Source of the DNA: Gammaproteobacteria bacterium
GTDB taxonomy: Bacteria > Pseudomonadota > Gammaproteobacteria > GCA-002705445 > GCA-002716945
Length of the DNA: 64,000 nucleotides
Assembly: GCA_047611265.1 (NCBI GenBank)
Contig: JBLFWM010000004.1
Span: 4,771-68,770 of the forward strand
Reading direction: 5' to 3'
A model generated the notes under the pieces. It was not told the DNA's origin, ran no database searches, and worked only from the letters and a program-made list of their open reading frames with translations. Below, in pieces: positions 1 through 64,000 of this stretch. The stretch's first letter is position 1. The number at the start of each line of letters is the position of its first letter. The translations under genes were made by a program, and so were the position numbers.

Positions 1-501
1 ATGCTAGGATGGCTTATGAAGCTCATGTCTAAAGATAAATTTTTGAAAAAGCCATTAATAGCTGGGGTTATGTCTATTGAATATACAAGTGAAGATAAAA
101 CCTCTGGTGTTCAAACATTTGAAAACGGTGATATCTATACAGGATCTTTTTTAGATGGGGAAAAACATGGCCATGGACTATTAGAGACTCGTAGCAAAAG
201 AACCTATGATGGTGGATGGGCAAATGATGTGCCTCATGGTTTTGGTGTTAATACTTTCCCAAATGGGAAAATATATAAAGGTGAATATAAACTAGGAAGA
301 CCATACGGTAATGGGCAATGGATCTATAGCGATGGGAAAACTTATTCTGGAACCTGGGTTAAGGGTGAGTTCATAAATGAGAATAATAAAAAAGATACTC
401 TTGATTTTAGGATCGTAACGTTTCTGATAAATATATTAGTTATAGGTTTTATGGTATCTGTTGTTGGGTTTTGGGTCTTAAGTTTTCTAAAACTTATATA
501 A
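1..501 (+). CDS. MORN-repeat protein; may be 5'-truncated by the window edge
   Basis: Tandem YxGxxxxGxxHGxG-type MORN repeats (YTGSFLDGEKHGHG, YDGGWANDVPHGFG, YKGEYKLGRPYGNG, YSGTWVKGEF) followed by a hydrophobic C-terminal segment. Stop TAA overlaps the next ATG (TAATG). Confidence 0.55.
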   Translation: MLGWLMKLMSKDKFLKKPLIAGVMSIEYTSEDKTSGVQTFENGDIYTGSFLDGEKHGHGLLETRSKRTYDGGWANDVPHGFGVNTFPNGKIYKGEYKLGRPYGNGQWIYSDGKTYSGTWVKGEFINENNKKDTLDFRIVTFLINILVIGFMVSVVGFWVLSFLKLI

Positions 502-950
502 TGGATGAATGTATATTCAAAACTAAATTGGCAAATGTACTAATCCAAGTAGAAGATAAGTTAGTAACAAAGATTTGCTTTACTAAAAGAAAAATTAAAC
601 TATCTAAGCATCCCCACTTAATAAATGCTAAAAAACAGGTAATTGAGTATACCCAAGGTAAAAGAAAAATATTTACTTTTAAACTAAATCCAAAAGGCAC
701 CTTATACCAAAAGAAAGTCTGGCAAGAATTGCAAAAAATACCGTACGGGGAATCTGTTTATTATTCTTCTATAGCAGAGAAAATACAAAGCTCACCCAGA
801 GCAGTAGGCAATGCATGTGGAGCTAATAAGTGTTTACTTATAGTACCCTGCCATCGTGTAGTTTCTAAGAATAATAATAAAAACAATAAGTTTTCTAGTT
901 TTGGTGGATTAATACATAAAAATAAGTTGCTTAGGCTTGAAATTTATTAG
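501..950 (+). CDS. ogt: methylated-DNA--protein-cysteine methyltransferase (Ogt/MGMT)
   Basis: Canonical active-site motif IVPCHRVV, with a preceding SPRAVGNACGAN helix-turn-helix segment. Start taken at the ATG at 501 (MDECIF...), not the longer ORF start at 471. Confidence 0.8.
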   Translation: MDECIFKTKLANVLIQVEDKLVTKICFTKRKIKLSKHPHLINAKKQVIEYTQGKRKIFTFKLNPKGTLYQKKVWQELQKIPYGESVYYSSIAEKIQSSPRAVGNACGANKCLLIVPCHRVVSKNNNKNNKFSSFGGLIHKNKLLRLEIY

Positions 951-984
951 ATTTCCATGTTATTTTGAACTTAAGGGGTAATTT

Positions 985-1893
985 ATGAATTTGATAAGAG
1001 CGTCAGTGCTGCTATTTTTTTCGAATGTTGTGATGGCTGGTGGTGCTATAAAATCTGCAATAGAATCAAATGCCTATAATGCTACAAACCAAGCATTTAG
1101 TCATGGTAATTCCGCAATTGAATCATGGGCGCGAGATAATATTTCTAGCCTTCGTTTAATAGAACTCGAGACAAAGATAAGAGATTCTGCTAAACCTCAT
1201 TTTAGATTACTCAGTGTATTTGAATTAACTGGTAATGATCATAATGCATTGTTAAGTCAATTTTCTTTCTCTACATTTGATGATAGAGAAACTCTTAATG
1301 CTGGAATTGTATATAGAACATTTAACTCAAATAAAACTGTTTTATATGGAACAAACCTTTTCTTTGATAAACAACTTCATACAGGCCACCAAAGACTTGG
1401 AATAGGTTTTGAAGTAAAATCTTCCGCATATGACTTTAATCTTAATTTTTATGAAGCACAATCTGATAGGCATCAAATTGGTGGAGTCCCTGAGGTTGCA
1501 GCTTCTGGATATGATGCTGAAATAGGAATGGCAATGCCTTATCTTCCATGGGCAAAACTTTATTATAAAACTTATCAGTGGAGCAGCGAAACACTTGATA
1601 TAAAGAATGGAGAAAACCTAAGTATTTATATGGAACCAACATCTAAATTTTCTATAGAAGCAGGTAGACAAAATGACAGTAACACAGCAGGAGTTAAATC
1701 CTATGTTAAATTCAATTACATTATTTGTTGTGGTGACGAGAATAGCAGACCTTCATTGTTTACCGTATCATCGAAAGCATTTAATTATGCTCCTCTAGAT
1801 AATAGACGTATGTATGAAAAAGTAAGAAGGGAAAATAATATAATTGTACTCAGAGGCGGCGGCGGAGTAGACGTAACAGCAAGTGGATATTAG
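985..1893 (+). CDS. inverse-autotransporter (intimin/invasin family) outer-membrane beta-barrel domain protein without a passenger
   Basis: N-terminal signal peptide. Segment HQRLGIGFEV...ASGYDAEIGMAMPYLPWAKLYYKTYQW...SIEAGRQ...KFNY aligns with the intimin beta-domain region (recalled from memory, not database-checked) NGWDIRAEGYLPAYPQLGAKLMYEQYYGDEV...TIGAEHKQG...LNY. The ORF ends about 40 aa after the barrel, so no Ig/lectin passenger is present. Confidence 0.6.
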   Translation: MNLIRASVLLFFSNVVMAGGAIKSAIESNAYNATNQAFSHGNSAIESWARDNISSLRLIELETKIRDSAKPHFRLLSVFELTGNDHNALLSQFSFSTFDDRETLNAGIVYRTFNSNKTVLYGTNLFFDKQLHTGHQRLGIGFEVKSSAYDFNLNFYEAQSDRHQIGGVPEVAASGYDAEIGMAMPYLPWAKLYYKTYQWSSETLDIKNGENLSIYMEPTSKFSIEAGRQNDSNTAGVKSYVKFNYIICCGDENSRPSLFTVSSKAFNYAPLDNRRMYEKVRRENNIIVLRGGGGVDVTASGY

Positions 1894-1894
1894 A

Positions 1895-2746
1895 ATGAAA
1901 AAAATTATACCTATATATTTAATGATTATGACATCTGTGTTTCTAATCACACCAAATAGTGCTCATGCGGAGTGTGCTATTGACGGGAGTGATGTTGTGA
2001 CAGTAACTGATAATAACTGTTCAGTCCAACCCGCTAGTTATGGTATCACCATGTATCAATTATATTTATGCACATCAGCGCCAACTGCTCCAACGACTTC
2101 GGCAGCTGGAGTTTATACTTCATGCAATCTAGTTCTTAGTTTAGATTCTGGAAGCAGAGTAGACATGACTGGGACTGGTAATGCAGGATCTTTTCCTGGA
2201 GCAACTTTTACGCGTCCTCCTCCTGCAACATATACACATGGCTACATGTTATTAGATAATGTGTTCTATGTTAAACATGCTGCTAAATTCAATGAATCAA
2301 AAGAGGGATCAAAATCTGGAACTGATAATGGCGTATTTTGCGCAACAGAAGCAGGAACAGGAGATGAAAGCACTGGAGCATCGACTTCATGCGGTTCTTC
2401 TGCAATAACAGCAGGTGAATGGGGAGCTCAGCTAACAAGTTTTAATGGTTCGGCGTCTTGCGTTGCTACTGTATCAGTAAGTAATTTAGGTAGCACAAGT
2501 AACAGCATTACGGGTGTTCTTGAAACTAGCGCAGGAATAAGAACTGCAGATTGCTCAGATGTTGATAAGCTAGCAGGTATTCAGACATTTGGAACACCAA
2601 TTGTTATCACTAAGGATTTAAAATCATTTAATGTCGCATTTCAAGTGAGCGAGGGCATGACGATTTGGGAAAATGGCGCTACACCACCAGTAATTAATAT
2701 GGGTAGTGGGCCGTTTCAAGCGATAATCACAACAACAGATTATTAA
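1895..2746 (+). CDS. secreted Cys-rich, Thr/Ser/Gly-rich protein of unknown function
   Basis: ATG at 1895 lies 1 nt after the upstream stop. Clear Sec signal peptide (MKKIIPIYLMIMTSVFLITPNSAHA), about 10 Cys, low-complexity T/S/G tracts. No recognisable enzyme motif. Confidence 0.5.
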   Translation: MKKIIPIYLMIMTSVFLITPNSAHAECAIDGSDVVTVTDNNCSVQPASYGITMYQLYLCTSAPTAPTTSAAGVYTSCNLVLSLDSGSRVDMTGTGNAGSFPGATFTRPPPATYTHGYMLLDNVFYVKHAAKFNESKEGSKSGTDNGVFCATEAGTGDESTGASTSCGSSAITAGEWGAQLTSFNGSASCVATVSVSNLGSTSNSITGVLETSAGIRTADCSDVDKLAGIQTFGTPIVITKDLKSFNVAFQVSEGMTIWENGATPPVINMGSGPFQAIITTTDY

Positions 2747-2761
2747 TTTATATCTATAATA

Positions 2762-2983
2762 TTAGCTAACAAAACCCTTTATCGGCTTCATGAAAGCACT
2801 GATAATTTCTTCCTGATTCATATAAACAAAATAAAAATAAAAAAGAACAGAGAATACTCCAACAATTTTCTTATTAATAATTTTATCTAATCTAGAAAAT
2901 ACACATAGACATTGAGCAAAAGTATATGCGAAATATCCAATAGCCCCAAAAAATAAAAACCCAATTAAACCTAAAATAATCAT
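2762..2983 (-). CDS. small two-helix membrane protein (hypothetical)
   Basis: 73-aa ORF with two hydrophobic helices, downstream of the lipoprotein and ispA on the same strand. Confidence 0.3.
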   Translation of the reverse strand: MIILGLIGFLFFGAIGYFAYTFAQCLCVFSRLDKIINKKIVGVFSVLFYFYFVYMNQEEIISAFMKPIKGFVS

Positions 2984-3004
2984 AATTACAAGATAACTAG
3001 TTTC

Positions 3005-3433
3005 CTATTCTAAAACAACTGTAATTTTTCTATTTAGATCGCAGGTGGCTTGGTCGTATCTCAAAAAGTTCATAAATGCACCCATTGGAGTTATAGAGTC
3101 AACAGCACGATCAAATAAATAGCCTAGTCCAGAAGTAATAAGCATGTTTCCTGTTTCGCTACCATTAGTTTCTTCGATAATGCCATGACTACCATATAAG
3201 TCTCCTGCTTTACAAACAACATTAATTGATGAGCACGCAGTGTTGAATATAATTTTTTTTGGAGACAAGATATCAAGCTTAGAAGAGGATGAATATAAAC
3301 TGCATACCGCATCAATAGGCTTTTTTTCAATATCAAGTGTAACTAAGTTAATATTCAACGAATATTCTTTTGGTTGCAGCGACGCGCAAGAAGTTAATAA
3401 CAGCAAGAAAGAGCATAAGGTTGTTTTTATCAT
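3005..3433 (-). CDS. lipoprotein (hypothetical)
   Basis: Signal peptide with lipobox LLLTSC. 142 aa, no known motif. Confidence 0.4.
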   Translation of the reverse strand: MIKTTLCSFLLLLTSCASLQPKEYSLNINLVTLDIEKKPIDAVCSLYSSSSKLDILSPKKIIFNTACSSINVVCKAGDLYGSHGIIEETNGSETGNMLITSGLGYLFDRAVDSITPMGAFMNFLRYDQATCDLNRKITVVLE

Positions 3434-3450
3434 TATTAACTTTCCCTATA

Positions 3451-4335
3451 CTAACTTACCCTATCTATTACATTATAAATAAATATATTAAACAGATTTT
3501 CAGGATTCCTGAAAGCTGTTGTTTTTATAGTAGCACTGTCTGCTAGTTTTTTGCAATACACTTTAACTTCCTCAGGAGCCTTATATTTCATAATACTTCC
3601 TTTATTTTTCTTGAGGTCTTTTTGTGTTTTTTTACCCATAATACTTTTTTGACCTTCATAATCTAATAGGTCATCTGTTGCCTGAAATATTAAACCAAAA
3701 TTTTTTCCATATTTTCGATACTCCTTTTCTCTTATCAAGGTATTTTTACCAGATAATATTAATGGTGATAGCATGCAGAATTCAAAAAGTTTTGCTGTTT
3801 TCAAATCATGCATCATTATGACTTCTTTTTCAGACACAGTTTTTTTTTCATAAAGCAAGTCTAGCGACTGCCCTCCCGCAAGACCACTTGATCCAGACAT
3901 TTTAGCCAGATTAGTTATCAACCCTAATCTGATTTTAGAATTAATATGGGTTTTAGAATCTGCCAGTAACTCAAAAGCAAGCGTTAAAAGGCTATTCCCT
4001 GCTAGTATTGCAACAGCTTCCCCAAACTTTTTATGCGTAGTTGGTTTACCTCTTCTAAGATCATCGTTATCCATTCCTGGTAGATCATCATGAATTAATG
4101 AATATGCATGCACAAACTCTACAGCAAGCGCTAATCTCATATAATTCGATTTTTTTATTTTTAATAGTTTAGATAATTCTATCACCAAGAAAGGTCTTAC
4201 TCTTTTGCCACCATTAACTACTCCGTAATTCATGGCATCCCATAAAGTAGTCCCATCTTTTTTTGAAAATAAAAACTTTTTTGCGTAATTATTGAAGTCT
4301 GTTGTAGTCTTTTTTAATTGTACTTTTAAGCTCAT
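3451..4335 (-). CDS. ispA: polyprenyl (farnesyl/geranyl) diphosphate synthase
   Basis: First and second aspartate-rich motifs (LIHDDLPGMDNDDLRRG and FQATDDLLDY) typical of trans-isoprenyl diphosphate synthases. Confidence 0.85.
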   Translation of the reverse strand: MSLKVQLKKTTTDFNNYAKKFLFSKKDGTTLWDAMNYGVVNGGKRVRPFLVIELSKLLKIKKSNYMRLALAVEFVHAYSLIHDDLPGMDNDDLRRGKPTTHKKFGEAVAILAGNSLLTLAFELLADSKTHINSKIRLGLITNLAKMSGSSGLAGGQSLDLLYEKKTVSEKEVIMMHDLKTAKLFEFCMLSPLILSGKNTLIREKEYRKYGKNFGLIFQATDDLLDYEGQKSIMGKKTQKDLKKNKGSIMKYKAPEEVKVYCKKLADSATIKTTAFRNPENLFNIFIYNVIDRVS

Positions 4336-4422
4336 ATGTAAATTAGTATTTGTTGATATAACGATATAGATTTTAACACATATTAATTTACTAATTATAA
4401 AAATTTAGGATATGATTGTTTA

Positions 4423-4653
4423 ATGTCGGAAAGAAAACTTATAGATGCAAGAGGGGCTGCATGCCCTGGACCAATGATGGAACTTATAGCAATGTTAAAG
4501 CTCATTGAAATAGGTGATGAAATTGAATTACTATCTAATGATCCTGGTACTGCATCAGATGTGCCAACCTGGTGTCAAAAAGTTGGCCATACATTAATAA
4601 GTAAGACTAAAGAAGAAGACCACTGGGCTTTAGTGGTGAGTCGCGCAAAATAA
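4423..4653 (+). CDS. tusA: TusA-family sulfur carrier protein
   Basis: 76 aa with the CPGP active-site motif (ARGAACPGPMMEL) of TusA/SirA sulfurtransferases. Confidence 0.8.
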   Translation: MSERKLIDARGAACPGPMMELIAMLKLIEIGDEIELLSNDPGTASDVPTWCQKVGHTLISKTKEEDHWALVVSRAK

Positions 4654-4678
4654 AATTAATCTATAGGGGTATAGGGGT

Positions 4679-5818
4679 ATGAAAAGAATATTGGTAATTG
4701 GCGGCGGCATGGCTGGCTCAATTGTAGCAAACGGTCTTGCAAGAAAACTTAATACAGAATTAAATAATGGTACTACTGAAATAACTGTTATATCAGCAAC
4801 AGACAAACATCTTTATCAACCAGGACTATTATATTTAACTTTTGGGCGTGTGACTGAAAGTGAATTAATTAGAGACCAAAGAAGTATACTAGACAAACGT
4901 ATAAAATTTCATGTTGATCCGGCAACTAAAATTGATGCGGATGCTAAAAAAGTTACCACACAATCTGGGAAAACTCATGAATGTGATTATATGGTAATTG
5001 CTACTGGTTCTAGATTAGTTCCAGAAACTGTACCAGGGTTGGCAGAAGGAGCTCATAACTTCTATTCTGTAGAAGGTGCTAAGAAACTTAGAGATACATT
5101 AAAAGCATTTAAAGGTGGGAAAGTGGTCGTGAATGTTAATGCGCCACACAAATGCCCAGTAGCTCCAATAGAAATTACATGTATGTTGCATGATTTCTTA
5201 GGCGAACAAGGAGTTCTAGATAAATCAGAAATTATGTACACATATCCAGTGGGAAGAGTACATGCTATGCAACCAGTAGCAGATTGGGCTGCTCCAGAGT
5301 TTGAAAAGTTAGGTATAAAAAGCGAGACACTCTTTAATACTAAAGAAGTTGATCCAGTCAAAAAAACAATTACATCGGAAGAAGGCGTTACATTAAACTA
5401 TGACCTTCTAATAACTATACCTCCTCATAAAGGACAACAAGTGGTTGAGGATTCAATAGAGGGAGCGGCTGGTGGCTGGGCTCCAACTGATAAGAAAAAA
5501 TTATATCTTGAAGGAAAAACAGATGTATTTATTTGTGGCGATACTACAAATATTCCAATATCAAAAGCTGGATCAACAGCACATTTTGAAGCGGATACAA
5601 TTGTTGATAATATAAGCTCACTAATTAAAGAAGGTACAATGGCTAGAGACTATGACGGTAAAGTGTTTTGCTTCATAGAAACAGGTAAAGAAGAGGGTTC
5701 GTATGTTTGGTTTAATTATACTACACCGCCGGCACCTGGTCTTCCAACCAAAGCTGTTCATAGATTTAAATTAGCGTATAACAAGATGTACTGGTTATCT
5801 GCTAAAGGAATGTTATAG
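4679..5818 (+). CDS. FAD-dependent pyridine nucleotide-disulfide oxidoreductase, sulfide:quinone oxidoreductase-like
   Basis: N-terminal dinucleotide fold VIGGGMAGS. KCPVAP motif resembling the SQR/FCSD conserved Cys region. C-terminal FICGDTT FAD motif. Sits between TusA and a DUF1641 gene. Confidence 0.55.
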   Translation: MKRILVIGGGMAGSIVANGLARKLNTELNNGTTEITVISATDKHLYQPGLLYLTFGRVTESELIRDQRSILDKRIKFHVDPATKIDADAKKVTTQSGKTHECDYMVIATGSRLVPETVPGLAEGAHNFYSVEGAKKLRDTLKAFKGGKVVVNVNAPHKCPVAPIEITCMLHDFLGEQGVLDKSEIMYTYPVGRVHAMQPVADWAAPEFEKLGIKSETLFNTKEVDPVKKTITSEEGVTLNYDLLITIPPHKGQQVVEDSIEGAAGGWAPTDKKKLYLEGKTDVFICGDTTNIPISKAGSTAHFEADTIVDNISSLIKEGTMARDYDGKVFCFIETGKEEGSYVWFNYTTPPAPGLPTKAVHRFKLAYNKMYWLSAKGML

Positions 5819-5827
5819 GGGAACAAT

Positions 5828-6181
5828 ATGGAAAATATGAAAGGGGTATCAGAAATAGAAAGGTTTATGCAAGCAGGTTCTGACGCATTAACAGATAATA
5901 TTACTGAAAGACTAGCAACTACGGCAGCGAATGGGCTAGAAGCTGTTGACAAACTTAATGATCCAGATATTAGAGAAGGTGTAATTAAATTATTAGACTT
6001 AATCGGAAATCTGAATCGTTCTGGAGCAATAGATGAGCTTGGTAAAGTAGCAGAAATGACCGCGAAGCAAGAATGCAAAGGCGGTATTTTTTCTACAATT
6101 TCTATGCTTGGGAAACCAGAAACACAAAGAAGTTTACAATTTTTACTAAATGCTTGCGCTTGCTTACAAAAATGTAAATAA
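5828..6181 (+). CDS. DUF1641-family protein, usual partner of SQR-like / NADH-dehydrogenase-like flavoproteins
   Basis: 117-aa acidic helical protein with a C-terminal Cys cluster. Position directly after the flavoprotein matches the known DUF1641 pairing. Confidence 0.5.
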   Translation: MENMKGVSEIERFMQAGSDALTDNITERLATTAANGLEAVDKLNDPDIREGVIKLLDLIGNLNRSGAIDELGKVAEMTAKQECKGGIFSTISMLGKPETQRSLQFLLNACACLQKCK

Positions 6182-6202
6182 ATAATTTCTTACTGATACT
6201 AA

Positions 6203-6240
6203 TAAACCATATCTTTAATAAGATATGGTTTATTTTTTTG
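6203..6240 (+). terminator. rho-independent terminator after the TusA / SQR-like / DUF1641 unit
   Basis: Perfect 12-bp stem AAACCATATCTT / AAGATATGGTTT with a 5-nt loop, followed by TATTTTTTT. Confidence 0.7.
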
Positions 6241-6311
6241 TCTTATAATCTTATGATTCTCTATGGTTAGATAATTGCTTATCAAGCTAAAGAGCATTAT
6301 ATTAGTTAAAT

Positions 6312-6512
6312 ATGAAAATAACTGTTAATCAAAAATTATTAGTGTTTGATGATAAAATAAGCTTAGAAGGCTTACTAGAAAATCTTGCTGTAACAAAAAA
6401 ATATATGGCAGTAGAAATAAATGGAATAATCATACCAAAATCAGAATACACAAAATATCAACTTAAAGATGGTGATATGGTTGAAGTTATTAATGCCGTG
6501 GGTGGTGGTTAA
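6312..6512 (+). CDS. thiS: thiamine biosynthesis sulfur carrier ThiS
   Basis: 66 aa ending in GGG, ubiquitin-like fold pattern, directly upstream of thiG. Confidence 0.8.
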   Translation: MKITVNQKLLVFDDKISLEGLLENLAVTKKYMAVEINGIIIPKSEYTKYQLKDGDMVEVINAVGGG

Positions 6513-6515
6513 AAA

Positions 6516-7301
6516 TTGAATAAATTTATCATAAATAACCAAACATATAGTTCAAGATTAATAGTTGGAACTGGTAAATATAAAAGTTTTGATGAAACTA
6601 AGCTAGCCATAGAAGCAAGTGGCGCAGAAATGGTTACAGTTGCAATAAGGAGAATGAATCTAGGGCAAAGTAAAGATAGCCCAAACCTTCTAGAATTTAT
6701 AGATCCTAAGAAATATACTATTTTACCCAATACAGCTGGATGTTATAACGCAAAAGACGCAGTACGTACATGTAATATTGCTGCAGAGATATTAAATGGA
6801 GAAAAGCTTGTCAAACTAGAGGTTCTGGGTGATGAAAAAACATTGTATCCAAACTCAATAGAAACACTAAAGGCTGCAGAAATATTGGTCAAAGATGGAT
6901 TCAAGGTAATGGTTTATACAACTGATGACCCTCTTATAGCTAAAGAGTTAGAAAACATTGGCTGTATTTCAGTTATGCCACTAGCTTCACCGATTGGCAG
7001 TGGTCTTGGATTACAAAATAAATATAATATATTGTCAATTGTAGAAAATGCAAATGTCCCGATAATAGTAGATGCAGGCGTAGGAACTGCTTCTGATGCT
7101 AGCATTATTATGGAACTGGGTTGTGATGGAGTTTTAATGAATACTGCAATAGCATGTGCAAAAGATCCAATACTTATGGCTAGTGCAATGAAAAAATCTG
7201 TAGAAGCAGGATACGAAGCATTCAAAGCTGGTAGAATCCCCAAGAAAAGATATGCTAGTGCGTCATCACCGGTTGAGGATAATATTTGCAATGATGAATG
7301 A
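6516..7301 (+). CDS. thiG: thiazole synthase
   Basis: Full-length ThiG-like TIM-barrel sequence (IVGTGKY...[13 protein letters not shown]...[11 protein letters not shown]). Confidence 0.9.
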
Positions 7302-7920
7302 GTTAAAAAAGCCAAAGTTCTACAGTAATCATAGGTATAGACAGGGTCAAAATATAGCACAACCTTCAGAATCTAATGATAATATTAAAGAATTATTATT
7401 GAATAATAAATTAAATATTTTAGACATTGGATTTGGAACTGGGACTTCGACAAAAAATTTATACTCCAACGACAAGAATAACTATTTCTGCATTGAGTCA
7501 TATATGCAGGGAATAAATAATCTAAAAAAGTATGTGAAGCTAAATAAAATAAAAAATATATGCATTTTTTATGGGGACGCAACAAATATCATTAGTGAGA
7601 TATTGCCAGACGAATCTATTGATGAAATATTAATCTTTTTTCCAGATCCATGGCCAAAGACTAAACATCATAAGAGACGGTTAATAAATTCATATACCTT
7701 AAATCTATTTTTTAGCAAACTAAAAAAAGATGGAGTATTACATTTTGCAACTGACCATATAATTTATGCATATAGCGTTAGATATATGCTTGAAAAATTT
7801 ACCGGTCAAAAAATATTATTTAATGCTAATAGAAGAAGAAGACCTATTACAAATTATGAAAAAAGAGGGTTGAGAAGAAAAAATTTTGTATTTGATTTAA
7901 TTGTTAAAAAAAGTAATTAA
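7291..7920 (+). CDS. trmB: tRNA (guanine46-N7)-methyltransferase
   Basis: SAM motif LDIGFGTG and the [15 protein letters not shown] motif. Start taken at the internal ATG at 7291 (MMNEL...), overlapping the thiG stop. Confidence 0.85.
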
Positions 7921-9254
7921 TCAGCTAGTTGTTTTTTAAAAAATAAAATATGGATTAAGAATCCAAAAATAATACCAGTCCAAATGTGAGTTGTGATTCC
8001 TTCATAAATTTCAATAGATAGCATCGGGAATAGCAAGGTACTCCCAAAAGTAATCCACGTAATAACTCCTAGCCTTTTACTTTCAGAATATAATTTACTC
8101 ATTTCTTTGATTCTAATCAAAGGAATAACAGCAAAAATAACAATGATTCCAAGGGTTGCCTGCGGCAAACTGAATAGTAGTGGAGTTGCAAATAGCAATG
8201 TTATGCCTACAACCAGCATTGTCACAATTGATGAAAGGCCGCTATAAGCTCCACTTGCTTCGTTGACTGCTGATCTCGAAAATGAGCCAGAAACTGGAAT
8301 GCTTCCACTAACACTAGAACTAATATTCGCTATACCCTGACCTAGAAGTTCTTGGTTAGAGTCAACCGGAGTTGGGTTTTTATATAGCTCTACTCCGTTT
8401 GAATCCTTGGGAGGTTTTTTAGAATATAGCTGCTTAGCTATAGCTATAGCTTCCATAAAACCAACAAATGCAATAATAAGCGTATGTATTATAAGCATTG
8501 GTATGGATCCATTGAAAATTTTATAATCAGGAATTTTAAAATCTGGCAAACCAGGCGGTATATATCCAACAATTGGCCCAGAATAAGATTGTGCTAATGA
8601 ATAGGATATTGATAAAAGAACTGCAAAAAATACAGCTAAATTACTTAATGTCATAAATTTAGTAAATTTATATTTAATTAAGTACATTAAAAATAAAACT
8701 AATACTGATAAACCCAGTGACTCAATATTAATAGGAGTACTTGCAAGTAGTGCTTCTGGATTAGCTAACTGTCCTAATGATATTTTAGGCATTCCAAAAA
8801 TCTTGCTTAACTGAGACGCAGATATGATTAATGCTGCAGCTGATGTAAATCCTAATAATACATGCTCTGGGATTGTATCAAAAACTTTTCCAGCTTTTAA
8901 GAGGGCTAAGGTAATCTGAAATATGCCGACCGTGAATGCCAGAATAATAGCATAAAATATATATAATGAACTATCACCTGCAGACAAAGATGTTACCGCA
9001 ACTGATGTCAAAAGACATACCATTGCAACAGGTCCTGTAGCAAGATATCTAGATGATCCAAAAAGAGCTGCAATGCCAACTGGTATTAGGGCAGCATATA
9101 ATCCATAAACTGGAGATACATCTGCTAATGCTGCATATGCCATTGACTGAGGAATGATAATCATAGCTATTGTTGTGCCAGCAATAACATCTCTTAAAAT
9201 ATAATTTCTAGTGGATAATGATTCAGGTAACCATGTGCTGAAATTAAATAACAT
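7917..9254 (-). CDS. SulP-family inorganic anion transporter core, apparently without a STAS domain
   Basis: Polytopic membrane protein. N-terminal segment ILRDVIAGTTIAMIIIPQSMAYAALA matches the SulP signature. 445 aa is too short for a C-terminal STAS. Confidence 0.65.
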   Translation of the reverse strand: MLFNFSTWLPESLSTRNYILRDVIAGTTIAMIIIPQSMAYAALADVSPVYGLYAALIPVGIAALFGSSRYLATGPVAMVCLLTSVAVTSLSAGDSSLYIFYAIILAFTVGIFQITLALLKAGKVFDTIPEHVLLGFTSAAALIISASQLSKIFGMPKISLGQLANPEALLASTPINIESLGLSVLVLFLMYLIKYKFTKFMTLSNLAVFFAVLLSISYSLAQSYSGPIVGYIPPGLPDFKIPDYKIFNGSIPMLIIHTLIIAFVGFMEAIAIAKQLYSKKPPKDSNGVELYKNPTPVDSNQELLGQGIANISSSVSGSIPVSGSFSRSAVNEASGAYSGLSSIVTMLVVGITLLFATPLLFSLPQATLGIIVIFAVIPLIRIKEMSKLYSESKRLGVITWITFGSTLLFPMLSIEIYEGITTHIWTGIIFGFLIHILFFKKQLAD

Positions 9255-9363
9255 ATTTTTGATATTAATAATGCAATCCTCTGTTCTATATTTCGGCGAA
9301 ATATATGTTTCAAATAAACTGATTTATATTATCATATTAATTAGATACTGTCTTGAGGGGAAT

Positions 9364-10392
9364 ATGGAGTATAGAAAACTAGGCAACACAAATCTTAATG
9401 TAAGTCTTATCTGTCTTGGGACGATGAGTTTTGGTGAACAAAATACTGAAAAAGATGCTCATGAGCAATTAGCATATGCCATAGATCACGGTGTAAACTT
9501 TATAGATACAGCGGAAATGTATGCAATTCCCCCAAAAGAAGAGACTCAAGGTTTAACAGAAAAGTATATAGGCTCTTGGGTTAAGAAAAATTTAAATAGA
9601 GATAAATATATAATTGCCACAAAAGTTGCTGGGCCTGGAATGGAATATATTAGAAATGGTACAAATTTAAGTAAAGAGCATGTCACTAAAGCAATAGAAA
9701 CATCTTTAAAAAGATTGAACACTGACTATATAGATCTTTACCAGGTTCACTGGCCAGAAAGAAAATCAAATTATTTTGGCAGACTAGGTTATACACAATC
9801 TGAAGATATTGGTATTTCTATTGAAGAAACATTATCTGCCCTAGAAGATGCTGTTAAAGCAGGAAAAATAAGACATATTGGTGTTTCAAACGAAACTCCA
9901 TGGGGAGTTCATGAATACATAAGATTATCAGAAACAAAGTCATTACCAAAAATTCAAACTATTCAGAACCCATATAGTCTTTTAAATAGGACTTATGAAA
10001 TAGGTTTGGCTGAAATGTCCTACCGTGAAAATATTGGTTTACTAGCCTATTCTCCACTTGGATTTGGAGTGTTAACTGGAAAATATTTAAATAACATGCC
10101 GAATAAATCAAGGCTAGGGTTATTTGGTGAATGGTTTACTAGGTACAGTAACCAAAAATGTCATGATGCAACATCTAAATATTTTGCTGTTGCTAAAAAA
10201 TATAATATTAGTTTGTGCCAAATGGCATTGGCATTTGTGAATACAAGACCTTTTATTACTAGTAATATTATTGGTGCTACAACAATAGAACAACTAAAAG
10301 AAAATATTGAAAGTGTAAACATAAATTTAAGTGATGAAATTATTGAAGAGATAAATAGTATTCATGAAGATATCCCCAACCCAGCGCCTTAA
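9364..10392 (+). CDS. NADP(H)-dependent aldo/keto reductase (Tas-like)
   Basis: MEYRKLGNTNLNVSLICLGTMSFG start and IDTAEMY motifs typical of AKRs. The upstream part of the ORF (9211-9363) is a hydrophobic read-through overlapping the convergent gene and is not counted. Confidence 0.8.
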   Translation: MEYRKLGNTNLNVSLICLGTMSFGEQNTEKDAHEQLAYAIDHGVNFIDTAEMYAIPPKEETQGLTEKYIGSWVKKNLNRDKYIIATKVAGPGMEYIRNGTNLSKEHVTKAIETSLKRLNTDYIDLYQVHWPERKSNYFGRLGYTQSEDIGISIEETLSALEDAVKAGKIRHIGVSNETPWGVHEYIRLSETKSLPKIQTIQNPYSLLNRTYEIGLAEMSYRENIGLLAYSPLGFGVLTGKYLNNMPNKSRLGLFGEWFTRYSNQKCHDATSKYFAVAKKYNISLCQMALAFVNTRPFITSNIIGATTIEQLKENIESVNINLSDEIIEEINSIHEDIPNPAP

Positions 10393-10406
10393 AAATAAAT
10401 TCTAAT

Positions 10407-10865
10407 TTAGCTCTGACTTTTATTCAGGAAATCACTAATCTCTCTCATGTTTGGCATTATAGATATATACTGATCAGCTTCCTCTTTACATTCATCATAT
10501 ATTTTAAATATAGCCTCAGCACTAACGTTAAATAGATTTGCGATTAACCCTATCGCATTAGTCCTATTATCACCATAAGATTCTTTCCAACGAACACATA
10601 CAACTAAAATAAGATTAAAGTATTCATCTTTTTTCTCAAAAGTTACAGAAGAAAGGTCAAGGCTATTCTCTTTCAAGTAAACATTAATATATTCTTGTAA
10701 TTGGATTGGGAGTACTTTTTTTTCATGATTATAATGAGAGTACATTGCTACTAACTCTTTATGTTCGTCTGGTCCAACAGTGCCACATAATATTCTGTCA
10801 AGTTCTTGGGTATAGTATTCCCATAAACCATTATCTAACCAAGTTATATTTTTTATAGTTGCCAT
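10407..10865 (-). CDS. hypothetical protein, last gene of the glyQS-gmhB unit
   Basis: 152-aa ORF with a short gap to gmhB. No recognisable motif. Confidence 0.35.
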   Translation of the reverse strand: MATIKNITWLDNGLWEYYTQELDRILCGTVGPDEHKELVAMYSHYNHEKKVLPIQLQEYINVYLKENSLDLSSVTFEKKDEYFNLILVVCVRWKESYGDNRTNAIGLIANLFNVSAEAIFKIYDECKEEADQYISIMPNMREISDFLNKSQS

Positions 10866-10871
10866 CTAGAT

Positions 10872-11423
10872 TTAATTATTCGCATCCTGTTTAATCACAT
10901 AGTCTACAGCATCGTTCAGATCATTAAACATTGGTATGTTATATTTAGAATTATTTTCAATATTTTTGCCATTCCCAGTTCTAAGACCAAGAGGTTTACA
11001 CTTAGATGCAAGCGATGCATCTATATCTCTTGGTGAATCACCAATGGAAAAACATTTATCCAAAGAAATATTTAATCTTCCAGCTATTTCACTAAACATC
11101 CCAGTTCCTGGTTTTCTATTCACGCATTCATCTGTTGGTAAGCTTGGGCAGTAAAGGACTGCTAAAATAGATCCTCCAATTCTGCTTATTTGACTGAGCA
11201 TCTTAAGATTAATCTCAATAAAATCATTGTATGATATGATGCCTCTACCTAAACCAGACTGGTTGCTGATGATAATAATCTGGTATTCATGCTCTGTTAA
11301 TTTTTTAATTGCATTTAAGCTCTCAGGTATCAAATTCCACTCATCTGCAGATTTTATATAATGAGGAGAGTCAATATTTATAACACCATCCCTATCAAGA
11401 ATTATATATTTTTGATTATTCAC
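10872..11423 (-). CDS. gmhB: D-glycero-D-manno-heptose 1,7-bisphosphate phosphatase (HAD family)
   Basis: HAD motif [10 protein letters not shown]. The SNQSG motif and overall length are typical of GmhB. The conserved location after the glycyl-tRNA synthetase gene matches Pseudomonas-type synteny. Confidence 0.8.
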
Positions 11424-12781
11424 TTTAGAAAAAAATCTTTAAAATAATTTGAGACACCCTCTAGAGGTATCTTTTCTTGCAGCATAGTATCTCTGTTTCT
11501 AATAGTAACCACACCTGTCTCTAAAGTATCAAAATCAATAGTAATACATAAAGGTGTTCCAATCTCATCATGCTTTCTATAATTTTTGCCAATATTCCCA
11601 GTATTTTCAACTACTACTCTGCCAATTCGTAAAGATTGAAGAGTATTTTTAAGTTTAAATGCAGCGTCCACTAATTCATTATTATTTTTCTTTAATGGAA
11701 TTACTGCCGCTTTAATGGGAGCTAAATGTGAGGCAAAAGAAAGCACAATTCTTTCCTTGCCACCATCAAGTTTTTCAACACGGTATGCTTCATTAAGAAT
11801 TGCTAGCACGCCTCTCTCTACTCCTGCAGATGGTTCTATAACATAAGGTACAAAAAATTTATTTGTTTCAATATCTTGGACAGCAAGTTTTGCATTTGAT
11901 GCATTATTAGTTTCTGTCTTAGACGACAGGTTAAGTTCACTTTGATTTTTACTATGTGATCCTAAGTCAAAATCAGTTCTATTGGCAATGCCCTCTAGCT
12001 CTTCTAATCCATGAGGGAATTGATACATTAAATCTACTGTTGCTTTTGAATAGTGGGCTAAATCATCCACCGGTACATTAAGTATTTCTAATTTATCCTT
12101 AGGTATGCCTTGTTCAGTCCACCAACTAATTCTATTATTAACCCATTCCTTATGCCATTTATCATCTGACCCAGGCTTCACAAAATACTCTAGCTCCATT
12201 TGCTCAAATTCTCTGACTCTAAAAATAAAGTTTCGCGGAGTTATTTCATTTCTAAAAGCTTTACCAATTTGCGCTATCCCAAAAGGCAAAGATCTTCCGG
12301 TTGAATCAAGAACATTTTTAAAGTTAGTAAATATCTGCTGCGCCGTCTCAGGCCTTAAGTATGCAAAATTGCTTCCATCTTCTATTGGCCCTACATTTGT
12401 CTTAAACATTAAATTAAATGGTCTTGGCTCTGTTAAATCTGAAGAGTTACAACTCGGGCATTTATTATTTTCTATGCTATCCACTTTCCATCTTGATTTA
12501 CAAGTTTTGCAGTCAACCATTGGATCAGTAAATGTATTTTCATGCCCAGAGTGTTTAAGAACATCAGGATGCGTTAAAATAGAAGCATCTAAACCTTCCA
12601 CATCATCCCGGTCATATATCATAGAACTCCACCATGCATGCTTAAGGTTATTTTTTAATTCAACACCTAGCGGACCATAATCATAAAGACCCTGGAATCC
12701 ACCATATATTTCATTTGATTGAAAAATAAAACCTCTTCTTTTACAAAGAGCAACTAAGTCATCCATTGTGTGAGCAGTCAA
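11420..12781 (-). CDS. glyQS: glycine--tRNA ligase, homodimeric alpha2 type
   Basis: Very strong match to alpha2 GlyRS. N-terminus [37 protein letters not shown]. Class II motifs [10 protein letters not shown] and [32 protein letters not shown]-terminal anticodon-binding domain present. Confidence 0.9.
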
Positions 12782-13042
12782 TTTCTATCCTGTGGTGTAT
12801 TGAGATAATGATTATATCCCATTATTTCTTCTTAATTCTACTATAATTATTATAGAGCAAATTAATATTATAAACTTAAATTGTTCTATTCTTTGATCAT
12901 TATCAGGTAAGGTCTAATGCCTAAATGCATTATTTTAGTGCATTTGATCCATTATTGGTCATCTTATTGCTCTATAATAAAGCAGATTATATGCTATATT
13001 AAATGATATGCACTATATAGTTACATTACTGTGAATTTAAAG

Positions 13043-13059
13043 TTGGCATGATTAATGCA
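13043..13059 (+). promoter_or_regulatory. candidate sigma-54 (-24/-12) promoter of glnA (glnAp2-like)
   Basis: TTGGCATgattaATGCA, with GG and GC elements 11 nt apart (consensus TGGCAC-N5-TTGCA), about 40 bp upstream of the glnA ATG. ntrB and ntrC lie downstream. Confidence 0.5.
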
Positions 13060-13097
13060 GGAATATATGTACACAAATAACATAGAGGAGCAATGAA

Positions 13098-14510
13098 ATG
13101 AGTGTCGAGGATGTACTAAAAATAGTAAAAGAAAAAGAAGTTAAATTTATTGACTATAGATTTACAAATACAAATGGGAAAGAACAGCATGTAACAGTTA
13201 CAGCAAATGAAGATGGAATTAAAACAGATTTTACAGAAGGTAAAATGTTTGATGGTTCTTCCATAGCTGGCTGGAAAAATATCAATGAATCAGACATGAT
13301 ATTGATGCCAGACCCAAGCACTGCAGTTATGGACCCATTTTTTGATGAGCCAACCCTAATAGTGACTTGCGACATTATTGAACCAGATGACGGTAAAGCA
13401 TATGAAAAAGATCCAAGATCTATCGCTAGAAAAGCCGAAAATTATTTAAAAGAATCAGGTATTGCTGATACAGCTTATTTTGGACCAGAAAATGAATTCT
13501 TTATATTTGATGATGTAAGGTTTGAAGATAAGGCTGGAAGTTCTTCTTTTGCAGTTGATTCAACTGAAGCATCCTATAACAGTAACAAAAAATATGAAGA
13601 AGGAAATATGGGGCATAGACCATTAATGAAAGGTGGCTACTTCCCTGTACCACCAGTTGATGCATTGCAAGATTGTAGGTCTGCCATGGTTACAACTTGT
13701 CAAGAAATGGGAGTTCCCTGTGAAGTTCATCATCATGAAGTTGCTACAGCAGGACAATGTGAAATTGGTACAGTTTTTAATACATTAGTTGCTAAAGCAG
13801 ATGAAGTTCAAAAATTTAAATATGTTGTTATGAATGTTGCGCACGCCTATGGCAAAACTGCCACATTCATGCCTAAGCCTATAGTAGGTGACAATGGAAG
13901 TGGAATGCATGTACATATGTCACTATCAAAAGATGGTAAAAATATTTTTGCTGGTGATAAATATGGGAATATGTCAGAAGACGCCTTATTCTATATTGGC
14001 GGAATCATAAAACATGCACGTGCGTTAAATGCATTTACCAATGCATCAACGAATGGTTATAAAAGGCTAATCCCTGGTTTTGAGGCTCCTGTAATACTTA
14101 CTTATTCTGCACGTAATAGATCTGCAGCAATAAGAATTCCTTATGTTATGAGTGATAAAGCTAGACGTATTGAAGTAAGATTTCCTGACTCAACGGCTAA
14201 TCCATACTTGGCATTTAGTGCGTTAATGATGGCTGGTCTTGATGGTATTAAAAATAAAATTAGTCCGGGAGAAGCTATGGACCAAGACTTATTTGAGCTA
14301 ACTCCTGAAGAAGAGAAAATGTTACCTACTGTTGCACCTGGATTGGATGTAGCTCTTGAGGCTCTAGATAAAGATAGAGACTTTTTAAAAGAAGGTGGCG
14401 TATTCACTGACAAGATGATTGACTCTTACATTGGACTTAAATATGAAGAAGTTCAAAGACTAAGGGCTTCAACTCATCCTTGTGAGTTTGAGATGTACTA
14501 TAGTCTATAA
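13098..14510 (+). CDS. glnA: glutamine synthetase type I
   Basis: 470 aa, collinear with GSI. Adenylylation-region and ATP-binding motifs present (e.g. [11 protein letters not shown]). Confidence 0.95.
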
Positions 14511-14519
14511 CCTTTTAAT

Positions 14520-14555
14520 GGCTGCCTTCTAATATGAGGGCAGCCTATATTTTTG
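14520..14555 (+). terminator. rho-independent terminator/attenuator between glnA and ntrB
   Basis: GGCTGCC-ttctaatatga-GGCAGCC hairpin followed by TATATTTTT. Confidence 0.6.
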
Positions 14556-14561
14556 CTAATT

Positions 14562-15638
14562 ATGAGCACTATTCTTAAAAATAAAAAGACACACCATATA
14601 AGTTCAAGTTATGACATATTAGATAATTTAAGGACTGCCATACTAATACTTGATAAAGGTTTTAATTATGTCTATACAAATGCTTCAGCAGTTGATTTGT
14701 TAGGTTCTGCAACTGCTATCAAAAAAATTACTGAGCTGCGTTGTGAAAATATTAGCTTATCAACGTACCTAAATAATATTAGTACAGATTCACAGTCTAT
14801 AATGCTTAGAGATTTGAAGTTTAAAAATTTTGATCGCGTAGAGCGTATTGTTGACTGCAATATCTCTAGTTACCATGATGGTGAAATTAAATATATATTA
14901 TTAGAACTAAATGAAACTGGGAGATTATATAATATCTCTCTTGATCAGAATTTAATAGACCAACAAAAAGCTACCAGAGAAATGGTAAAAGGTTTATCTC
15001 ATGAGATTAAAAATCCTTTAGGCGGTATCATGGGTGCAGCGCAACTTTTAGATAGAACGCTAACTGATAAATCTCAAGCTAAGTTTACTAAAATTATTCG
15101 CAAAGAATCTGAGAGATTATTAAAATTAATAAATGCAATGGCATCACCATTACCATCTGAAAATAAGAATATGATTAATATTCATGAGGTTACTGAACAT
15201 GTAACTGAATTATTTAAATATGATGCAGAAAATCTAGGTGTTAGTTTTATTAAAGACTATGACCCTAGTATCCCGCAGCTCTATCTTGATAAAAACCAAA
15301 TAATTCAGGCCCTTATAAATATAATAAGAAATGCTATTCAGGCTATAAATAAAGATGGAAAAATTATCATTAAGACGAGGCCACTGTTGAAATATACAAT
15401 TGGGGATACAAGGCATGACTTAGTTATTAAAATTGATGTTATAGATAATGGAGTTGGAATACCAGAAAAAAAATTGAAAGAAATATTCTATCCAATGGTA
15501 ACTACAAAAAATGATGGAATGGGGCTTGGATTAACTATAGCTCAGTCCATAGTAATGCAAAACAAAGGAATCATTGAATGCAAAAGTAAAAATAAAGAAA
15601 CAGTTTTTTCTATTATCATTCCATGGTGCACTGAATGA
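14562..15638 (+). CDS. glnL: nitrogen regulation sensor histidine kinase NtrB
   Basis: H-box LSHEIKNPLGGIMGAAQLL. HATPase N and G boxes (IIRNAIQA, DNGVGIP, GMGLGL). Start taken at the ATG at 14562. Confidence 0.85.
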   Translation: MSTILKNKKTHHISSSYDILDNLRTAILILDKGFNYVYTNASAVDLLGSATAIKKITELRCENISLSTYLNNISTDSQSIMLRDLKFKNFDRVERIVDCNISSYHDGEIKYILLELNETGRLYNISLDQNLIDQQKATREMVKGLSHEIKNPLGGIMGAAQLLDRTLTDKSQAKFTKIIRKESERLLKLINAMASPLPSENKNMINIHEVTEHVTELFKYDAENLGVSFIKDYDPSIPQLYLDKNQIIQALINIIRNAIQAINKDGKIIIKTRPLLKYTIGDTRHDLVIKIDVIDNGVGIPEKKLKEIFYPMVTTKNDGMGLGLTIAQSIVMQNKGIIECKSKNKETVFSIIIPWCTE

Positions 15639-17026
15639 TCAAATCTAAATTATGGATAGTTGATGATGAAGAGAGCATAAGAGAGATATGCAAAAGTGCT
15701 CTAGAAGATAGTTTTTTCATAGAAACATTCCCTAATGGTTCGGAAGCCTTGTTAGCTCTAAATTCAGATAAACCAGACCTCATTATAACGGATATTAAAA
15801 TGCCAGGTCTTTCTGGTTTAGATTTACTTCAAAAAGTTTCAGAGAAATATCCTGGTTTACCAACTATTGTTATTACTGCGCATTCAGATATAGATAATGC
15901 TCTTTCAGCATATAAAGGTGGAGCATTTGAGTATCTTCCAAAACCATTTGATGTTGATAAAATTAGATCACTCGCATTGAAAGCTTTAAACCAATCCGAT
16001 TCTGCCATCACTCCAAAAAAATCTAAAACTATGCAGCCACCTAAAATTATTGGACAAGCCCAATCATTACAAAACCTCTTTAGAGCAATTGGGAAAATAT
16101 CAAATTCTGATATCACTGTACTTATAAGAGGCGAGTCTGGAACTGGGAAGGAATTAATAGCTCAAGCCGTGCATGATAACAGTAAAAGAAATGTAGAACC
16201 ATTTGTGGCAATCAATGTTGCTGCAATACCTCATGACTTACTCGAATCAGAATTATTTGGACACGAGAAAGGAGCTTTCACTGGAGCCCAAGCACAAAGA
16301 ATTGGAAGGTTTGAGCAAGCGCAAGGAGGAACACTATTCCTTGACGAGATTGGTGACATGCATCCAGAATTACAAACAAGACTATTACGAGTACTATCAA
16401 GCCAAGAGTTTTATCGAGTAGGCGGACATAGGCCTATTAAATCTGATGTAAGAATTATAGCAGCAACAAATCAATCAATAGAAGATTTAATAAAAATAGG
16501 TAAGTTTAGAGAAGATCTGTATCATAGATTAAATGTATTTAAACTTGTGCTTCCACCATTAAGAGAACGGAAAGAAGATATAGCATCATTAATAACATAT
16601 TTTTTAAAAACATATGCTGCTGAATTAAATACCGAAGAAAAAAGAATAGATGATATAACCTTGCAGTATCTTGTAGGATTTAACTGGCCAGGAAATATTA
16701 GGCAGTTAGAAAATATATGCAGATATTTAACAGTAATGAGTGCATCTTCTGTTATTACAATAGATGATTTGCCAGATGATATATTTAAAAATAACCAAGA
16801 AGTGGATATCTCCAAAGCCAGTGGTAATTGGAAATCTGACCTTCAACAACACATACGGGGAGAAATACCTTCGGACAAAGATATCCTTAAAAAAATAGGT
16901 GTTGAGGTAGAGAAGATTTTAATTGAAGAGTCTCTAATTGCAACAGATGGTATTAAATCAGAAGCTGCAAAACTACTAGGTTGGGGACGCAATACTTTGG
17001 CAAGAAAAGCAAAAAAAACTAAATAA
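15635..17026 (+). CDS. glnG: sigma-54-dependent response regulator NtrC
   Basis: Receiver domain ([10 protein letters not shown]), AAA+ sigma-54 activation domain ([28 protein letters not shown]), C-terminal HTH. Confidence 0.9.
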
Positions 17027-18026
17027 ATAATTGATTTAAAACAGTCTTTGGATCAGCATCTAAATATAAAATTTTATAAGCAGCCTGAACAATTTTAGAT
17101 TCCCCAAATATTTCTTTATGAGTATTCAGTGTTGATGTTGACAAGTATCCTTCTACAGTTCCAATCTTAGTAATAATTTTTTTTATATTATATTTGCCTA
17201 TGATTTTTAAACCTAACTGTCTATTTCTTGATGCATTAAAGTAACAAGTTAAATGAATGTCACCATAGCATGCTGGGCTAAGAACTGTTGCTTCAAGCTG
17301 CTCTTCTGTAACCATATATGGACTCTGACTACCACATATCTTTCTAGAAATATTTTTAACATCTTTTTGTGATAAGGAGATAAGCTCTTCTATATATTCA
17401 TCAGGATATGAATTAACTGTTAAAATCCCAGCTAAAATACCAGATATATTTTTTATTACACCAGAAATTTCAACTCCTATAATGTCAGAAGTTTTCTCAA
17501 ACTTAAGATTTTCTGTCTCCATAATTCCAATAATTGAATTTGCTAATATTTCACATGTTGAGGCAATACTAACTCTTAAAGGTTTGGTGGCAACTAAATC
17601 TTTTGCAAAACTTGGACCAGAGATAATACATTTTTTTATATTGGGTGATAATACTTTATCTATGATTTCATGAAACAACAAACCTTTTGAATGATCTAAG
17701 CCTTTTGTTAGCCATATGATTGATTCACAAGATTTAAAATAAATATTATGACTATTAATGATATCTGTAAAACCAGAACTAGATGAAGCAATAACATTAA
17801 AATTATTAGCACCGTCTGACAAATGATTAAGGTCTGTAAGTTTTCGAAAAATAATATTTTTATTAAAAGATAAGTTTAAATCTTTATAGAAAAGAGATTC
17901 ATTATACTCATTTACTTTATTATCATCGCGAAGGAAAACTTCAATCTTATTATCAAGACATGACAAATGGTTAGCCACAGCTAGACCCCATTCTCCTGCA
18001 CCAAATATTCGAAATGTTTTTATCAT
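17019..18026 (-). CDS. gpsA: NAD(P)H-dependent glycerol-3-phosphate dehydrogenase
   Basis: N-terminal GAGEWG Rossmann motif and full-length GpsA-like sequence. Conserved secB-gpsA synteny. Confidence 0.9.
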   Translation of the reverse strand: MIKTFRIFGAGEWGLAVANHLSCLDNKIEVFLRDDNKVNEYNESLFYKDLNLSFNKNIIFRKLTDLNHLSDGANNFNVIASSSSGFTDIINSHNIYFKSCESIIWLTKGLDHSKGLLFHEIIDKVLSPNIKKCIISGPSFAKDLVATKPLRVSIASTCEILANSIIGIMETENLKFEKTSDIIGVEISGVIKNISGILAGILTVNSYPDEYIEELISLSQKDVKNISRKICGSQSPYMVTEEQLEATVLSPACYGDIHLTCYFNASRNRQLGLKIIGKYNIKKIITKIGTVEGYLSTSTLNTHKEIFGESKIVQAAYKILYLDADPKTVLNQLFI

Positions 18027-18029
18027 TAT

Positions 18030-18464
18030 TTAATGTTTATTTTTAGAAAGCTCTTGTTGATATAAAGCATTAAAATCAATTGGGGCTATAAATATTGGTG
18101 GGAAACCAGCCTTCTGGACAAGAGAAGATATTGTTTCTCTGGCATAAGGAAAAATAACTTCCGGACATCTTATGTTTAAAAAAACATCTTTAAGCTCATC
18201 ATCGGCTCCATCTATTACAAATAATCCAGACTGTTTGACCTCAACTAGGTATATAACATTATTTTCTGTTTCAGCCTTCACATTAATGTCTAATGTAATA
18301 TCATACGTAGTATCATCAACCGTAGCTATCGTGGTATTTAAGTTAAAAGCAACTTTAGGCGTTGCTTTTATATTGTCAAAAATTGCAGGGGCTTCTGGTG
18401 ACTCTAATGATAGGTCTTTTGTGAATATCCTTTTGACAAAGAATTTAATATCTTTTTTATCCAT
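18030..18464 (-). CDS. secB: protein-export chaperone SecB
   Basis: 144 aa, SecB-like sequence (FFVKRIFTKDLSLESP...), immediately upstream of gpsA as in E. coli. Confidence 0.85.
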   Translation of the reverse strand: MDKKDIKFFVKRIFTKDLSLESPEAPAIFDNIKATPKVAFNLNTTIATVDDTTYDITLDINVKAETENNVIYLVEVKQSGLFVIDGADDELKDVFLNIRCPEVIFPYARETISSLVQKAGFPPIFIAPIDFNALYQQELSKNKH

Positions 18465-18465
18465 T

Positions 18466-18870
18466 TTAATCTTCTCCAGTTAATGGCATATTATTTTCTA
18501 TCCATGACTTTATGCCACCCTCTAAATAAAAAACTTGTTGTATTCCTAATGTTGAAAATTTTGACGCAGCCTTCAAGGCATCTGAATCTGTACTAGCATA
18601 TGCAACAAATGGATTGTCATTCTTAGTATCAAGTTTTTCAATATCTTCAAGGTTTAGATTTATAGCGGTAATAATATGTCCCGATTTAAACTCTTCTGCT
18701 GTTCGAAAATCTACTAAAGTAATTTTTGAATTATTTAAAAGTTTTGTTAATTCATCACAAGATAGTTTTTGGACTTTACCAAAAAGAGATTTGGTTTCTA
18801 AATTAAAAATAAGGAAGACGAGCACCACTAGGGCTATAAATAATATTATATTATTTGCTATAAATTCCAA
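18466..18870 (-). CDS. membrane-anchored single-domain rhodanese (YibN-like)
   Basis: N-terminal TM helix followed by a rhodanese fold (LVDFRTAEEFKSGHIITAINL). Occupies the yibN position upstream of secB-gpsA. Confidence 0.7.
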   Translation of the reverse strand: MEFIANNIILFIALVVLVFLIFNLETKSLFGKVQKLSCDELTKLLNNSKITLVDFRTAEEFKSGHIITAINLNLEDIEKLDTKNDNPFVAYASTDSDALKAASKFSTLGIQQVFYLEGGIKSWIENNMPLTGED

Positions 18871-18886
18871 TGAAACCGTCCTTTAT

Positions 18887-19234
18887 TTATTTTTGATGTG
18901 AACAAAAAACTTCTCTCATCATTTCAATGAGTTTTAAAGTTTTAAGATCACTAACTTTGTAGAATACTTTATTAGCTGATTTTCTTGCAGACAAAATTCC
19001 TTTGTCTCTCAAGATAGCTAAATGTTGAGAAATATTACTTTGAGATGTTCCGACATTATTAACAATATCTTGAACACTGAACTCATCTTCCCCTAGTTTG
19101 CATAATATCATCAACCTTAATGGATGAGACATTGCCTTCATAGATCTTGATGCAGTTTCCACGTCATCTTGAATCTGTTTCTCTTGAATTGAAATATCTT
19201 CTACGATATCTAAGTTTATGTTTTCAGTTTCCAT
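18887..19234 (-). CDS. ArsR/SmtB-family transcriptional regulator with two Cys (SqrR/BigR-like candidate)
   Basis: Winged HTH (SQSNISQHLAILRDKGIL). One Cys in the N-terminal helix (LMILCKL) and one near the C-terminus (VFCSHQ). No CVC metal-binding motif. Confidence 0.6.
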   Translation of the reverse strand: METENINLDIVEDISIQEKQIQDDVETASRSMKAMSHPLRLMILCKLGEDEFSVQDIVNNVGTSQSNISQHLAILRDKGILSARKSANKVFYKVSDLKTLKLIEMMREVFCSHQK

Positions 19235-19331
19235 ATATGGTAATTTTCTTAATCAATACATCTATATTAGACAAAACTAATAAGATAATAAAGGAATATA
19301 ATGGTATTATTTTTGTTAATAGAAAAATATA

Positions 19332-20522
19332 ATGAATATTGCTATGAAAAATCTAAAACATTACCTGCTAACCCTATTTTTACTGTCTCAATTAAGTGTC
19401 ACAACAACTACTATTAAAGCTGATGAAACTGTGCCAGCACAGAATATAGCTCAATTCGTAGATGTATTTAAACGAATAAAAGAGCAATACGTAGAGGAAA
19501 TAGATGATGAGAAGCTCTTTAAGGCAGCTATTAAAGGCATGGTTTCAGGACTTGACCCGCATTCAGCCTTTCTTACAAATGATGACTTCAATGAGTTGAA
19601 AATTGGAACAACAGGAAAGTTTGGTGGCCTTGGTATTGAAATAACTACTGAAGATGGCTATGTAAAAGTAATAACTCCAATAGATGATACTCCTGCAGAA
19701 AGAGCTGGGATTTTAGCTGGTGACTTAATTGTTAAGGTTGGAGATGAATCTGTTAAAAACATGGAAATTGGTGATGCAGTAAAACTAATGAGAGGTGAGC
19801 CTGGGACAAAAATCCAAATTACTGTTCTAAGAAAAAAAGTAGATGAACCTTTAATATTTGATATCACACGACAAATAATTGTATCTAAGGGAATTAAATT
19901 TAAAGTTTTTGATAATATTGGCTATGTTAGACTTGCAAGCTTTCAATCAAATTCAACAAATGACCTAAAAAGTGCAATATATAAATTAAAAAAATTAAGT
20001 CCAACACCAATAGATGGTCTTATACTGGATTTACGTAATAACCCAGGCGGGGTACTAGGTGCTGCTGTAGGGATTACCGATCTATTTTTGCAAGAAGGAA
20101 AAATAGTTTATACAAATGGAAGGACAATGAATTCTAAGCTTGAATACTTTGCTACTCCTCAGGACATATTAAATGGTTTACCCTTGGTTATTATGATTAA
20201 TGGGGGTTCTGCATCTGCTTCAGAAATTGTGGCAGGCGCTCTTCAAGATAATAAAAGAGCAACAATAGTTGGGAATAAGTCCTACGGCAAAGCTTCTGTT
20301 CAAACTATTCAAGAATTATCAGATGGCTCTGCTCTTAAATTAACTACGGCTCGCTACTATACTCCTTTAGGTAGAGATATTCATACATTAGGAATAACTC
20401 CAGACATTATTGTTGAATATGAAAAAGATAAATTAGTTGAATTACCTGACCCATATAATGCAGATAACCAGTTATTTGAAACTATTAAAATAGCTACAGG
20501 GATGAAAGCTGTTTCTCAATAA
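19332..20522 (+). CDS. ctpA: carboxy-terminal processing protease (S41 family)
   Basis: Signal peptide, PDZ domain, S41 catalytic region (NGGSASASEIVAGAL... K). Confidence 0.85.
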   Translation: MNIAMKNLKHYLLTLFLLSQLSVTTTTIKADETVPAQNIAQFVDVFKRIKEQYVEEIDDEKLFKAAIKGMVSGLDPHSAFLTNDDFNELKIGTTGKFGGLGIEITTEDGYVKVITPIDDTPAERAGILAGDLIVKVGDESVKNMEIGDAVKLMRGEPGTKIQITVLRKKVDEPLIFDITRQIIVSKGIKFKVFDNIGYVRLASFQSNSTNDLKSAIYKLKKLSPTPIDGLILDLRNNPGGVLGAAVGITDLFLQEGKIVYTNGRTMNSKLEYFATPQDILNGLPLVIMINGGSASASEIVAGALQDNKRATIVGNKSYGKASVQTIQELSDGSALKLTTARYYTPLGRDIHTLGITPDIIVEYEKDKLVELPDPYNADNQLFETIKIATGMKAVSQ

Positions 20523-20537
20523 ACTATAAGATATAAA

Positions 20538-21545
20538 ATGTTGGAAATTATTAAGTTAATATCGGTTTTACTGACATTTTTATTCATCACTGGATGTTCT
20601 AATACGAAAATAAATCCATGTAATGGCGACACGAAAGTTTACTCCAACATAAGCATGGAGACAGATAAAAAGATATGTTTCAAATCTATAGACAGTTATG
20701 ATTTAAATTATAAGAATAAACCTGAAATAATAATCTATGGGAATCTTATTTTTCCTAAAACTAAAAAAGATAAATACAATGCTGTTATATTATCTCATGG
20801 TTCTGGAGGCTTAAGAAAATACCATGACCGTTATGTAGATCTATTGACTAACAATGGATATGTTGTTTTTCAAATTGACCATTATCTTGGTAGAGATATA
20901 AAGTATGATAAAACTTTTTCTAAAGTGTCTGGAATAACTTTTATGAATGATTCGTTCAAGGCTCTTGAATTAATTAAAACTCATCCAAAAATTAATAAAG
21001 TTGCTTATATTGGCTGGTCTCAAGGTGGAGTAGGCCCAATACTATCTCACTTTAGCCAAGTTACAGATCTTATCAATAGTAGTATGAGCTTATTTGATGC
21101 CAGTGTTGCGATTTACCCATACTGTGGGTTCACATTCAATAAATTAACTAAAACAAATAATCCTTTATTAATATTAACTGGGCGCGATGATGATTTAACG
21201 CCAGAGCAGGCATGTATTAATATTTATAAAAAGTTTTCTACAAACGAAAAGAAAATTAAGCATATTTCTTTAGAGGGTGCTAGACATGGTTATGATAACC
21301 CTTTTTTATTTTTTGGGTTTACATTTGATAAGCTCCCAAGTCTACATATTATTAACGATGAATGTACCTTAACAATATCTAATATTGGAGAAATGAAAAC
21401 AATCTCTAATAAGAAAATTTCAGGACCCAAAGAATCAGCTAAATTATTAGATAAGTGTTCAACCAAAGGCGTGTCTGTAAAATATAGTCCATATGCTACT
21501 GAAAAAACATATATTGAAATAATAGAATTTTTAAAGAGAATTTAA
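20538..21545 (+). CDS. lipoprotein, alpha/beta-hydrolase (dienelactone hydrolase-like)
   Basis: Lipobox FITGCSN, nucleophile elbow GWSQGG, HGSGG oxyanion region. Confidence 0.5.
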   Translation: MLEIIKLISVLLTFLFITGCSNTKINPCNGDTKVYSNISMETDKKICFKSIDSYDLNYKNKPEIIIYGNLIFPKTKKDKYNAVILSHGSGGLRKYHDRYVDLLTNNGYVVFQIDHYLGRDIKYDKTFSKVSGITFMNDSFKALELIKTHPKINKVAYIGWSQGGVGPILSHFSQVTDLINSSMSLFDASVAIYPYCGFTFNKLTKTNNPLLILTGRDDDLTPEQACINIYKKFSTNEKKIKHISLEGARHGYDNPFLFFGFTFDKLPSLHIINDECTLTISNIGEMKTISNKKISGPKESAKLLDKCSTKGVSVKYSPYATEKTYIEIIEFLKRI

Positions 21546-21574
21546 AAATAAAACAAGCGAGGTGATGAAAGAAA

Positions 21575-21910
21575 ATGAAAACAAGCTCTGCAAAACAAAA
21601 GGGTAGGAAATTACAACAATGGATGAGAGACCTTCTCATTAAAAAACTAGATGTACATCCTGAAGATATTGAATCTAGAAGCATGGGTTCTCAAGGCGAA
21701 GACTTAATTATGGCCAGAGCTGCAAGAGAAAAATTTCCATTGTCAATCGAATGTAAAAATCAAGAATCAGTTAATGTTTGGAAATCTTATGAACAGGCTG
21801 CTGAGAACTCTGGTGAATACGAACCTGTAGTGGTAATTAAAAGAAATAAATCAAAACCCCTGGTAGTTATTGACGCAGAATATTTCGTTTCAATATTCAA
21901 AAAAGTATAA
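21575..21910 (+). CDS. small PD-(D/E)xK nuclease-fold protein resembling archaeal Hjc Holliday-junction resolvase
   Basis: 111 aa. Pattern KGRKLQQWMRDLL...GSQGEDLI...SIECKN...GEYEPVVVIK parallels Hjc (kG..ER.l..L...G...SG...DLva...IEvK...g.iPvlavk), giving candidate catalytic E/D/E-x-K residues. Confidence 0.4.
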   Translation: MKTSSAKQKGRKLQQWMRDLLIKKLDVHPEDIESRSMGSQGEDLIMARAAREKFPLSIECKNQESVNVWKSYEQAAENSGEYEPVVVIKRNKSKPLVVIDAEYFVSIFKKV

Positions 21911-21942
21911 ATACTAATTATGTGAAAAGCAGATAGATTGTT

Positions 21943-22380
21943 TTAATCACTATAATCTTTCAACATTTTTTGTATTTCAATGCTATGGATTTCCTCGGCC
22001 TTAATCATTTCTCTCCCATACTCTTCTAGGTAAATACTTTCACTATTAACCGCACTGACAAGCTCTTTATACAATAATACTGCATTTTTTTCATGTGCAG
22101 CACTTTCTCGGAGAAGATCTATGGAGCTATGTTTGTTAGATTCTTCGATTATAGATATTTCCAGAGATGGGTGTCCATCTAACCCAGTTACTAACTCACC
22201 AGCCTGCTGAGCATGTAATAATGATTCTGTTGCTTGTTCTTTAAAAAATTGAGTGAGGCTCAAACGATCTCTTCCGGTGACCATCAATGCATAATGCGTA
22301 TATCTAACTACACCTGAAAGCTCATACCTCATAATTTCATTTAAGATATCAATAATTTTGTCTTTATTTTTTATACTCAT
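21943..22380 (-). CDS. bfr: bacterioferritin-like ferritin-family protein
   Basis: Four-helix ferritin-like sequence with ferroxidase ligands at Bfr-equivalent positions (E in RYELSG, ESLLH, HEKNA, EEIH). The heme-ligand Met is apparently replaced by Ser. Confidence 0.65.
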   Translation of the reverse strand: MSIKNKDKIIDILNEIMRYELSGVVRYTHYALMVTGRDRLSLTQFFKEQATESLLHAQQAGELVTGLDGHPSLEISIIEESNKHSSIDLLRESAAHEKNAVLLYKELVSAVNSESIYLEEYGREMIKAEEIHSIEIQKMLKDYSD

Positions 22381-22443
22381 ATAAAGATAATAACAAGAAC
22401 TATAAAGTTAGTAAAATTAAAAAAATAATCATATACTATTTAT

Positions 22444-22812
22444 ATGCAAAAAATAACAAATAAGTTAATACTGCTTGCTACTTTATATAGCTTTCCTCTA
22501 ATCATTATTGCAGACACAATATCTAGACCTAACTCTAATAATAAATCAGGGATTACTAAAAAAACAGAAGAGCAAAAAGAAAATTCATTTATAAATAGAG
22601 TAATTAAAGGAAAATTAGATATTCCCTCTTTTCAAAAAAATAAAGATTTAGATCAGATAAAATCTGATATTATAGAGCTTAAGAAAGAAGCAAGCTCTAA
22701 TGAAAAAATTTTAACCCAAATTAAAATGCTTTCAGACTTAAAAAATGAGGGCATATTAACTGAAAGTGAATTTAATAATAAAAAGAAAGTATTGTTAAAT
22801 AAAATAAAGTAA
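22444..22812 (+). CDS. secreted protein with C-terminal SHOCT domain
   Basis: Signal peptide. C-terminal LKNEGILTESEFNNKKKVLL matches the SHOCT motif. Confidence 0.45.
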   Translation: MQKITNKLILLATLYSFPLIIIADTISRPNSNNKSGITKKTEEQKENSFINRVIKGKLDIPSFQKNKDLDQIKSDIIELKKEASSNEKILTQIKMLSDLKNEGILTESEFNNKKKVLLNKIK

Positions 22813-22819
22813 TAAAATT

Positions 22820-23362
22820 ATGAATAATAGATTAATAACCCAACTCAAAGATAATTTAAGAGTGATTCCTAACTTTCCAAAAAAAGGAATTATGTTTCAA
22901 GATATATTTTCACTAATTGAAAATCCTATTCTACTGAAAAAAATTATCAGTGAGATTACAAAAGTAATAAAAAAAGAAAAAATAACAAAAATAATTGGTA
23001 TTGATGCTCGAGGATTTATTTTTGGCTCAATTGTCTCCTATAATAACAATATACCTTTTATTCCTGTGAGGAAAAAAGGCAAGCTTCCAGGACATGTATA
23101 CAAAAAGAAATATAAGCTAGAGTATGGTTTTGATCAAGTAGAGATTCAAAAAAACAGTATATTAAAAAATGATAAAGTTTTAATTGTTGATGATTTGATT
23201 GCTACAGGAGGCACGGCAATTGCTGCGGCTAAACTAGTAGAGAATATGACAACAAAGAAAATAAAATTTATGTTTGTTATAGACCTCTATAATCTAGATG
23301 GTGCTAAATCTCTAAAAAATAAAGGGTATAAAGTTTTTAGTATAATGAAAGCCGAAGGTTAA
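22820..23362 (+). CDS. apt: adenine phosphoribosyltransferase
   Basis: PRPP-binding motif VLIVDDLIATGGTAIAA. 180 aa. Confidence 0.85.
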   Translation: MNNRLITQLKDNLRVIPNFPKKGIMFQDIFSLIENPILLKKIISEITKVIKKEKITKIIGIDARGFIFGSIVSYNNNIPFIPVRKKGKLPGHVYKKKYKLEYGFDQVEIQKNSILKNDKVLIVDDLIATGGTAIAAAKLVENMTTKKIKFMFVIDLYNLDGAKSLKNKGYKVFSIMKAEG

Positions 23363-23363
23363 T

Positions 23364-24248
23364 ATGTCAAATAAAAAACTAGGTGTCATTGGTGGAAGTG
23401 GACTATATGAAATAGATGGGTCTTCTGAGTCTAAATGGGAGACCATTACAACACCGTGGGGAAATCCCTCTGATCAGATATTAACTTTGAAATTTGATAA
23501 TCAAGAAGTTTGTTTTATCCCAAGACATGGAAGAGGTCATGTAATTTCGCCATCAAATATTAATTTTAGAGCTAATATAGATGCGTTAAAACAAAAAGGG
23601 GTTACCGATATAATATCTATATCAGCCGTAGGTTCACTTAAAGAAGAATTACCGCCAGGAAAATTTGTTTTAATAGATCAGTTTATAGATAGAACCTTTG
23701 CTAGAACTAAAACATTTTTTGATGATGAGATTGTAGCTCATGTTTCCATGGCTCAACCAACAAGTACAAACCTAATTGAATTATGTGGGTCAGCTTTGAA
23801 TAAATTAGAGGTAGATTATCAAAAAGGAGGAACCTATTTAGCAATGGAAGGACCACAGTTTTCAAGCCGGGCAGAATCAAACCTATATCGGCAATGGGAC
23901 ATAGATGTCATAGGTATGACCAATATGCCTGAGGCTAAATTAGCAAAAGAGGCAGAAATAAGATATTGTACTGTTGCCATGGTGACAGACTTTGATTGTT
24001 GGCATCCTAATCATGATCATGTAGACATAGACATGATAATTAAAGTATTAACAGATAATGCTGGCAAAGCAAAAGATATGCTTAAAGATATAATACAAAA
24101 TTTTGAATTTACTTTGGATAAAAATGATAACACCCATATGTGCCTTGATACAGCTATAATTACTGACCCAACTATGATGACAAAAAAAACTAAAAATAAA
24201 TTAAAAACAATTGCAGGCAGAGTGCTATTTCCAAATAATGAAAATTAA
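23364..24248 (+). CDS. mtnP: S-methyl-5'-thioadenosine phosphorylase
   Basis: PNP/MTAP family (GVIGGSGLY... phosphate-binding region). Adjacent to mtnA. Confidence 0.8.
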   Translation: MSNKKLGVIGGSGLYEIDGSSESKWETITTPWGNPSDQILTLKFDNQEVCFIPRHGRGHVISPSNINFRANIDALKQKGVTDIISISAVGSLKEELPPGKFVLIDQFIDRTFARTKTFFDDEIVAHVSMAQPTSTNLIELCGSALNKLEVDYQKGGTYLAMEGPQFSSRAESNLYRQWDIDVIGMTNMPEAKLAKEAEIRYCTVAMVTDFDCWHPNHDHVDIDMIIKVLTDNAGKAKDMLKDIIQNFEFTLDKNDNTHMCLDTAIITDPTMMTKKTKNKLKTIAGRVLFPNNEN

Positions 24249-25320
24249 TGACAAGAGTTATAAAACTATATGGTTCAATGAAACAGATAAATCTGTTGAA
24301 ATTATAGACCAAACTAAATTACCACATTCTCTTAATATTATATCTTTAAAAAATTTAACTGATGTAATCATAGCTATTAAAACCATGCAAGTTAGGGGCG
24401 CTCCTTTAATAGGTGGGGCAGCAGCTTATGGGATAGTATTGGCAATGAAGGAAGATCCTACAGATGATAATTTAACCAATGCCTCAAAAAAGCTAATTGA
24501 ATCTAGACCAACTGCTGTTAATTTAAAGTCATCTATAGTGATCATGAATAATGAGCTGAAAGAGCTGCCTAAACAAGAACGTTTTGAAGCATCATTAGCT
24601 TTAGCCAAATATATTTGTCTTGAAGATGAGAAATGTTGTGAGCTAATTGGGCTTCATGGGAAAAAAATAATTTCAGATTTTATAGAGAACAATGATCTTG
24701 AAGAAATAAATATTCTTACACATTGTAATGCTGGGTGGCTAGCCACAATTGATTGGGGCACTGCTACATCGCCAATATATCATGCAATTAAAGATGGTAT
24801 TAAAGTACATGTTTGGGTAGATGAAACTAGGCCAAGGAACCAAGGAGCATCTTTGACTTCATATGAATTAACAAATGAAGGGGTAGCTAATACAATTATA
24901 TCAGATAATGCCGGAGGCTTACTCATGAGGGAAGGTAAAGTTGATATGTGCATAACAGGCACTGATAGAGTTTTATCTAATGGAGATATAATAAATAAAA
25001 TAGGAACATACTTAAAAGCACTAGCTGCTTTTGATAACAATATTCCATTCTATGTTGCCCTCCCAGGGACAACAATTGACTATGAACATAATAAAGTTAC
25101 AAAAAATATGATTGAATATAGATCTCCAGAAGAATTAACGCATGTAGATGGGATAGACAATAAAGGTAATTTAAAGAAAGTAAGGATATTTCCAAAAGAC
25201 TGTAATGTATTAAATCCAGCTTTTGACATTACTCCTGGAAAACTTATAACCGGACTAATTACTGAAAAAGGTATTTTTGAAAGCACTACTAATGGTTTAA
25301 TAAGGTATCGTTCTGAATAA
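24238..25320 (+). CDS. mtnA: S-methyl-5-thioribose-1-phosphate isomerase
   Basis: eIF-2B alpha/beta/delta-like MtnA sequence. Start at the ATG at 24238, overlapping the mtnP stop. Confidence 0.85.
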   Translation: MKINDKSYKTIWFNETDKSVEIIDQTKLPHSLNIISLKNLTDVIIAIKTMQVRGAPLIGGAAAYGIVLAMKEDPTDDNLTNASKKLIESRPTAVNLKSSIVIMNNELKELPKQERFEASLALAKYICLEDEKCCELIGLHGKKIISDFIENNDLEEINILTHCNAGWLATIDWGTATSPIYHAIKDGIKVHVWVDETRPRNQGASLTSYELTNEGVANTIISDNAGGLLMREGKVDMCITGTDRVLSNGDIINKIGTYLKALAAFDNNIPFYVALPGTTIDYEHNKVTKNMIEYRSPEELTHVDGIDNKGNLKKVRIFPKDCNVLNPAFDITPGKLITGLITEKGIFESTTNGLIRYRSE

Positions 25321-25354
25321 GCTATGATTTTTTCTCATGAGATAGACTAATTAA

Positions 25355-27379
25355 TTATCTCATTGAAGCAGCTATATTTCCTCCGTCAACAGTCAAGACA
25401 GCGCCGGTTGATTTTTGTGAAAGAGCTAGATGGAGAAAAGCTAATGCAACATCATATGCAGTTACTTCATCCAAAAGAAGATTACCTTTCATGTAATCAT
25501 CTATGGAAACTTGTCTAGCTTTAGCTCTAGTTTTTATCATTGATAAATTTAGTATGCCGCTTTTAATTCTATCCGCATTCACACCATTTGACCTAATACC
25601 AAATTTTCCATAATCTAGGGCATATTGTTTACATAAACCAAGAAGAGCAGTTTTAGGTAATCCATAAGATCCAAAATTAAGCCCTGGATTAACTGACTGC
25701 TTAGAAATATTAAAGAGCAAACACCCTTGAGATTTTTGATGGAGCATTACTTTAACTGCTTCAGAAGCACATATTTGATGAGAGAAAAAATTATCATCAA
25801 AAGATTTTTTTAAATTTACATCTGATATGTCAGCTATAGGTCCACTAGATACAGATCCAGCATTAGAAACTAAAATATCTATACCCCCAAAAGTCTCACA
25901 GATTTCTTTATACGCATTGCCAACACTCTTACGATTTGTTACATCTGCAAACAAACATAGATCTGGAATATGTAATTGAGTCTCTTTAATTTTACTCTTG
26001 TCATAATCAAGTAATACTACTTCAGCGCCTTGTTGTTTAAATATTTTATATGTTTCAAATCCTATAGTGCCCAGGCTCCCAGTAATAACAACGACTTTAC
26101 CCTGTAATGATTTTTTAGACTTATTAACTTTAGCTTGTTCTAGAGACCAATATTCAATATCAAAAATATCTTTTTCTTTGATGGTTTGGTAAACAGAAGT
26201 TTCTTGAACAGATGCAATAACTCTAGCATTAGTTTCTGCCACATCTCCAGCTATCAATGATGCATTATAGCTATTCCCAACACTAAACATTCCTACACCT
26301 GTTACATAAATAATTCTAGGATAAGGGTCTAACATGGTTAAATTTTTTCCCTTACTATATTTTTTATAATAAGTTATATATTCAGATTTATATTTAGTCA
26401 CAGCTCTCTTGGCTTTAATTCTAAATGTATTAATATCATCATTAGAAGTAAGCTCTACGATTAAAGGATATGGCTTAATTCGAATAACATGGTCTGGGGT
26501 CACCGTGCCTAGATGTGAGTATTTATTAACATCAACACCATTCATAAAATATTTAATATCTTTGTTAACTCTGTAATTAATAATAAATGAATTATCTTTT
26601 TCAGTTAATAAACCCCTAAGGACAGGTGCAATTTCAGATGGATTGAGTCTAGTTTTTGATAATTTGATTTGTTTTATTTTTTTATTTTTCATTTTCTTGA
26701 TCGCTAATTCGGCAAGAGTGACATTTTTTATCATTAGATCATAAGCTTCTTTGCCGCTATTGCTAAATGTAAATATTCCATGGTTAAGAAGTATTAAACA
26801 GTTTACCTCAGGATTCTTTTGATAAATCTCAAAAACCTTTTTAGCTAATAAAAATCCTGGCATAATATATGGTACATAGCCAACCTCAGGACCAAATATT
26901 TTTTTACATACCTTTAGGGCGTTCGGTCTATTTGTAATATCTAATATTGCATCTGCATGCGTATGATCTACAAATTTATGTGGGAGAAAAGCATGAAGAA
27001 AAGTTTCTACAGATGGATTTGGTGATTTTATATTTAATAAATTTCTCTTTTGAAAACTAACCATATCCTCATCTGATAGCTTATTTTTACTAATCATACT
27101 TAATAAAGGGTCTAACTTCACTGCTGGTAAACCTTCTGGCTCTATATCACCCATGTCCCACCCACTACCTTTTACACAGAGGACTTTATAAGTTTTGGAA
27201 TCTATGTCTTTTGCCTCAGTCTTTACAGATGTATTTCCTCCTCCATGGAGAACTAGCTTTTTATTTTGTCCCAATAACTGAGTTGTATAAACTCTGAGGG
27301 CTAAATCTTCTGTATGGCCTCGTGAAGTATATTTTTTAATAAACTGTTTTGCGGTTTGTTCTGACCAATTATTTTTCAT
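25355..27379 (-). CDS. bifunctional class II aldolase (N-terminal) / short-chain dehydrogenase (C-terminal) fusion, YuxG/RhaEW family
   Basis: N-terminal LVLHGGGNTSVK...VKGSGWDMGDIEPEGLPAVKL signature of the rhamnulose-1-P-aldolase/SDR family. C-terminal SDR with TGSLGTIG Rossmann motif and YGLPK catalytic Y-x3-K. Confidence 0.8.
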   Translation of the reverse strand: MKNNWSEQTAKQFIKKYTSRGHTEDLALRVYTTQLLGQNKKLVLHGGGNTSVKTEAKDIDSKTYKVLCVKGSGWDMGDIEPEGLPAVKLDPLLSMISKNKLSDEDMVSFQKRNLLNIKSPNPSVETFLHAFLPHKFVDHTHADAILDITNRPNALKVCKKIFGPEVGYVPYIMPGFLLAKKVFEIYQKNPEVNCLILLNHGIFTFSNSGKEAYDLMIKNVTLAELAIKKMKNKKIKQIKLSKTRLNPSEIAPVLRGLLTEKDNSFIINYRVNKDIKYFMNGVDVNKYSHLGTVTPDHVIRIKPYPLIVELTSNDDINTFRIKAKRAVTKYKSEYITYYKKYSKGKNLTMLDPYPRIIYVTGVGMFSVGNSYNASLIAGDVAETNARVIASVQETSVYQTIKEKDIFDIEYWSLEQAKVNKSKKSLQGKVVVITGSLGTIGFETYKIFKQQGAEVVLLDYDKSKIKETQLHIPDLCLFADVTNRKSVGNAYKEICETFGGIDILVSNAGSVSSGPIADISDVNLKKSFDDNFFSHQICASEAVKVMLHQKSQGCLLFNISKQSVNPGLNFGSYGLPKTALLGLCKQYALDYGKFGIRSNGVNADRIKSGILNLSMIKTRAKARQVSIDDYMKGNLLLDEVTAYDVALAFLHLALSQKSTGAVLTVDGGNIAASMR

Positions 27380-27441
27380 ATCATGACCTTAAAAAACTAT
27401 ACTTTACCCTATATAGAGATATTATGAAAGAAACAAGAAAG

Positions 27442-28440
27442 CTATGCTTTTTGCAATTTTGCCCAGAGTTTATCTCTCTGATATGTATGGGCATTACAAT
27501 CTTTGCAACTGCCAATTGACTGGTAATCAAGTCTTAGTTGTTTATTTCTATACTCATTAATTACATCACCTTGCCATATATCTTGCAAAGATAATTTTTT
27601 AATATCACCAACTTGCTCATTTAGCTCATGATCTAGACAACAAAGACCAACCCTGCCATCAGCTCCAATTACCATTTCTTCCCAGGGGTGTGTACATGCA
27701 AAATCAAATTTTTCATTTTGACTTTCTTTTAGCTTGTCTTGGTGTTTTGCTTTTTTATGAGAGTCATCATAATTTAATTCATCTTGAGTTCCGCCCCAAG
27801 TATTATAATGATTAACATCTACCTTATCTGCAAAATTTTTCCAGTATTCAACAAATTTTTCAACTTCATTCTTGGTTGGCTTCATATCTATAATAGTGAC
27901 TCTAGTCTGAGGATATTTTTTATTTAATGATTTTTTATATTTTAAAAAATATTTAACATTAGTAGTAACTACATCAAAATCAAGTTTTACTCTTATTCCT
28001 TCAAAAGTAGATTTGGTTAGCCCGTCAATATCAAAATTAATAACATCCAATAAATCTTCATCAAGTAATATTCTTGATCTCTTCTCTCCAAGCAGCTGAG
28101 CATTAGTAGATAAGTATAATTTAACTTTTGGCAGTTCTTTTCTAATAATTCTTATCTTCTCAATCATTTTTTTATCGACAGTAGAATCACCCATCCAAAA
28201 GAGATTAATTTTCTTTAATGGTTTTTTTTTGCAATCACTTATAATCTTATTTAAGATCTCAAAGGACATATTCTCTTTTTTCCTATCCATTTCTGGTTGT
28301 GGGCACATTATACATTTTGCGTTACACGCACTGGTAAATTCTATGGAAAGTATTTTAGGGAAAACTTCTTTATGTTTTCTTATGGTATTGAATAATTTCT
28401 TTTTAAAGAATTTTGTAATATTACTTTTTATATCTATCAT
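27442..28440 (-). CDS. radical SAM protein with Cys-rich C-terminal (SPASM/twitch-like) region
   Basis: CNAKCIMC (CxxxCxxC) cluster at residues about 39-46. Additional Cys pairs near the C-terminus (GLCCLD, SCKDC). Confidence 0.7.
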   Translation of the reverse strand: MIDIKSNITKFFKKKLFNTIRKHKEVFPKILSIEFTSACNAKCIMCPQPEMDRKKENMSFEILNKIISDCKKKPLKKINLFWMGDSTVDKKMIEKIRIIRKELPKVKLYLSTNAQLLGEKRSRILLDEDLLDVINFDIDGLTKSTFEGIRVKLDFDVVTTNVKYFLKYKKSLNKKYPQTRVTIIDMKPTKNEVEKFVEYWKNFADKVDVNHYNTWGGTQDELNYDDSHKKAKHQDKLKESQNEKFDFACTHPWEEMVIGADGRVGLCCLDHELNEQVGDIKKLSLQDIWQGDVINEYRNKQLRLDYQSIGSCKDCNAHTYQRDKLWAKLQKA

Positions 28441-28512
28441 AAATAATGTTCAAAGTTTACAATAGTGTAACAGTACGAATGAAGCAGTGTCTATCTATTT
28501 GAGCAGTATATT

Positions 28513-29094
28513 ATGTGTGGAAGATTCACCCTTACCAAAAAAGAAGAAGTAAAAAATATTTATAATATTGATATCCAGCCAAACTTTAATGTGGCACCTA
28601 CATCTGATGTATTAGTGCTGATCAAGAATTCATTATCTGGTCTAGTATTGCCTAACCTTGTAAAATGGGAATACTCGCCTAGTTGGGCTAAAAAACCAAT
28701 GCATATTTTTAATGCTAGATCTGAAACTATGCATGAAAAGCCATCATTTAAAGAAGCCATGAGATGTACCTTCATAGTTGACGGGTGGTACGAATGGCTT
28801 AGAGAGGATAATAAAAAAATTCCCTACTATCATAGTTTAGGAAATAATATTTTCCACTTAGGTGGGATATATAATAAAAATGGATGCGCTATTGTCACAA
28901 AAGAATCAATAGGGAAACTCAAAGAGGTACACCACAGACAACCTGTTTTACTAGATCATAATGAAGTTGAGCCATGGCTCTCGGGGAATAATATATTTGA
29001 CAGTAAAATAACAAATAATATATCGCTACATGAAGTTAGCACGTATATGAATTCAGTAAAGAATAATGATGGAAAATGTATTGAAAGAATTTAA
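28513..29094 (+). CDS. yedK: SOS-response-associated peptidase (SRAP/YedK), abasic-site processing protein
   Basis: N-terminal MCGRF with catalytic Cys2, and a conserved SRAP fold sequence. Confidence 0.8.
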   Translation: MCGRFTLTKKEEVKNIYNIDIQPNFNVAPTSDVLVLIKNSLSGLVLPNLVKWEYSPSWAKKPMHIFNARSETMHEKPSFKEAMRCTFIVDGWYEWLREDNKKIPYYHSLGNNIFHLGGIYNKNGCAIVTKESIGKLKEVHHRQPVLLDHNEVEPWLSGNNIFDSKITNNISLHEVSTYMNSVKNNDGKCIERI

Positions 29095-29474
29095 CTAGGA
29101 ATATTTTTGTATCCGTTATTTTTTTTAAATGATTGCAGCTTTTCATCTAATGAAATAAATTCTTTAAGGGCAGGATCGGAATCATATTTTTCACCTCCTC
29201 TTTTAATAGCAAAATGGGCTGCACTTCGGTCTTTACAAATTTCACTATATGCATTGCGCCCAATAGAATCTAAAGAAAGATAAAATTCTTCACAATCTAC
29301 TAAAACTCCTTTCCCAATCTTATCCTTATCTTTATTAGTTAGACGTCTAAAACTGCCAGTCAACTCTTTAACTTGACTAAGAGTCCAACTTTTACCAAGA
29401 TTAGATTTTAGGTCTCTTTCCTTTCGTAACTGATTGTCCCAATCAATTACTCTATCCTTACTGATCTCTGTCAT
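29091..29474 (-). CDS. hypothetical protein
   Basis: 127-aa charged protein, convergent with yedK and overlapping it by 4 nt. No known motif. Confidence 0.3.
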   Translation of the reverse strand: MTEISKDRVIDWDNQLRKERDLKSNLGKSWTLSQVKELTGSFRRLTNKDKDKIGKGVLVDCEEFYLSLDSIGRNAYSEICKDRSAAHFAIKRGGEKYDSDPALKEFISLDEKLQSFKKNNGYKNIPS

Positions 29475-29661
29475 AATTATTCATCCTTAAACGCACAACA
29501 AAATAACCAAATTAAGAAAAAAAATACAACTATTGATGTGATCATAGCTTCTCCTCTTTCTTTAAGTATGTGCCTAATCATCACTATTTCAAGAGGATAT
29601 TTTCAATAATTTATGTTATGAAGAAAAATTATTTACTATATTAGCAATATAGTTTTAAACC

Positions 29662-30057
29662 TTATTTTTTCACATATTTTTGTTTAGAAGGAATAACTCC
29701 TCTAACGCCGCCACGTGGATTTTCGATATCACCAACACGTCTTGGAAATAAATGGATATGTAAATGGAATACAGACTGTCCAGCTGCTATACCATCATTT
29801 GCACCTAAGTTAAAAGCTTCTACTGTTGGATCAATCGAGACTATTTCATCTCTTTGATGCTTTAAGATTTGGTGAACAGAAGCTTGTTCATCAATATTCA
29901 TATCAAAAAAAGATGCAAAATGTCTTTTTGGAATAATTAATGTATGTAGTTTTGTTACAGGATAACTATCTCGAGTTGCAATAAAAAATTCATTCTCATA
30001 AGCTATTTCATCTTCATAACCCTTTTTTTGAATTTTACAAAATAGACATTCTGACAT
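29662..30057 (-). CDS. HIT-family hydrolase
   Basis: Histidine-triad motif HLHIHL. Confidence 0.8.
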   Translation of the reverse strand: MSECLFCKIQKKGYEDEIAYENEFFIATRDSYPVTKLHTLIIPKRHFASFFDMNIDEQASVHQILKHQRDEIVSIDPTVEAFNLGANDGIAAGQSVFHLHIHLFPRRVGDIENPRGGVRGVIPSKQKYVKK

Positions 30058-30338
30058 TAAAGTATTACTCCATTATGAATATAAGTTATGGTTGGCATAT
30101 ATATTAATGCCATTAATAAAGGTGAAGTTAAAACTCCAAAAATAGAAAAGAGTATTCCTATTATACCTGCTATATATTCTTTATTTGTAAGAGCAAGTAT
30201 ACCAAAGATAAAAGCAATTGGACTTAATAAAAAAGATAGAATAAATATACCAATAAACCCAAAAATAATACTAAGGCTCCCATAATTCCGGGCATATTCT
30301 CTTATTATAATCTGAGGCTTCTGGTCATTCATCTTCAA
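30057..30338 (-). CDS. small membrane protein (DUF4190-like)
   Basis: 93 aa, two to three TM helices, Gly-rich. Confidence 0.35.
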   Translation of the reverse strand: MKMNDQKPQIIIREYARNYGSLSIIFGFIGIFILSFLLSPIAFIFGILALTNKEYIAGIIGILFSIFGVLTSPLLMALIYMPTITYIHNGVIL

Positions 30339-30341
30339 TGC

Positions 30342-30644
30342 TTACTTGTAATGTTTTCTTCTTTCAGAAAACAGTTTAACTCTTTTTCTCCAATGTTTAT
30401 AAGAATTATTTGTAATATTATTTTTCATTATTTTCTTAACGCTATCTTCACTAAGACCATATTGTAGATTAATAGCTTTAAAACTAACATCATCAGAAAG
30501 AGCCATCTGAATGATTTCACTAATATCAGTTTGCGTTAACTCTTTGTTCATTCTACTGTTACTGATTTGTTTTGTTTTAAGGAACTTCCTGCCACTCTTA
30601 ATATCATACCCTAATGACTTTTTATTCTCATCATGATAAATCAT
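30342..30644 (-). CDS. TIGR03643/DUF2805-family protein
   Basis: Segment ISEIIQMALSDDVSFKAINLQYGLSEDSVKKIMKNN...HWRKRV resembles the TIGR03643 conserved core. Confidence 0.45.
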   Translation of the reverse strand: MIYHDENKKSLGYDIKSGRKFLKTKQISNSRMNKELTQTDISEIIQMALSDDVSFKAINLQYGLSEDSVKKIMKNNITNNSYKHWRKRVKLFSERRKHYK

Positions 30645-30673
30645 TTAATCTTCGGTTTTTGTCGTAACAGTAA

Positions 30674-32455
30674 TTATTTTGATGACTCTTTCTGAAGATT
30701 CCACATCTGAAAATATAACCCTTTTGTACTGAGAAGATAATCGTGATCACCGCTTTCAATAATTTTACCATTATCTAAAACATAAATATTATATGCGTCT
30801 TTAATAGTTGAAAGTCTATGAGCAATAACTAAAGATGTAATATTTTTTGAAATTGTATTCATTGAATTTAAAATTTTACTTTCTGATTTTGAATCTAAGC
30901 TTGAGGTGGCTTCATCAAATAATATTATTTTAGGTTTTTTTAGCACTGCTCTTGCGATAGCAATTCTTTGTTTTTCTCCACCAGATAATTTTAATCCCCT
31001 TTCACCAACTATAGTATCGTACTTCTCTGGAAGACTGTCTATAAAGTGATGAACATTTGCTAAAGTTGCAGCTTTTATTACATCTTCTTTACTTGAAGTG
31101 TGATCAGCATATTGTATATTGAAAAAAATACTTTCGTTAAATAGAACTGTATCTTGAGGTACCACGGCTATATTTTTATGAAGGCTATATTGTGAGCAAT
31201 TAACAATATTTTGATCATCTATTGAAATAATACCTTCATTAGAATTATAAAATCTAAATAGAAGCCTTCCTATAGTAGATTTTCCTGCTCCTGAAGGACC
31301 AACAATTGCAATTTTTTTACCAGCAGGTATGTCTAGAGAAATATTTTTCAAAATACTTCTATTTTTGTTATAGGAAAAAGAAACATTCTTAAATTTTATA
31401 CTGCCAGACTTTACAACTAGATCCTGGGCATATTTTTTATCAACAATTTCAATATTTTTATCCAATAACTTTAATAACATATTCATATCTGCTAATGCAT
31501 ATATAATTTGCCTATAAACTATACCTAAAGTATTTAAAGGTACAAAAAGTTGTAGCATTAATGCATTCACAAGAACTAAGTCGCCTAAAGTCATTGATCC
31601 ATCTACAACCCCAGATGATGCAAAAATCATTATAAAGGTTACGCCAATGGTAATAATTATAGCTTGACCAAAATTTAGTAGTGACATGGTCGTCATACTT
31701 TGCATTGCTGCCTTCTCCCACTTAAACAAAACATCACCGTATCTTTTAATTTCATATTGCTCATTATTAAAATACTTAACAGTTTCATAATTTAATAAAC
31801 TGTCGACAGCAATAGAACTTGCTTCAGAATCAAGACGGTTCATATCGTGTCTAAAATTCATTCTCCAATTAGTTACCTTTAGAGTAAATAATATATAAAT
31901 AATAATTGTTAAAAATATTATTAATGTAAAATTAATATCATAAGTTGTAAGTAAAATAGCTCCGACAAGAAAAACCTCAACAACTGTTGGTAAAATAATA
32001 AACATCATGTAGTTAATTAGAGATGATAAGCTTTGAGTTCCTCTTTCAAGATCTCTAATAATTGATCCAGTTTGTTTTTCTAAATGAAATCGCAAAGACA
32101 TTTTATGAAGATGGTCTAAAACTTTTACTGATATTTTATAAACAGCATGGTATCTAACCTTTGCAAATAGAACATCTCTAAGTTCATTAAAAAAAGCCGT
32201 AGTGAGTCTTAGTGAGCCATATGCAATTAGAAGCCCAAGAGGTAAAATTAATAAAGTTTTTTCACTATTAAGAGAATCTACTATCTCTTTTAATAAAATT
32301 GGAACTGCAACAGTTGCTAATTTTGCAATTATTAAAAATAATAAAGCAAATATTACTCTTGATTTAAAATCCCATATGTATGGAAACATTTTTAAGATAT
32401 TACCTAAATCTGTTCTATCTTTTTCAGGTATCTCTGTTCTTGAAGTAAAAAGCAT
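30674..32455 (-). CDS. ABC transporter, fused permease/ATPase (ABCB/Atm1-type exporter)
   Basis: Six-TM N-terminal domain plus NBD with Walker A GPSGAGKST, signature LSGGEKQRIAIARA, Walker B ILFDEATSSLD. Confidence 0.85.
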   Translation of the reverse strand: MLFTSRTEIPEKDRTDLGNILKMFPYIWDFKSRVIFALLFLIIAKLATVAVPILLKEIVDSLNSEKTLLILPLGLLIAYGSLRLTTAFFNELRDVLFAKVRYHAVYKISVKVLDHLHKMSLRFHLEKQTGSIIRDLERGTQSLSSLINYMMFIILPTVVEVFLVGAILLTTYDINFTLIIFLTIIIYILFTLKVTNWRMNFRHDMNRLDSEASSIAVDSLLNYETVKYFNNEQYEIKRYGDVLFKWEKAAMQSMTTMSLLNFGQAIIITIGVTFIMIFASSGVVDGSMTLGDLVLVNALMLQLFVPLNTLGIVYRQIIYALADMNMLLKLLDKNIEIVDKKYAQDLVVKSGSIKFKNVSFSYNKNRSILKNISLDIPAGKKIAIVGPSGAGKSTIGRLLFRFYNSNEGIISIDDQNIVNCSQYSLHKNIAVVPQDTVLFNESIFFNIQYADHTSSKEDVIKAATLANVHHFIDSLPEKYDTIVGERGLKLSGGEKQRIAIARAVLKKPKIILFDEATSSLDSKSESKILNSMNTISKNITSLVIAHRLSTIKDAYNIYVLDNGKIIESGDHDYLLSTKGLYFQMWNLQKESSK

Positions 32456-32549
32456 ATTATTAAATCATTAAAGTATTAAAAAATTATTATAATTCAGCAG
32501 GGGTATTTTAGATACAGCTACTTTAATGGGGTATTAGACCAGATAGAAT

Positions 32550-32591
32550 ATACCCATCCTGCCAAAAGGGACTACTCCACTGTGACTGAAT
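32550..32591 (+). repeat. direct repeat copy 1 of the glmS 3'-terminal codons plus flanking sequence (att-like)
   Basis: ATACCCATCCTGCCAAAAGGGACTACTCCACTGTGACTGAAT. The reverse complement encodes ...SVTVE-stop, like the true glmS C-terminus. Confidence 0.7.
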
Positions 32592-32793
32592 GTTTTTGGA
32601 TGGACATGATGGTCATCGGCATCAACATATTGTGTTTCCTTAGTTTTTTGAGTTTTCTTCTTTCGTACATATCCAGTCCTATGTTGACCTTGATTTTAAC
32701 ATAATTCATTGATTTAAATTAATTACAAAATAAAATGAATCATGTTAAAATCACGATTCATTTTGAAAATAATTCTTTAAGTAAGATTAATAT

Positions 32794-33732
32794 ATGAAAA
32801 CAATCAACCATAATATTAAATTGTTATATAAATTCAACTTATCTGATAAAGATAGTCTTAAAATTTTTAATGAATCAACTAGAGATGTAACTAATTTAAA
32901 TGTATTAAAGTGTATCAAGTCTGATGTTATAGTCCTTGAAAGGTTAGTATTACCTGAGGATTATTATGAAAAAAATATTCACTACACTGATAAGTTTAAA
33001 GGAAGCACTGTAACAACTAAAGATGTTATTGAATCCAAACCACTTGAAGATGATGTTAGAAGGTTTGAATTACACAAAGAATTGATTAAAGGATCTGAGA
33101 TATTAGACTTTGGATGTGGGCGAGGTGGTTTTATTCAACTATCAAAGAACATTTCAAAAAGATCTGTAGGTTTGGAACTTAATAAAATAAATAGAGAATA
33201 TATAAATAATAGTGGTGTTCAATGTGTAAATACATTATCAGAATTAAATGATGATAAATTTGATCTAATAACATTAAATCATGTATTTGAACATTTAAAT
33301 GACCCAATTAATATTCTGATTGAATTGCAAAAATATCTAAAGGATGATGGGATTATTATTATTGAAGTTCCACATGCTAGAGATTTATTGTTAGAAACAT
33401 TCAATCTCGAATCTTTTAAAAACTTCACATTATGGAGTGAACATTTAATATTACATACTAAAAAGTCACTAGAAATATTTGCTACGAATAGTGGGTTACA
33501 CATGAAAAGCATGAGGGGTTTCCAAAGATATCCAATTTCGAATCATTATAATTGGTTATTAAATGGTCAACCATCTGGTCATGAAATTTTTGATACTCTA
33601 AATAATGATGATTTTCATAGTCATTATGAAAAATTACTTGATAGTATTGATCAAACTGATACTTTAATAGGTTACTTTGAAAAAAACTTAAATATTAAAA
33701 TACCCTGCCCAAACAAAACTACTCCACTGTGA
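32794..33732 (+). CDS. class I SAM-dependent methyltransferase (cargo of islet A)
   Basis: Motif I ILDFGCGRGG. Post-I acidic residue and Methyltransf_23-like organisation. Its last 10 codons are supplied by repeat copy 2. Confidence 0.7.
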   Translation: MKTINHNIKLLYKFNLSDKDSLKIFNESTRDVTNLNVLKCIKSDVIVLERLVLPEDYYEKNIHYTDKFKGSTVTTKDVIESKPLEDDVRRFELHKELIKGSEILDFGCGRGGFIQLSKNISKRSVGLELNKINREYINNSGVQCVNTLSELNDDKFDLITLNHVFEHLNDPINILIELQKYLKDDGIIIIEVPHARDLLLETFNLESFKNFTLWSEHLILHTKKSLEIFATNSGLHMKSMRGFQRYPISNHYNWLLNGQPSGHEIFDTLNNDDFHSHYEKLLDSIDQTDTLIGYFEKNLNIKIPCPNKTTPL

Positions 33733-33738
33733 TGGAAT
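33700..33738 (+). repeat. direct repeat copy 2 of the glmS 3'-end mimic
   Basis: ATACCCTGCCCAAACAAAACTACTCCACTGTGATGGAAT. The reverse complement encodes ...ITVE-stop. Confidence 0.7.
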
Positions 33739-33761
33739 TGGTATTGGAGGTGATAGTGTAA

Positions 33762-34169
33762 TTATTCATTTTTCTCAATAAAACTGCACTTAAAGTGAAA
33801 TGTTGTAGTCTGACCACTTTGATGGTTTAATACCATTTTTCTTGCCGGTTGAACAAAATCAACAAATGACCTCGATTTTATAACCGCACTACTACTACTT
33901 TTAGCAACTTTAGGGAGACTTACACAAGTCCCACCAAGTTTACTTGTTTCAATTTCTCGGATGTTTTCATCGTTGCTTGTACACCAATCAACCCATTTTA
34001 TTTCTTTCCGTACTTCAATTTTTTTGAATAAACCAAACAAATTCTCTGAGTATTTATAGACATGTATATTATTTTTTTTATCAGTTTGTTGGCATTTTAT
34101 TATTATATCCTCAGCAAACACCTGCGAAGAAAATAAGAGTAAACAAATTGTGAGTAGTTTGGTTTTCAT
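33762..34169 (-). CDS. secreted hypothetical protein (cargo of islet B)
   Basis: Signal peptide MKTKLLTICLLLFSSQVFA. 135 aa, several Cys, no known motif. Confidence 0.4.
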   Translation of the reverse strand: MKTKLLTICLLLFSSQVFAEDIIIKCQQTDKKNNIHVYKYSENLFGLFKKIEVRKEIKWVDWCTSNDENIREIETSKLGGTCVSLPKVAKSSSSAVIKSRSFVDFVQPARKMVLNHQSGQTTTFHFKCSFIEKNE

Positions 34170-34201
34170 ATTCTCTTTATAGCAATTTTTTTTACTTTTG
34201 A

Positions 34202-34555
34202 CTAACTGTAATTGATATAAATGATTCTCATGTCCTTTAATGTGAATTCATATTTCCTTTTTCGGACATCTCTTATCCTTGTATCCCTTTCTTTCTTTCT
34301 TTTGAGTACAGAATGGACACTAGAGTTTGTAAACTTCTTGCCCCTTTCGGATTTGATTCCAGAACGATTCAAGAATGTAGATATCTTCCGATAACCCATT
34401 TCTCTTTTTTCATACAAGTACTGGATAAGAATATAAATGATATTCTGTCTGACTGAATATTCTTGAAGATATATTAAGTCATTAGATTGGATGATTGTTG
34501 TGAAACACAAGTGTGGTATAGAACCTGATAGGACATACCCACCCTGTCCAACCAA
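34202..34555 (-). pseudogene. truncated large-serine-recombinase-like fragment (recombinase-domain remnant)
   Basis: GYRKISTFLNRSGIKSERGKKFTNSSVHSVLKRKK resembles the recombinase domain (G.s...IA..LN..GI.T..G..W....V..IL.N) of large serine recombinases. No catalytic N-terminal domain. TTG start inside repeat copy 3. Abuts the glmS stop. Confidence 0.35.
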
Positions 34556-34577
34556 AACTACTCCACCGTGACTGATT
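34535..34577 (+). repeat. direct repeat copy 3: the authentic glmS 3' end plus downstream sequence
   Basis: ATACCCACCCTGTCCAACCAAAACTACTCCACCGTGACTGATT. Contains the real glmS stop (reverse complement ...KSVTVE-stop). Confidence 0.7.
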
Positions 34578-36384
34578 TAGCTAAATTACGAGGCTGATCA
34601 ATATTTGTTTTTTTAAAAATAGCTACATGGTAAGAAAGTAATTGCATAGGTATCACATAAACTAGTGGCGCAATATAGTGCCCACAAGCCGGCATGGCAA
34701 TAATTTTAGTTTTATCGCTTTTCTTTAATTTCATTTTTTTATTAGTAAAAATGTATACAAGACCATGTCTTGCTTTTACTTCAGACAAATTAGAAAGCAC
34801 CTGATTTACAAGATTATTATCAGGCATTAACCCAACAACAGGCATATCTTTATCAACTAATGCCAATGGCCCATGTTTTAATTCTCCAGCAGCATAACCT
34901 TCGGCATGAATATAACTAATCTCTTTTAATTTAAGCGCTGCTTCTAATGCGATCGGGTAGGATGCTCCTCGTCCTAAAAATAGAGTATGACTCTTATTTT
35001 TTAATTGTTTTGCCATTACTTTCATATCTTTTTCAAGCTCAAAAGTTTTATCTAAAATTCTTGGTAATGTTTTAATTTGTTTTACAATTTCATGCTCAAC
35101 AGACTGTTTGCTAGAGGATCTCGATAGAGTTGTTGATAATAATAGTAATGCTATTAATTGTGATGTAAATGCTTTAGTTGATGCCACACTTATTTCTGGG
35201 CCAGCTTGCATTAAATAACTGTAATCTGATAAACGAGTTATTGTGCTCTCTGGAACATTACATATAGATAAAATAGATTTATAGTTGCTAGACTTTGCTT
35301 TTTTTACAGAATATATTGTATCAGCAGTTTCACCAGACTGTGATATTGCAACAAATAATGTGTCGTTTGGTACATTGATTGTTCTGTACCTATACTCACT
35401 AGCTATTTCAGCTGTACACATAATATCTGATAACTCTTCAATCCAATATTTAGCAATAAGCGATGCATTATAACTTGTGCCGCAAGCAACAAAATGTACA
35501 TGTTTTATAGACTTAAGCATGTCATCAGATTTAGGTCCAAAAATATTTGGTAATATTGTTTTACTCCCCAGCCTGTCTTTAATAACTCTTCCTATAATAT
35601 CTTTCTGCTCAAATATTTCTTTTTGCATATAATGCTTAAACCCATCTTTTGATACTGTCTTATTACTCTGCTTAGTAACTGATGGAGCTCTAGTTATTTT
35701 TTTACCACTTTGATTATAGAGAGAAACATTATCTTTAGAAACTATTGCTAATTCATTATCTTCAAGAGGTATATATTTTTTTGTTTTACTAATTAGCGCA
35801 TGTATATCAGATGCTATATAAGTAGCATTCTTACTAATGCCTATCAACAATGGACTTCCATTTGATGCAACAATAATACTGTCAGGGTTTTCTTGATGTA
35901 TAACAGCAAGCGCAAAAGATCCTTTTAATTTATCAAGAGCTGATAAAACTATTTCTAGCAAACCTTTTTTTTTCGTTACGCAAGAGGCCAATAAATGCGC
36001 TATCACCTCTGAATCTGTATCTGATGTAAATTTAAAGCCTTTTTTTATTAGAATTAATTTAAGTTCATCTGAATTTTCAATAATTCCATTATGCACAATT
36101 GAAAAAGGGCCTGAATTATGTGGGTGTGAATTTTTAAGATTTGGGGTACCATGTGTGGCCCAACGTGTATGAGCTATCCCGCATTTACCTGTCGCCTTAG
36201 ATTTCGCTAGTAGTTTCTTTAATTCCTTAACTTTACCAGTGCATCTAATTCTTTTTATCTTAGATGATTTAGAAATAAGAGATAAACCAGCTGAATCATA
36301 CCCTCTGTATTCTAATTTAAATAAACCCTCAATAAGATCTTTTTGTATATCTGTTGAAGAGACGGCACCAAATATACCGCACAT
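34558..36384 (-). CDS. glmS: glutamine--fructose-6-phosphate aminotransferase
   Basis: N-terminal MCGIFG (Ntn Cys), two SIS domains, C-terminal ...AKSVTVE. 608 aa. Confidence 0.95.
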   Translation of the reverse strand: MCGIFGAVSSTDIQKDLIEGLFKLEYRGYDSAGLSLISKSSKIKRIRCTGKVKELKKLLAKSKATGKCGIAHTRWATHGTPNLKNSHPHNSGPFSIVHNGIIENSDELKLILIKKGFKFTSDTDSEVIAHLLASCVTKKKGLLEIVLSALDKLKGSFALAVIHQENPDSIIVASNGSPLLIGISKNATYIASDIHALISKTKKYIPLEDNELAIVSKDNVSLYNQSGKKITRAPSVTKQSNKTVSKDGFKHYMQKEIFEQKDIIGRVIKDRLGSKTILPNIFGPKSDDMLKSIKHVHFVACGTSYNASLIAKYWIEELSDIMCTAEIASEYRYRTINVPNDTLFVAISQSGETADTIYSVKKAKSSNYKSILSICNVPESTITRLSDYSYLMQAGPEISVASTKAFTSQLIALLLLSTTLSRSSSKQSVEHEIVKQIKTLPRILDKTFELEKDMKVMAKQLKNKSHTLFLGRGASYPIALEAALKLKEISYIHAEGYAAGELKHGPLALVDKDMPVVGLMPDNNLVNQVLSNLSEVKARHGLVYIFTNKKMKLKKSDKTKIIAMPACGHYIAPLVYVIPMQLLSYHVAIFKKTNIDQPRNLAKSVTVE

Positions 36385-37760
36385 TATTTACTACCTTTTG
36401 TGGCCTTGCTTTTCCATCTTGGTATAGAAATTTGTTTGCTCCGTGCGATAGTTAAGCTTCCACCACCGGGCGTGTCTTTAGTAACAGTTGATCCAGCTGC
36501 AATATAAGAACCTTTCCCAATTTTAACTGGAGCGACTAATCTTGTACCAGAACCAATAAATGAATTCGCTTCAATTATAGTTTTATATTTCTTTTCTCCA
36601 TCATAATTACAAGTGATGCAACCTGCGCCAACATTAATATCTGCGCCAAGTTCTGCATCCCCGATATAACTAAGATGGTTAATTTTAGTTCTACTTCCTA
36701 TCGTGGAGTTTTTAACCTCAACGAAATTTCCAACCTGCGCATCATTTTTTAAAACAGTGCCGGGTCTTATTCTTGCATAAGGACCCACAATGCAATTATC
36801 ACCAATTGTTGCCCCGAATATAATTGTGTTGGGTTTGATATGTACATTTTTACCAATCTTACATCTGTTTAGATAACAATTATGGCCAATAGTAGTATTA
36901 GAGCCAATCGTAACTTTATCTTCAAAGATACAGTTAATATCAATCTCTACATCTTTTTGAACTTTTAAATCACCTTTAATATCGGTTCTCATTACATCTC
37001 TAATTAAGACACCTTTGTTAAGCAAGTCATTAGCTTTTTTAATTAGTAATTTACGTTCTAAACCTACTAAGTCTTTTTTAGAATTTATGCCCATAGTTTC
37101 TATATCATTCTTAATAGTATAACTTGATATTTTATAATCATTATCGCTCAAAAGCTTAATTATATCCGTCAGGTAATACTCTTTTTGTTTATTATTATTT
37201 TTAATCTTACCAATAAACTTTCTTAACACTCCTTCATTAACACATATTATACCTGTATTGATTTCATTAATTTTTTTTATTTTACCATCAGCATCTTTTT
37301 CCTCAATAATTCCAACTATCTTTTTATTATTTCTAATAATTCTTCCATAGCCAGTTGGGTTTTCTTGCATATATGTTCCTAAACATAAATCTGAATTATC
37401 AAGTTTTGAAATCATTTTTTTAAGTGTCACTGGGGATATAAAAGGGACGTCTCCACATAGTATTAATATTTTATTATTTTTATTTACTGGCATTGATCTT
37501 ATAGCAGTTTTAACTGCATCTGCAGTTCCATAGGGATTTTTCTGATCAACGCTTTTTACTTTATTTTTTTGGATAAAGTCTTTTAATTGTTGTGGCGAAT
37601 TACCTAGGACACAAATTATATTTTTAGAATTTATAGATTTCGCAGCTCTATAAACATGTTCGATAATATGTTCGCCTGATATCTTGAATAATAATTTAGA
37701 TTTTAGTGATAGCATTCTGGTACTTTTCCCAGCTGCTAATATAATAGTTGTTAATGACAC
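36384..37760 (-). CDS. glmU: bifunctional UDP-GlcNAc pyrophosphorylase / GlcN-1-P acetyltransferase
   Basis: N-terminal LAAGKSTRM nucleotidyltransferase motif. C-terminal left-handed beta-helix hexapeptide repeats. Confidence 0.95.
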   Translation of the reverse strand: MSLTTIILAAGKSTRMLSLKSKLLFKISGEHIIEHVYRAAKSINSKNIICVLGNSPQQLKDFIQKNKVKSVDQKNPYGTADAVKTAIRSMPVNKNNKILILCGDVPFISPVTLKKMISKLDNSDLCLGTYMQENPTGYGRIIRNNKKIVGIIEEKDADGKIKKINEINTGIICVNEGVLRKFIGKIKNNNKQKEYYLTDIIKLLSDNDYKISSYTIKNDIETMGINSKKDLVGLERKLLIKKANDLLNKGVLIRDVMRTDIKGDLKVQKDVEIDINCIFEDKVTIGSNTTIGHNCYLNRCKIGKNVHIKPNTIIFGATIGDNCIVGPYARIRPGTVLKNDAQVGNFVEVKNSTIGSRTKINHLSYIGDAELGADINVGAGCITCNYDGEKKYKTIIEANSFIGSGTRLVAPVKIGKGSYIAAGSTVTKDTPGGGSLTIARSKQISIPRWKSKATKGSK

Positions 37761-37780
37761 TTTAGGTCTCCCGGCTAAGA

Positions 37781-38203
37781 CTATCTCTTACCCTTCAGCT
37801 TTTTGATTAACCTTAGCTGTGCGGCAGCTTGTGCTAATTCTGTTTTTGCTTTGACCAAATCCATGTCGCTATTGCTATTCTCCATTGCTTTTTTTGCCGC
37901 TAACTCAGATTTCTTAGCTCTATCTTCATCTAAATCTGATTCTCTAATAGCTGTATCAGATAGAATGGTCACTGCATTAGGTTGAATTTCTAATATCCCC
38001 CCACTAATGAAAAAGATCTTTGTTTCACTGTCTGATATTTGTGCTCTTACATCACCAGCTTTTAGCTTTGTCAGCAATGGAGTATGTTTAGGAGTTATCC
38101 CAACCTCACCCATTTCTGCCGGCGCATACACCATCTGAACTTCTGCTGAAAATAATTCTTCTTCAGCACTTACAATATCTAGTCTCATTGTTTTATCTGA
38201 CAT
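37781..38203 (-). CDS. atpC: F0F1 ATP synthase epsilon subunit
   Basis: Position and sequence within the atp operon. Confidence 0.9.
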   Translation of the reverse strand: MSDKTMRLDIVSAEEELFSAEVQMVYAPAEMGEVGITPKHTPLLTKLKAGDVRAQISDSETKIFFISGGILEIQPNAVTILSDTAIRESDLDEDRAKKSELAAKKAMENSNSDMDLVKAKTELAQAAAQLRLIKKLKGKR

Positions 38204-38205
38204 TA

Positions 38206-39582
<1,377 letters not shown>

Positions 39583-39607
39583 TTAATATGCTCCGTTTCT
39601 TAATTAA

Positions 39608-40483
39608 TTATAATGCAGATGCACCTGAAATAATTTCAGATATTTCCTGTGTAATTGCTGCCTGTCTATTTTTGTTATAAATTATTTGTAATTCATCAAT
39701 CAAGTCAGATGCATTGTCTGATGATGATTTCATGGCTACCATCCGTGATGCTTGTTCTGAAGCAATATTTTCTACTACAGCCCTATAAGTTAGTGACTCA
39801 ATAAATCTAACAAACAGAGACTCTAAAACTTCTTTCGCATCAGGCTCATACAAGTAATCCCAATAATGTGAGTATTCTTTATCTATTTCTTGATCATTTG
39901 ATGAAATTGGCAATATTTTGTCAATTGTTGGTACTTGGCTAACAGTATTAAAAAATTTATTGTAAGCCACATACACCTCATCAACATCTTTAGATATAAA
40001 TTTATCTATTGTTGATTTAATTGTGCCCAACAAATCTTCTATTTTAGGCTGATCGCCCACTTGAGTAGATTGAGATATTACTTCCCCACCAATTCTTTGA
40101 AAAAATCCTGCTGCCTTGTTCCCAAAAACACTATAGCTTGTATCAATTTCATTATTTTTATTTTCTACAGTAGACTCAATTACTTTTTTAAATAAATTAT
40201 TATTTAATCCTCCACAAAGCCCTCTGTCTGAAGAAACTACTATATAGGCTCTTTTTTTAACTTCTCTTACTTCAAAATATACAGAGTTATACTCTGCATG
40301 AGCATTAGCGAGATGAGACATTACATAGGATATTTTATCTGCATAAGGACGTGCTTTTTCCATTTGCCCAACAGCTCTTCTCATTTTACTCGCAGCAACC
40401 ATTTCCATTGCCTTGGTAATCTTCTGAGTATTCTGGATACTCTTTATTTGAGTTCTTATTTCTTGACTGCCCGCCATTACCAA
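39608..40483 (-). CDS. atpG: F0F1 ATP synthase gamma subunit
   Basis: Full-length gamma-like sequence. Operon position. Confidence 0.9.
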
Positions 40484-42018
40484 ACACCATTAGTTTTGAA
40501 ATCATCTAACACTATTTTCATTTTAGCTGCTACGTCATCATTATAATCAAGCACCGAATTAACAAGGTCTATTAAATCTTTATGGTTACTTCTAACGAAT
40601 TCATGCATAGCTTTTTCAAAAGACATTACTTTATTGATTTCTACATCATCAAAATAACCTTCGTTAGCTGAAAAAAGTGATAACGACATTTCGGCAACGC
40701 TCAATGGTGAATATTGATTCTGTTTCATGAGCTCTGTAACTCTTTGACCTCTATCTAATTGTTTTTTTGTAGCTTCATCTAGGTCTGATGCAAACTGAGA
40801 AAATGCAGCCAATTCACGATATTGCGCCAAAGCTAGTCTTACTCCCCCGCCAAGTTTTTTAACTATCTTTGTTTGTGCTGCCCCACCTACTCTTGAGACG
40901 GATAGCCCAGCATTAATTGCAGGTCGAATACCAGCATTAAATAAATCAGATTCTAAGAAAATTTGTCCATCTGTAATAGATATAACATTGGTTGGTACAA
41001 ATGCTGACACATCGCCTGCTTGCGTTTCAATAATTGGCATCGCAGTAAGAGATCCTGTTTTCCCTTTGACTTTCCCGCTTGTTAATTCTGAAACTGCATC
41101 TTCATTAATTCTTGCAGATCTTTCTAATAGTCTTGAATGTAAATAAAATACATCACCAGGATAAGCTTCTCTGCCTGGAGGTCTTTTTAGAAGAAGCGAC
41201 ACTTGTCTATATGCCCATGCTTGTTTTGTTAAATCATCATATATAATAAGTGCATCCTCGCCAATATCTCTAAAATATTCGCCCATTGCGCAACCTGAGT
41301 AAGGTGCGATATATTGCATTGCTGCTGAATCTGCTGCTGTGGCAGCTACAATTATTGTATGCTTCAAGGCGTCATGTTCTTCTAATTTTCTAACAACCTG
41401 TGCTACAGAAGATGCTTTTTGGCCAATGGCTACATATATACATTTTACGCCTGTATCTTTTTGGTTAATTATCGCATCAATAGCTACAGCTGTTTTACCC
41501 GTTTGCCTATCACCAATAATTAGTTCTCGTTGACCGCGCCCGATAGGAACCATCGAGTCAATAGCTTTAATACCAGTTTGTACTGGTTGATCAACAGATT
41601 TACGCTCAATTACACCCGGTGCAATCTTTTCTATAGGTGATGTATGTTTAGCATTAATTGGGCCATTATTATCAATTGGCTCACCAAGTGAGTTCACAAC
41701 TCTTCCTAGTAATTCAGGTCCGACTGGCACCTCTAAAATCCTTCCAGTACACTTTACAATGTCTCCTTCAGAAATATGTTTATAATCACCAAGTATAACT
41801 GCTCCTACAGAATCACGTTCGAGGTTAAGCGCCATACCATATATTTTATTTGGAAATTCTAACATTTCACCTTGAAGAGCCTCAGTTATTCCATATACTC
41901 TGGCAATACCATCAGTAACAGATACAACTGTCCCCTCATTATGTGCCGTTGTCTTGAGATCAGAATCTTTAATCTTAGCTTTTATGATGTTACTTATTTC
42001 AGTTGGATTGATAGTCAT
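40477..42018 (-). CDS. atpA: F0F1 ATP synthase alpha subunit
   Basis: Walker A GDRQTGKT. 513 aa. Confidence 0.97.
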
Positions 42019-42033
42019 ATTTATACCTTATAC

Positions 42034-42570
42034 TTAGATTATTAATTGTTGTTTCATTTGATCTAATCTGTTTTTAATAGTTAAATCAATTACTTCATTG
42101 TTAGATTTTATTTTTAATCCCGCCATTAATGTTTTATTGACAGAAAGTTTTACTTTTACTTCAGACTGATATTTATCTTTTAATAAAGATGTTAAGGAGT
42201 CTAGCTGATCTGCTGATACTTCATGTGCTGATTCAACTTCGACGACACGAATATTATTATATTTAAATTTCAATGATTCAAAAATTTCTGAAATTTCTTG
42301 CATATAAATTATTCTCTTAGTTTCAATAAGCAATGACAAAAAGCTAAAAAAATTTTTATTGCTGGCATCATCTAAAAAACTTGATAAAAATTTTAATGAT
42401 GTTGCATTATCAATCTTAGGATCTGATAACAGGTCTATAGTTTGAGAATCTGCGACTATGGCTGACAACCTAGTCAACTGAACAGACCAGTTTTCAATAC
42501 TCTTATCTTCCACAGCAAGTTTAAATGCTGCTTCGCCATAAGGTCTAGAATATATATAGTTTTCAGACAA
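42034..42570 (-). CDS. atpH: F0F1 ATP synthase delta subunit
   Basis: Operon position. OSCP-like sequence. Confidence 0.85.
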   Translation of the reverse strand: MSENYIYSRPYGEAAFKLAVEDKSIENWSVQLTRLSAIVADSQTIDLLSDPKIDNATSLKFLSSFLDDASNKNFFSFLSLLIETKRIIYMQEISEIFESLKFKYNNIRVVEVESAHEVSADQLDSLTSLLKDKYQSEVKVKLSVNKTLMAGLKIKSNNEVIDLTIKNRLDQMKQQLII

Positions 42571-42571
42571 C

Positions 42572-43045
42572 TTACTTAAGCTCCTTTAGGGCTTCATCAA
42601 ATATAGCCTTATGTTTTTCTTCACTGATCTCTGCTTTAATTATTTTTTCTGCACAAGCAATTGCAATCCGAGAGATGTCTTTTCTTAGTTCATCTTTAGC
42701 AATATTTAAATCTTGTCCAATTTGTTGGTTTGATAAAGCAATAATTTTATCTGCCTCTTTCTTTGATATTGTTTTTGCCTCACCGATAATATTTGATGAT
42801 TGTTGGTTAGCCATAGTTATAACATCTGATGCTTTGCTTTTGGCCTCATCGACTATACGGCTATACTCTATATTAGCTTCGTCTATTCTCTTTTCGCCAA
42901 GCTCGGCAGAAGCCAAACCATCTGCAATTTTATTGGTTCTTTCATCCATCGCAGCCGTAAGAGGTTCCCACAAGTACGCTTTAATAAACCAGACGAAAAT
43001 AACAAACGTTATCATCTGTCCAAATAATGTTGCTGTTATATTCAT
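42572..43045 (-). CDS. atpF: F0F1 ATP synthase subunit b
   Basis: Single N-terminal TM helix plus long charged helix. Operon position. Confidence 0.85.
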   Translation of the reverse strand: MNITATLFGQMITFVIFVWFIKAYLWEPLTAAMDERTNKIADGLASAELGEKRIDEANIEYSRIVDEAKSKASDVITMANQQSSNIIGEAKTISKKEADKIIALSNQQIGQDLNIAKDELRKDISRIAIACAEKIIKAEISEEKHKAIFDEALKELK

Positions 43046-43070
43046 ATCAAAAACCTGTCAATTAAGTTAA

Positions 43071-43367
43071 TTACGCCCCAAGTGCTGCTTTTGCTGCGCC
43101 AATAAATGGATTAGCAAAAACAAAAAACATTGCGAATGCTAAAACAATAAATGGAAATGACTCCATTAAACCTGCAGTGATAAACATTTGTATTCTTAAT
43201 GCAGGCAACATTTCTGGTTGTCTAGCAATCCCTTCAATGTATTTCATGCATATTAAACCCCAGCCTAATGCTGAACCAAGTCCCGCTGCTGCTAACATAA
43301 TAGCAACTCCTAAACTTGTAGATGCATAGATCTCGGTAATCATTTGTGGTGTTAGTGTATTTTCCAT
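43071..43367 (-). CDS. atpE: F0F1 ATP synthase subunit c
   Basis: Hairpin with GIARQPE loop and conserved carboxylate in helix 2 (LME). Confidence 0.85.
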   Translation of the reverse strand: MENTLTPQMITEIYASTSLGVAIMLAAAGLGSALGWGLICMKYIEGIARQPEMLPALRIQMFITAGLMESFPFIVLAFAMFFVFANPFIGAAKAALGA

Positions 43368-43382
43368 TTTATGTCCTCTCGT

Positions 43383-44201
<819 letters not shown>

Positions 44202-44205
44202 TCAA

Positions 44206-44556
44206 TTAATAAATATTCTTGGACTTATAGAAGACATAACCTAGTTGGGCTAAAGAAAATGCTATTATTATTTCTATGGCGACAAGATTTAAATGTACAA
44301 TTCCTAAATAGAAACCAATTAAAACTAAAAATAACCTAAAAACAACGCTTTTCAATAACACCAAGGCGCTTCTTGCCTGTTCTTGCTCTGAAGCTGCTTT
44401 ACCAGCTGCGTTTACACTACGTGCAAGGAGTAATGAATTTACTATTGACATAAAACCGCCATATAACGACGATAATATGTTAGCTGAGCCTAAACTCAAA
44501 AAAACAAGTGCTACAATTATAGAAATTGAGCCCTGATATATTATTACCCTTAACAC
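44206..44556 (-). CDS. atpI: ATP synthase protein I
   Basis: Small hydrophobic protein immediately upstream of atpB. Confidence 0.55.
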   Translation of the reverse strand: MLRVIIYQGSISIIVALVFLSLGSANILSSLYGGFMSIVNSLLLARSVNAAGKAASEQEQARSALVLLKSVVFRLFLVLIGFYLGIVHLNLVAIEIIIAFSLAQLGYVFYKSKNIY

Positions 44557-44659
44557 TTTTGATGTTCACCATGAAGCAAAAAACCACTACCTTAATGGTC
44601 ATGAGTATTATAGAGGACAATTATGTTTAGTTCAATTTATATACAGAAAAATATAGAAA

Positions 44660-45535
44660 TCAATTTTTTTTAAATTTAGCCACAATTCCTTGTAATTCGT
44701 TCAGGCTCTTGTATTTTATTTCTATCTTGCCAGCGCCCGCAGCATTGTGGTTTATTTTAATATCTGCAGCCAAATACTCAGAAAGCTCTTTTTCTAAAGA
44801 AACTGTGTCATGATCAACATCTTTTGTTTGTTTGACAGGTTTCATCTTAAAATTACGAACTAAAGCTTCAACAGCACGCACAGATAATTTTCTTGAAATA
44901 GCTTGTTTAATTATTGATTCTTGCAGGGTTGCATCAAGGGAAAGAACTGCTCTTGCATGGCCCATTTCAATTGAACCGGCAGCTAGTTTTAACTTAACAT
45001 ATTGAATAAGTTCATTTAGTCTCAAAATATTAGTAATATGTGATCTAGACTTTCCAGTATATTTCGCAATATCATCATGAGTCATGTCATATTCTGTGTT
45101 TAATTTATTAAGAGCTTCTGCCTCTTCAATGGCGTTTAGCTGTTCTCTTTGTACATTTTCAACGATAGCAATCAGCGCTGATTCTTTATCAGTAACATCC
45201 ATAACTATTGCATCAATCATGTCTTCTCTTATTGACTGCATTGCTCTCCATCTTCTCTCGCCAGCTATTAACTCATAACCATCCTTTCCTTTGCGGACTA
45301 TTATTGGTGCTAGTTGGCCATTTTCCTTAATAGAGGAGGCCATTGATTCGAGAGATTCATTAAAGAATACTTGTCTTGGCTGATCTTTGTTTCTTGTAAT
45401 CTTATCTACTGGAATAGATAAAATTCTCTGATTTGAATTCTCCTCATCAGTGCGGAGTGTTTGCGTATTTTTATTTACAGGTTTAGCGCTAAGTAGTGCT
45501 TCAAGACCTGAGCCCAAGGCTTTTCTTTTTGTCAT
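44660..45535 (-). CDS. parB: chromosome partitioning protein ParB
   Basis: ParB box GERRWRA, HTH region, adjacent to parA. Confidence 0.9.
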   Translation of the reverse strand: MTKRKALGSGLEALLSAKPVNKNTQTLRTDEENSNQRILSIPVDKITRNKDQPRQVFFNESLESMASSIKENGQLAPIIVRKGKDGYELIAGERRWRAMQSIREDMIDAIVMDVTDKESALIAIVENVQREQLNAIEEAEALNKLNTEYDMTHDDIAKYTGKSRSHITNILRLNELIQYVKLKLAAGSIEMGHARAVLSLDATLQESIIKQAISRKLSVRAVEALVRNFKMKPVKQTKDVDHDTVSLEKELSEYLAADIKINHNAAGAGKIEIKYKSLNELQGIVAKFKKN

Positions 45536-45572
45536 AAGCTAAATATAACTCGGTATTGATTAGATGTATAGA

Positions 45573-46340
45573 TTACAGTTTTTCTTGTTTTAATATTTCA
45601 CCTACTAAAGACAAATATGAAAGCGCCCCTTTTGAGCTTTTGTCATATTTAATAACAGGAAGCCCATGACTTGGCGCCTCAGCAAGCGTAATGTTTCTAG
45701 GTATCATGGTTCTATAAAGTTTATCAGTAAAAAATTTTATAAGCTGTGCGCTTACATCAATGGCAAGATTATTTCTTGGATCAAACATTGTTCTTATAAT
45801 CCCTTTTATCACAAGATTTTCATTGCTGCTGGATTTAATTGTATCAATGGTTGTCATAAGTTCACTTAGGCCCTGTAGAGCAAAAAATTCACATTGCACA
45901 GGAATAAGAACTCCCGTTGCAGCTGTTAAGGCATTTACCGTTAAGATGTTTAGGGATGGTGGGCAGTCAATAATTATATAATCAAACTTAGATTCATGTT
46001 CGGTCAAAATATTCTTTAACGTAAACTCTTTTGACTCAGAAGACAAAAGCATTACCTCTGCTTCTGTTAGCTCAGGGGTCGCAGGTAAAATTGTGAACCC
46101 CAAATCATCAAGAGGCATCAAGCAACTTTCTATCTCATTTCTTCCTAAAAGGGCATCATTAATAGAATAATTTAAAGTGTGCGGGTCAACGCCGCATCCT
46201 CTTGTCGCGTTTGATTGCGGATCAAGATCTACAAGCAAAGTTTTTCTCTTGGTTTTAGCAAGACTCGCGCATATATTTATACATGAAGTTGTTTTACCTA
46301 CACCGCCCTTTTGATTTACAACTGCCAGGACTTCCGTCAT
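45573..46340 (-). CDS. parA: chromosome partitioning ATPase ParA/Soj
   Basis: Deviant Walker A KGGVGKTT. 255 aa. Confidence 0.9.
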   Translation of the reverse strand: MTEVLAVVNQKGGVGKTTSCINICASLAKTKRKTLLVDLDPQSNATRGCGVDPHTLNYSINDALLGRNEIESCLMPLDDLGFTILPATPELTEAEVMLLSSESKEFTLKNILTEHESKFDYIIIDCPPSLNILTVNALTAATGVLIPVQCEFFALQGLSELMTTIDTIKSSSNENLVIKGIIRTMFDPRNNLAIDVSAQLIKFFTDKLYRTMIPRNITLAEAPSHGLPVIKYDKSSKGALSYLSLVGEILKQEKL

Positions 46341-47005
46341 TATGTAATCTCTAAAATATATCTGTTTGTATCAAAGTAAGGGGTTTCAATTTTTGTAATA
46401 TCTATCTTTGCCTTTAAGCTATCGCAATGTTTATTCATATCATCTTTTAGAATAAGTGCGTTTGAGCCTGTGAGTAAAAATATTTTTGAGGTAGCTCCCA
46501 AATTATTTCTGACCATATTAACAATATATGCCAGCTTTGCTTCAAATGATAATTTAGACACCACCTTGTTGCTAAAGTTTTTGAAAATTACTGCTGCGGG
46601 ACTTTCTGTTATTATCATTTTATTAATATCAGTCTTCACTATATCTATATTTTCTAACTTAAGTATTAGCTTAACATGTTCTAAAAACCTTATAGGATTA
46701 TCTCTTCTATCTAACAGAGTAATATGGTCATCTGGCCTAAAAAAGGATAATAATATCCCTGGTATTCCTGCTCCTGTACCAATATCTAGTAGCGGCCCCT
46801 TTGGAAGATGACTAAGCATAGAAAGCGAGTCAAAAAAATCTCTTTGTAAAAAATACGTACGGTCACGCGTAGAAATTATATTATTTTGTTCATGCCACTT
46901 AAAAAGTAGCCTAAGATATTCTTCTACCGTCTCAATAACAGAATTATCAACATTTAATGACAATGCCGTTAAAATCTTATCTAGTTCAGGGTCTGGTTTA
47001 ATCAT
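46340..47005 (-). CDS. rsmG: 16S rRNA (guanine527-N7)-methyltransferase
   Basis: SAM motif LDIGTGAGIPG. Conserved mnmG-rsmG synteny. Confidence 0.85.
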   Translation of the reverse strand: MIKPDPELDKILTALSLNVDNSVIETVEEYLRLLFKWHEQNNIISTRDRTYFLQRDFFDSLSMLSHLPKGPLLDIGTGAGIPGILLSFFRPDDHITLLDRRDNPIRFLEHVKLILKLENIDIVKTDINKMIITESPAAVIFKNFSNKVVSKLSFEAKLAYIVNMVRNNLGATSKIFLLTGSNALILKDDMNKHCDSLKAKIDITKIETPYFDTNRYILEIT

Positions 47006-47049
47006 AGTGTTATTTGTGGGTTGGTGAGTAACAGGATAATAGCAGGTTT

Positions 47050-48924
47050 TTATAAAGAGTGTTTTTTAATATATATTCTCAATAAAGAAATAATCGCAGG
47101 GGTTACTCCAGAAATTCTAGAAGCCTGGCCTAATGTGTCAGGCATAATTTCTGATAATTTTTCTTTTGCCTCGTTAGATAAACCTTTAATTTCGTTATAA
47201 ATTATTTGCCCAGGAATTTTTATATTTTGTGTTTTTAAACTATTTAACACTTCTCGATCTTGTCTCTTCAGGTATCCTTCGTATCTTTCCTGTATTGCAA
47301 CCAAGTGGCCAATATCTGAATTTATAGTTTCACCAAAAGATTCTAATCCCTGAATATCTTTATATCCAATATCAGACATTTTAAGTAAACTCTTCATTGT
47401 TTGGGCGTTCTTTAACTTAAGATTAAACTTTTTTTCTAAAATTGAAGAAACTTTGCTGGATGGTAATATTTTTATTTCCTCAAGCCTTTTGCTTTCGGCC
47501 TCAATCTTTTTAATTTTGTTTTGCAGAAATAACAATCTCTCGGTAGAGACAACTCCGAGTTTATGACCAACAGCCGTTAATCTTTCGTCGGCATTATCTT
47601 CACGCAGTCTCAGCCTGTGTTCTGCTCTACTAGTGAACATCCTATAAGGTTCGGTCACGCCTAAAGTTACTAAGTCATCAATCATAACCCCTATATATGC
47701 TTGGTCTCTGTTAGGACACCACATCTCAATATTCCTGACAGAACAAGAAGCATTAATTCCTGCAATTATTCCTTGGGCAGCAGCTTCCTCATATCCAGTA
47801 GTGCCATTGATCTGGCCAGCAAAAAATAAATTTTTAATTTTTTTAGTTTCTAAATATTTTGTAAGTCCACGCGGATCAAAGTAACTATACTCTATTGCAT
47901 ATCCGGGCTGGGTGATTTCACAGTTTTCTAATCCCTTAATTGTTCTTAAAAAACTTAATTGAACATCTTCAGGCAAACATGTTGAAAGACCGTTGGGATA
48001 TATCTCTTTGTCTGAAAGAGTTTCTGGCTCAAGGAAAACCTGGTGAGAGTCCTTGTCATAAAACCTCTCCACCTTGTCTTCAATAGAAGGGCAATATCGT
48101 GGTCCAACAGAATCTATAACTCCATTATACAGCGGTGACAAAGATTGATTATCTTTGATAATTTTATGTGTTTTATTATTTGTATAAGTTATATGACATG
48201 GTGTTTCAGAGATAATATTTGGAGTCTGGCCATAATGATCATGCATATATGATAGGCATGGCTTATTTTCATCGCTTCCTTGTTCTTCTAGTAAGGAATA
48301 GTCTATTGAGCTTTTTAAAATTCTTGGTGGCGTACCAGTTTTAAGACGCCCAAGAGAAAACCCATATTTTTTAAAAAAGTTTTCTAGTTCATTTGATGCA
48401 TTATCGCCCAGTCTACCCGCAGAAAATGATTTATTTCCAACATGGATTTTACCGCCAAGGAATGTTCCTGTTGTTAAAACAACCGTTTTTGCAAAAATTT
48501 TAACGCCATTAGACATGACCACTCCTTGAAGGGTTTCATTGTCTACAATAATATTAGACACCATGCCTTCTATAACACTAAGGTTTGTTTGAGCGTCAAT
48601 TGCTTGCTGCATTTTTAACTTATAGGTATCTCTGCATGTTTGAATTCTTGTTGCTTGGACAGCCGGGCCTTTGCTAGCATTAAGCTTACGCCTCTGCAAC
48701 GCAGAATAATCTGCAATTTTACAAATTAGGCCATCTAAAGCATCAACTTCTTTTGCCAAATGTGATTTACCTATCCCTCCAACAGCAGGGTTACAGCTCA
48801 TCTGTCCAATGCTATCATGCTTCATGGTAACGAGAGCTACGCTAACATTTGCTCTTGCAGCAGCATGTGCAGCTTCACAACCTGCATGCCCTCCACCTAT
48901 CACAATTACATCAAATTTTTTCAT
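47050..48924 (-). CDS. mnmG: tRNA uridine 5-carboxymethylaminomethyl modification enzyme MnmG (GidA)
   Basis: FAD motif [12 protein letters not shown]. 624 aa. Confidence 0.95.
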
Positions 48925-48926
48925 AA

Positions 48927-50264
48927 TTATTTACCAATACAAAAGTCTGAGAATATTTTATCTAACAAATCCTCGTTGACATCTCCACCCATTATAGCAA
49001 CTAAGCTAACATGGGCTAAGCGTAATTCCTCTGCCACTAACTCTAATTGTAGATTATTGTTGCAATCAAGTGCCATGTAAAGGTTTTCTAAGCAAGATTT
49101 TAGATGTTCACGGTGACGCAATCTTGCTGTACCGGTTGTTTCATCATCTGGGACACTATTCTCAGACAGCTTCCTTTTTAGATTATCCATGCCAAGATTT
49201 TTAGTTGTAGACACGTTAAAATAATTAACACCGCTTCTGCTTATCACTGCTGGGTCAGCTCCAGTAAGGTCAATTTTATTGTTAACAACCCAATAATTAT
49301 TAATTTTATTTTCAATAATTAAAGCCTCATCCTCTTTATCAAAACCAACAAAATCATCTACAACATATAAAACCAGGCTTGCTGTATTTATAGATTTTTT
49401 GGTAATTTCTATGCCTTGCAATTCTATACTGTCAGAAGTTTTTCTAAGCCCAGCCGTATCAATAATAGTAATATTATTTTTAGCAAGAACTACTTCGTGG
49501 TGAAGAGCATCTCTTGTGGTCCCGGGCATTGATGAAACTATTGATCCTTGCTCCCCAAGAAGAAGATTTGCGAGGGATGATTTTCCAACATTAGGTTTCC
49601 CGATGATTGTTATAATAGGTGTTTTATTAACTACTATCCCATTATCTACAGACTTTATAAGTTTGCTTAACTTAGATATTAAAGAATTTATTGTATTAAA
49701 ATTATTTTTGTTACTATTATCTGGAGAATCATCTTCCGGAAAATTAATACAAGCTTCAATATTTGCTCTAAGTATAAGCACTTCTTCAATTAATAGTTCT
49801 ATGTTTTTTGAGAAGTTACCCTGAAGCGTAATCATTGCGGCTTTAGACGCGCTGATATGAGAAGCATTTATTAAATCTGCTATTGCTTCAGCTTGAACTA
49901 AATCAATTTTGTTATTTAAAAATGCTCTTTCGGTAAACTCGCCTGGTCTAGAAAGTCTTGCGTAAGTATCACAGATATTTTCTAAAATAAAATCCATTGT
50001 AATTGGATTACCATGTGACTGTATTTCTAACATGTCTTCGCCCGTATAAGAAGAGGGGCCTTTATAATAAATTACAATTACATCATCAATTAAAGCATTA
50101 CTCTTATCATGTATTTTTACATTAGTTGCAAATCTTGGTTTAAGTTCGCGCCCTATAAAATCTTTAATTACTGTAAGTACATTTTTTCCTGACACTCTTA
50201 TCACGCCTATAGCTGACTTCCCATGAGCTGTAGAAATTGCTGCTATTGTTTCTTTGGTCGTCAT
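48927..50264 (-). CDS. mnmE: tRNA modification GTPase MnmE (TrmE)
   Basis: G-domain [11 protein letters not shown]-terminal CIGK motif. Confidence 0.95.
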
Positions 50265-50269
50265 AGGGT

Positions 50270-51871
50270 TTAAGTAATTATTCTTTTATTAATAACATAT
50301 TGTTGTGCTATTGAAAGAATATTATTTGTCACCCAATAAAGAACAAGCCCTGATGGGAAAGTTGCGAATAAGAAAGTAAAAACAAAAGGCAAGGCAAGAA
50401 ATATTTTTGCCTGCATTGGGTCAGTAGGAGCTGGATTCAGTTTTTGTTGAGCATACATAGATATTCCCATGAGGACAGGTAAAATATACAATGGATCTGC
50501 GCTTGATAAATCTTCTATCCATCCAATAAAAGGTGCATGCCTCATCTCAACACTTTCAATAATTACCCAATATAGGGCAATAAAAACAGGTATTTGAATA
50601 AGTATCGGCAAACAACCACCCAAAGGGTTTACTTTTTCTTCCTTATAGATTTTCATCAACGCCGCACTAAATTGTTTTTTATCATCCCCGTATCTTTCTT
50701 TCAAAGCATTCATTCTTGGCGTTAATTTTTTCATTTTAGCCATGGACTTATAACTGGCCTCTGATAATTTGAAAAACACTATTTTAATCAAAATGGTGAG
50801 CATAATAATTGACCACCCCCAGTTGCCAAAAATTAAATGAATTTTTTCTAAAATCCAAAAAAGTGGGGCTGCAAGAAAAGTTAGAACACCGTAATCAACT
50901 GTAAGCGCAAGACCAGGCGCTAAGTCTGTTATTTCAGCCTGAACTTTTGGCCCTATGTATAATTTACTATCAAAGGACTGAGATTCACCGGGAGACAAAG
51001 TAATGTAATTATCAACACTCCCAATTTGGTAACTGTTTTTATTGTCTTCAGAAAGCAATCTTGTGTAAATAGTTTTTGTGTCAGAGCCTTTCTCTGATGG
51101 CAGCCATGCAGTAAAAAAATAATGTTGGATCATACTTATCCAGCTTGTCTTTGCTTTTTTTAGAAAACTTTCATCTGCTATGTCTGAGAAATCAATTTTA
51201 TTAAATTTGTCTTCACTGTCAAAATAAGCTGCGCCAGTATAAGTGTAAAGCATTCCATTCCCTTCAGTCTCTTCACCACGGCTCAAAGTATTGTATTGTC
51301 TCCATTCAATTTTTTTGTTAGAAGTATTTTTAACTAGTTGTTGAACTTCAACCAGATGACTATTTCTGGTAAACGTGTAGCTTTTAATAACCTCTGTTAA
51401 GCCAGACGAGGTTCCTTTGATAGATACTGTTAATTTATTATTATTCCCAAGAGAATATTTGCTTTTAACTGAAGTGTATTCTGTTGGAGCATCTAATTCT
51501 CGGCTCTGGACATTAGCAAGAGCAGTATAGCGTGATCCTTTTGTATTATTTAAAAGCTTAACTTTTTCATCAGAAGACCCAAAATATTTTAGGTATTTAA
51601 GCAGTTCTGAAGAAATTATAGCTCCGTCATTTAGGCTAATATCAACCTTCAGCGTGTCTGTTATTACTTCAATGCTTTTATTGAAACTAACCGGATTGCT
51701 TTTAATGATTTCTTGTTTTGGTTCTACATATGTTTGCTCGTTTATTGAGCTTGTCTCTGGGATATTTGGCTGCGAGTCAGTAATCGGCTGGCCACCGTCA
51801 TTATTCGATGCGTCAAACAGTAAAATAAGAACTAGAAATAAAGAGCTATATAAAAATATTCTATTATTCAT
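50270..51871 (-). CDS. yidC: membrane protein insertase YidC
   Basis: Large periplasmic domain plus conserved C-terminal 5-TM core. Start taken at the internal Met (MNNRIFLY...) to remove most of the overlap with yidD. Confidence 0.9.
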   Translation of the reverse strand: MNNRIFLYSSLFLVLILLFDASNNDGGQPITDSQPNIPETSSINEQTYVEPKQEIIKSNPVSFNKSIEVITDTLKVDISLNDGAIISSELLKYLKYFGSSDEKVKLLNNTKGSRYTALANVQSRELDAPTEYTSVKSKYSLGNNNKLTVSIKGTSSGLTEVIKSYTFTRNSHLVEVQQLVKNTSNKKIEWRQYNTLSRGEETEGNGMLYTYTGAAYFDSEDKFNKIDFSDIADESFLKKAKTSWISMIQHYFFTAWLPSEKGSDTKTIYTRLLSEDNKNSYQIGSVDNYITLSPGESQSFDSKLYIGPKVQAEITDLAPGLALTVDYGVLTFLAAPLFWILEKIHLIFGNWGWSIIMLTILIKIVFFKLSEASYKSMAKMKKLTPRMNALKERYGDDKKQFSAALMKIYKEEKVNPLGGCLPILIQIPVFIALYWVIIESVEMRHAPFIGWIEDLSSADPLYILPVLMGISMYAQQKLNPAPTDPMQAKIFLALPFVFTFLFATFPSGLVLYWVTNNILSIAQQYVINKRIIT

Positions 51872-52118
51872 GTGTTTTTGACCCAAGTTTTGGAATAGGG
51901 TCATAGCCATGACTGCCACCAGGGCGGCAACTAATTAATCTTTTTCCTGCGTAATAAAGACCTCTCAAAAGACCGTGTTCCTTAAGAGCTTCTAACGTAT
52001 ATTCTGAACAAGTCGGAATGTGCCTACAGTTTGACTGAAGCATAGGGGACACAAATATTTGGTAACACCTAATAATTATAATTGGGATTGCTGTAGTAAT
52101 TTTATTGATAGTTTCCAT
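51864..52118 (-). CDS. yidD: membrane protein insertion efficiency factor YidD
   Basis: Segment RCYQIFVSPMLQSNCRHIPTCSEY matches the YidD signature. Confidence 0.8.
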   Translation of the reverse strand: METINKITTAIPIIIIRCYQIFVSPMLQSNCRHIPTCSEYTLEALKEHGLLRGLYYAGKRLISCRPGGSHGYDPIPKLGSKTHE

Positions 52119-52423
52119 TCTTGCATAAGAATATCACTTATTTCATCTTTTTCAGAATAGATTTTTGAAGAAATTAATAAGAGGATGTCGAATGATCCTA
52201 GTTCTCCCAGGCAATCTCTAAAGCTCTCTCTGATGGTTCTACGAATTCTGTTTCTAATAACAGCCAGTTTCACTGCTTTTTTAGTAATTTGGATAGCAAT
52301 TCTGGGTCGATCTAAATTATTGTTAAAGTATAATAAGCGGCAGTTTTTTTGCACTATTTTATTAGCGTGCCTAAAACTACGCAAGGTGTTTGAAGAAACT
52401 TTAAGATATATGTTGTTATCCAC
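52076..52423 (-). CDS. rnpA: RNase P protein component
   Basis: RNR motif (RPRIAIQITKKAVKLAVIRNRIRRTIRESFR). Position after rpmH. Confidence 0.8.
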   Translation of the reverse strand: MDNNIYLKVSSNTLRSFRHANKIVQKNCRLLYFNNNLDRPRIAIQITKKAVKLAVIRNRIRRTIRESFRDCLGELGSFDILLLISSKIYSEKDEISDILMQEWKLSIKLLQQSQL

Positions 52424-52432
52424 AACAGAAAA

Positions 52433-52567
52433 CTAGGCGCAGAGTACAGCTCTGCCTTTTGCTCTTCTAGCGCTTAAAACAGCTCTACCAGCAACAGTGC
52501 TCATGCGAGACCTGAAACCATGTTTGCGTTTGCGCTTTATGTTGCTTGGTTGAAACGTTCTTTTCAT
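52433..52567 (-). CDS. rpmH: 50S ribosomal protein L34
   Basis: Not in the ORF track (44 aa). Reverse-strand translation gives [44 protein letters not shown], a clear L34. Confidence 0.85.
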
Positions 52568-52670
52568 AATATTATTACCCGACCTGTATACTGCAAATTA
52601 TATATTTCTTTGTCAATATATAATTTTGATTATTTTTGTGAGATATTAGTTTCTCAACTAGTGAAAAAAT

Positions 52671-53978
52671 ATGAATAATACAGGTTTATGGGATAAATGC
52701 CTACAGGCATTCTGCGACAACCTCTCAGAAAAACAAATGAAAATGTGGATTCACCCTCTTGAGGTCAGCTGTGATAGCGATACTCTGCGCGTTATTGCGC
52801 CAAATAAATATATAAAAGACATTGTAGAAAGTGATTTTATTGAACTAATTAAAGAAATAGTCCTAGCTAAAAGCAACAATGAGGTATCGGTGGTTAAACT
52901 ATCCTTGCCAGAAGTTAAAGCTACAGCAAGAATAATTCCTAAAACAAAAAGCTCTAGTATAAAATCTTCGCTGAATCCTGACTTAAATTTTGAAAACTTT
53001 GTTGAAGGAAAATCTAACCAGCTTGCAAAAGCAGCTTGTTCATCAGTGGTAACAGAGCTTGGACAATATAACCCCCTTTATATATATGGTGGGGTGGGGT
53101 TAGGTAAGACTCATTTGCTACACTCAATAGGAAATGAAATTCTCAAGCAAGACAAAAAAAAGAAGGTTGTTTATTTACACTCAGAAAAGTTTGTTCAAAA
53201 CATGGTTACCGCATTAAGGACTAATAAAATAGAAGAGTTTAAAGATTTTTATAGGTCTGTTGACGCTTTGCTGTTAGATGATATTCAATTTTTTGCGAAC
53301 AAAGAGAGGTCACAGGAGGAGTTTTTCCATACTTTCAACACGTTGTTTGAATATAAGAAACAGGTCGTCCTAACATCTGATAAATACCCTAAAGAGATAG
53401 CTGGTTTAGAGGAAAGGATTAAATCTAGATTGGTGTGGGGAATGAGTGTAACAATAGATCCCCCAGACTTAGAAACACGCGTGGCTATTTTACATGGTAA
53501 GGCAGAAGCTGTGAACCAAAAAATTCCAGATGATGTTGCTTATTATTTGGCAAAAAACGTATATTCAAATGTGAGAGAGTTAGAGGGGAGTTTAAGACGG
53601 GTTTTAGCTACAGCGCATTTTAAGCGAATGCCGGTTACCTTGGCTTTTACAAAAGAAACCTTAAAAGACCTAATATCATTACAAGAAAGGCTTATGACTA
53701 TAGAGCAAATACAGAAAACAGTGGCAACTTATTATAACGTGAGGGTTTCAGACTTATTGTCTGCAAAAAGAGATAGAAAGATTACGCTCCCAAGACACAT
53801 TGCTATGTCTATCGCAAAACAACTAACCAGCCACAGCCTCCCAACCATAGGGGACGCTTTCGGTGGAAGAGACCATACAACTGTTCTCCACGCTTGTAAA
53901 AAAATAAAAGCCTTAAGGTTAACCTCGGCATCGTTAGACCAAGATTGTCAAAACATATTACACACGTTAAATAATTAA
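52671..53978 (+). CDS. dnaA: chromosomal replication initiator DnaA
   Basis: AAA+ Walker A GGVGLGKTHL. C-terminal DNA-binding domain. 435 aa. Confidence 0.95.
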   Translation: MNNTGLWDKCLQAFCDNLSEKQMKMWIHPLEVSCDSDTLRVIAPNKYIKDIVESDFIELIKEIVLAKSNNEVSVVKLSLPEVKATARIIPKTKSSSIKSSLNPDLNFENFVEGKSNQLAKAACSSVVTELGQYNPLYIYGGVGLGKTHLLHSIGNEILKQDKKKKVVYLHSEKFVQNMVTALRTNKIEEFKDFYRSVDALLLDDIQFFANKERSQEEFFHTFNTLFEYKKQVVLTSDKYPKEIAGLEERIKSRLVWGMSVTIDPPDLETRVAILHGKAEAVNQKIPDDVAYYLAKNVYSNVRELEGSLRRVLATAHFKRMPVTLAFTKETLKDLISLQERLMTIEQIQKTVATYYNVRVSDLLSAKRDRKITLPRHIAMSIAKQLTSHSLPTIGDAFGGRDHTTVLHACKKIKALRLTSASLDQDCQNILHTLNN

Positions 53979-54153
53979 CTGTTAGTAAACCCTGGAAAAG
54001 AAATTAACAACTTATAGTCCACAAGTTATACAGGATTTAATCAACCTGTAAAAATACCCCACTAACCACAACTCACAAATTAAACAACAACAGCTTTAAC
54101 TTTCAAGGAAAATTATCAAAACATAATAATAAAAATAATATATAATTTTAAAT

Positions 54154-55266
54154 ATGATTATATCCATACAGCGTGAAAAACTAATTAACCCGTTAAAACA
54201 AATGGTGGGTGTTTCTGAGAAAAAGCAAACTATGCCTATATTAGGCAATGTTCTTCTTAGAAGTGAAGAAGGATCGCTTTTACTTGTTTCTAGCGATTTA
54301 GAGGTTGAGGTTTCCACGTCTATCCCCTATGAAACAGAGGGTGGTATTAACACAACCTTACCTGCTCGGAAATTTCTTGATATTCTTAAATCTCTGCCGG
54401 GTTCTGATCTAGTGAACATAGAGGTTGGTGAAACTAAGGCGACGATTAAGTCTGGAAGAAGTAAGTTTACTCTTGCGACGATTCCAGGTTCTGAATTCCC
54501 CTACAAAGAAGAGGTTAATGAATTTAAATTTAGTGTGTTAGCGGCAGACCTTGATAACCTTATCGGTCAAACAGGTTTTTCAATGGCGACACAGGACGCG
54601 AGGCATTTTCTAAACGGTATGTTTTTAGAAGTGTCAAAAAACAAACTAACTGTTGTTGCTACTGATGGGCACAGACTGTCAATGTCTTCAGCTAAAACGG
54701 AAAACCCCATCGATGAACCAGTGAGTTGTATAGTGCCAAGAAAATGCATTATTGAAATTAAACGTATTTTAACAACATTTAAAGACAATAAAGAGAATTT
54801 AGTAGAATTTATGGTTACAAACCGCGAAATAGTTATTAAAATTGATGGGTTTATTGTTAAAAGTAAACTAATCGAAGGGAACTACCCAGACTATAAAAAA
54901 GTGTTTCCTGAATCACTTCCCCATAAACTCACCACCGACAAACAAGACCTAAAAGCAGCACTTCAAAGAATGTCTATTCTTTCCAATGAGCAATTTAAGG
55001 GGGTTAAGCTGTCCCTTAACAAATCAGACATAAAACTGTCAACAAACAACCCTTCTTTAGAAGAGGGTGAAGACAACATACCTTGTGAGTACTCGGGTGA
55101 GAGCTTTGATATTGGCTTTAACTTAAGTTACTTACTTGAGGTTATTGACGTGATCTCTTCTGATAATATTGAAATACAACTCAACAACGCTGATTCCGGG
55201 TGCTTAATATCATCTAAAGATGAAGCCGCTATGAATAAATATATTATTATGCCAATGCGGGTTTAG
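54154..55266 (+). CDS. dnaN: DNA polymerase III beta sliding clamp
   Basis: 370 aa, three-domain clamp sequence. dnaA-dnaN-recF-gyrB synteny. Confidence 0.9.
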   Translation: MIISIQREKLINPLKQMVGVSEKKQTMPILGNVLLRSEEGSLLLVSSDLEVEVSTSIPYETEGGINTTLPARKFLDILKSLPGSDLVNIEVGETKATIKSGRSKFTLATIPGSEFPYKEEVNEFKFSVLAADLDNLIGQTGFSMATQDARHFLNGMFLEVSKNKLTVVATDGHRLSMSSAKTENPIDEPVSCIVPRKCIIEIKRILTTFKDNKENLVEFMVTNREIVIKIDGFIVKSKLIEGNYPDYKKVFPESLPHKLTTDKQDLKAALQRMSILSNEQFKGVKLSLNKSDIKLSTNNPSLEEGEDNIPCEYSGESFDIGFNLSYLLEVIDVISSDNIEIQLNNADSGCLISSKDEAAMNKYIIMPMRV

Positions 55267-55267
55267 T

Positions 55268-56377
55268 TTGTACATTAAACAATACTCTGCCTCTAAACTA
55301 AGGAGTATTAATCTTGCAACCCTTTTCCCATCAAGGTATGTCAATATAATTGTTGGCAACAACAACGCCGGAAAAACTTCTTTAATTGAAGGTATATATT
55401 ATTGCTCTGCTCTTAAGAGTTTTAAGGCAGTACAAACCGAAACATTAATACAAAAGAACGAAAATTCTTTTAAACTTCTTTTAAAAGCTGTTAAATGTGG
55501 TGATAATTTAGATATATACACTGAAAAGTCCTTAAGTTCTCCTAAAATAGTTAAAGTGAACGAGAAAAAGGTAACAACTAAAACCTTACTCTTAACTTTG
55601 CCGTGTATTGCCCTCTCGTTTGGCATTGAAAATATAATTATACAGTCGTCAGAGCAAAGAAGAGGGTTTCTTGACTGGGGGTCGTTCCACGTGGAACCTA
55701 AACACTTAACTAACTTTAAAAACTTTACTAGATCTTTAAAACAACGAAACAGCCTACTTAAAAAATCTGACACAATTAATATTGATTATTGGACTAAAGA
55801 GGTGTTTAAGCATGGGCTTCTTGTACACGAACAAAGAAATGAATATTTTATTGACCTTAATAGGGAGTTTATAAACTACACGGATAAATTAATAAATTTT
55901 GACAAAAGTGCTTATGATGACATTAAAAACACCACAATTGATTATTACAAAGGTTGGGACAAAGGGGTTGGGTTAGACGAAGCCTTAATAAACAGTCTAA
56001 ACAAAGACAAGGCTATAAAACATACAAGCGTTGGACCCCACAGGGGAGACCTTTTGTTTAGCGTTAATGGGACAGACTTAAAAAACATATCTTCCATGTC
56101 TACACAAATTATAATTAGTTTATTATTGGTATTAAGCCAGGCAGAGGTGTTTCACGTGAAACACGGGTTCAGACCAGTAATACTAATAGATGATTTATTT
56201 TTTGGAATAGATGATAAGAACCTAAGGCTTGTGATAAACTTACTAGTAGGCTCAAAAGCACAGTGTTTTATTACAGCGCCAGACCTATATAAAGAAAAGA
56301 TAAAAAGCCTTGGCAGAACAGCTAACGAGGTTAAAATGTATGAGTTTATAGATGGAGAAATACAAGAGGGAATTTAA
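55268..56377 (+). CDS. recF: DNA replication and repair protein RecF
   Basis: Walker A GNNNAGKTS. SMC-like signature. Synteny. Confidence 0.9.
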   Translation: MYIKQYSASKLRSINLATLFPSRYVNIIVGNNNAGKTSLIEGIYYCSALKSFKAVQTETLIQKNENSFKLLLKAVKCGDNLDIYTEKSLSSPKIVKVNEKKVTTKTLLLTLPCIALSFGIENIIIQSSEQRRGFLDWGSFHVEPKHLTNFKNFTRSLKQRNSLLKKSDTINIDYWTKEVFKHGLLVHEQRNEYFIDLNREFINYTDKLINFDKSAYDDIKNTTIDYYKGWDKGVGLDEALINSLNKDKAIKHTSVGPHRGDLLFSVNGTDLKNISSMSTQIIISLLLVLSQAEVFHVKHGFRPVILIDDLFFGIDDKNLRLVINLLVGSKAQCFITAPDLYKEKIKSLGRTANEVKMYEFIDGEIQEGI

Positions 56378-58782
56378 TGACAGATAAAACATATGACTCA
56401 TCCAATATAAAAGTCCTAAAAGGACTTGAAGCAGTACAAAAAAGACCCGGCATGTATATCGGTGATACAGATGATGGTAGTGGCCTGCACCAGATGATAT
56501 TTGAGGTTATGGATAATTCAATAGACGAGGCGCTAGCCGGTCACTGTGATACTGTTGACATTACAATACACGAGGACCAGTCCGTTACCGTAATAGACAA
56601 TGGAAGAGGGATACCTGTTGACATGCACCCGGGTGAAAAAAAATCAGCAGCAGAAGTTATTCTTACGGTGTTGCATGCTGGTGGTAAATTTGATGACGAC
56701 TCATATAAAGTATCTGGAGGCCTCCATGGAGTTGGGGTGTCAGTTGTGAACGCGTTGTCAGAAACTCTGGAACTAACGGTTTACAAAGGCGGTAAAATTT
56801 ATAGCCAAGAGTATAAAGATAGCAAGCCTGTAGAAGCCCTAAAGGTCACAGGAGACACCGAGCTCAAAGGAACAAAGATTTCATTTAAACCCAGCAAGAA
56901 ATATTTTACTCTCACAAAATATAATACTGATACGTTAAGGAGAAGGTTCAAGGAATTAGCTTTTCTAAATAGCGGTATAACAATAAAATTTACTGATGAA
57001 GCAAAATCAGTAAAAGATGAATTTAAGTATGACGGGGGTATTGTTGAATACATAAAAGAATTAACTAGAAAAAAAACATTAATACAAAATGAAATTATTT
57101 ACTTCAAAAGTGAATCAAAAAATATTGCAGTTGAAATGGCAATGTTATGGAGCACTGCATACAATGAAGAAGTTTTGTGTTTTACAAACAATATCCCTCA
57201 AAAAGACGGAGGAACACACTTGTCTGGCTTTAAGGCGTCACTCACTAAAACTATAAACAGTGTATTTGATAAACAGCCTGGCACTAAAAAAGATAAAATT
57301 GATCTTACGGGAGAAGATGCGAGAGAAGGTATCACGGCAATTATATCTGTTAAAATGTCTGACCCTAAATTTTCATCACAAACAAAAGATAAGCTGGTTT
57401 CATCAGAAGTTAAGGGGATAGTTGAGTCTAGTCTAAACAGAAAACTTCATGAGTTTTTTGAGGAGAACCCCAAAGAGCTTAAAGCTATTATTGCAAAAGT
57501 ATTCCAAGCAGCTAAAGCAAGAGAAGAAGCAAGAAAAGCAAAAGACCTAATTAGGCGCAAAGACCCGTTAAGCATAGGCAATCTTCCTGGCAAGCTTGCT
57601 GACTGTCAAGAGAAAGACCCTACAAAAACTGAGCTATTTATCGTTGAGGGTGATTCAGCTGGAGGATCTGCTAAACAAGCGAGGGACAGGAAAACCCAGG
57701 CAATTTTACCCCTTAAGGGAAAAATACTAAATACTCAGCGAGCACAAGACCACAAGGTTCTTTCTTCTTCTGAAATTGCTACTTTAATCACGGCCTTAGG
57801 CTGTGGGTTTGGAGACGATGTTGATTTAGATAATTTACGTTACGGTAAAATTATTATTATGACCGATGCAGATGTTGATGGTGCACACATAAGAACTCTA
57901 TTACTCACACTGTTTGAAACTAAAATGAAGTTACTTATAGATAATGGCCATGTTTTTATTGCTCAGCCACCACTATATAAAATGAAAAAAGGTAAATCAG
58001 AAAAATATCTTAAGGATGATTCTGAGCTTGCAAGTTTTATTAATAATGACATCTCTAATACATATAAATTATTTATTGATAGCAAGGAAGTAACCCAAGA
58101 AAACACTCTTGAGCTTCTAAATACTTATTCCACCATGAGTGATATTTTAGGACAGTTTTCTTCTAAAAGGGATAAATATATATTACATAATCTTGCCTTT
58201 TTTGAAACACTATCTGTAGATACCTTAAAATCTTTTAAAGCATTAACCTCTTGGTGTAAATCATTTACACAACACATTAATGAAAATACTCCTATTAATT
58301 TATCGTTTGCGCTTACTCCGTCAGAAAATGTATCTGAAGATAAAATTTATTCTATTAACATTACTAAAACAACGAATGGTGTTGTTACATCTCAAGACCC
58401 GTTAAGTAAACACTTCTTTAGCTCTGACTCTTATACTGACCTAGTTTCCTTAAAGTTTGGAATCTATACAAGATCTGTGTTTACCTATACTGATAAAAAT
58501 GATGGCCCTGAATCTAGCCCTTCTAATTTAACAGATTGTTTTAACGCATTAATTGCTGCCTCAAAAGGATCAATTACACTTCAGCGTTACAAAGGTCTTG
58601 GGGAAATGAATCCTAACCAACTTGAAGAGACAACTATGAATGTTAAAAGTAGAACTTTGTTAAAAGTTTTACCTTTAGAAGACGGCAATCAGGTTGTAGT
58701 GGAGCTTATGGGTGATGATGTTGAAATGAGAAAACAATTTATCAAACAAAAATATTCTTCTGTTAAAAATCTAGACATATGA
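56377..58782 (+). CDS. gyrB: DNA gyrase subunit B
   Basis: GHKL ATPase, Toprim (EGDSAGGS) and C-terminal domains. 801 aa. Confidence 0.97.
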   Translation: MTDKTYDSSNIKVLKGLEAVQKRPGMYIGDTDDGSGLHQMIFEVMDNSIDEALAGHCDTVDITIHEDQSVTVIDNGRGIPVDMHPGEKKSAAEVILTVLHAGGKFDDDSYKVSGGLHGVGVSVVNALSETLELTVYKGGKIYSQEYKDSKPVEALKVTGDTELKGTKISFKPSKKYFTLTKYNTDTLRRRFKELAFLNSGITIKFTDEAKSVKDEFKYDGGIVEYIKELTRKKTLIQNEIIYFKSESKNIAVEMAMLWSTAYNEEVLCFTNNIPQKDGGTHLSGFKASLTKTINSVFDKQPGTKKDKIDLTGEDAREGITAIISVKMSDPKFSSQTKDKLVSSEVKGIVESSLNRKLHEFFEENPKELKAIIAKVFQAAKAREEARKAKDLIRRKDPLSIGNLPGKLADCQEKDPTKTELFIVEGDSAGGSAKQARDRKTQAILPLKGKILNTQRAQDHKVLSSSEIATLITALGCGFGDDVDLDNLRYGKIIIMTDADVDGAHIRTLLLTLFETKMKLLIDNGHVFIAQPPLYKMKKGKSEKYLKDDSELASFINNDISNTYKLFIDSKEVTQENTLELLNTYSTMSDILGQFSSKRDKYILHNLAFFETLSVDTLKSFKALTSWCKSFTQHINENTPINLSFALTPSENVSEDKIYSINITKTTNGVVTSQDPLSKHFFSSDSYTDLVSLKFGIYTRSVFTYTDKNDGPESSPSNLTDCFNALIAASKGSITLQRYKGLGEMNPNQLEETTMNVKSRTLLKVLPLEDGNQVVVELMGDDVEMRKQFIKQKYSSVKNLDI

Positions 58783-59561
58783 TCGTTGTTACGTGGAATG
58801 TAAATTCTATTAAAGTTCGGCTGCATGCGGTATTGCAATACTTGTCAGAAGAAAACCCCGATGTACTTGTTCTCCAAGAAACAAAAAGCATTGATGAAAA
58901 TTTTCCAGTATCAGCTTTTTCTGACATTGGTTACCATGTTATTTTCTGTGGCCAAAAAACATATAATGGAGTTGCTATTATTTCTAAAGACGAGCCTCAA
59001 GACGTCCATATTAACCCTGTGTCTACAGATGAAAATGAAATGAGATCAATTTCAGCAATTTATAATGGAATAAGAATTGTTAATCTCTATGTTGTAAATG
59101 GGCAAAATGTTGGAACTCCAAAATATGAATATAAACTTAAATGGTTAAACAAATTAATTTCTTATACAAAAAAAGAGTTAGAAAAAAGTAACGACCTTAT
59201 ACTTTTAGGTGATTTTAATATTGCTCCTACAGACAATGATGTTTTTGATGTTGAGATAACTCATGATGAAATACTTTGTTCACCTAAAGAAAGAGAATTG
59301 CTTACCAAACTTCTTTCCATGGGCTTGCATGACCTCTTTAATGATTATGATTACCCTTCTCAAACCTTTACATGGTGGGATTATCGAGGTGGTGCATTTC
59401 AGAGAAATATTGGTTATAGAATTGACCTTGTACTTGGATCAAAGTCTATAAAAAAACGATGTTCAGAGTATTTTATTGACAAGAAAACCCGTCATAAGTC
59501 ATGGTGCCTTGCTGAACCTAGAACGTCTGACCACGTTCCCGTCAGAGTTTTATTAGATTAA
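58779..59561 (+). CDS. xthA: exodeoxyribonuclease III
   Basis: EEP-family motifs (WNVNS...QETK, ...SDHVP). Confidence 0.85.
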   Translation: MIVVTWNVNSIKVRLHAVLQYLSEENPDVLVLQETKSIDENFPVSAFSDIGYHVIFCGQKTYNGVAIISKDEPQDVHINPVSTDENEMRSISAIYNGIRIVNLYVVNGQNVGTPKYEYKLKWLNKLISYTKKELEKSNDLILLGDFNIAPTDNDVFDVEITHDEILCSPKERELLTKLLSMGLHDLFNDYDYPSQTFTWWDYRGGAFQRNIGYRIDLVLGSKSIKKRCSEYFIDKKTRHKSWCLAEPRTSDHVPVRVLLD

Positions 59562-59621
59562 TTTTTTAATGGTAGTTTGAAATTCTCTTTGTTATGATGA
59601 GAGAACATTAGGAGACATACC

Positions 59622-60248
59622 ATGAAATCAATTATGGTCATTAATTCAAAAGGCGGTTCTGGCAAGACTACAGTATCTGTTAATCTAGCTGCATATTGTG
59701 CTCAATTTGGCTTTAAAACAACATTAGTTGACCTTGACCCTCAAGAGTCTAGTACACAGTGGTTAGAAGCCAGACCTTTGTCTAAAGCAAAAATAAACGG
59801 AACAAAAAATTTTAACAAACCTCTTAAAAAAGAGAAGAAATCTGTTGTAATTTATGATGTGCCTGCAGCAATATATGGGTCGAGACTAGACACGTATGTT
59901 AAAAAAGCTAATATGATTATCGTGCCTGTGCTTCCTTCGCCTATAGACATGAAGGCTGCAAAAGTTTTTATTCAACATCTTAGATCCATGGGGCCTGTTA
60001 TTAGAAATCAAATAAAAGTAGGGTTAGTGGCTAATCGTTGTAGAGCGAACACAAATATATTTTTAGAACTAGATACTTATTTATTGAAAGAGAAGGGTAT
60101 GAAATATATTACTGCTTTTCGAGACAATACGAATTATATAAAATCTGCAAGCACGGGGCTGGGTATTTTTGAAATGGGTGCAAGCGCTACTGCGCAAGAT
60201 CGCGAAGAATGGAAGCCATTAATTAAATGGTTAGAGCTAACTTCTTAA
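59622..60248 (+). CDS. small orphan ParA/MinD-family P-loop ATPase (type Ib ParF-like size)
   Basis: Deviant Walker A NSKGGSGKTT. 208 aa, no N-terminal HTH, no adjacent parB-like gene. Confidence 0.65.
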   Translation: MKSIMVINSKGGSGKTTVSVNLAAYCAQFGFKTTLVDLDPQESSTQWLEARPLSKAKINGTKNFNKPLKKEKKSVVIYDVPAAIYGSRLDTYVKKANMIIVPVLPSPIDMKAAKVFIQHLRSMGPVIRNQIKVGLVANRCRANTNIFLELDTYLLKEKGMKYITAFRDNTNYIKSASTGLGIFEMGASATAQDREEWKPLIKWLELTS

Positions 60249-61097
60249 GCATTTTTTTATTCCTATACGTGCATCTTTGTATGTAATGCAACCATAAAAT
60301 ATTTTTTTCATCTTTTCAACGTTAAGAATTCGTGATTCTTTTAAGAAACTCAGTCTTTTTTCTGAATATGTTTGCAATGCCTGCTCAAACGTAATGTATT
60401 CTGGCAACTTAATATTAATGGCTTCATAAACATGCTCATAGTATGTTGTAGTCTTGATTGGATTCCCGTCACTTACGTTAATTATTTCTATCTTATTTTC
60501 CAAAGCTATTGATGCTATACATATTCTTGCAAGGTCTTCTACATGTATTATATTCGTTACCCTGCTTTCATTATTATTTACTAACGGCTCTCTTAATTTA
60601 ACTCTGTCTACAGGAAGCCTCCCTTTCCCATATATACCAGGGACTCTTAAAATAATTAATTTTATATTATTCTTTTTTGAGAAGCGCATTAATTGATTTT
60701 CTGCATCAACTCTTCTTGTTGCTCTTTCAGTTATTGGCGCAACCCCCGTATTTTCATCTACTACTCTACCCTTGCAATCACCATAAACTCCACTTGTGCT
60801 TGTATATATTATTTTTTTTATTTTTAAGTTAGAAATATTTTTTATAAATTTCTTTATTCGGTCATCTTTATTAGAGAAGGTGCTTGGTGGTGCCATGTAA
60901 ATTACAGTGCTATTTTCTGCAAACTGCAAATCTATTTTTTCTTCATCAAAATCTCTAATAATATTCTCTATATCAGCCGGTCTATTTTTTTTAGTTCTAC
61001 AAACTTCTTTTACAGCAAAATTATATTGATTTTGGAGTATAAGATTTATTATATATCCGCCCAAATAGCCACTGCCAGCTAAAATTAATTTATCCAT
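60237..61097 (-). CDS. NAD-dependent epimerase/dehydratase-family (atypical SDR) protein
   Basis: N-terminal GSGYLG Rossmann motif. YGKGR region. Confidence 0.55.
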   Translation of the reverse strand: MDKLILAGSGYLGGYIINLILQNQYNFAVKEVCRTKKNRPADIENIIRDFDEEKIDLQFAENSTVIYMAPPSTFSNKDDRIKKFIKNISNLKIKKIIYTSTSGVYGDCKGRVVDENTGVAPITERATRRVDAENQLMRFSKKNNIKLIILRVPGIYGKGRLPVDRVKLREPLVNNNESRVTNIIHVEDLARICIASIALENKIEIINVSDGNPIKTTTYYEHVYEAINIKLPEYITFEQALQTYSEKRLSFLKESRILNVEKMKKIFYGCITYKDARIGIKKCLRS

Positions 61098-61821
61098 TAT
61101 TATGCTCTTTTATAATTCTAATGTATTCCGCAGCCTCTTCATTATTATTGATGAGAACTGTGTCATTTATATTCTCCATATTTACGCCTTCTACCAGTCT
61201 CATGTTTGGGACTACAAGTATATTTTTATTCTTGCTCTTAATTAATTTTAGTTTTGAGACTAAATTTTCTAAAGCTGTTTTACTTGAAATAATAAAATAA
61301 TTATTCATATTTGTTTTTATTAAATCTTTTAAAGAATTTAGATTTTCTGGCTCTCTTTTATATACATCTACAACCAACACTTCATGGTTCTTTTCTTTAA
61401 TCTTATCTTCAAGATAAGTTCTTCCGTCTTGGCCTTTTATAATTAAAAACTTAGATTTTATGTCAGAGTCTTGTGTAATGCGATCTAGAAGTTTTTCGCT
61501 AGAATAATTTTTTTGAGGGTAAAGGGCTTCTAAGAAGAATGTTTCTTTGATTTTTCTTGCACTATATTTTCCTAAGCAATATATTTTTATTTTATTATTT
61601 TTTCTAATCTGCTCATGAATTTCAAACGAGTAATCAATAGCATTTTTACTTTGGAATATTACATTAATCTTGTTATTTAAAATATCTATAATTTTTGCAA
61701 CATCATATTTAATTGGAAATGTTTTAACTGCCATAATCTGATGGATGGTTGCTTTATTTAGCATGCAGTATTTTTGCATGTCTTCATATATTGACATTTG
61801 TGACAAAACTATCAGGTTCAT
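61090..61821 (-). CDS. hemD: uroporphyrinogen-III synthase (inferred from position after hemC)
   Basis: 243-aa ORF immediately downstream of hemC, overlapping its end. Weak HemD-like two-domain sequence. Call rests mostly on synteny. Confidence 0.5.
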   Translation of the reverse strand: MNLIVLSQMSIYEDMQKYCMLNKATIHQIMAVKTFPIKYDVAKIIDILNNKINVIFQSKNAIDYSFEIHEQIRKNNKIKIYCLGKYSARKIKETFFLEALYPQKNYSSEKLLDRITQDSDIKSKFLIIKGQDGRTYLEDKIKEKNHEVLVVDVYKREPENLNSLKDLIKTNMNNYFIISSKTALENLVSKLKLIKSKNKNILVVPNMRLVEGVNMENINDTVLINNNEEAAEYIRIIKEHNNG

Positions 61822-62735
61822 TACTTTTTAAGACCTAGTAGCGCCTTAGCCCCCTGTTTAATGAATAGCTTTGCCATATAAGATCCCACGCTTCCCGAAG
61901 CTTTGTTTATATCTACGACATAAGAACTTTTGATATGTTTGTTTCCATCTAAACTTGAAACATACGCTTCAATTTTTATGCTCTCATTTTTTATTACTGC
62001 ATGCGCGCCTATAGGAGACATACAGTCGCCACCTATCTCTTTGACAAAATTTCTTTCTTCAGTTACACATTTTTCAACATTGTCAATTTTGTGTTTATTT
62101 AAAATCTTTTCTATATGTTTATTTTTCTTTAAATATTCAATGCACAGCACTCCTTGTCCTGCCGATGGCACAAAGTCTTCAATAGGAATATATTCAGAAA
62201 TGTATTTTTTTAAAGACATTCTATGGAGACCAGCTGCAGCTAGTATTATCCCGTCAATTTTTTGTTCTTCCATTTTTTTTAACCTTGTTTGAATATTTCC
62301 TCTTATTTCAATTATCTTAAAGTCTTTTGATATATTTTTTAACATAGCAATTCTTCGCGGGCTTGAGGTACCAATTGTTGCATCAGCTGGCAAGTCGTTT
62401 ATTGTTTTATATTTTTTAGATACAAACGCGTCACAGGGATTTTCTCTGTTTGATATAGTTATTATAGAAAATTTATTTTCTAGTATCATAGGTACATCTT
62501 TAAGTGAGTGAACAGCAATATCTGTGTCTCCGCGTAACAAGGACTCTTCTAATTCTTTAAGAAATAAACCTTTCCCGCCATGTATCTTAAATTCTTTTGG
62601 TGAAACTTTGTCGCCACTAGACACCATTGAAACAATTTCTACCTTATTATGTTTTGAAAGCATAGCGCTTACCATTTTTGCCTGTTCTAAGGCCAGAGGA
62701 CTATTTCTTGTGGCAATTCTAATTATATTTTTCAT
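61821..62735 (-). CDS. hemC: porphobilinogen deaminase (hydroxymethylbilane synthase)
   Basis: N-terminal IRIATRNSPLALEQA. Cofactor-binding Cys region (GGDCMSPIGAHA). Confidence 0.9.
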   Translation of the reverse strand: MKNIIRIATRNSPLALEQAKMVSAMLSKHNKVEIVSMVSSGDKVSPKEFKIHGGKGLFLKELEESLLRGDTDIAVHSLKDVPMILENKFSIITISNRENPCDAFVSKKYKTINDLPADATIGTSSPRRIAMLKNISKDFKIIEIRGNIQTRLKKMEEQKIDGIILAAAGLHRMSLKKYISEYIPIEDFVPSAGQGVLCIEYLKKNKHIEKILNKHKIDNVEKCVTEERNFVKEIGGDCMSPIGAHAVIKNESIKIEAYVSSLDGNKHIKSSYVVDINKASGSVGSYMAKLFIKQGAKALLGLKK

Positions 62736-62806
62736 ATTTATAATTTTTTGTTTTTATTTATACTATACTTACTGATAAATAATGTAATTAAAAATTAACA
62801 AATATC

Positions 62807-64000
62807 ATGAAAAATGTAACTTGGTCCAGTAGATTCACAAAGCAAATTGACGCAGAAGTTTTAGATTTTAGTCAAAGCCTAAGCATTGATATTGTTCTAT
62901 ATGATGTTGATATTAGAGTGACATCTGCCCACGTACAAATGCTGTCTAGTTGTGGACACATTAAGCCGTCTGAGGCAAAAGCAATTATTAAGGGCCTGAA
63001 TACTATCAAAAAGATGGCAGAAAGTGATAAATTACCTTGGTCTATTGAATACGAAGATGTGCATATGAATATAGAAAATGCACTTGTTGGAATTATTGGA
63101 GATTTAGGTAAAAAGATACATCTTGGAAGATCAAGAAATGATTTGGTAACCACAGATTTAAGACTATATCTTAGAGATTTTATTGACCTTTACCTTGTTA
63201 AACTAAGAGAGACTCAGTATGTGCTCGCTAATATGGCTAAAGAGCATTCAGCTGCATTATTTCCAGGGTTTACACACATGCAAGTTGCACAACCCGTCAC
63301 GTTTGGGCACCACTTGCTTGCCTGGAATGAGATGTTATTTAGAGATGAAACTAGACTTCTGAATACTAGAGAAATTATGAATGAGATGCCGCTCGGGTCA
63401 GCAGCGTTATCAGGAAGTTCTTTAAAAATTGATCGGAAAATGGTTGCTAAAAGTTTAGGTTTTAAAAGCATCACATTAAACTCTATGGATGCGGTTAGCG
63501 ATAGGGACTATGTTTGTGATTTTGCTTATGCAAATAGCATGATTATGATGCATTTATCAAGGATTTCAGAAGAGCTTGTATTATGGATGAATCCGCAATT
63601 TGGACTAGTAGATTTAGATGAAGGATTTTGTACAGGCTCATCTATTATGCCTCAAAAGAAGAACCCCGATGTCCCGGAACTCATTAGAGGAAAAACAGGG
63701 TCAGTGTATGGTTCTTTAATGGGACTGTTAACTTTAATGAAAGGATTGCCTTTAACATATAACAGAGATATGCAAGAAGACAAGACTTTGATATTAGAGT
63801 CAATTGATACGACTATGAGTTGCTTAAGCTTGCTGCCAAGATTAATATCTACAATGAAGCTGAACAAGAATAAAGGAATTGAGATTGCATCAGGGTTTTT
63901 CTCAACAGCTACCGACTTAGCTGAATATTTGTCAAAAAAAGGTATGCCTTTTAGAACATCTCATCATGTAGTGGGTGATATTGTAAAATTTTGCGAGAAG
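62807..64000 (+). CDS. argH: argininosuccinate lyase, 3'-truncated by the window end
   Basis: Translation MKNVTWSSRFTKQ..., fumarate-lyase signature GSSIMPQKKNPD near 63640. Not in the ORF track because it runs off the window. Confidence 0.85.
   Translation, partial: MKNVTWSSRFTKQIDAEVLDFSQSLSIDIVLYDVDIRVTSAHVQMLSSCGHIKPSEAKAIIKGLNTIKKMAESDKLPWSIEYEDVHMNIENALVGIIGDLGKKIHLGRSRNDLVTTDLRLYLRDFIDLYLVKLRETQYVLANMAKEHSAALFPGFTHMQVAQPVTFGHHLLAWNEMLFRDETRLLNTREIMNEMPLGSAALSGSSLKIDRKMVAKSLGFKSITLNSMDAVSDRDYVCDFAYANSMIMMHLSRISEELVLWMNPQFGLVDLDEGFCTGSSIMPQKKNPDVPELIRGKTGSVYGSLMGLLTLMKGLPLTYNRDMQEDKTLILESIDTTMSCLSLLPRLISTMKLNKNKGIEIASGFFSTATDLAEYLSKKGMPFRTSHHVVGDIVKFCEK

What the first reader, a model, noticed from the sequence alone, without database searches (positions are those of the whole stretch)
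985..2746. Passenger-less inverse-autotransporter beta-barrel tightly coupled to a separately secreted Cys-rich protein
ORF 985-1893 carries a signal peptide and a region that aligns convincingly with the intimin/invasin beta-domain (for example ASGYDAEIGMAMPYLPWAKLYYKTYQW versus NGWDIRAEGYLPAYPQLGAKLMYEQYYG, and EAGRQ...KFNY versus GAEHKQG...LNY). It terminates about 40 residues after the barrel, with no Ig-like or lectin passenger and no LysM. One nucleotide after its stop begins a gene for a 283-aa protein with its own Sec signal peptide and about 10 Cys in a Thr/Ser/Gly-rich sequence. An inverse-autotransporter barrel whose cargo is encoded as a separate, independently exported polypeptide would be an unusual split (two-partner-like) architecture. 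Alternatively the barrel is an orphan porin-like remnant of a surface adhesin.
Basis: partly seen in the sequence, partly recalled or inferred. Interest (0 to 1): 0.7.

Follow-up and report, generated by a model that had tools for sequence, protein, structure and literature searches.

The report
Passenger-less intimin-type barrel with secreted partner
A marine bacterium carries a minimal outer-membrane barrel of the intimin/invasin type with no adhesin attached, always followed directly by a gene for a separately exported, disulfide-rich protein of unknown fold; the pair recalls the Salmonella ZirT/ZirS secretion pair, is also found in SAR11 (Pelagibacter), and its partner gene is swapped between strains like a surface antigen.

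Summary
ORF 985-1893 (302 aa) is a real inverse-autotransporter beta-domain: Pfam IAT_beta E=3.4e-28, and the predicted fold matches invasin 4E1T and intimin 4E1S best. It contains the 12-strand barrel, the periplasmic turn, the conserved pore linker (KVRRENNII) and only about 12-15 further residues, so there is no passenger and no LysM. One nucleotide after its stop, ATG 1895 opens a 283-aa protein with an AHA|E signal peptide. The mature protein has 8 Cys (not about 10) and is 36% Thr+Ser+Gly.

A frameshift or gene remnant is excluded. All listed barrel homologues are about 280-315 aa, both genes are under purifying selection, and independent assemblies show the same junction.

The pair is a unit. 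In 71 of 74 testable loci the barrel lies directly upstream, mostly 0-3 nt away. It sits in different genomic contexts in marine Gammaproteobacteria and in Candidatus Pelagibacter.

The partner has no Pfam family and no PDB fold match. It is not Ig-like. Its alleles are replaced or duplicated independently of the barrel.

The two-partner idea is not new: ZirT/ZirS, and Heinz et al. 2016. That the barrel exports the partner is inferred, not shown. Verdict: a new variant of a known kind, of moderate to good interest.

The parts
937..966 (+). Weak sigma-70-like promoter match (TTGAAA-18-TATTTT, TG-extended) just upstream of ORF1. Tentative only.
   Evidence: The number of such matches in the region is not above the shuffled expectation, so this is only a candidate.
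985..1893 (+). ORF1: a passenger-less inverse-autotransporter (type Ve) beta-domain protein of 302 aa.
   Evidence: Pfam IAT_beta E=3.4e-28. Family profile hits invasin 4E1T and intimin 4E1S. AF2 model has pLDDT 73.6 and 12 strands. Foldseek top hits are 4E1T (E=9e-14, TM 0.81) and 4E1S. Identical to NCBI MFT4517156.1, 'hypothetical protein [Gammaproteobacteria bacterium]'.
985..1038 (+). ORF1 signal peptide (aa 1-18, MNLIRASVLLFFSNVVMA|GG).
   Evidence: Read from the sequence: n-, h- and c-regions are present. A18 and G19 are nearly invariant in the family. No signal-peptide predictor was available.
1150..1728 (+). The 12-stranded transmembrane beta-barrel (aa 56-248). Extracellular loops L1-L5 are short and conserved. 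A vicinal Cys pair (C248-C249) straddles the end of the last strand.
   Evidence: DSSP of the AF2 model. Region entropies are 0.64-0.89 bits for loops L1-L5, the same as the strands. C248 and C249 are invariant in the gammaproteobacterial family and absent in the SAR11 form.
1729..1845 (+). Variable periplasmic turn (aa 249-274), then the short helix and pore-traversing linker RMYEKVRRENNII (aa 275-287). This linker is the most conserved segment of the protein.
   Evidence: Aligns to invasin RYNLVDRNNNIV. This corresponds to the intimin alpha-helical turn 412-430 and linker 434-444 (PMC13078405). Entropy is 0.18 bits.
1846..1890 (+). Linker-end beta-strand (VLR), a GGGG turn and a terminal strand VDVTASGY. 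This is all that remains of a 'passenger'. The end motif [ST]-G-hydrophobic is conserved in most relatives examined, including distant ones.
   Evidence: The AF2 model shows a strand at 288-290, and residues 292-302 have low confidence.
1895..2746 (+). ORF2: a separately Sec-exported, disulfide-rich, all-beta protein of 283 aa. It is the barrel's obligate partner and putative cargo.
1895..1969 (+). ORF2 signal peptide (aa 1-25, ...TPNSAHA|ECAIDG). Signal peptidase I type, with no lipobox.
   Evidence: Sequence inspection. The family alignment shows a variable hydrophobic N-terminus followed by invariant C27.
2570..2747 (+). The 3' end of ORF2, including the invariant SGPFQ motif (GSGPFQAI in the window). 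This stretch survives as an 85%-identical remnant in the relative L001 and marks one edge of the exchangeable cassette. The other edge is near 1865, at the barrel's 3' end.
   Evidence: blastn of the window against L001; tblastn.

Best explanation
This is a two-gene outer-membrane module of the inverse-autotransporter (type Ve) kind, split into two polypeptides.

ORF1. It is exported by Sec and inserted into the outer membrane as a 12-stranded intimin/invasin-type barrel. Its own C-terminal linker runs through the pore and ends in a roughly 15-residue hairpin-like stub at the cell surface. It carries no passenger. This part is shown by homology and by the fold model.

ORF2. It is translated from the same message, 1 nt downstream. 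It is exported on its own by Sec and cleaved by signal peptidase I. It folds into an all-beta domain held by three or four short-range disulfides. This is shown or strongly indicated by the sequence.

How the two work together. By analogy with ZirT/ZirS, ORF2 is the barrel's dedicated partner. The barrel is needed to bring ORF2 to the cell surface, to hold it there, or to release it. ORF2 probably docks on the barrel's unusually conserved extracellular loops and terminal stub. This step is inferred.

Why ORF2 varies. ORF2 is the exposed, variable component. Its alleles are replaced, transferred and tandemly duplicated between otherwise near-identical strains while the barrel stays constant. 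That pattern fits a surface protein under frequency-dependent pressure from phage or grazers, or one with changing ligand specificity. The ligand or activity of ORF2 is unknown.
For: Barrel identity:
- (Pfam, PDB profile, AF2 model, Foldseek).

Linker and surface stub:
-. The linker is the most conserved segment at 0.18 bits.

Coupling of the two genes:
- A 1-nt gap in the window.
- A gap of 0-3 nt in 51 of 62 full-length pairs, and the barrel directly upstream in 71 of 74 testable loci.
- Three unrelated genomic contexts.
- The pair persists in distant relatives and in Candidatus Pelagibacter.
- Two divergent barrel+partner modules lie side by side in a SAR11 single-cell genome.

Both genes are functional:
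- dN/dS is 0.02-0.29.

ORF2 is extracytoplasmic and probably extracellular:
- It has a signal peptide and six invariant Cys at 15-18-residue spacings.
- Rare relatives are fused to Cadherin-like or BNR/Sortilin-type domains.

ORF2 is the variable, exchanged part:
- L001 vs L017: barrel 97% identical (dS 0.11) but ORF2 45% (dS 2.25).
- L022 vs L031: barrel 70% identical but ORF2 94%; L022 vs L028: barrel dS 1.52 against ORF2 dS 0.32.
- Breakpoints lie at the barrel's 3' end and the ORF2 3' end, with a remnant in L001.
- Tandem extra copies occur in L001, L070, L079, L088 and L093.

Barrel outer loops L1-L5 are as conserved as the strands.

Precedent:
- ZirS secretion depends on ZirT and was reconstituted in E. 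coli (PMC2270342).
- The two-partner IAT model is set out in PMC4943183.
Against: - There is no direct evidence of contact or of barrel-dependent export. A complex prediction could not be run.
- ORF2 is not Ig-like and has no similarity to any part of the barrel protein. In ZirT/ZirS, SinH/SinI and Yfr4/Rat, by contrast, the substrates resemble the translocator's own IgSF domains (PMC4943183). The ZirT-type recognition model therefore cannot apply as proposed.
- The barrel pore is occupied by its own, extremely conserved linker. How a 26-kDa disulfide-bonded protein would cross is unexplained.
- One distant ORF2-family member (P0343, 62% GC contigs) has no adjacent barrel.
- No barrel-ORF2 fusion was found among the 150 best representative clusters.
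- The loop and turn topology rests on an AF2 model with pLDDT 73.6 and on analogy with intimin.
Confidence: 0.5

Rival explanations
1. ORF2 is a periplasmic partner, not cargo. It stays in the periplasm and binds the barrel protein's periplasmic parts: the N-terminal helical region (aa 19-55) or the turn (aa 249-274). The barrel then acts as an outer-membrane anchor or a small channel, and the module has a function such as solute or metal capture or envelope tethering.
For: - ORF2 has only a Sec signal, and nothing in it identifies an outer-membrane translocation signal.
- The barrel pore is plugged by its own conserved linker.
- Disulfide-bonded folded proteins are poor type V substrates (established knowledge of autotransporters, from memory).
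- A barrel-less distant homologue sits next to CopC and DUF305 genes.
Against: - The barrel's periplasmic turn and N-terminus are among its most variable regions (1.37 and 1.15 bits), whereas the outer loops and the linker are conserved.
- Allele replacement and tandem duplication of ORF2 beside a constant barrel are more typical of exposed surface proteins.
- Rare fusions are to Cadherin-like and BNR domains, which are extracellular-type modules.
Confidence: 0.25
2. The two genes are co-transcribed, but their products do not interact. The barrel-only IAT is a small porin-like or structural outer-membrane protein. ORF2 is an independent secreted or periplasmic protein that merely shares the operon.
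For: - 'invasin_beta-only' proteins exist in several lineages without a defined partner (PMC4943183).
- ORF2 relatives can occur without a barrel.
Against: - Adjacency in 71 of 74 loci with 0-3 nt spacing.
- Retention through context changes and across Alpha- and Gammaproteobacteria with streamlined genomes, including two barrel+partner modules side by side in one SAR11 genome.
- When ORF2 alleles are exchanged, the new allele lands exactly behind the barrel.
Confidence: 0.15
3. This is an artefact or decay product: an ordinary intimin-like adhesin broken by a frameshift or stop at 1891-1894, or a degenerating remnant.
For: Only the 1-nt spacing between the ORFs suggests it.
Against: - All 120 listed barrel homologues are 273-315 aa and carry only PF11924.
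- ORF2 homologues all have their own signal peptide and are about 260-330 aa.
- The independent assembly L014 (100% amino-acid identity for both genes) has the same 1-nt junction, and L015 shows the same layout.
- dN/dS is well below 1 for both genes.
- ORF2 has no Ig-like or lectin fold.
Confidence: 0.02

Closest known systems
ZirT/ZirS(/ZirU) of Salmonella enterica: the 'two-partner inverse autotransporter' (Gal-Mor et al. 2008, PMC2270342; Heinz et al. 2016, PMC4943183)
   Same: - An IAT_beta outer-membrane barrel gene sits immediately upstream of a gene for a protein of about 280 aa. ZirS is 276 aa; ORF2 is 283 aa.
- That protein has its own Sec signal peptide and no barrel.
- The system is autonomous and has two genes.
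   Different: - ZirT is 660 aa and carries IgSF domains, and ZirS and ZirU resemble those domains. Here the barrel protein is 302 aa with no extracellular domain.
- The partner here is a Cys-rich, non-Ig protein with no PDB fold match and no Pfam family.
- The hosts are free-living marine plankton, not an enteric pathogen.
- Partner alleles are exchanged between strains.
- Barrel-dependent secretion is shown for ZirS but not here.
[quoted passage not shown] 2016, PMC4943183)
   Same: The domain architecture is the same: signal peptide, then IAT_beta, then a short tail, with no Big or lectin passenger.
   Different: - In the parts of that paper I read, no non-Ig partner protein or linkage to one was described for these forms, and the paper's dataset came from UniProt.
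- Whether this marine clade belongs to their monophyletic short group could not be tested, because the supplements are not held.
Intimin / invasin (classical type Ve adhesins; structures 4E1S, 4E1T)
   Same: - A 12-strand barrel, a periplasmic helical turn, and a conserved pore linker (R..NNNI) ending in a beta-strand at the extracellular opening.
- These are the best sequence and fold matches.
   Different: - No LysM domain.
- No D00-D3 Ig-like or lectin passenger. The chain ends 12-15 residues after the linker strand.
Classical two-partner secretion (type Vb, TpsB/TpsA, e.g. FhaC/FHA)
   Same: The logic is the same: an outer-membrane transporter and a separately Sec-exported substrate, encoded side by side.
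   Different: - TpsB is a 16-strand Omp85 barrel with POTRA domains, and TpsA has a TPS domain and a beta-helix.
- Neither is present here.

Membership tests
Inverse autotransporter beta-domain family (type Ve; Pfam PF11924 IAT_beta) | A significant match to the IAT_beta profile | tested here: met
   E=3.4e-28 and 99.5 bits against a cut-off of 22.3. A close relative is named 'inverse autotransporter beta domain-containing protein' by NCBI.
Inverse autotransporter beta-domain family (type Ve; Pfam PF11924 IAT_beta) | A 12-stranded barrel fold like intimin and invasin | tested here: met
   The AF2 model has 12 long strands. Foldseek top hits are 4E1T (E=9e-14, TM 0.81) and 4E1S (E=5.5e-13).
Inverse autotransporter beta-domain family (type Ve; Pfam PF11924 IAT_beta) | A C-terminal pore-traversing linker with the conserved Arg/Asn motif and a terminal beta-strand | tested here: met
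   RMYEKVRRENNIIVL aligns to invasin RYNLVDRNNNIV. It is the most conserved segment of the protein. The intimin equivalents are described in PMC13078405.
Inverse autotransporter beta-domain family (type Ve; Pfam PF11924 IAT_beta) | An N-terminal Sec signal peptide | tested here: met
   By inspection only (MNLIRASVLLFFSNVVMA|GG). No predictor was available.
Intimin/invasin-type adhesins (full inverse autotransporters) | A C-terminal secreted passenger of Ig-like (Big) and/or lectin domains on the same polypeptide | tested here: not met
   There is no further Pfam or NCBIfam domain. The protein ends 12-15 residues after the linker strand.
Intimin/invasin-type adhesins (full inverse autotransporters) | A periplasmic LysM domain (present in many members, not all) | tested here: not met
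   No LysM hit. Only about 35 residues lie between the signal peptide and strand 1.
Two-partner inverse autotransporters (ZirT/ZirS-like) | An IAT barrel gene directly followed by a gene for a barrel-less protein with its own Sec signal | tested here: met
   a 1-nt gap in the window, and the barrel directly upstream in 71 of 74 testable loci.
Two-partner inverse autotransporters (ZirT/ZirS-like) | The substrate shares IgSF domains with the translocator's own extracellular region | tested here: not met
Two-partner inverse autotransporters (ZirT/ZirS-like) | Secretion of the partner depends on the barrel protein | not testable with these tools
   This needs expression with and without the barrel, followed by fractionation, as was done for ZirS (PMC2270342).
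Classical two-partner secretion (type Vb) | An Omp85/POTRA transporter and a substrate bearing a TPS domain | tested here: not met
   Neither protein has such a domain.
Pseudogene or remnant of an adhesin | Relaxed selection, variable truncation points, and intact full-length relatives | tested here: not met
   dN/dS is 0.02-0.29. Homologues have uniform lengths of about 300 aa and about 283 aa. No long relatives appear in the lists.

The most novel reading that the evidence does not exclude
The barrel-only IAT plus ORF2 pair is a true minimal two-partner type Ve secretion and display system. Its substrate is unrelated to Ig domains. The barrel, with BAM, exports and then anchors a disulfide-stapled protein of a new fold through its conserved outer loops and C-terminal stub. 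ORF2 is a major exchangeable surface antigen of abundant streamlined marine bacteria (SAR11 and low-GC marine Gammaproteobacteria), for example a variable phage-receptor shield or a ligand binder. This would also support the proposal that barrel-only forms are the ancestral state of inverse autotransporters, with passengers later fused in cis.
Probability: 0.3. Interest if true: 0.75.

Novelty: new variant of a known kind. Interest (0 to 1): 0.55.

Why it matters
- **For type V secretion.** A 302-aa barrel with no passenger and an obligate trans partner is the simplest system in which to test whether an inverse-autotransporter barrel can serve a separate polypeptide. So far that claim rests essentially on ZirT/ZirS. 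Here the partner is not Ig-like, so the proposed Ig-Ig recognition cannot be the general rule.
- **For marine microbiology.** The module is conserved in genome-streamlined plankton, including Candidatus Pelagibacter. Its partner belongs to a large, unannotated family (815 clusters at 50% identity) with no solved-structure relative. The partner behaves like an exchangeable surface cassette, which makes it a candidate factor in phage or grazer interactions and in strain microdiversity.
- **Caveat.** None of the function is demonstrated.

Tried and rejected
- **Frameshift or fused ORF.** Rejected on comparative grounds.
- **Family assignment for ORF2.** Pfam, NCBIfam and PHROGs searches of ORF2, and Pfam on 59 family members, found nothing.
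- **Search for a barrel-ORF2 fusion.** The only long relatives among the top 150 representatives are fused to Cadherin-like or BNR/Sortilin domains, not to a barrel. The remaining 665 hits could not be inspected.
- **Upstream TPR and 257-aa genes.** These appear in one genomic context and were considered as extra components. They were rejected because they are on the opposite strand in L001 and absent in the SAR11 and L095 contexts.
- **ORF2 as a lipoprotein.** Rejected: the residues before C27 do not form a consistent lipobox.
- **ORF2 as a transmembrane barrel.** Rejected: no outer-membrane-protein fold match.
- **Organism identification.** The genome-contig scan with the single protein returned only one locus. 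There is no rRNA or tRNA in the window.
- **Promoter and terminator scan.** Uninformative.
- **Complex prediction.** A model of the barrel-ORF2 complex could not be run with the tools.
Full report
**1. What is in the sequence**

ORF1 runs from ATG 985 to TAG 1891-1893 (302 aa). One nucleotide later, ATG 1895 opens ORF2, which ends at TAA 2744-2746 (283 aa). The window is AT-rich, at 33% GC.

ORF1 begins with a typical signal peptide (MNLIRASVLLFFSNVVMA|GG). ORF2 has one of its own (MKKIIPIYLMIMTSVFLITPNSAHA|ECAIDG). Both were read by eye.

Mature ORF2 is 258 aa, acidic, and 36% Thr+Ser+Gly. It has 8 cysteines, at 27, 42, 59, 77, 149, 166, 189 and 220.

**2. The barrel is a real, complete inverse-autotransporter beta-domain with nothing attached**

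- Pfam IAT_beta (PF11924) matches residues 31-250 at E=3.4e-28 and 99.5 bits, against a cut-off of 22.3. There is no other significant domain match; the only other hit listed is DUF1681 at E=0.097, below its cut-off.
- NCBIfam gives only sub-threshold hits to the N-terminal barrel parts of Inv, YrIlm, SinH, Ilp and YchO.
- A profile of 44 family members hits the crystallised beta-domains of invasin (4E1T, E=7.8e-13) and intimin (4E1S, E=1.9e-8). The invasin alignment runs to the very end of the crystallised construct, where RMYEKVRRENNIV pairs with RYNLVDRNNNIV.
- In intimin this region is the periplasmic alpha-helical turn (412-430), the linker that crosses the pore (434-444) and a short beta-strand (446-449). 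That strand joins loops 4 and 5 in a small sheet at the extracellular opening (PMC13078405).
- The AlphaFold2 model (mean pLDDT 73.6, pTM 0.70) has 12 long strands, a short helix at 273-277 and a strand at 288-290. Its best structural matches are 4E1T (E=9e-14, TM 0.81), 4E1S and 5G26, well ahead of unrelated 12-14-strand porins.

ORF1 therefore contains every element of the IAT beta-domain. It ends only 12-15 residues later, with a GGGG turn and a last strand, VDVTASGY. There is no LysM, no Big or Ig domain and no lectin.

The tail design recurs in the distant relatives examined. It is a linker, a strand, a short turn, and a strand that usually ends in [ST]-G-hydrophobic. Examples are ...VKSKAFSVKAGGF in SAR11...GGFATKVSGI...KIGFNVSGV and ...KKFAATATGI.

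**3. It is not a frameshift or a remnant**

- All 120 listed homologues of ORF1 (241 with E<=1e-3) are 273-315 aa and carry only PF11924.
- Almost all of the 120 listed homologues of ORF2 (330 with E<=1e-3) are 260-297 aa, apart from three fragments, and have no Pfam domain.
- Every family member in the ORF2 alignment with a complete N-terminus has a hydrophobic signal peptide followed by the invariant C27.
- An independent assembly encoding identical proteins (L014 from Tara, 100% identity for both genes) shows the same 1-nt junction, and L015 from JGI shows the same layout.
- Nei-Gojobori dN/dS between related loci is 0.02-0.20 for the barrel and 0.08-0.29 for ORF2. Both genes are maintained by selection.

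**4. The two genes are an obligate unit**

I fetched 80 metagenomic loci encoding ORF2 relatives at 39-100% identity. I scanned them and the other loci with HMMs of both families.

- Of 74 loci with at least 300 nt upstream of ORF2, 71 have the short barrel directly upstream on the same strand.
- The three exceptions are near-identical contigs of a single distant family member.
- The gap between the barrel stop and the ORF2 start is 0-3 nt in 51 of 62 full-length pairs.

The pair sits in at least three unrelated neighbourhoods:

- MORN-Ogt-[pair]-IspA. This is the window, and also L001 and L010.
- DUF1326-TPR-257aa-[pair]-MerC-dihydroorotase (L002-L008).
- MsrB-[pair]-glutaredoxin (L009).

L009's neighbouring genes are exact matches to, or share a 90% cluster with, proteins that NCBI names as Candidatus Pelagibacter sp.. 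So the module is present in SAR11 (Alphaproteobacteria) as well as in the window's organism. The window proteins are exact matches to NCBI records from a Gammaproteobacteria MAG: MFT4517156.1 and MFT4517157.1, both annotated "hypothetical protein".

In a second SAR11 single-cell genome (L098), two barrel+partner modules lie side by side. The second partner is very divergent.

More distant ORF2 relatives, at profile E of about 1e-31 to 1e-38, are also preceded at 3 nt by IAT_beta-only proteins of 324-334 aa.

**5. ORF2 is an unannotated family with no known fold**

- There is no hit in Pfam, NCBIfam or PHROGs, and none for 59 family members scanned individually.
- A full HMMER scan of 1.84 billion representatives finds 815 clusters at E<=1e-3. 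Most of the best 150 are stand-alone proteins of 260-330 aa; the rest are shorter fragments and two long fusions.
- The two long hits are fusions to three Cadherin-like domains (P0354) and to a BNR/Sortilin-like region (P0361). These are extracellular-type modules. Neither is fused to a barrel.
- It is therefore not an Ig/Big domain. This separates it from ZirS/ZirU, SinI and the Rat-like proteins.
- Six cysteines are invariant, spaced 15, 18 and 17 residues apart in consecutive pairs (C27/C42, C59/C77, C149/C166). This is consistent with three short-range disulfides. The window's subfamily adds a fourth pair.

**6. ORF2 is exchanged independently of the barrel**

- Over 62 loci, pairwise barrel and ORF2 identities are only loosely correlated (Spearman 0.36).
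- L001 vs L017: barrels are 97% identical but ORF2 only 45%.
- L022 vs L031: barrels are 70% identical but ORF2 94%.
- Synonymous divergence shows the same thing. For L001 vs L017, barrel dS is 0.11 and ORF2 dS is 2.25. For L022 vs L028, the values are 1.52 and 0.32.
- At the DNA level, the window and L001 are collinear at about 85% identity up to position 1865, which is the barrel's 3' end. L001 then carries two divergent ORF2 copies. It keeps an 85%-identical remnant of the last 178 nt of the window-type ORF2 before collinearity resumes.
- Extra tandem ORF2 copies also occur in L070, L079, L088 and L093.

On the barrel, the linker is the most conserved segment, at 0.18 bits. The predicted extracellular loops L1-L5 are as conserved as the strands, at 0.64-0.89 bits. 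The periplasmic turn 249-274 and turn T1 are the variable parts, at 1.37 and 1.68 bits. This is the reverse of what is usual for outer-membrane proteins. It fits an outer face that is occupied or functionally constrained. The topology assignment, however, rests on the model and on the analogy with intimin.

**7. Interpretation**

What is shown:
- A passenger-less type Ve barrel.
- An independently Sec-exported, disulfide-rich, all-beta partner.
- Translational coupling and near-obligate linkage across two proteobacterial classes.
- Cassette-like turnover of the partner.

What is inferred: the partner depends on the barrel for reaching or staying at the cell surface.

The inference rests on the linkage, on the surface-antigen-like population behaviour, on the conserved outer face of the barrel, on the extracellular-type fusion partners, and on the experimental precedent of ZirT/ZirS. 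ZirS is a 276-aa protein with a Sec signal. It is secreted only when the IAT-type ZirT is present, and this was reproduced in E. coli (PMC2270342).

I give this reading about 0.5. The main rivals are:
- A periplasmic partner, at about 0.25.
- Mere operon-sharing without interaction, at about 0.15.
- An artefact, which is essentially excluded.

The open mechanistic problem is how a 26-kDa protein crosses the outer membrane when the 12-strand pore holds its own, highly conserved linker. Closely spaced cysteines are what type V passengers tolerate (from memory of the autotransporter literature, not tested here). A transient hybrid pore with BamA has been proposed for type V secretion generally (PMC13078405).

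**8. Comparison with what is known, and novelty**

Heinz et al. 2016 (PMC4943183) already describe "invasin_beta-only" proteins with very short C-terminal extensions. They suggest these may be the ancestral form. They also set out a model of "two-partner inverse autotransporters" for ZirT/ZirS/ZirU, SinH/SinI and Yfr4/Rat-like proteins.

What differs here:
- The barrel has no IgSF domain at all.
- The partner is not IgSF and does not resemble any part of the barrel protein.
- The partner belongs to a large family with no annotation and no solved relative.
- The hosts are free-living, genome-streamlined marine bacteria, including SAR11.
- The partner is exchanged like a cassette.

I found no paper in the held library that connects PF11924 with these organisms. 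I therefore rate it a new variant of a known kind, with interest 0.55.

Noticed in passing
window 4394-6217: A TusA-like gene (4423-4653), a sulfide:quinone oxidoreductase (4679-5818) and a 117-aa ORF (5828-6181) are present in the window. They are absent at the same point in the otherwise collinear relatives L001 and L017. This looks like a strain-specific sulfide-oxidation insertion (SQR naming).
   Followed up: partly
L001 6544-9373: In a strain whose barrel is 90-94% identical to the window's, the window-type ORF2 is replaced. In its place are two divergent tandem ORF2 paralogues (43% and 39% identity), an 85%-identical 178-nt remnant of the original 3' end, and an extra 292-aa ORF of unidentified function.
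   Followed up: partly
L098 2107-5867 (SAR11 single-cell genome GCA_902514905.1): Two barrel+partner modules sit in tandem, separated by a glutaredoxin fragment. The first pair is very divergent: its barrel is 34% identical to the second barrel. Its 298-aa partner is only a marginal match to the ORF2 profile but shares the LC..., C... and TYTH motifs. This suggests paralogous module types.
   Followed up: partly
window 1726-1731 (ORF1 C248-C249): An invariant vicinal Cys-Cys pair lies at the predicted periplasmic end of the last barrel strand in all gammaproteobacterial family members. It is absent from the SAR11 form. No explanation was found.
   Followed up: no
L011-L013 (62% GC contigs): A distant ORF2-family member (P0343, 320 aa) stands without an IAT barrel. 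It lies next to CopC, DUF305/DUF4142 and an acetyltransferase. The family therefore also exists outside the barrel pairing.
   Followed up: partly
window 20178-20318 (-): Rfam match to Rp_sR47 (Rickettsia sRNA47) at 60.2 bits, just at the gathering score of 60. It covers only model positions 25-166 of 316 and is probably not a true member.
   Followed up: no
window 2762-3433 (-): Two small genes lie on the opposite strand immediately downstream of ORF2. One is a 73-aa hydrophobic protein. The other is a 142-aa protein with a lipobox-like N-terminus (LLLTSC). They are conserved with the pair in the MORN-Ogt context (L010, JGI contig) but not in the other contexts, so they are probably unrelated.
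   Followed up: partly
L002-L008 about 3700-5960; L001 1720-3847 (-): A TPR protein of about 470 aa and an unannotated protein of about 257 aa precede the pair on the same strand in one context. They are on the opposite strand in L001 and absent in SAR11, so they are not a constant part of the module.
   Followed up: partly
L099 1403-2466: In one metagenomic contig the barrel upstream of ORF2 is called as two fragments of 129 and 159 aa. This is either a sequencing error or a disrupted copy.
   Followed up: no

What the first reader, a model, noticed from the sequence alone, without database searches (positions are those of the whole stretch)
22820..27379. apt-mtnP-mtnA operon faces a class-II-aldolase/SDR fusion: candidate single-polypeptide DHAP shunt for MTA and 5'-deoxyadenosine salvage
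Adenine PRTase, MTA phosphorylase and MTR-1-P isomerase are overlapping or co-oriented (stops overlap starts). No mtnB/C/D/E-like gene follows them. Instead the convergent neighbour is a 674-aa YuxG/RhaEW-type fusion of a class II aldolase with a short-chain dehydrogenase. In the described DHAP shunt (Rhodospirillum, ExPEC, Bacillus thuringiensis), MtnP and MtnA are followed by a class II aldolase (Ald2) that cleaves 5-methylthioribulose-1-P, or 5-deoxyribulose-1-P, to DHAP plus an aldehyde. The aldehyde is then reduced or oxidised by a separate dehydrogenase. Here both activities would be fused in one protein, analogous to rhamnulose-1-P aldolase/lactaldehyde dehydrogenase.
Basis: inference. 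Interest (0 to 1): 0.6.

Follow-up and report, generated by a model that had tools for sequence, protein, structure and literature searches.

The report
Fused aldolase-dehydrogenase variant of DHAP shunt
A marine bacterium keeps its genes for recycling the SAM by-products methylthioadenosine and 5'-deoxyadenosine next to a two-enzyme fusion protein that probably performs the last two steps, and the same pairing recurs across many ocean and soil bacteria, apparently including SAR11, yet I found no paper that describes it.

Summary
A 674-aa class II aldolase/SDR fusion (25355-27379, - strand) converges on it across a 34-nt spacer. No mtnB/C/D-like gene lies in the 64-kb window.

In 27 dereplicated loci that carry relatives of the fusion, MtnA (22/27) and MtnP (18/27) are the most consistently co-located families. 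Four unrelated gene layouts show the link:
- convergent in marine Gammaproteobacteria and in a contig labelled Ca. Pelagibacter;
- a co-directional mtnP-mtnA-fusion cassette in Rhodospirillales-like Alphaproteobacteria;
- mtnA-fusion in Ruegeria;
- mtnK-mtnA loci with an MtnR-like regulator on Rhizobiales plasmids.

The true rhamnose enzyme RhaEW is only about 32% identical and sits in rha loci. The aldolase domain is RhaE-like, not an Ald2/FucA orthologue, so this is a non-orthologous replacement of Ald2. By analogy with RhaEW, I predict NAD+-dependent conversion of 5-methylthioribulose-1-P or 5-deoxyribulose-1-P to DHAP plus methylthioacetate or acetate.

Caveats: the predicted substrate has different C4 stereochemistry from rhamnulose-1-P; two nested sub-branches lack mtn neighbours; whole-genome absence of mtnBCD was not tested. 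Verdict: new variant of a known pathway, interest about 0.6.

The parts
22444..22812 (+). Small SHOCT-domain protein (122 aa), 7 nt upstream of apt and co-directional. It may be the first gene of the transcription unit. No functional link is shown.
   Evidence: Pfam SHOCT 27.8 bits. Conserved upstream of apt in close relatives.
22820..23362 (+). apt, adenine phosphoribosyltransferase. Recycles the adenine released by MtnP.
   Evidence: NF002634 204.4 bits (cutoff 170) and TIGR01090 197.6 (cutoff 185.85).
23364..24248 (+). mtnP, 5'-methylthioadenosine phosphorylase. Expected also to accept 5'-deoxyadenosine.
   Evidence: NF006492 439.3 bits (cutoff 437) and TIGR01694 302.8 (cutoff 274.85). Pfam PNP_UDP_1.
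24238..25320 (+). mtnA, 5-methylthioribose-1-phosphate isomerase. Uses the ATG start chosen by gene callers; the longest ORF starts at a TTG at 24211. Overlaps mtnP by 11 nt.
   Evidence: NF004326 420.1 bits (cutoff 271) and TIGR00512 378.7 (cutoff 279). A 360-aa gene was called on identical contigs.
26693..27379 (-). Fusion protein aa 1-229: RhaE-type class II aldolase domain. Acid/base residue E125 and Zn ligands H139, H141 and H200.
   Evidence: Pfam Aldolase_II 68.3 bits. PDB 3m4r E 6e-51, Foldseek TM 0.91. hhalign against E. coli RhaD aligns E125/H139/H141/H200 with E117/H141/H143/H212. Residues conserved in 90-91 of 91 sequences.
26120..26692 (-). Fusion protein aa 230-420: conserved middle module of unknown role. 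It always accompanies the aldolase domain and contains the near-invariant motif T294-P-D-H-V-I-R-x-K-P303.
   Evidence: Invariant columns. The N-module aa 1-420 matches as one unit in 542 cluster representatives at E<=1e-30. AF2 pLDDT is below 50 at aa 289-302.
25355..26119 (-). Fusion protein aa 421-674 plus stop codon: classical SDR domain. Motifs TGxxxGxG 433-440, D458 (NAD preference), NAG 506-508, N530, S559 and Y572xxxK576.
   Evidence: Pfam adh_short 101.6 and adh_short_C2 104.6 bits. Motifs invariant. The clade-specific Y-G-L-P-K replaces Y-G-T-S/A-K of RhaEW and the L102/L103 branch.
27442..28440 (-). Radical SAM/SPASM protein, 62 nt upstream of the fusion and co-directional. It is a possible source of 5'-deoxyadenosine. 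Membership of the system is uncertain.
   Evidence: Pfam Radical_SAM + SPASM. Adjacent to the mtn/fusion cluster in every marine gammaproteobacterial locus examined, in two layouts. Distant homologues lie in heptosyltransferase/glycosyltransferase clusters without mtn genes.

Best explanation

Proposed steps:
1. MtnP phosphorolyses the nucleoside to adenine plus 5-methylthioribose-1-P or 5-deoxyribose-1-P. Apt recaptures the adenine.
2. MtnA isomerises the sugar phosphate to the ribulose-1-P form.
3. The 674-aa fusion then does two things on one polypeptide. Its N-terminal Zn-dependent, RhaE-type class II aldolase module cleaves the ribulose-1-P into DHAP plus 2-(methylthio)acetaldehyde or acetaldehyde.
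4. Its C-terminal NAD-dependent SDR domain converts the reactive aldehyde immediately. The most likely direction is oxidation to 2-(methylthio)acetate or acetate, as the homologous RhaEW oxidises lactaldehyde to lactate.

The fusion is therefore a non-orthologous replacement of the FucA-like Ald2/DrdA aldolase, joined to the hitherto unidentified aldehyde-processing step.

Shown: gene identities, domain architecture, intact catalytic residues, and conserved gene linkage. Inferred: substrate, aldol cleavage, direction of the redox step, and physiological role.
For: 1. Gene identities pass curated cutoffs.
2. Linkage in dereplicated loci. In 27 dereplicated loci with relatives of the fusion, MtnA (22/27) and MtnP (18/27) are the top co-located families, and MtnK is present in the Rhizobiales loci.
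3. Operon-like spacing. mtnA sits directly upstream on the same strand with a gap of at most about 50 nt in 17 loci.
4. The linkage occurs in four layouts with unrelated flanks:
- convergent in marine Gammaproteobacteria and in a 27-30% GC Ca. Pelagibacter contig, where a SAM-decarboxylase/spermidine-synthase gene (an MTA producer) is the other neighbour;
- petABC-mtnP-mtnA-fusion in Alphaproteobacteria;
- mtnA-fusion in Ruegeria;
- an MtnR-like regulator, the fusion, a sugar ABC transporter and mtnK-mtnA on Rhizobiales plasmids.
5. Contrast with the rhamnose enzyme. The genuine rhamnose enzyme is only 32-33% identical and lies among rhaI, rhaM, rhaS and a kinase gene. The window protein misses the TIGR02632 cutoff.
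6. Intact catalytic machinery. Aldolase residues E125/H139/H141/H200 and SDR residues G-rich loop/D458/N530/S559/Y572/K576 are conserved in 90-91 of 91 sequences.
7. Biochemical precedent. RhaEW turns rhamnulose-1-P into DHAP plus lactate with NAD+, shows no activity with NADH, and forms no DHAP without NAD+ (PMC3870299).
8. Altered active-site neighbourhood. Clade-specific substitutions flank the SDR catalytic Tyr and Lys (YGLPK against YGT[S/A]K), consistent with a changed aldehyde substrate.
9. No mtnB/C/D-like gene lies in the window.
Against: - No biochemical or genetic data exist for any member of this clade.
- Stereochemistry. Rhamnulose-1-P is 3R,4S, whereas D-ribulose-1-P derivatives are 3R,4R, the FucA-type configuration (established carbohydrate chemistry). 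A RhaE-type scaffold would need changed C4 specificity.
- Orientation. In the window itself the fusion is convergent with mtnA, not co-transcribed.
- Nested sub-branches without mtn neighbours. These are the Reyranella group (51 loci) and the Ensifer/Rhizobium L102/L103 branch, which sits beside an ABC transporter and a GpsA-like dehydrogenase. Bootstrap support for excluding L102/L103 from the mtn-linked set is only 32%.
- The MtnP score only just passes its best equivalog cutoff (439.3 against 437).
- The AF2 model has modest confidence (pLDDT 72) and gives no information on the substrate pocket.
Confidence: 0.6

Rival explanations
1. Same pathway and same aldolase step, but the SDR domain reduces the aldehyde. 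The products would be 2-(methylthio)ethanol or ethanol, as seen in vivo in Rhodospirillum, Rhodopseudomonas and E. coli, rather than the acid.
For: All characterised DHAP shunts end in 2-methylthioethanol or ethanol, and the responsible alcohol dehydrogenase is still unidentified (PMC13474568; PMC5893883; PMC10986504). SDRs are typically carbonyl reductases or alcohol dehydrogenases. Residues next to the catalytic Tyr/Lys differ from RhaEW.
Against: The only characterised homologue, RhaEW, works with NAD+ and not NADH, and yields the acid. The invariant D458 after strand beta-2 indicates NAD rather than NADP (established SDR cofactor rule). That fits an oxidative catabolic role but does not prove it.
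Confidence: 0.2
2. The fusion acts on a different sugar phosphate, for example another 6-deoxy or 5-deoxy ketose-1-P. Its proximity to mtn genes would then reflect shared regulation or inherited synteny rather than a shared pathway.
For: The family is diverse: 542 clusters at E<=1e-30. The nested L102/L103 branch sits beside an ABC sugar transporter and a G3P-dehydrogenase-like gene without mtn genes. Reyranella loci show no mtn genes within 10 kb. Many alphaproteobacterial loci share petABC synteny, so they are not independent observations.
Against: The linkage recurs in four layouts with unrelated flanks in different classes, with operon-like spacing. In the minimal three-gene cassette and in the marine loci, no kinase, isomerase or transporter for another sugar accompanies the fusion.
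Confidence: 0.12
3. The aldolase-like domain works as an MtnB-like dehydratase, or another non-aldol Zn enzyme, on MTRu-1-P, and the SDR reduces the product. This would be a new methionine-salvage branch rather than a DHAP shunt.
For: MtnB belongs to the same class II aldolase fold and uses the same His3-Zn and acid/base set (PMC6302742). Catalytic residues therefore cannot discriminate between the two activities. No mtnB lies in the window.
Against: The N-domain has no detectable sequence match to MtnB/APIP (4m6r) even at E<=10. Its closest characterised relative is an aldolase. No downstream MtnC, MtnD or transaminase genes accompany it in any locus.
Confidence: 0.05
4. It is an ordinary RhaEW orthologue (rhamnulose-1-P aldolase/lactaldehyde dehydrogenase) that happens to lie next to mtnA.
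For: It has the same domain architecture, and full-length alignment to TIGR02632 scores 424 bits. JGI labels some homologues 'rhamnose utilization protein RhaD'.
Against: It scores below the TIGR02632 cutoff of 568. It is 32-33% identical to a genuine rha-locus enzyme, on a long separate branch. No rhaA/I, rhaB/K, rhaM or rhamnose transporter appears in the window or in any of the roughly 90 related loci, while these genes flank the true enzyme. Rodionova et al. state that RhaEW orthologues are always within rha loci.
Confidence: 0.03

Closest known systems
DHAP shunt (MtnP or MtnN+MtnK, MtnA, Ald2/DrdA) of Rhodospirillum rubrum, Rhodopseudomonas palustris, ExPEC E. coli and Bacillus thuringiensis
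   Same: MtnP and MtnA are present and tightly linked, and a class II aldolase-superfamily gene is linked to them. In Rhizobiales relatives the locus also carries mtnK, a transporter and a homologue of the E. coli repressor MtnR/YjhU (30% identity, E 1e-52). The predicted outputs are DHAP plus a C2 fragment.
   Different: The aldolase is not the FucA-like Ald2/DrdA. E. coli S88 Ald2 hits FucA at 8e-81 and DrdA 6btd at 8e-33 but not 3m4r. The window's domain hits only 3m4r. The aldehyde-processing enzyme is covalently fused here, whereas in the known shunts it is separate and unidentified. The predicted product is the acid rather than the alcohol.
RhaEW / YuxG, bifunctional L-rhamnulose-1-phosphate aldolase / L-lactaldehyde dehydrogenase (TIGR02632; Rodionova et al. 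2013)
   Same: Same three-part architecture (RhaE-type aldolase, middle module, SDR). Same Zn and SDR catalytic residues and the same NAD-type Asp. Homologous over the full length.
   Different: About 32-33% identity and a separate long branch. Below the equivalog cutoff. Never found in rha loci; instead linked to mtnP/mtnK-mtnA. Position 125 is Glu here and Asp in the Rhizobium RhaEW. The SDR motif is YGLPK against YGTAK. The substrate would need 3R,4R rather than 3R,4S configuration.
PDB 3m4r, N-terminal class II aldolase domain of a conserved protein from Thermoplasma acidophilum (structural genomics, function unknown)
   Same: It is the only solved structure detectable by sequence (E 6e-51, 41% identity) and the best structural match (TM 0.91).
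   Different: Archaeal, domain-only construct. No function is assigned, and its genomic context was not examined.
Fused methionine-salvage enzymes MtnBD (Tetrahymena) and DEP1 (Arabidopsis MtnB-MtnC)
   Same: A class II aldolase-fold domain acting on MTRu-1-P is fused to the next enzyme of the pathway.
   Different: Those domains are dehydratases feeding the oxygen-dependent methionine salvage pathway, and their fusion partners are a dioxygenase or a HAD phosphatase, not an SDR.

Membership tests
DHAP shunt (functional system) | MTA/5'-deoxyadenosine phosphorylase MtnP (or MtnN + MtnK) | tested here: met
   NF006492 439.3 bits against cutoff 437; TIGR01694 302.8 against 274.85.
DHAP shunt (functional system) | MtnA 5-methylthioribose-1-P / 5-deoxyribose-1-P isomerase linked to the aldolase gene | tested here: met
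   NF004326 420 against 271. Adjacent to the fusion here and in 22/27 dereplicated related loci.
DHAP shunt (functional system) | Ald2/DrdA-type (FucA-like) class II aldolase, EC 4.1.2.62 | tested here: not met
   The N-domain has no phmmer hit to FucA, DrdA (6btd) or other FucA-like chains at E<=10. hhalign gives no alignment to E. coli Ald2 or FucA. No other class II aldolase lies in the window.
DHAP shunt (functional system) | Cleavage of MTRu-1-P / 5-deoxyribulose-1-P to DHAP plus aldehyde | not testable with these tools
   Requires an enzyme assay. Only context and residue conservation are available.
RhaEW / TIGR02632 bifunctional rhamnulose-1-P aldolase/SDR | Architecture: RhaE-type aldolase + middle module + SDR, about 680 aa | tested here: met
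   Pfam domains. Full-length alignment to the PRK08324/TIGR02632 models.
RhaEW / TIGR02632 bifunctional rhamnulose-1-P aldolase/SDR | Score at or above the curated equivalog cutoff | tested here: not met
   TIGR02632 423.7 against 567.75; NF006189 412.6 against 634. The genuine Rhizobium enzyme scores 1195 and 1288.
RhaEW / TIGR02632 bifunctional rhamnulose-1-P aldolase/SDR | Encoded within a rhamnose utilisation locus (rhaA/I, rhaB/K, rhaM, transporter) | tested here: not met
   None in the window or in related loci. These genes are present around the true enzyme.
NCBIfam NF006192 (PRK08324.1-6) bifunctional aldolase/short-chain dehydrogenase, no specific function assigned | Score at or above the curated cutoff | tested here: met
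   838.3 bits against 639. The same holds for the Pelagibacter, alphaproteobacterial, Rhizobiales and Reyranella relatives.
Class II (Zn) aldolase superfamily, PF00596 | His-His-His metal site plus acidic catalytic residue | tested here: met
   E125, H139, H141 and H200 align with RhaD E117, H141, H143 and H212. Conserved in 90-91/91 sequences.
Classical SDR | TGxxxGxG, NAG, and Asn-Ser-Tyr-Lys tetrad; acidic residue after beta-2 for NAD | tested here: met
   T433-G440, N506-G508, N530, S559, Y572, K576 and D458 are invariant or nearly so.
MtnB (methylthioribulose-1-P dehydratase) | Sequence membership of the MtnB/APIP family | tested here: not met
   No match to APIP 4m6r or any other MtnB-like chain at E<=10. 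The MtnB NCBIfam model was not inspected individually.

The most novel reading that the evidence does not exclude
A third, previously unrecognised architecture of the DHAP shunt is widespread in marine and soil Proteobacteria, apparently including SAR11. In it, a RhaE-type aldolase has been re-specified from 3R,4S to 3R,4R ketose-1-phosphates and channels its aldehyde directly into a fused NAD+-dependent SDR. MTA sulfur would then leave as 2-(methylthio)acetate rather than 2-methylthioethanol. That would identify the missing aldehyde-handling enzyme of the shunt and predict a new organosulfur product from abundant reduced-sulfur-dependent bacterioplankton.
Probability: 0.4. Interest if true: 0.75.

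Novelty: new variant of a known kind. Interest (0 to 1): 0.62.

Why it matters
Three consequences follow if the reading is right.

1. **The missing step of the shunt.** A 2026 review still calls the enzyme that handles 2-methylthioacetaldehyde unknown and lists only two pathway variants. Both use the FucA-like Ald2 (PMC13474568). This fusion offers a dedicated candidate for that step and an independent evolutionary solution for the aldolase step.

2. **Ecology.** The cluster occurs in very abundant marine lineages. These are gammaproteobacterial MAGs from TARA and polar metagenomes, and contigs labelled Ca. Pelagibacter, where it sits next to spermidine synthase. It therefore bears on how streamlined bacterioplankton that depend on reduced sulfur dispose of or recycle MTA and 5'-deoxyadenosine, and on which small sulfur or C2 compounds they release.

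3. **Annotation and enzymology.** Thousands of proteins now named 'bifunctional aldolase/short-chain dehydrogenase' or 'rhamnose utilization protein RhaD' would gain a testable function. The enzyme would be a natural example of switched C4 stereospecificity in DHAP aldolases.

Tried and rejected
- **Riboswitch or other RNA control.** No Rfam match at E<=1 in 21.5-29.5 kb.
- **Bidirectional terminator between mtnA and the fusion.** Only an AU-rich 9-bp hairpin, no better than shuffled sequence (z 0.48).
- **Radical SAM/SPASM gene as an integral part of the system.** Adjacency holds in all marine gammaproteobacterial loci seen. More distant family members lie in heptosyltransferase/glycosyltransferase clusters without mtn genes. 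I kept it only as a possible lineage-specific link.
- **DLH-family hydrolase as a shared neighbour in alpha and gamma loci.** The proteins are unrelated at sequence level (E 1.3).
- **Monophyly of mtn-linked fusions.** Not robust: 32% bootstrap once the L102/L103 branch is added. I do not claim a clean functional clade, only a well-supported marine gamma + Pelagibacter subclade (100%).
- **NCBIfam models as clade markers.** NF006192 is matched by all branches and is not specific.
- **Reading North et al. 2020 (Mol Microbiol 113:923).** I wanted to check whether the fusion was noticed there, but the paper is not held.

Full report
**1. What is in the window**

- apt, 22820-23362: NF002634 204 bits, cutoff 170.
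- mtnP, 23364-24248: NF006492 439.3 bits against 437; TIGR01694 302.8 against 274.85.
- mtnA, ATG at 24238 to 25320 (the longest ORF starts at 24211): NF004326 420 against 271; TIGR00512 379 against 279.

These three genes form a compact + strand unit. apt and mtnP are separated by one base, and mtnP and mtnA overlap by 11 nt. A small SHOCT-domain ORF sits 7 nt upstream of apt.

A 674-aa ORF converges on mtnA from the - strand across a 34-nt spacer (25355-27379). It has a Pfam Aldolase_II domain at aa 33-226 and an SDR domain from about aa 428. It passes the generic NCBIfam model NF006192 'bifunctional aldolase/short-chain dehydrogenase' (838 bits against 639). It fails the rhamnulose-1-P aldolase/SDR equivalogs: TIGR02632 424 against 568, and NF006189 413 against 634.

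A radical SAM/SPASM gene (27442-28440) lies 62 nt upstream of the fusion on the same strand.

I found no riboswitch and no convincing terminator in the convergent spacer.

Pfam scans of the remaining window ORFs found no ARD cupin, no enolase-phosphatase and no second class II aldolase. The only small HAD protein (10872-11423) has a PNK3P/HAD profile, which I read as GmhB/HisB-like rather than MtnC-like.

The window otherwise holds housekeeping genes. These include dnaA-dnaN-recF-gyrB and the atp operon, so it spans the chromosomal origin region. The DNA is 28-37% G+C, about 33% overall. Identical copies of the fusion occur on TARA and polar marine metagenome contigs. The nearest genome records are MAGs labelled Gammaproteobacteria.

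**2. Is the neighbourhood meaningful?**

I fetched 80 loci that encode relatives of the fusion from species-representative genomes. I added loci from protein look-ups and annotated plasmids, and located the window's proteins in them by tblastn.

After dereplication to 27 loci, all-against-all clustering of neighbouring ORFs was clear. MtnA (22/27) and MtnP (18/27) are the two most consistently co-located families. MtnK replaces MtnP in the Rhizobiales loci. In 17 loci mtnA ends no more than about 50 nt upstream of the fusion on the same strand.

The linkage appears in several layouts with unrelated flanking genes:
- **Marine Gammaproteobacteria.** (rSAM)-apt-mtnP-mtnA converges on the fusion (window; L011-L015; L108; L110).
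- **A Ca. Pelagibacter contig.** A 295-kb contig that NCBI labels Ca. Pelagibacter sp., at 27-30% G+C, carries a 67%-identical fusion. It is convergent with hyp249-mtnP-mtnA and has apt alongside. On its other side is a SAM-decarboxylase/spermidine-synthase gene, which is the cell's MTA producer.
- **Rhodospirillales-, Thalassospiraceae-, Defluviicoccus- and Kiloniellaceae-like Alphaproteobacteria.** They carry a self-contained co-directional mtnP-mtnA-fusion cassette. In L019 it lies between petABC and unrelated genes.
- **Ruegeria.** mtnA-fusion.
- **Plasmids of Brucella anthropi, Pararhizobium, Mariluticola and Ensifer.** The locus reads: sugar-binding regulator, fusion, sugar ABC transporter, then mtnK-mtnA-split transketolase-RuBisCO-like protein. 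The regulator is 30% identical over its full length (E 1e-52) to E. coli YjhU/MtnR. MtnR is the demonstrated repressor of the E. coli DHAP-shunt operon (PMC12632272).

By contrast, a 32%-identical fusion on a Rhizobium leguminosarum plasmid is annotated as the rhamnulose-1-P enzyme. It sits among rhaI, rhaM, rhaS, an FGGY kinase and a DeoR regulator. It scores 1195-1288 bits on the rhamnose equivalog models.

**3. Phylogeny and its limits**

In NJ trees rooted on that RhaEW, all sequences at least 43% identical to the window protein sit on one long branch. The marine gamma + Pelagibacter subclade has 100% bootstrap support. The Pelagibacter sequence nests among gammaproteobacterial ones, which suggests lateral transfer.

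Two nested groups lack mtn neighbours:
- A tight Reyranella/Enhydrobacter clade (51 loci), flanked by a Zn-ADH, TctC and TauD.
- An Ensifer/Rhizobium branch (L102/L103), flanked by a sugar-type ABC transporter and a GpsA-like glycerol-3-P dehydrogenase.

Monophyly of the mtn-linked set excluding L102/L103 has only 32% bootstrap support. The function may therefore have shifted within the clade, or the partner genes may lie elsewhere in those genomes. The GpsA-like neighbour is at least compatible with DHAP being a product in that branch too.

**4. The protein itself**

- **Aldolase module.** It is not an Ald2 orthologue. E. coli S88 Ald2 was retrieved next to mtnA. It matches FucA structures at 8e-81 and B. 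thuringiensis DrdA (6btd) at 8e-33. The window's N-terminal 420 aa match only one PDB sequence even at E<=10, namely 3m4r. This is 'the N-terminal class II aldolase domain of a conserved protein from Thermoplasma acidophilum', and it is also the best structural match to the AF2 model (TM 0.91).
- **Active site.** A profile of the N-domain aligns with E. coli RhaD (83% probability, E 8.5e-6). It aligns more weakly with AraD, and not with FucA or Ald2. The RhaD alignment places E125, H139, H141 and H200 on RhaD's E117, H141, H143 and H212, which are the catalytic acid/base and Zn ligands. These residues are conserved in 90-91 of 91 sequences.
- **Middle module.** A conserved module (aa 230-420, with a near-invariant TPDHVIRxKP motif) always accompanies the aldolase domain. 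The 420-aa N-module has 542 cluster representatives at E<=1e-30, mostly 650-710-aa fusions.
- **SDR domain.** It has an intact classical signature: TGxxxGxG, NAG, and N530/S559/Y572/K576. It also has an invariant Asp458 after strand beta-2, which by the established SDR cofactor rule indicates NAD rather than NADP.
- **Clade-specific positions.** Positions nearly invariant in the mtn-linked sequences but different in both L102/L103 and RhaEW cluster around the SDR catalytic residues. Examples are Y572-G-L-P-K against Y-G-T-S/A-K, Q535 and S526. One lies just after the third Zn ligand (F205 against W). This hints at altered substrate pockets, but the outgroup sample is small.

**5. Mechanism proposed**

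1. MtnP releases adenine, which Apt recaptures, and forms the ribose-1-P derivative.
2. MtnA makes 5-methylthioribulose-1-P or 5-deoxyribulose-1-P.
3. The fusion's aldolase module cleaves this to DHAP plus 2-(methylthio)acetaldehyde or acetaldehyde.
4. The fused SDR removes the reactive aldehyde.

For the direction of step 4, the only biochemical precedent is RhaEW. Chloroflexus RhaEW converts rhamnulose-1-P to DHAP and L-lactate with NAD+. It is inactive with NADH, and it yields no DHAP when NAD+ is omitted (PMC3870299). By analogy I predict oxidation to 2-(methylthio)acetate or acetate. Reduction to the alcohols seen in characterised shunts remains a live alternative.

The main chemical reservation concerns stereochemistry, from established carbohydrate chemistry. 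Rhamnulose-1-P is 3R,4S, whereas D-ribulose-1-P derivatives are 3R,4R. The latter is the configuration handled by FucA-type enzymes such as Ald2. A RhaE-type scaffold would therefore need altered C4 specificity.

**6. Comparison with the literature**

Full-text searches found no paper that connects aldolase/SDR fusions with MTA or 5'-deoxyadenosine metabolism or with SAR11. The search terms combined the DHAP shunt, 5-deoxyribose, methylthioribulose aldolase, bifunctional aldolase, short-chain dehydrogenase, SAR11, mtnA and mtnP.
- Beaudoin et al. 2018, Sekowska et al. 2018, Miller et al. 2018 and Huening et al. 2024/2025 mention only stand-alone Ald2/DrdA and the MtnBD/DEP1 fusions.
- A July 2026 review states that two DHAP-shunt variants are characterised, and that the enzyme reducing 2-methylthioacetaldehyde is unknown.
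- Rodionova et al. state that RhaEW orthologues are always in rha loci.
- North et al. 2020, which surveyed Ald2 distribution, could not be read. Prior notice of the fusion there cannot be excluded.

**7. Verdict**

Three corrections apply: only two steps are fused; the aldolase is RhaE-type rather than Ald2-type; and the acid is the more likely product.

It is best classed as a new variant of a known pathway, that is, a non-orthologous, fused replacement of Ald2 plus the missing aldehyde step. I put 0.6 on the substrate and aldolase assignment.

Not tested:
- enzyme activity;
- the direction of the redox step;
- genome-wide absence of mtnB/C/D or ald2;
- the function of the Reyranella and L102/L103 branches.

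Noticed in passing
window 27442-28440 (-); L013-L015, L108, L110: An uncharacterised radical SAM/SPASM protein travels with the mtn/fusion cluster in every marine gammaproteobacterial locus seen. It is either upstream of the fusion or the first gene of an rSAM-apt-mtnP-mtnA operon. Homologues at 38-63% identity lie instead in heptosyltransferase/glycosyltransferase clusters without mtn genes. It may be a local 5'-deoxyadenosine source, or simply a remnant of an LPS-gene neighbourhood.
   Followed up: partly
L093, L095, L097, L104 (Rhizobiales plasmids/chromids), e.g. L095 8765-14186: A conserved mtnK-mtnA-split transketolase (N and C halves)-RuBisCO-like protein operon lies beside a sugar ABC transporter, an MtnR-like regulator and the fusion. 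Two alternative fates for MTRu-1-P or 5-deoxyribulose-1-P (aldolase/SDR versus RLP/transketolase) appear to be encoded together.
   Followed up: partly
L102 and L103, 10001-12046 and flanks: A nested branch of the fusion family (43-44% identical to the window protein; it also passes NF006195) has no mtn genes nearby. In L103 it is flanked by a UgpC-type sugar ABC transporter and a GpsA-like glycerol-3-P dehydrogenase. L102 was probed only partly, with a SorC-like regulator found upstream. The substrate is unknown.
   Followed up: partly
L027-L090 Reyranella/Enhydrobacter loci, e.g. L053 7927-14399: Fifty-one closely related loci carry the fusion without mtnP, mtnA or mtnK within 10 kb. In the one locus scanned (L053) the neighbours are a Zn-ADH, a TctC receptor and a TauD-family dioxygenase. 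They share the clade-specific SDR motif YGLPK but have Met instead of Phe at position 205.
   Followed up: partly
L091 13974-14723 (-): In the Ca. Pelagibacter contig, a 249-aa ORF with no Pfam match is the first gene of the hyp-mtnP-mtnA unit. It is absent from the gammaproteobacterial and alphaproteobacterial clusters.
   Followed up: no
window 26471-26500 (fusion aa 294-303): The near-invariant motif T-P-D-H-V-I-R-x-K-P lies in the middle module (aa 230-420), whose role is unknown. AlphaFold confidence is below 50 exactly there. It could be an inter-domain or substrate/phosphate-binding loop.
   Followed up: no
window 20178-20318 (-): An Rfam match to Rickettsia sRNA47 (Rp_sR47) scores 60.2 bits against a gathering score of 60. 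It lies antisense inside the S41/CtpA peptidase gene (19332-20522). It is probably similarity to conserved coding sequence rather than an sRNA.
   Followed up: no
window 34558-58782: The genes glmS, glmU, the atp operon, parB, parA, rsmG, mnmG, mnmE, yidC and then dnaA-dnaN-recF-gyrB place the chromosomal replication origin region in the window. Only glmS, ATP synthase subunit a and dnaA were confirmed by Pfam; the other names are my reading of ORF sizes and order. Cumulative GC skew reaches its minimum at about 50-52 kb.
   Followed up: no
window 29091-29474 (-): A 127-aa protein passes the NCBIfam equivalog 'NOV3GF23 family terpene biosynthesis-related protein' (195.6 bits against 165). It is conserved near the cluster in close relatives.
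   Followed up: no
window 20538-21545 (+) and L019 12107-12919 (-): A dienelactone-hydrolase-family protein lies close to the fusion in both gammaproteobacterial and alphaproteobacterial loci. The two proteins show no significant similarity (BLASTP E 1.3), so the shared Pfam label is coincidental.
   Followed up: yes
window 4679-5818 (+) and 7917-9254 (-): A sulfide:quinone oxidoreductase/FCSD-like flavoprotein and a SulP-family sulfate permease lie upstream in the window. They hint at a sulfur-oxidising or sulfur-handling lifestyle for this low-GC marine gammaproteobacterium.
   Followed up: no

Follow-up and report, generated by a model that had tools for sequence, protein, structure and literature searches.

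Direct repeats of the glmS tail in uncultured marine Gammaproteobacteria are very likely attachment junctions of large serine recombinase (LSR) elements

The question raised by this locus is which agent has copied the last codons of glmS into the DNA that follows the gene. In the window, by which the whole stretch of 64 kb analysed here is meant, four direct copies of the glmS tail were present on the minus strand, at positions 34575, 33736, 32589 and 30565 (family consensus TCAGTMACRGTRGARTRR; copies 3, 2, 1 and 0 in Table 1). According to the evidence set out below, these repeats are very likely the att junctions of elements of approximately 4–9 kb that encode a large serine recombinase (LSR) and are found in uncultured marine Gammaproteobacteria.

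The repeats were established by sequence comparison. Their core consists of the final five sense codons of glmS and the stop codon; the encoded peptide tails are KSVTVE-stop in copy 3 (the true glmS end), ITVE-stop in copy 2 and SVTVE-stop in copy 1. A search for the 18-mer with up to three mismatches returned exactly three sites (copies 1–3) versus 0.03 expected from shuffled sequences; with the consensus and at most one mismatch, three matches were obtained in the window and none in the shuffles (0/100), copy 2 deviating from the consensus at two positions and thus falling outside this set. A looser degenerate pattern gave four sites only in the 64 kb, on one strand throughout. The earlier note, made from the sequence alone, had described three direct minus-strand copies encoding glmS-tail codons, a further similarity between copies 1 and 3, and a methyltransferase whose C-terminus is encoded by copy 2; all of this held (the similarity persists for approximately 63 bp beyond the core start, and the last ~11 methyltransferase codons, …KIPCPNKTTPL-stop, are the reverse strand of copy 2), the fourth copy having been missed. 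With copy 0 included, the array therefore spans 30548–34575 and comprises the ABC exporter gene.

Table 1. Features of the glmS-tail array (positions in the window).
Feature	Position	Strand	Evidence
glmS, 608 aa, integration target	34558..36384	-	Pfam SIS and GATase domains
Copy 3, attL core TCAGTCACGGTGGAGTAG, joined to glmS	34558..34575	-	repeat searches
Right (P') arm of the element, TTTTGGTTGGACAGGGTG	34540..34557	-	arm comparison
117-aa ORF similar to the N-terminal, helix-turn-helix portion of the recombinase domain of LSRs	34202..34555	-	Pfam PF07508, E=1e-4
135-aa predicted secreted protein, cargo	33762..34169	-	signal peptide MKTKLLTICLLLF
Copy 2, whole, internal hybrid junction	33701..33758	-	arm comparison, fold
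Copy 2, core TCCATCACAGTGGAGTAG	33719..33736	-	repeat searches
Class I SAM-dependent methyltransferase, cargo, opposite strand	32794..33732	+	Pfam Methyltransf_23, E=4e-19
LSR gene 3'-end remnant including left (P) arm 32594-32611	32590..32689	-	tblastn
Copy 1, attR-type core TCAGTCACAGTGGAGTAG, same as empty-site attB core	32572..32589	-	
Older scar: right-arm-like sequence and small-ORF 5'-end remnant	32526..32571	-	also in the 'empty' L008, L011
ABC exporter, 593 aa, between copy 1 and copy 0	30674..32455	-	Pfam
Second LSR 3'-end remnant (…GYDIKSGRKFLKTKQ)	30566..30650	-	tblastn
Copy 0, fourth glmS-tail core TCAGTAACAGTAGAATGA	30548..30565	-	fits consensus TCAGTMACRGTRGARTRR

The comparison of alleles in relatives showed that the DNA between the copies is an insert of variable content. 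The GlmS protein was identical on 11 contigs; one of these, L008, lacks exactly the 1,986 bp that separate copies 3 and 1 in the window (34575 to 32589). L008 and L011 represent the empty-site allele, yet even this carries the older scar, i.e. what is left of a right (P') arm and of the small-ORF 5' end. Other inserts occupied the same point in L009, L010, L099, L100 and L101, in which either the whole of GlmS or its tail is 100% identical; the L101 insert carries a Type I restriction-modification system and has both ends in common with the window insert (96.7% identity at the left end, the small ORF, and 95.6% at the right end, LSR remnant plus att). A fixed, invariant structure in close relatives, which would have refuted the mobile-element reading, is contradicted by L008–L011 and L099–L101. 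Arrays in relatives contained up to 5–7 cores and mostly co-oriented single-gene modules; many cassette genes possessed conserved signal-peptide 5' ends (the signal peptide of the 135-aa protein recurs at the start of many of them) and 3' ends encoding NNYTITSxTNSVTVE. Their cargo often comprised anti-phage genes, restriction-modification and other defence. The ABC exporter was missing at the corresponding locus of L012. In two relatives, junctions were devoid of a right arm (L012 at 11810, L013 at 6285), and deletion or homologous exchange therefore also shapes the arrays.

Such observations could be explained by a replacement-type flexible genomic island, in which cargo would be swapped by homologous recombination at the glmS tail and conserved ends, site-specific integration being merely a rare seeding event. 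The conserved ends of 100–480 bp around variable cargo, the junctions without a proper arm, and the conserved 5' and 3' ends of the cassette genes as possible homology anchors support this view. However, the 18-bp core defines the junctions exactly, a change of arm is accompanied by a change of stop codon, and both intact LSR elements and attP in circular form occur in abundance; the island model is therefore considered unlikely.

Intact agents were present on related metagenome contigs as elements of 4–9 kb with an LSR gene, a small resolvase gene and a replication-initiator-like gene. Two of them are integrated at glmS: L098 has the order glmS, core, … resolvase, 599-aa LSR, left arm plus core, and in L180 (a Candidatus Thioglobus MAG) the LSR gene overlaps the glmS tail by 18 bp, a second arm-plus-core lying 8.7 kb off. 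L106 (8,273 bp) is circular: its sequence is exactly that of the L092 element after circular permutation, and its attP is intact; its LSR ORF of 738 aa includes a part of approximately 620 aa. The LSR proteins contain the Pfam domains Resolvase and Recombinase, in relatives the zinc ribbon PF13408, and the catalytic motif RVST. A profile search matched them to the A118 integrase (4KIS, 8e-18) and the TP901-1 integrase (3BVP, 6e-14); a single-sequence search of the PDB gave no match, only the profile search being successful. The closest LSRs of phages or plasmids were at most ~25–30% identical, and a scan of IMG/VR viral contigs with the LSRs found nothing. PHROGs yielded almost no annotation of the element interior, a weak replication-initiator match excepted. 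Adjacent to the LSR gene, a small resolvase-type serine recombinase (~195 aa) was encoded in all intact elements examined, and serine recombinases were present at 17 of 17 LSR-linked junctions. With attB in L008 and L011, attL/attR in the window, L098, L101 and L180, and the attP circle in L106, the classification as an LSR integrative element is supported by sequence comparison in three respects: the domain set (in the intact relatives), the dyad attP and all att forms were found. That the LSR catalyzes the reaction is inferred; no recombination was observed directly.

In attP, a 22-bp centre imitating the final glmS codons with their stop is flanked on each side by an 18-bp arm, the two arms being inverted relative to each other. 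The arms are complementary at 15–18 of 18 positions and covary (16.8 for own pairs versus 12.85 for cross pairs); the arms of other LSR lineages show no sequence relationship to these, yet are inverted repeats as well. In the window, the reverse complement of the right (P') arm matches the left arm of copy 1 at 15/18 positions, and arms of this type also occur in the attP contigs L108 and L109. Folding of attP gave z-scores of −7.3 and −10.1 versus values near 0 for the hybrid sites of the window: copy 2, composed of a left arm of the type 'CACTATCACCTCCAATAC' (33741-33758; also found in L099, L122 and L124), the core and a right arm (33701-33718), has non-complementary arms and z = +0.9. In all lineages, the LSR gene runs with its 3' end into the att site.

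LSR elements are characterized by a 2-bp staggered crossover under the control of a directionality factor; here, the position of the crossover can only be inferred from sequence, without biochemistry. The attR core of L101 carries T at position 6, which is not attB-like, and its attL has the element's TGA stop; the attL core of the window carries G at position 9. Together, these core polymorphisms bracket the crossover to positions 7–8, the symmetry centre; it is predicted at or near this centre, at the AC of GTC-AC-AGT. The bracket rests on polymorphisms from two different modules, and a later mutation is possible. Mapping by the lone A/G core polymorphism was dropped, L099 having A at position 9 with nearly the same arm, and this polymorphism was kept solely within the two-module bracket.

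Two further explanations are affected by the site architecture. The first assumes that the small resolvase, not the LSR, integrates at the palindromic site, for which the occurrence of its gene in all intact elements could be cited. This is very unlikely: small recombinases of the resolvase and invertase type work on res or hix sites within one molecule, without any known role in integration, the att site is tied to the LSR gene 3' end throughout, and the arms covary with the LSR lineage. The second assumes integron-like single-strand folding with a tyrosine recombinase, or a Tn7-like transposon at attTn7, and is suggested by the strong hairpins of the intact sites, their attC-like size and the role of glmS as the classical Tn7 target. 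Both variants are all but excluded, serine recombinases being present at all LSR-linked junctions. Neither IntI nor Tns genes were found in or beside the array, all ORFs being accounted for. For Tn7, no TnsA/B/C/D was encoded between glmS and the ABC exporter, no TnsB-binding end repeats were seen, and the junction lies within the last glmS codons with the core duplicated and the stop exchanged, which Tn7 never does. For an integron, no tyrosine recombinase was encoded in the array (glmU/glmS upstream, cargo downstream), GTTRRRY is missing from the cores, and the predicted crossover lies in the middle of the palindrome instead of at such a box; the 64-kb window outside the array was not scanned with an IntI profile. 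An RNA-based explanation of the repeats was likewise dropped because Rfam was empty around them; the only match, a borderline Rickettsia sRNA47 at 20178-20318, is situated inside a peptidase gene.

The small 117-aa ORF behind glmS is not a decayed fragment, as had been supposed from the sequence alone, and belongs to a conserved family under purifying selection that is related to the LSR DNA-binding domain: 39 homologues were found (57–96% identity, most of ~119 aa), dN/dS values were 0.15 and 0.10, and the protein aligned with residues 184–256 of the L092 LSR (BLASTP). Residues 30–100 are predicted to be helical in the AF2 model, with which a fold search of the PDB returned only weak helix-turn-helix matches (all E > 0.4). 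Copies of the ORF were located directly behind an LSR gene in 17 cases and directly behind glmS in 35. In the attP form of two LSR lineages, that of the window included, the small ORF constitutes the C-terminal part of the LSR frame across attP; integration therefore splits the recombinase gene. For the window's lineage, read-through of attP was observed at 11 junctions (proteins of 737–739 aa), and P0052 and L180 show it for the Thioglobus-type lineage; since the frames differ in L098-like lineages, it is not universal. A general translational coupling of the small ORF to glmS was also rejected, because an ATG or GTG start overlapping a TGA stop was present at only 8 of 27 distinct attL junctions, the remainder ending in TAG or TAA without an overlapping start.

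True recombinase remnants were identified elsewhere in the window, adjoining copy 1 and copy 0. The first was 60% identical to residues 584–621 of the L092 LSR and 95.6% identical to the right end of the Type I restriction-modification module of L101; the second was 65% identical to residues 549–574 (E=2e-4) and now reads as an N-terminal extension of a DUF2805 gene. Sequence comparison thus shows at least three att-bounded modules without an intact recombinase, in which two short LSR 3' remnants are kept: module A (small ORF and secreted protein, the latter without a family in Pfam, PHROG or PADLOC), module B (methyltransferase and LSR remnant) and module C (ABC exporter and second LSR remnant). 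The earlier note had counted two islets and had taken the small ORF for a truncated recombinase-like ORF, and both statements failed. Its proposals that elements integrate in the glmS 3' end and regenerate the gene (empty allele L008, alternative inserts at the same positions), that they are not Tn7-like (glmS codons duplicated, stop changing with the insert, insert ORFs accounted for), that they may be serine-recombinase based (intact relatives with an LSR beside att, two LSR remnants in the window) and that the recombinase is largely deleted here all held.

It is conceivable that the LSR-less modules are non-autonomous cassettes which are still moved in trans by the LSRs of autonomous elements, so that the locus would be an integron-like platform driven by serine recombinases. 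In favor of this, the inserts of the window and L101 combine common ends with different cargo, module A recurs in L099 with different modules following, and arrays of 5–7 cores exist. On the other hand, no circle of any LSR-less module was found, the internal junctions are attP-like or hybrid and hence not substrates for canonical LSRs, several modules have lost an arm, and homologous recombination across the common ends would yield an identical pattern. Mobility in trans is therefore an inference toward which the balance of evidence leans slightly negative.

The preferred reading remains integration by the LSR of each element, which would recombine attP with the chromosomal glmS tail, rebuild glmS from the element's arm and leave another copy of the glmS tail at the distal end. 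Further integrations at the glmS-proximal site would displace older elements outward, so that copy 0 is inferred to be the oldest scar, as is the order of events in general; once the genes for the recombinase and for replication had been lost or exchanged for cargo, short att-bounded modules would remain. Canonical LSRs recombine attP with attB only, and tandem arrays would therefore require reuse of the glmS-proximal attL as a target, as occurs with SCC elements.

SCCmec and related elements are inserted by the LSRs CcrAB or CcrC at the 3' end of rlmH/orfX. They share with the glmS elements an LSR that integrates them within the final codons of a housekeeping gene, with regeneration of this gene, short direct end repeats, tandem or composite arrays including recombinase-less pseudo-elements, and adaptive cargo. 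An assignment to SCC was rejected: host phylum, target gene (glmS, not rlmH) and LSR lineage differ (given the low identity to phage and plasmid LSRs, Ccr proteins not having been specifically compared), one LSR plus a small resolvase replaces CcrA plus CcrB, the LSR frame contains attP or has it at its 3' end, and the elements measure 4–9 kb with a replication-initiator-like gene. Tycheposons and the additive flexible genomic islands known from marine bacteria use tRNA-gene sites and mostly tyrosine recombinases, an LSR being used by a minority of tycheposons (bioRxiv 10.1101/2020.12.28.424599; PMC10872708). Streamlined marine hosts and outward displacement by successive integrations are common to these and the glmS elements, as are the resulting arrays, in which incomplete target repeats and broken integrase genes are found beside cargo; an element of the tRNA type or a tycheposon as defined for Prochlorococcus, which leaves partial tRNA repeats, was rejected, because no tRNA is present in the window, the protein-coding glmS tail is the target, and serine recombinases are used exclusively among those seen. 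Phage serine integrases (A118/LI, TP901-1, phiC31, Bxb1) agree in the catalytic domain, recombinase domain, zinc ribbon and coiled coil and in short att sites with dyad symmetry; unlike these, the glmS elements have an extra recombinase-domain-like helix-turn-helix downstream of attP (fused or as a separate small gene) and long, near-perfect att arms (18 bp), and no directionality factor was identified.

As in SSV1-type fuselloviruses (PMC8371274), attP is located inside an element gene that is split, with a changed product, on integration. Integration-dependent immunity of mycobacteriophages likewise involves an attP in a gene split by integration. Those are tyrosine-recombinase systems, and in SSV1 the integrase is disrupted, whereas in the glmS elements the catalytic and DNA-binding core of the serine recombinase stays intact and the C-terminal ~115-aa domain alone is detached to the other element end. 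Tn7 also exploits the glmS 3' end as a safe harbour, but its insertions lie ~25 bp past the stop, create a 5-bp duplication and never include a copy of glmS codons. Integrons resemble the arrays in their mostly single-gene, co-oriented cassettes separated by imperfect palindromes and in frequent defence cargo; the glmS arrays differ in that IntI, attI and GTTRRRY boxes are missing, the predicted crossover lies at the palindrome centre and the associated recombinase is of the serine type. A literature search for glmS and serine recombinase gave no description of such elements, which, as far as the searched literature allows, constitute a previously undescribed family.

A bolder reading, which is possible at most, combines gene splitting as a built-in switch with an LSR-driven, integron-like platform for defence cassettes at the glmS tail. 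The circular form would produce the LSR with, or alongside, a C-terminal domain resembling its own recombinase domain; on integration the LSR would lose this domain, altering directionality or immunity, and in window-like orientation the detached domain would be expressed alone from the glmS transcript. The platform would gather and reshuffle defence cassettes in abundant streamlined marine bacteria.

With the LSR elements, both an agent and a site are identified behind a strain-variable islet of abundant, uncultured, genome-streamlined marine Gammaproteobacteria with relatives including Candidatus Thioglobus, organisms in which the routes of gene gain are poorly known. An attP of ~58 bp with a conserved attB in an essential gene and diverse, naturally orthogonal LSR/arm pairs is useful for genome engineering, and a serine recombinase frame cut by its own integration provides a testable hypothesis on directionality control. 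Because restriction-modification and further defence genes make up most of the cargo found in relatives, the glmS locus is a candidate hotspot of oceanic phage-defence turnover.

An 18-bp core from the tail of glmS recurs 3' of that gene: a search of the window with the 18-mer, allowing up to three mismatches, returned exactly three sites (copies 3, 2 and 1, listed from the glmS-joined copy outward; 0.03 expected from shuffles), which encode KSVTVE-stop, ITVE-stop and SVTVE-stop, respectively, and the similarity of copies 1 and 3 extends over about 63 bp. The earlier note, made from the sequence alone, had claimed three copies with these ends, a likeness of copies 1 and 3 beyond the core and a methyltransferase C-terminus encoded by copy 2; all of this held, but its count was incomplete, as a further copy (copy 0) had been overlooked. 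The family consensus TCAGTMACRGTRGARTRR was matched at no more than one mismatch by copies 0, 1 and 3 and by nothing in 100 shuffles; copy 2 deviates at two positions. In consequence of copy 0, the ABC exporter gene lies inside the array.

Coordinates of the features discussed (window positions unless an accession is given)
Feature	Position	Strand	Remark
glmS	34558-36384	-	stop codon 34558-34560
small ORF (117 aa)	34202-34555		adjoins glmS
signal-peptide cassette gene	33762-34169	-
glmS-tail copy 2	33719-33736	-	3' of glmS
methyltransferase gene	32794-33732	+	3' end within copy 2, opposite strand
inverted repeat	32691-32753		between recombinase remnant and methyltransferase start
recombinase remnant	32590-32689		adjoins copy 1
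glmS-tail copy 1	32572-32589	-	3' of glmS
ABC exporter gene	30674-32455		between copies 1 and 0
recombinase remnant	30566-30650		adjoins copy 0
glmS-tail copy 0	30548-30565	-	TCAGTAACAGTAGAATGA
DUF2805 gene	30342-30650	-
Rickettsia sRNA47 match	20178-20318	-	Rfam
Thioglobus-type element (L180)	JAOMCR010000003.1, about 3059-11743		8.7 kb; opposite orientation at glmS

Alleles were compared among contigs with an exactly identical GlmS protein, seven of which present the layout of the window. In contig L008, the copy-1 sequence and the ABC exporter follow glmS directly, so that the 1,986 bp between 34575 and 32589 are extra in the window; contigs L009 and L010 carry other sequences directly past the core (with the stops TGA and TAA, not TAG). 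Still other inserts occupy L099, L100 and L101, in which the glmS tail encodes the same amino acids (100% identity). The empty and alternative alleles therefore identify the site as a strain-variable, nucleotide-precise insertion point in the glmS tail. The L101 insert carries a complete Type I restriction-modification system, yet its left end, small ORF included, matches that of the window insert at 96.7% and its right end at 95.6% over 229 bp. The glmS stop (window, L008, L009, L010, L100, L101) is TAG, TGA or TAA according to the attached arm, with GlmS remaining identical; a TGA stop is overlapped by the start codon of the small ORF, ATG or GTG (8 of 27 distinct attL junctions). As a separate observation, the otherwise 99.8% identical contig L001 has about 100 extra bases (12312-12411, corresponding to window positions ~31740-31794) and a short duplication in the ABC exporter gene, which is split into two called ORFs; an assembly artefact or a disrupted allele is possible.

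Intact elements were reached by examining the contexts of the 39 homologues of the small ORF (57-96% identity, nearly all about 119 aa). In L098, the glmS tail and core are followed by the small ORF, about a dozen unknown ORFs (one weakly matching a replication initiator), a resolvase (198 aa), a large serine recombinase (LSR, 599 aa) and finally a left arm with another core, 8.2 kb away from the glmS-joined one. The 8,273-bp contig L106 corresponds exactly, after circular permutation, to the element on scaffold L092 and has an intact att site. Scanning metagenomes with the alignment of the small ORF added 80 loci; among 95 copies, 35 directly follow glmS and 17 an LSR gene, 24 are found at an internal junction or behind some other sequence, and 19 are too near a contig end to be assigned. 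The LSR family profile matches the A118 integrase (4KIS, 8e-18) and also the TP901-1 and phiC31 integrases; known phage and plasmid relatives do not exceed about 25-30% identity. A 40%-identical LSR sits on the glmS tail of a Candidatus Thioglobus MAG (L180), convergent with glmS, with a second arm and core 8.7 kb away and a third core at 1006; this element also has a gene for a 936-aa DNA polymerase of family B, one resembling replication initiators, and a short tyrosine-recombinase ORF. The 4,102-bp contig L142 begins in an LSR (residues 205-596) and ends in one (residues 1-98); the stretch between contains nothing beyond attP, the small ORF, a resolvase and a replication-initiator-like gene, which suggests a minimal element, about 4.4 kb in size, in circular form.

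At the LSR-linked (attP) junctions, the 18 nt ending 4 nt 5' of the core form an inverted repeat with the 18 nt past it (complementary at 15-18 of 18 positions). These arms vary but covary (mean of 16.8 matches for own pairs, 12.85 for cross pairs), and in other LSR lineages unrelated arm sequences still form inverted repeats (18/18 in L139, 16/18 in L142 and L152). Single-strand folds of attP were far better than those of shuffled controls (z = -7.3 and -10.1); window copies 1, 2 and 3, the only copies folded, showed no such excess (-0.3, +0.9 and -0.4), in line with hybrid junctions. The axis of symmetry runs between core positions 7 and 8 (TCAGTC-AC-AGT). Since the attR core of L101 has T at position 6, unlike attB, and its attL the TGA stop of the element, while the window attL core has G at position 9, the exchange is bracketed to positions 7-8; this is inferred, not proven.

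No intact recombinase was found in the window array. The remnant adjoining copy 1 encodes the last ~38 LSR residues (60% identical to residues 584-621 of the L092 LSR), that adjoining copy 0 the equivalent of residues 549-574 (65% identity). The sequence past copy 1, which also flanks the empty alleles, resembles a right arm with the first small-ORF codons; therefore, even the empty site bears an older scar. At its N-terminus the DUF2805 gene is chimeric, with the LSR 3' remnant and the glmS-tail core in the +1 frame (…GYDIKSGRKFLKTKQISNSRM…) making up about the first 35 codons; the DUF2805 proteins of L012 and L017 are of a short form (71-74 aa). The 20-bp inverted repeat (95% complementary, 23-nt loop) might be a terminator or operator. 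Elsewhere, the sRNA47 match (score 60.2, gathering score 60) is most likely spurious; the gene antisense to it we take to be C-terminal-processing-peptidase-like, from a reading of its translation without Pfam check.

The small ORF had been called truncated and recombinase-like in the earlier note. The resemblance held: it aligns to the start of the LSR recombinase domain (L092 residues 184-256, 28% identity, E = 0.003 in a single comparison). Comparison of 25 ungapped sequences shows it to be coding and subject to purifying selection: variation is greatest at third codon positions, and dN/dS is 0.15 over codons 8-52 and 0.10 over codons 53-117. There is no codon-position bias in the arm-derived codons 1-7. 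A helical domain is predicted for residues 30-100, and its model gave only weak helix-turn-helix and LSR matches in the PDB. In the LSR lineage of the window, 11 attP junctions leave the recombinase frame open through left arm, core and right arm into the small ORF, and gene callers recorded fused proteins of 737-739 aa (P0040, P0041, P0042, P0044). The Thioglobus-type LSR also reads through, via the antisense of the core (unsplit form P0052, 699 aa); in integrated L180 it ends in NSFNSY-stop at glmS, with the C-terminal domain at the far end of the element. In both lineages, integration therefore detaches the small-ORF domain, of undetermined function, from the recombinase; in L098-like lineages, each has a gene of its own, and the frames differ. 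Three array copies of the small ORF, in L121, L122 and L124, are interrupted in the N-terminal half by an in-frame stop ahead of MGYRKIS and keep an intact C-terminal half; the Met of this motif is also the called start of two distant homologues (62-63 aa), and the short form is possibly the functional unit when integrated.

Relatives were sought by a GlmS scan of species-representative genomes, which matched uncultured marine Gammaproteobacteria (68-95% identity). The site is empty in L011 (95%), whereas L012, L013, L017 and L018 have two to four co-oriented cores 3' of glmS with unrelated cargo, and arrays in metagenome contigs L122, L124, L149 and L160 reach 5-7 cores. The cargo consists largely of defence genes: L013 has a Type II R-M system and a type IV HNH enzyme, L012 and L122 a PDC-S02 nuclease, L017 a NOV_C / PD-T4-1-like protein, L018 an HNH endonuclease and L124 an SRA-HNH enzyme. 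Gene content also varies beyond obvious cassettes: L012 lacks the ABC exporter 3' of glmS, in contrast to the window and L018, and a 148-aa gene shared by L012 and L018 occurs neither in the window nor in L011. Many cassette genes, in the window and in L122, L124, L125, L126 and L099, open with the same signal peptide (MKTKLLTICLLLF…), although the mature proteins are unrelated. Several close with a conserved NNYTITSxTNSVTVE-stop, read through a second left-arm type and the core in the glmS frame. They appear to form a family of secreted-protein cassettes with conserved ends.

The best-supported reading, which we regard as very likely, has LSRs integrating elements at the glmS tail again and again, with catalysis inferred from sequence comparison. 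The recombinase and replication genes would then have been lost, or replaced by cargo, leaving att-bounded modules, of which the window has three. Against it stands that attL is not a target for canonical LSRs, so that the tandem route remains unexplained. That modules without an LSR are still moved in trans can be entertained, but we lean against it. Homologous exchange would accommodate some junctions without an arm; it is unlikely to be the main process. The Tn7, integron and tRNA-island explanations fail their defining tests.

SCC at rlmH is the closest functional analogue of repeated LSR integration at glmS; tycheposons and additive islands are the closest ecological ones. The recombinase gene of SSV1-type integrases is likewise split by integration, but these are tyrosine recombinases, unlike the serine enzyme here. 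No paper linking an LSR to glmS was found in the literature searched. The kind of element is already known; new are the LSR lineage, the protein-gene target and the position of attP inside the recombinase reading frame.
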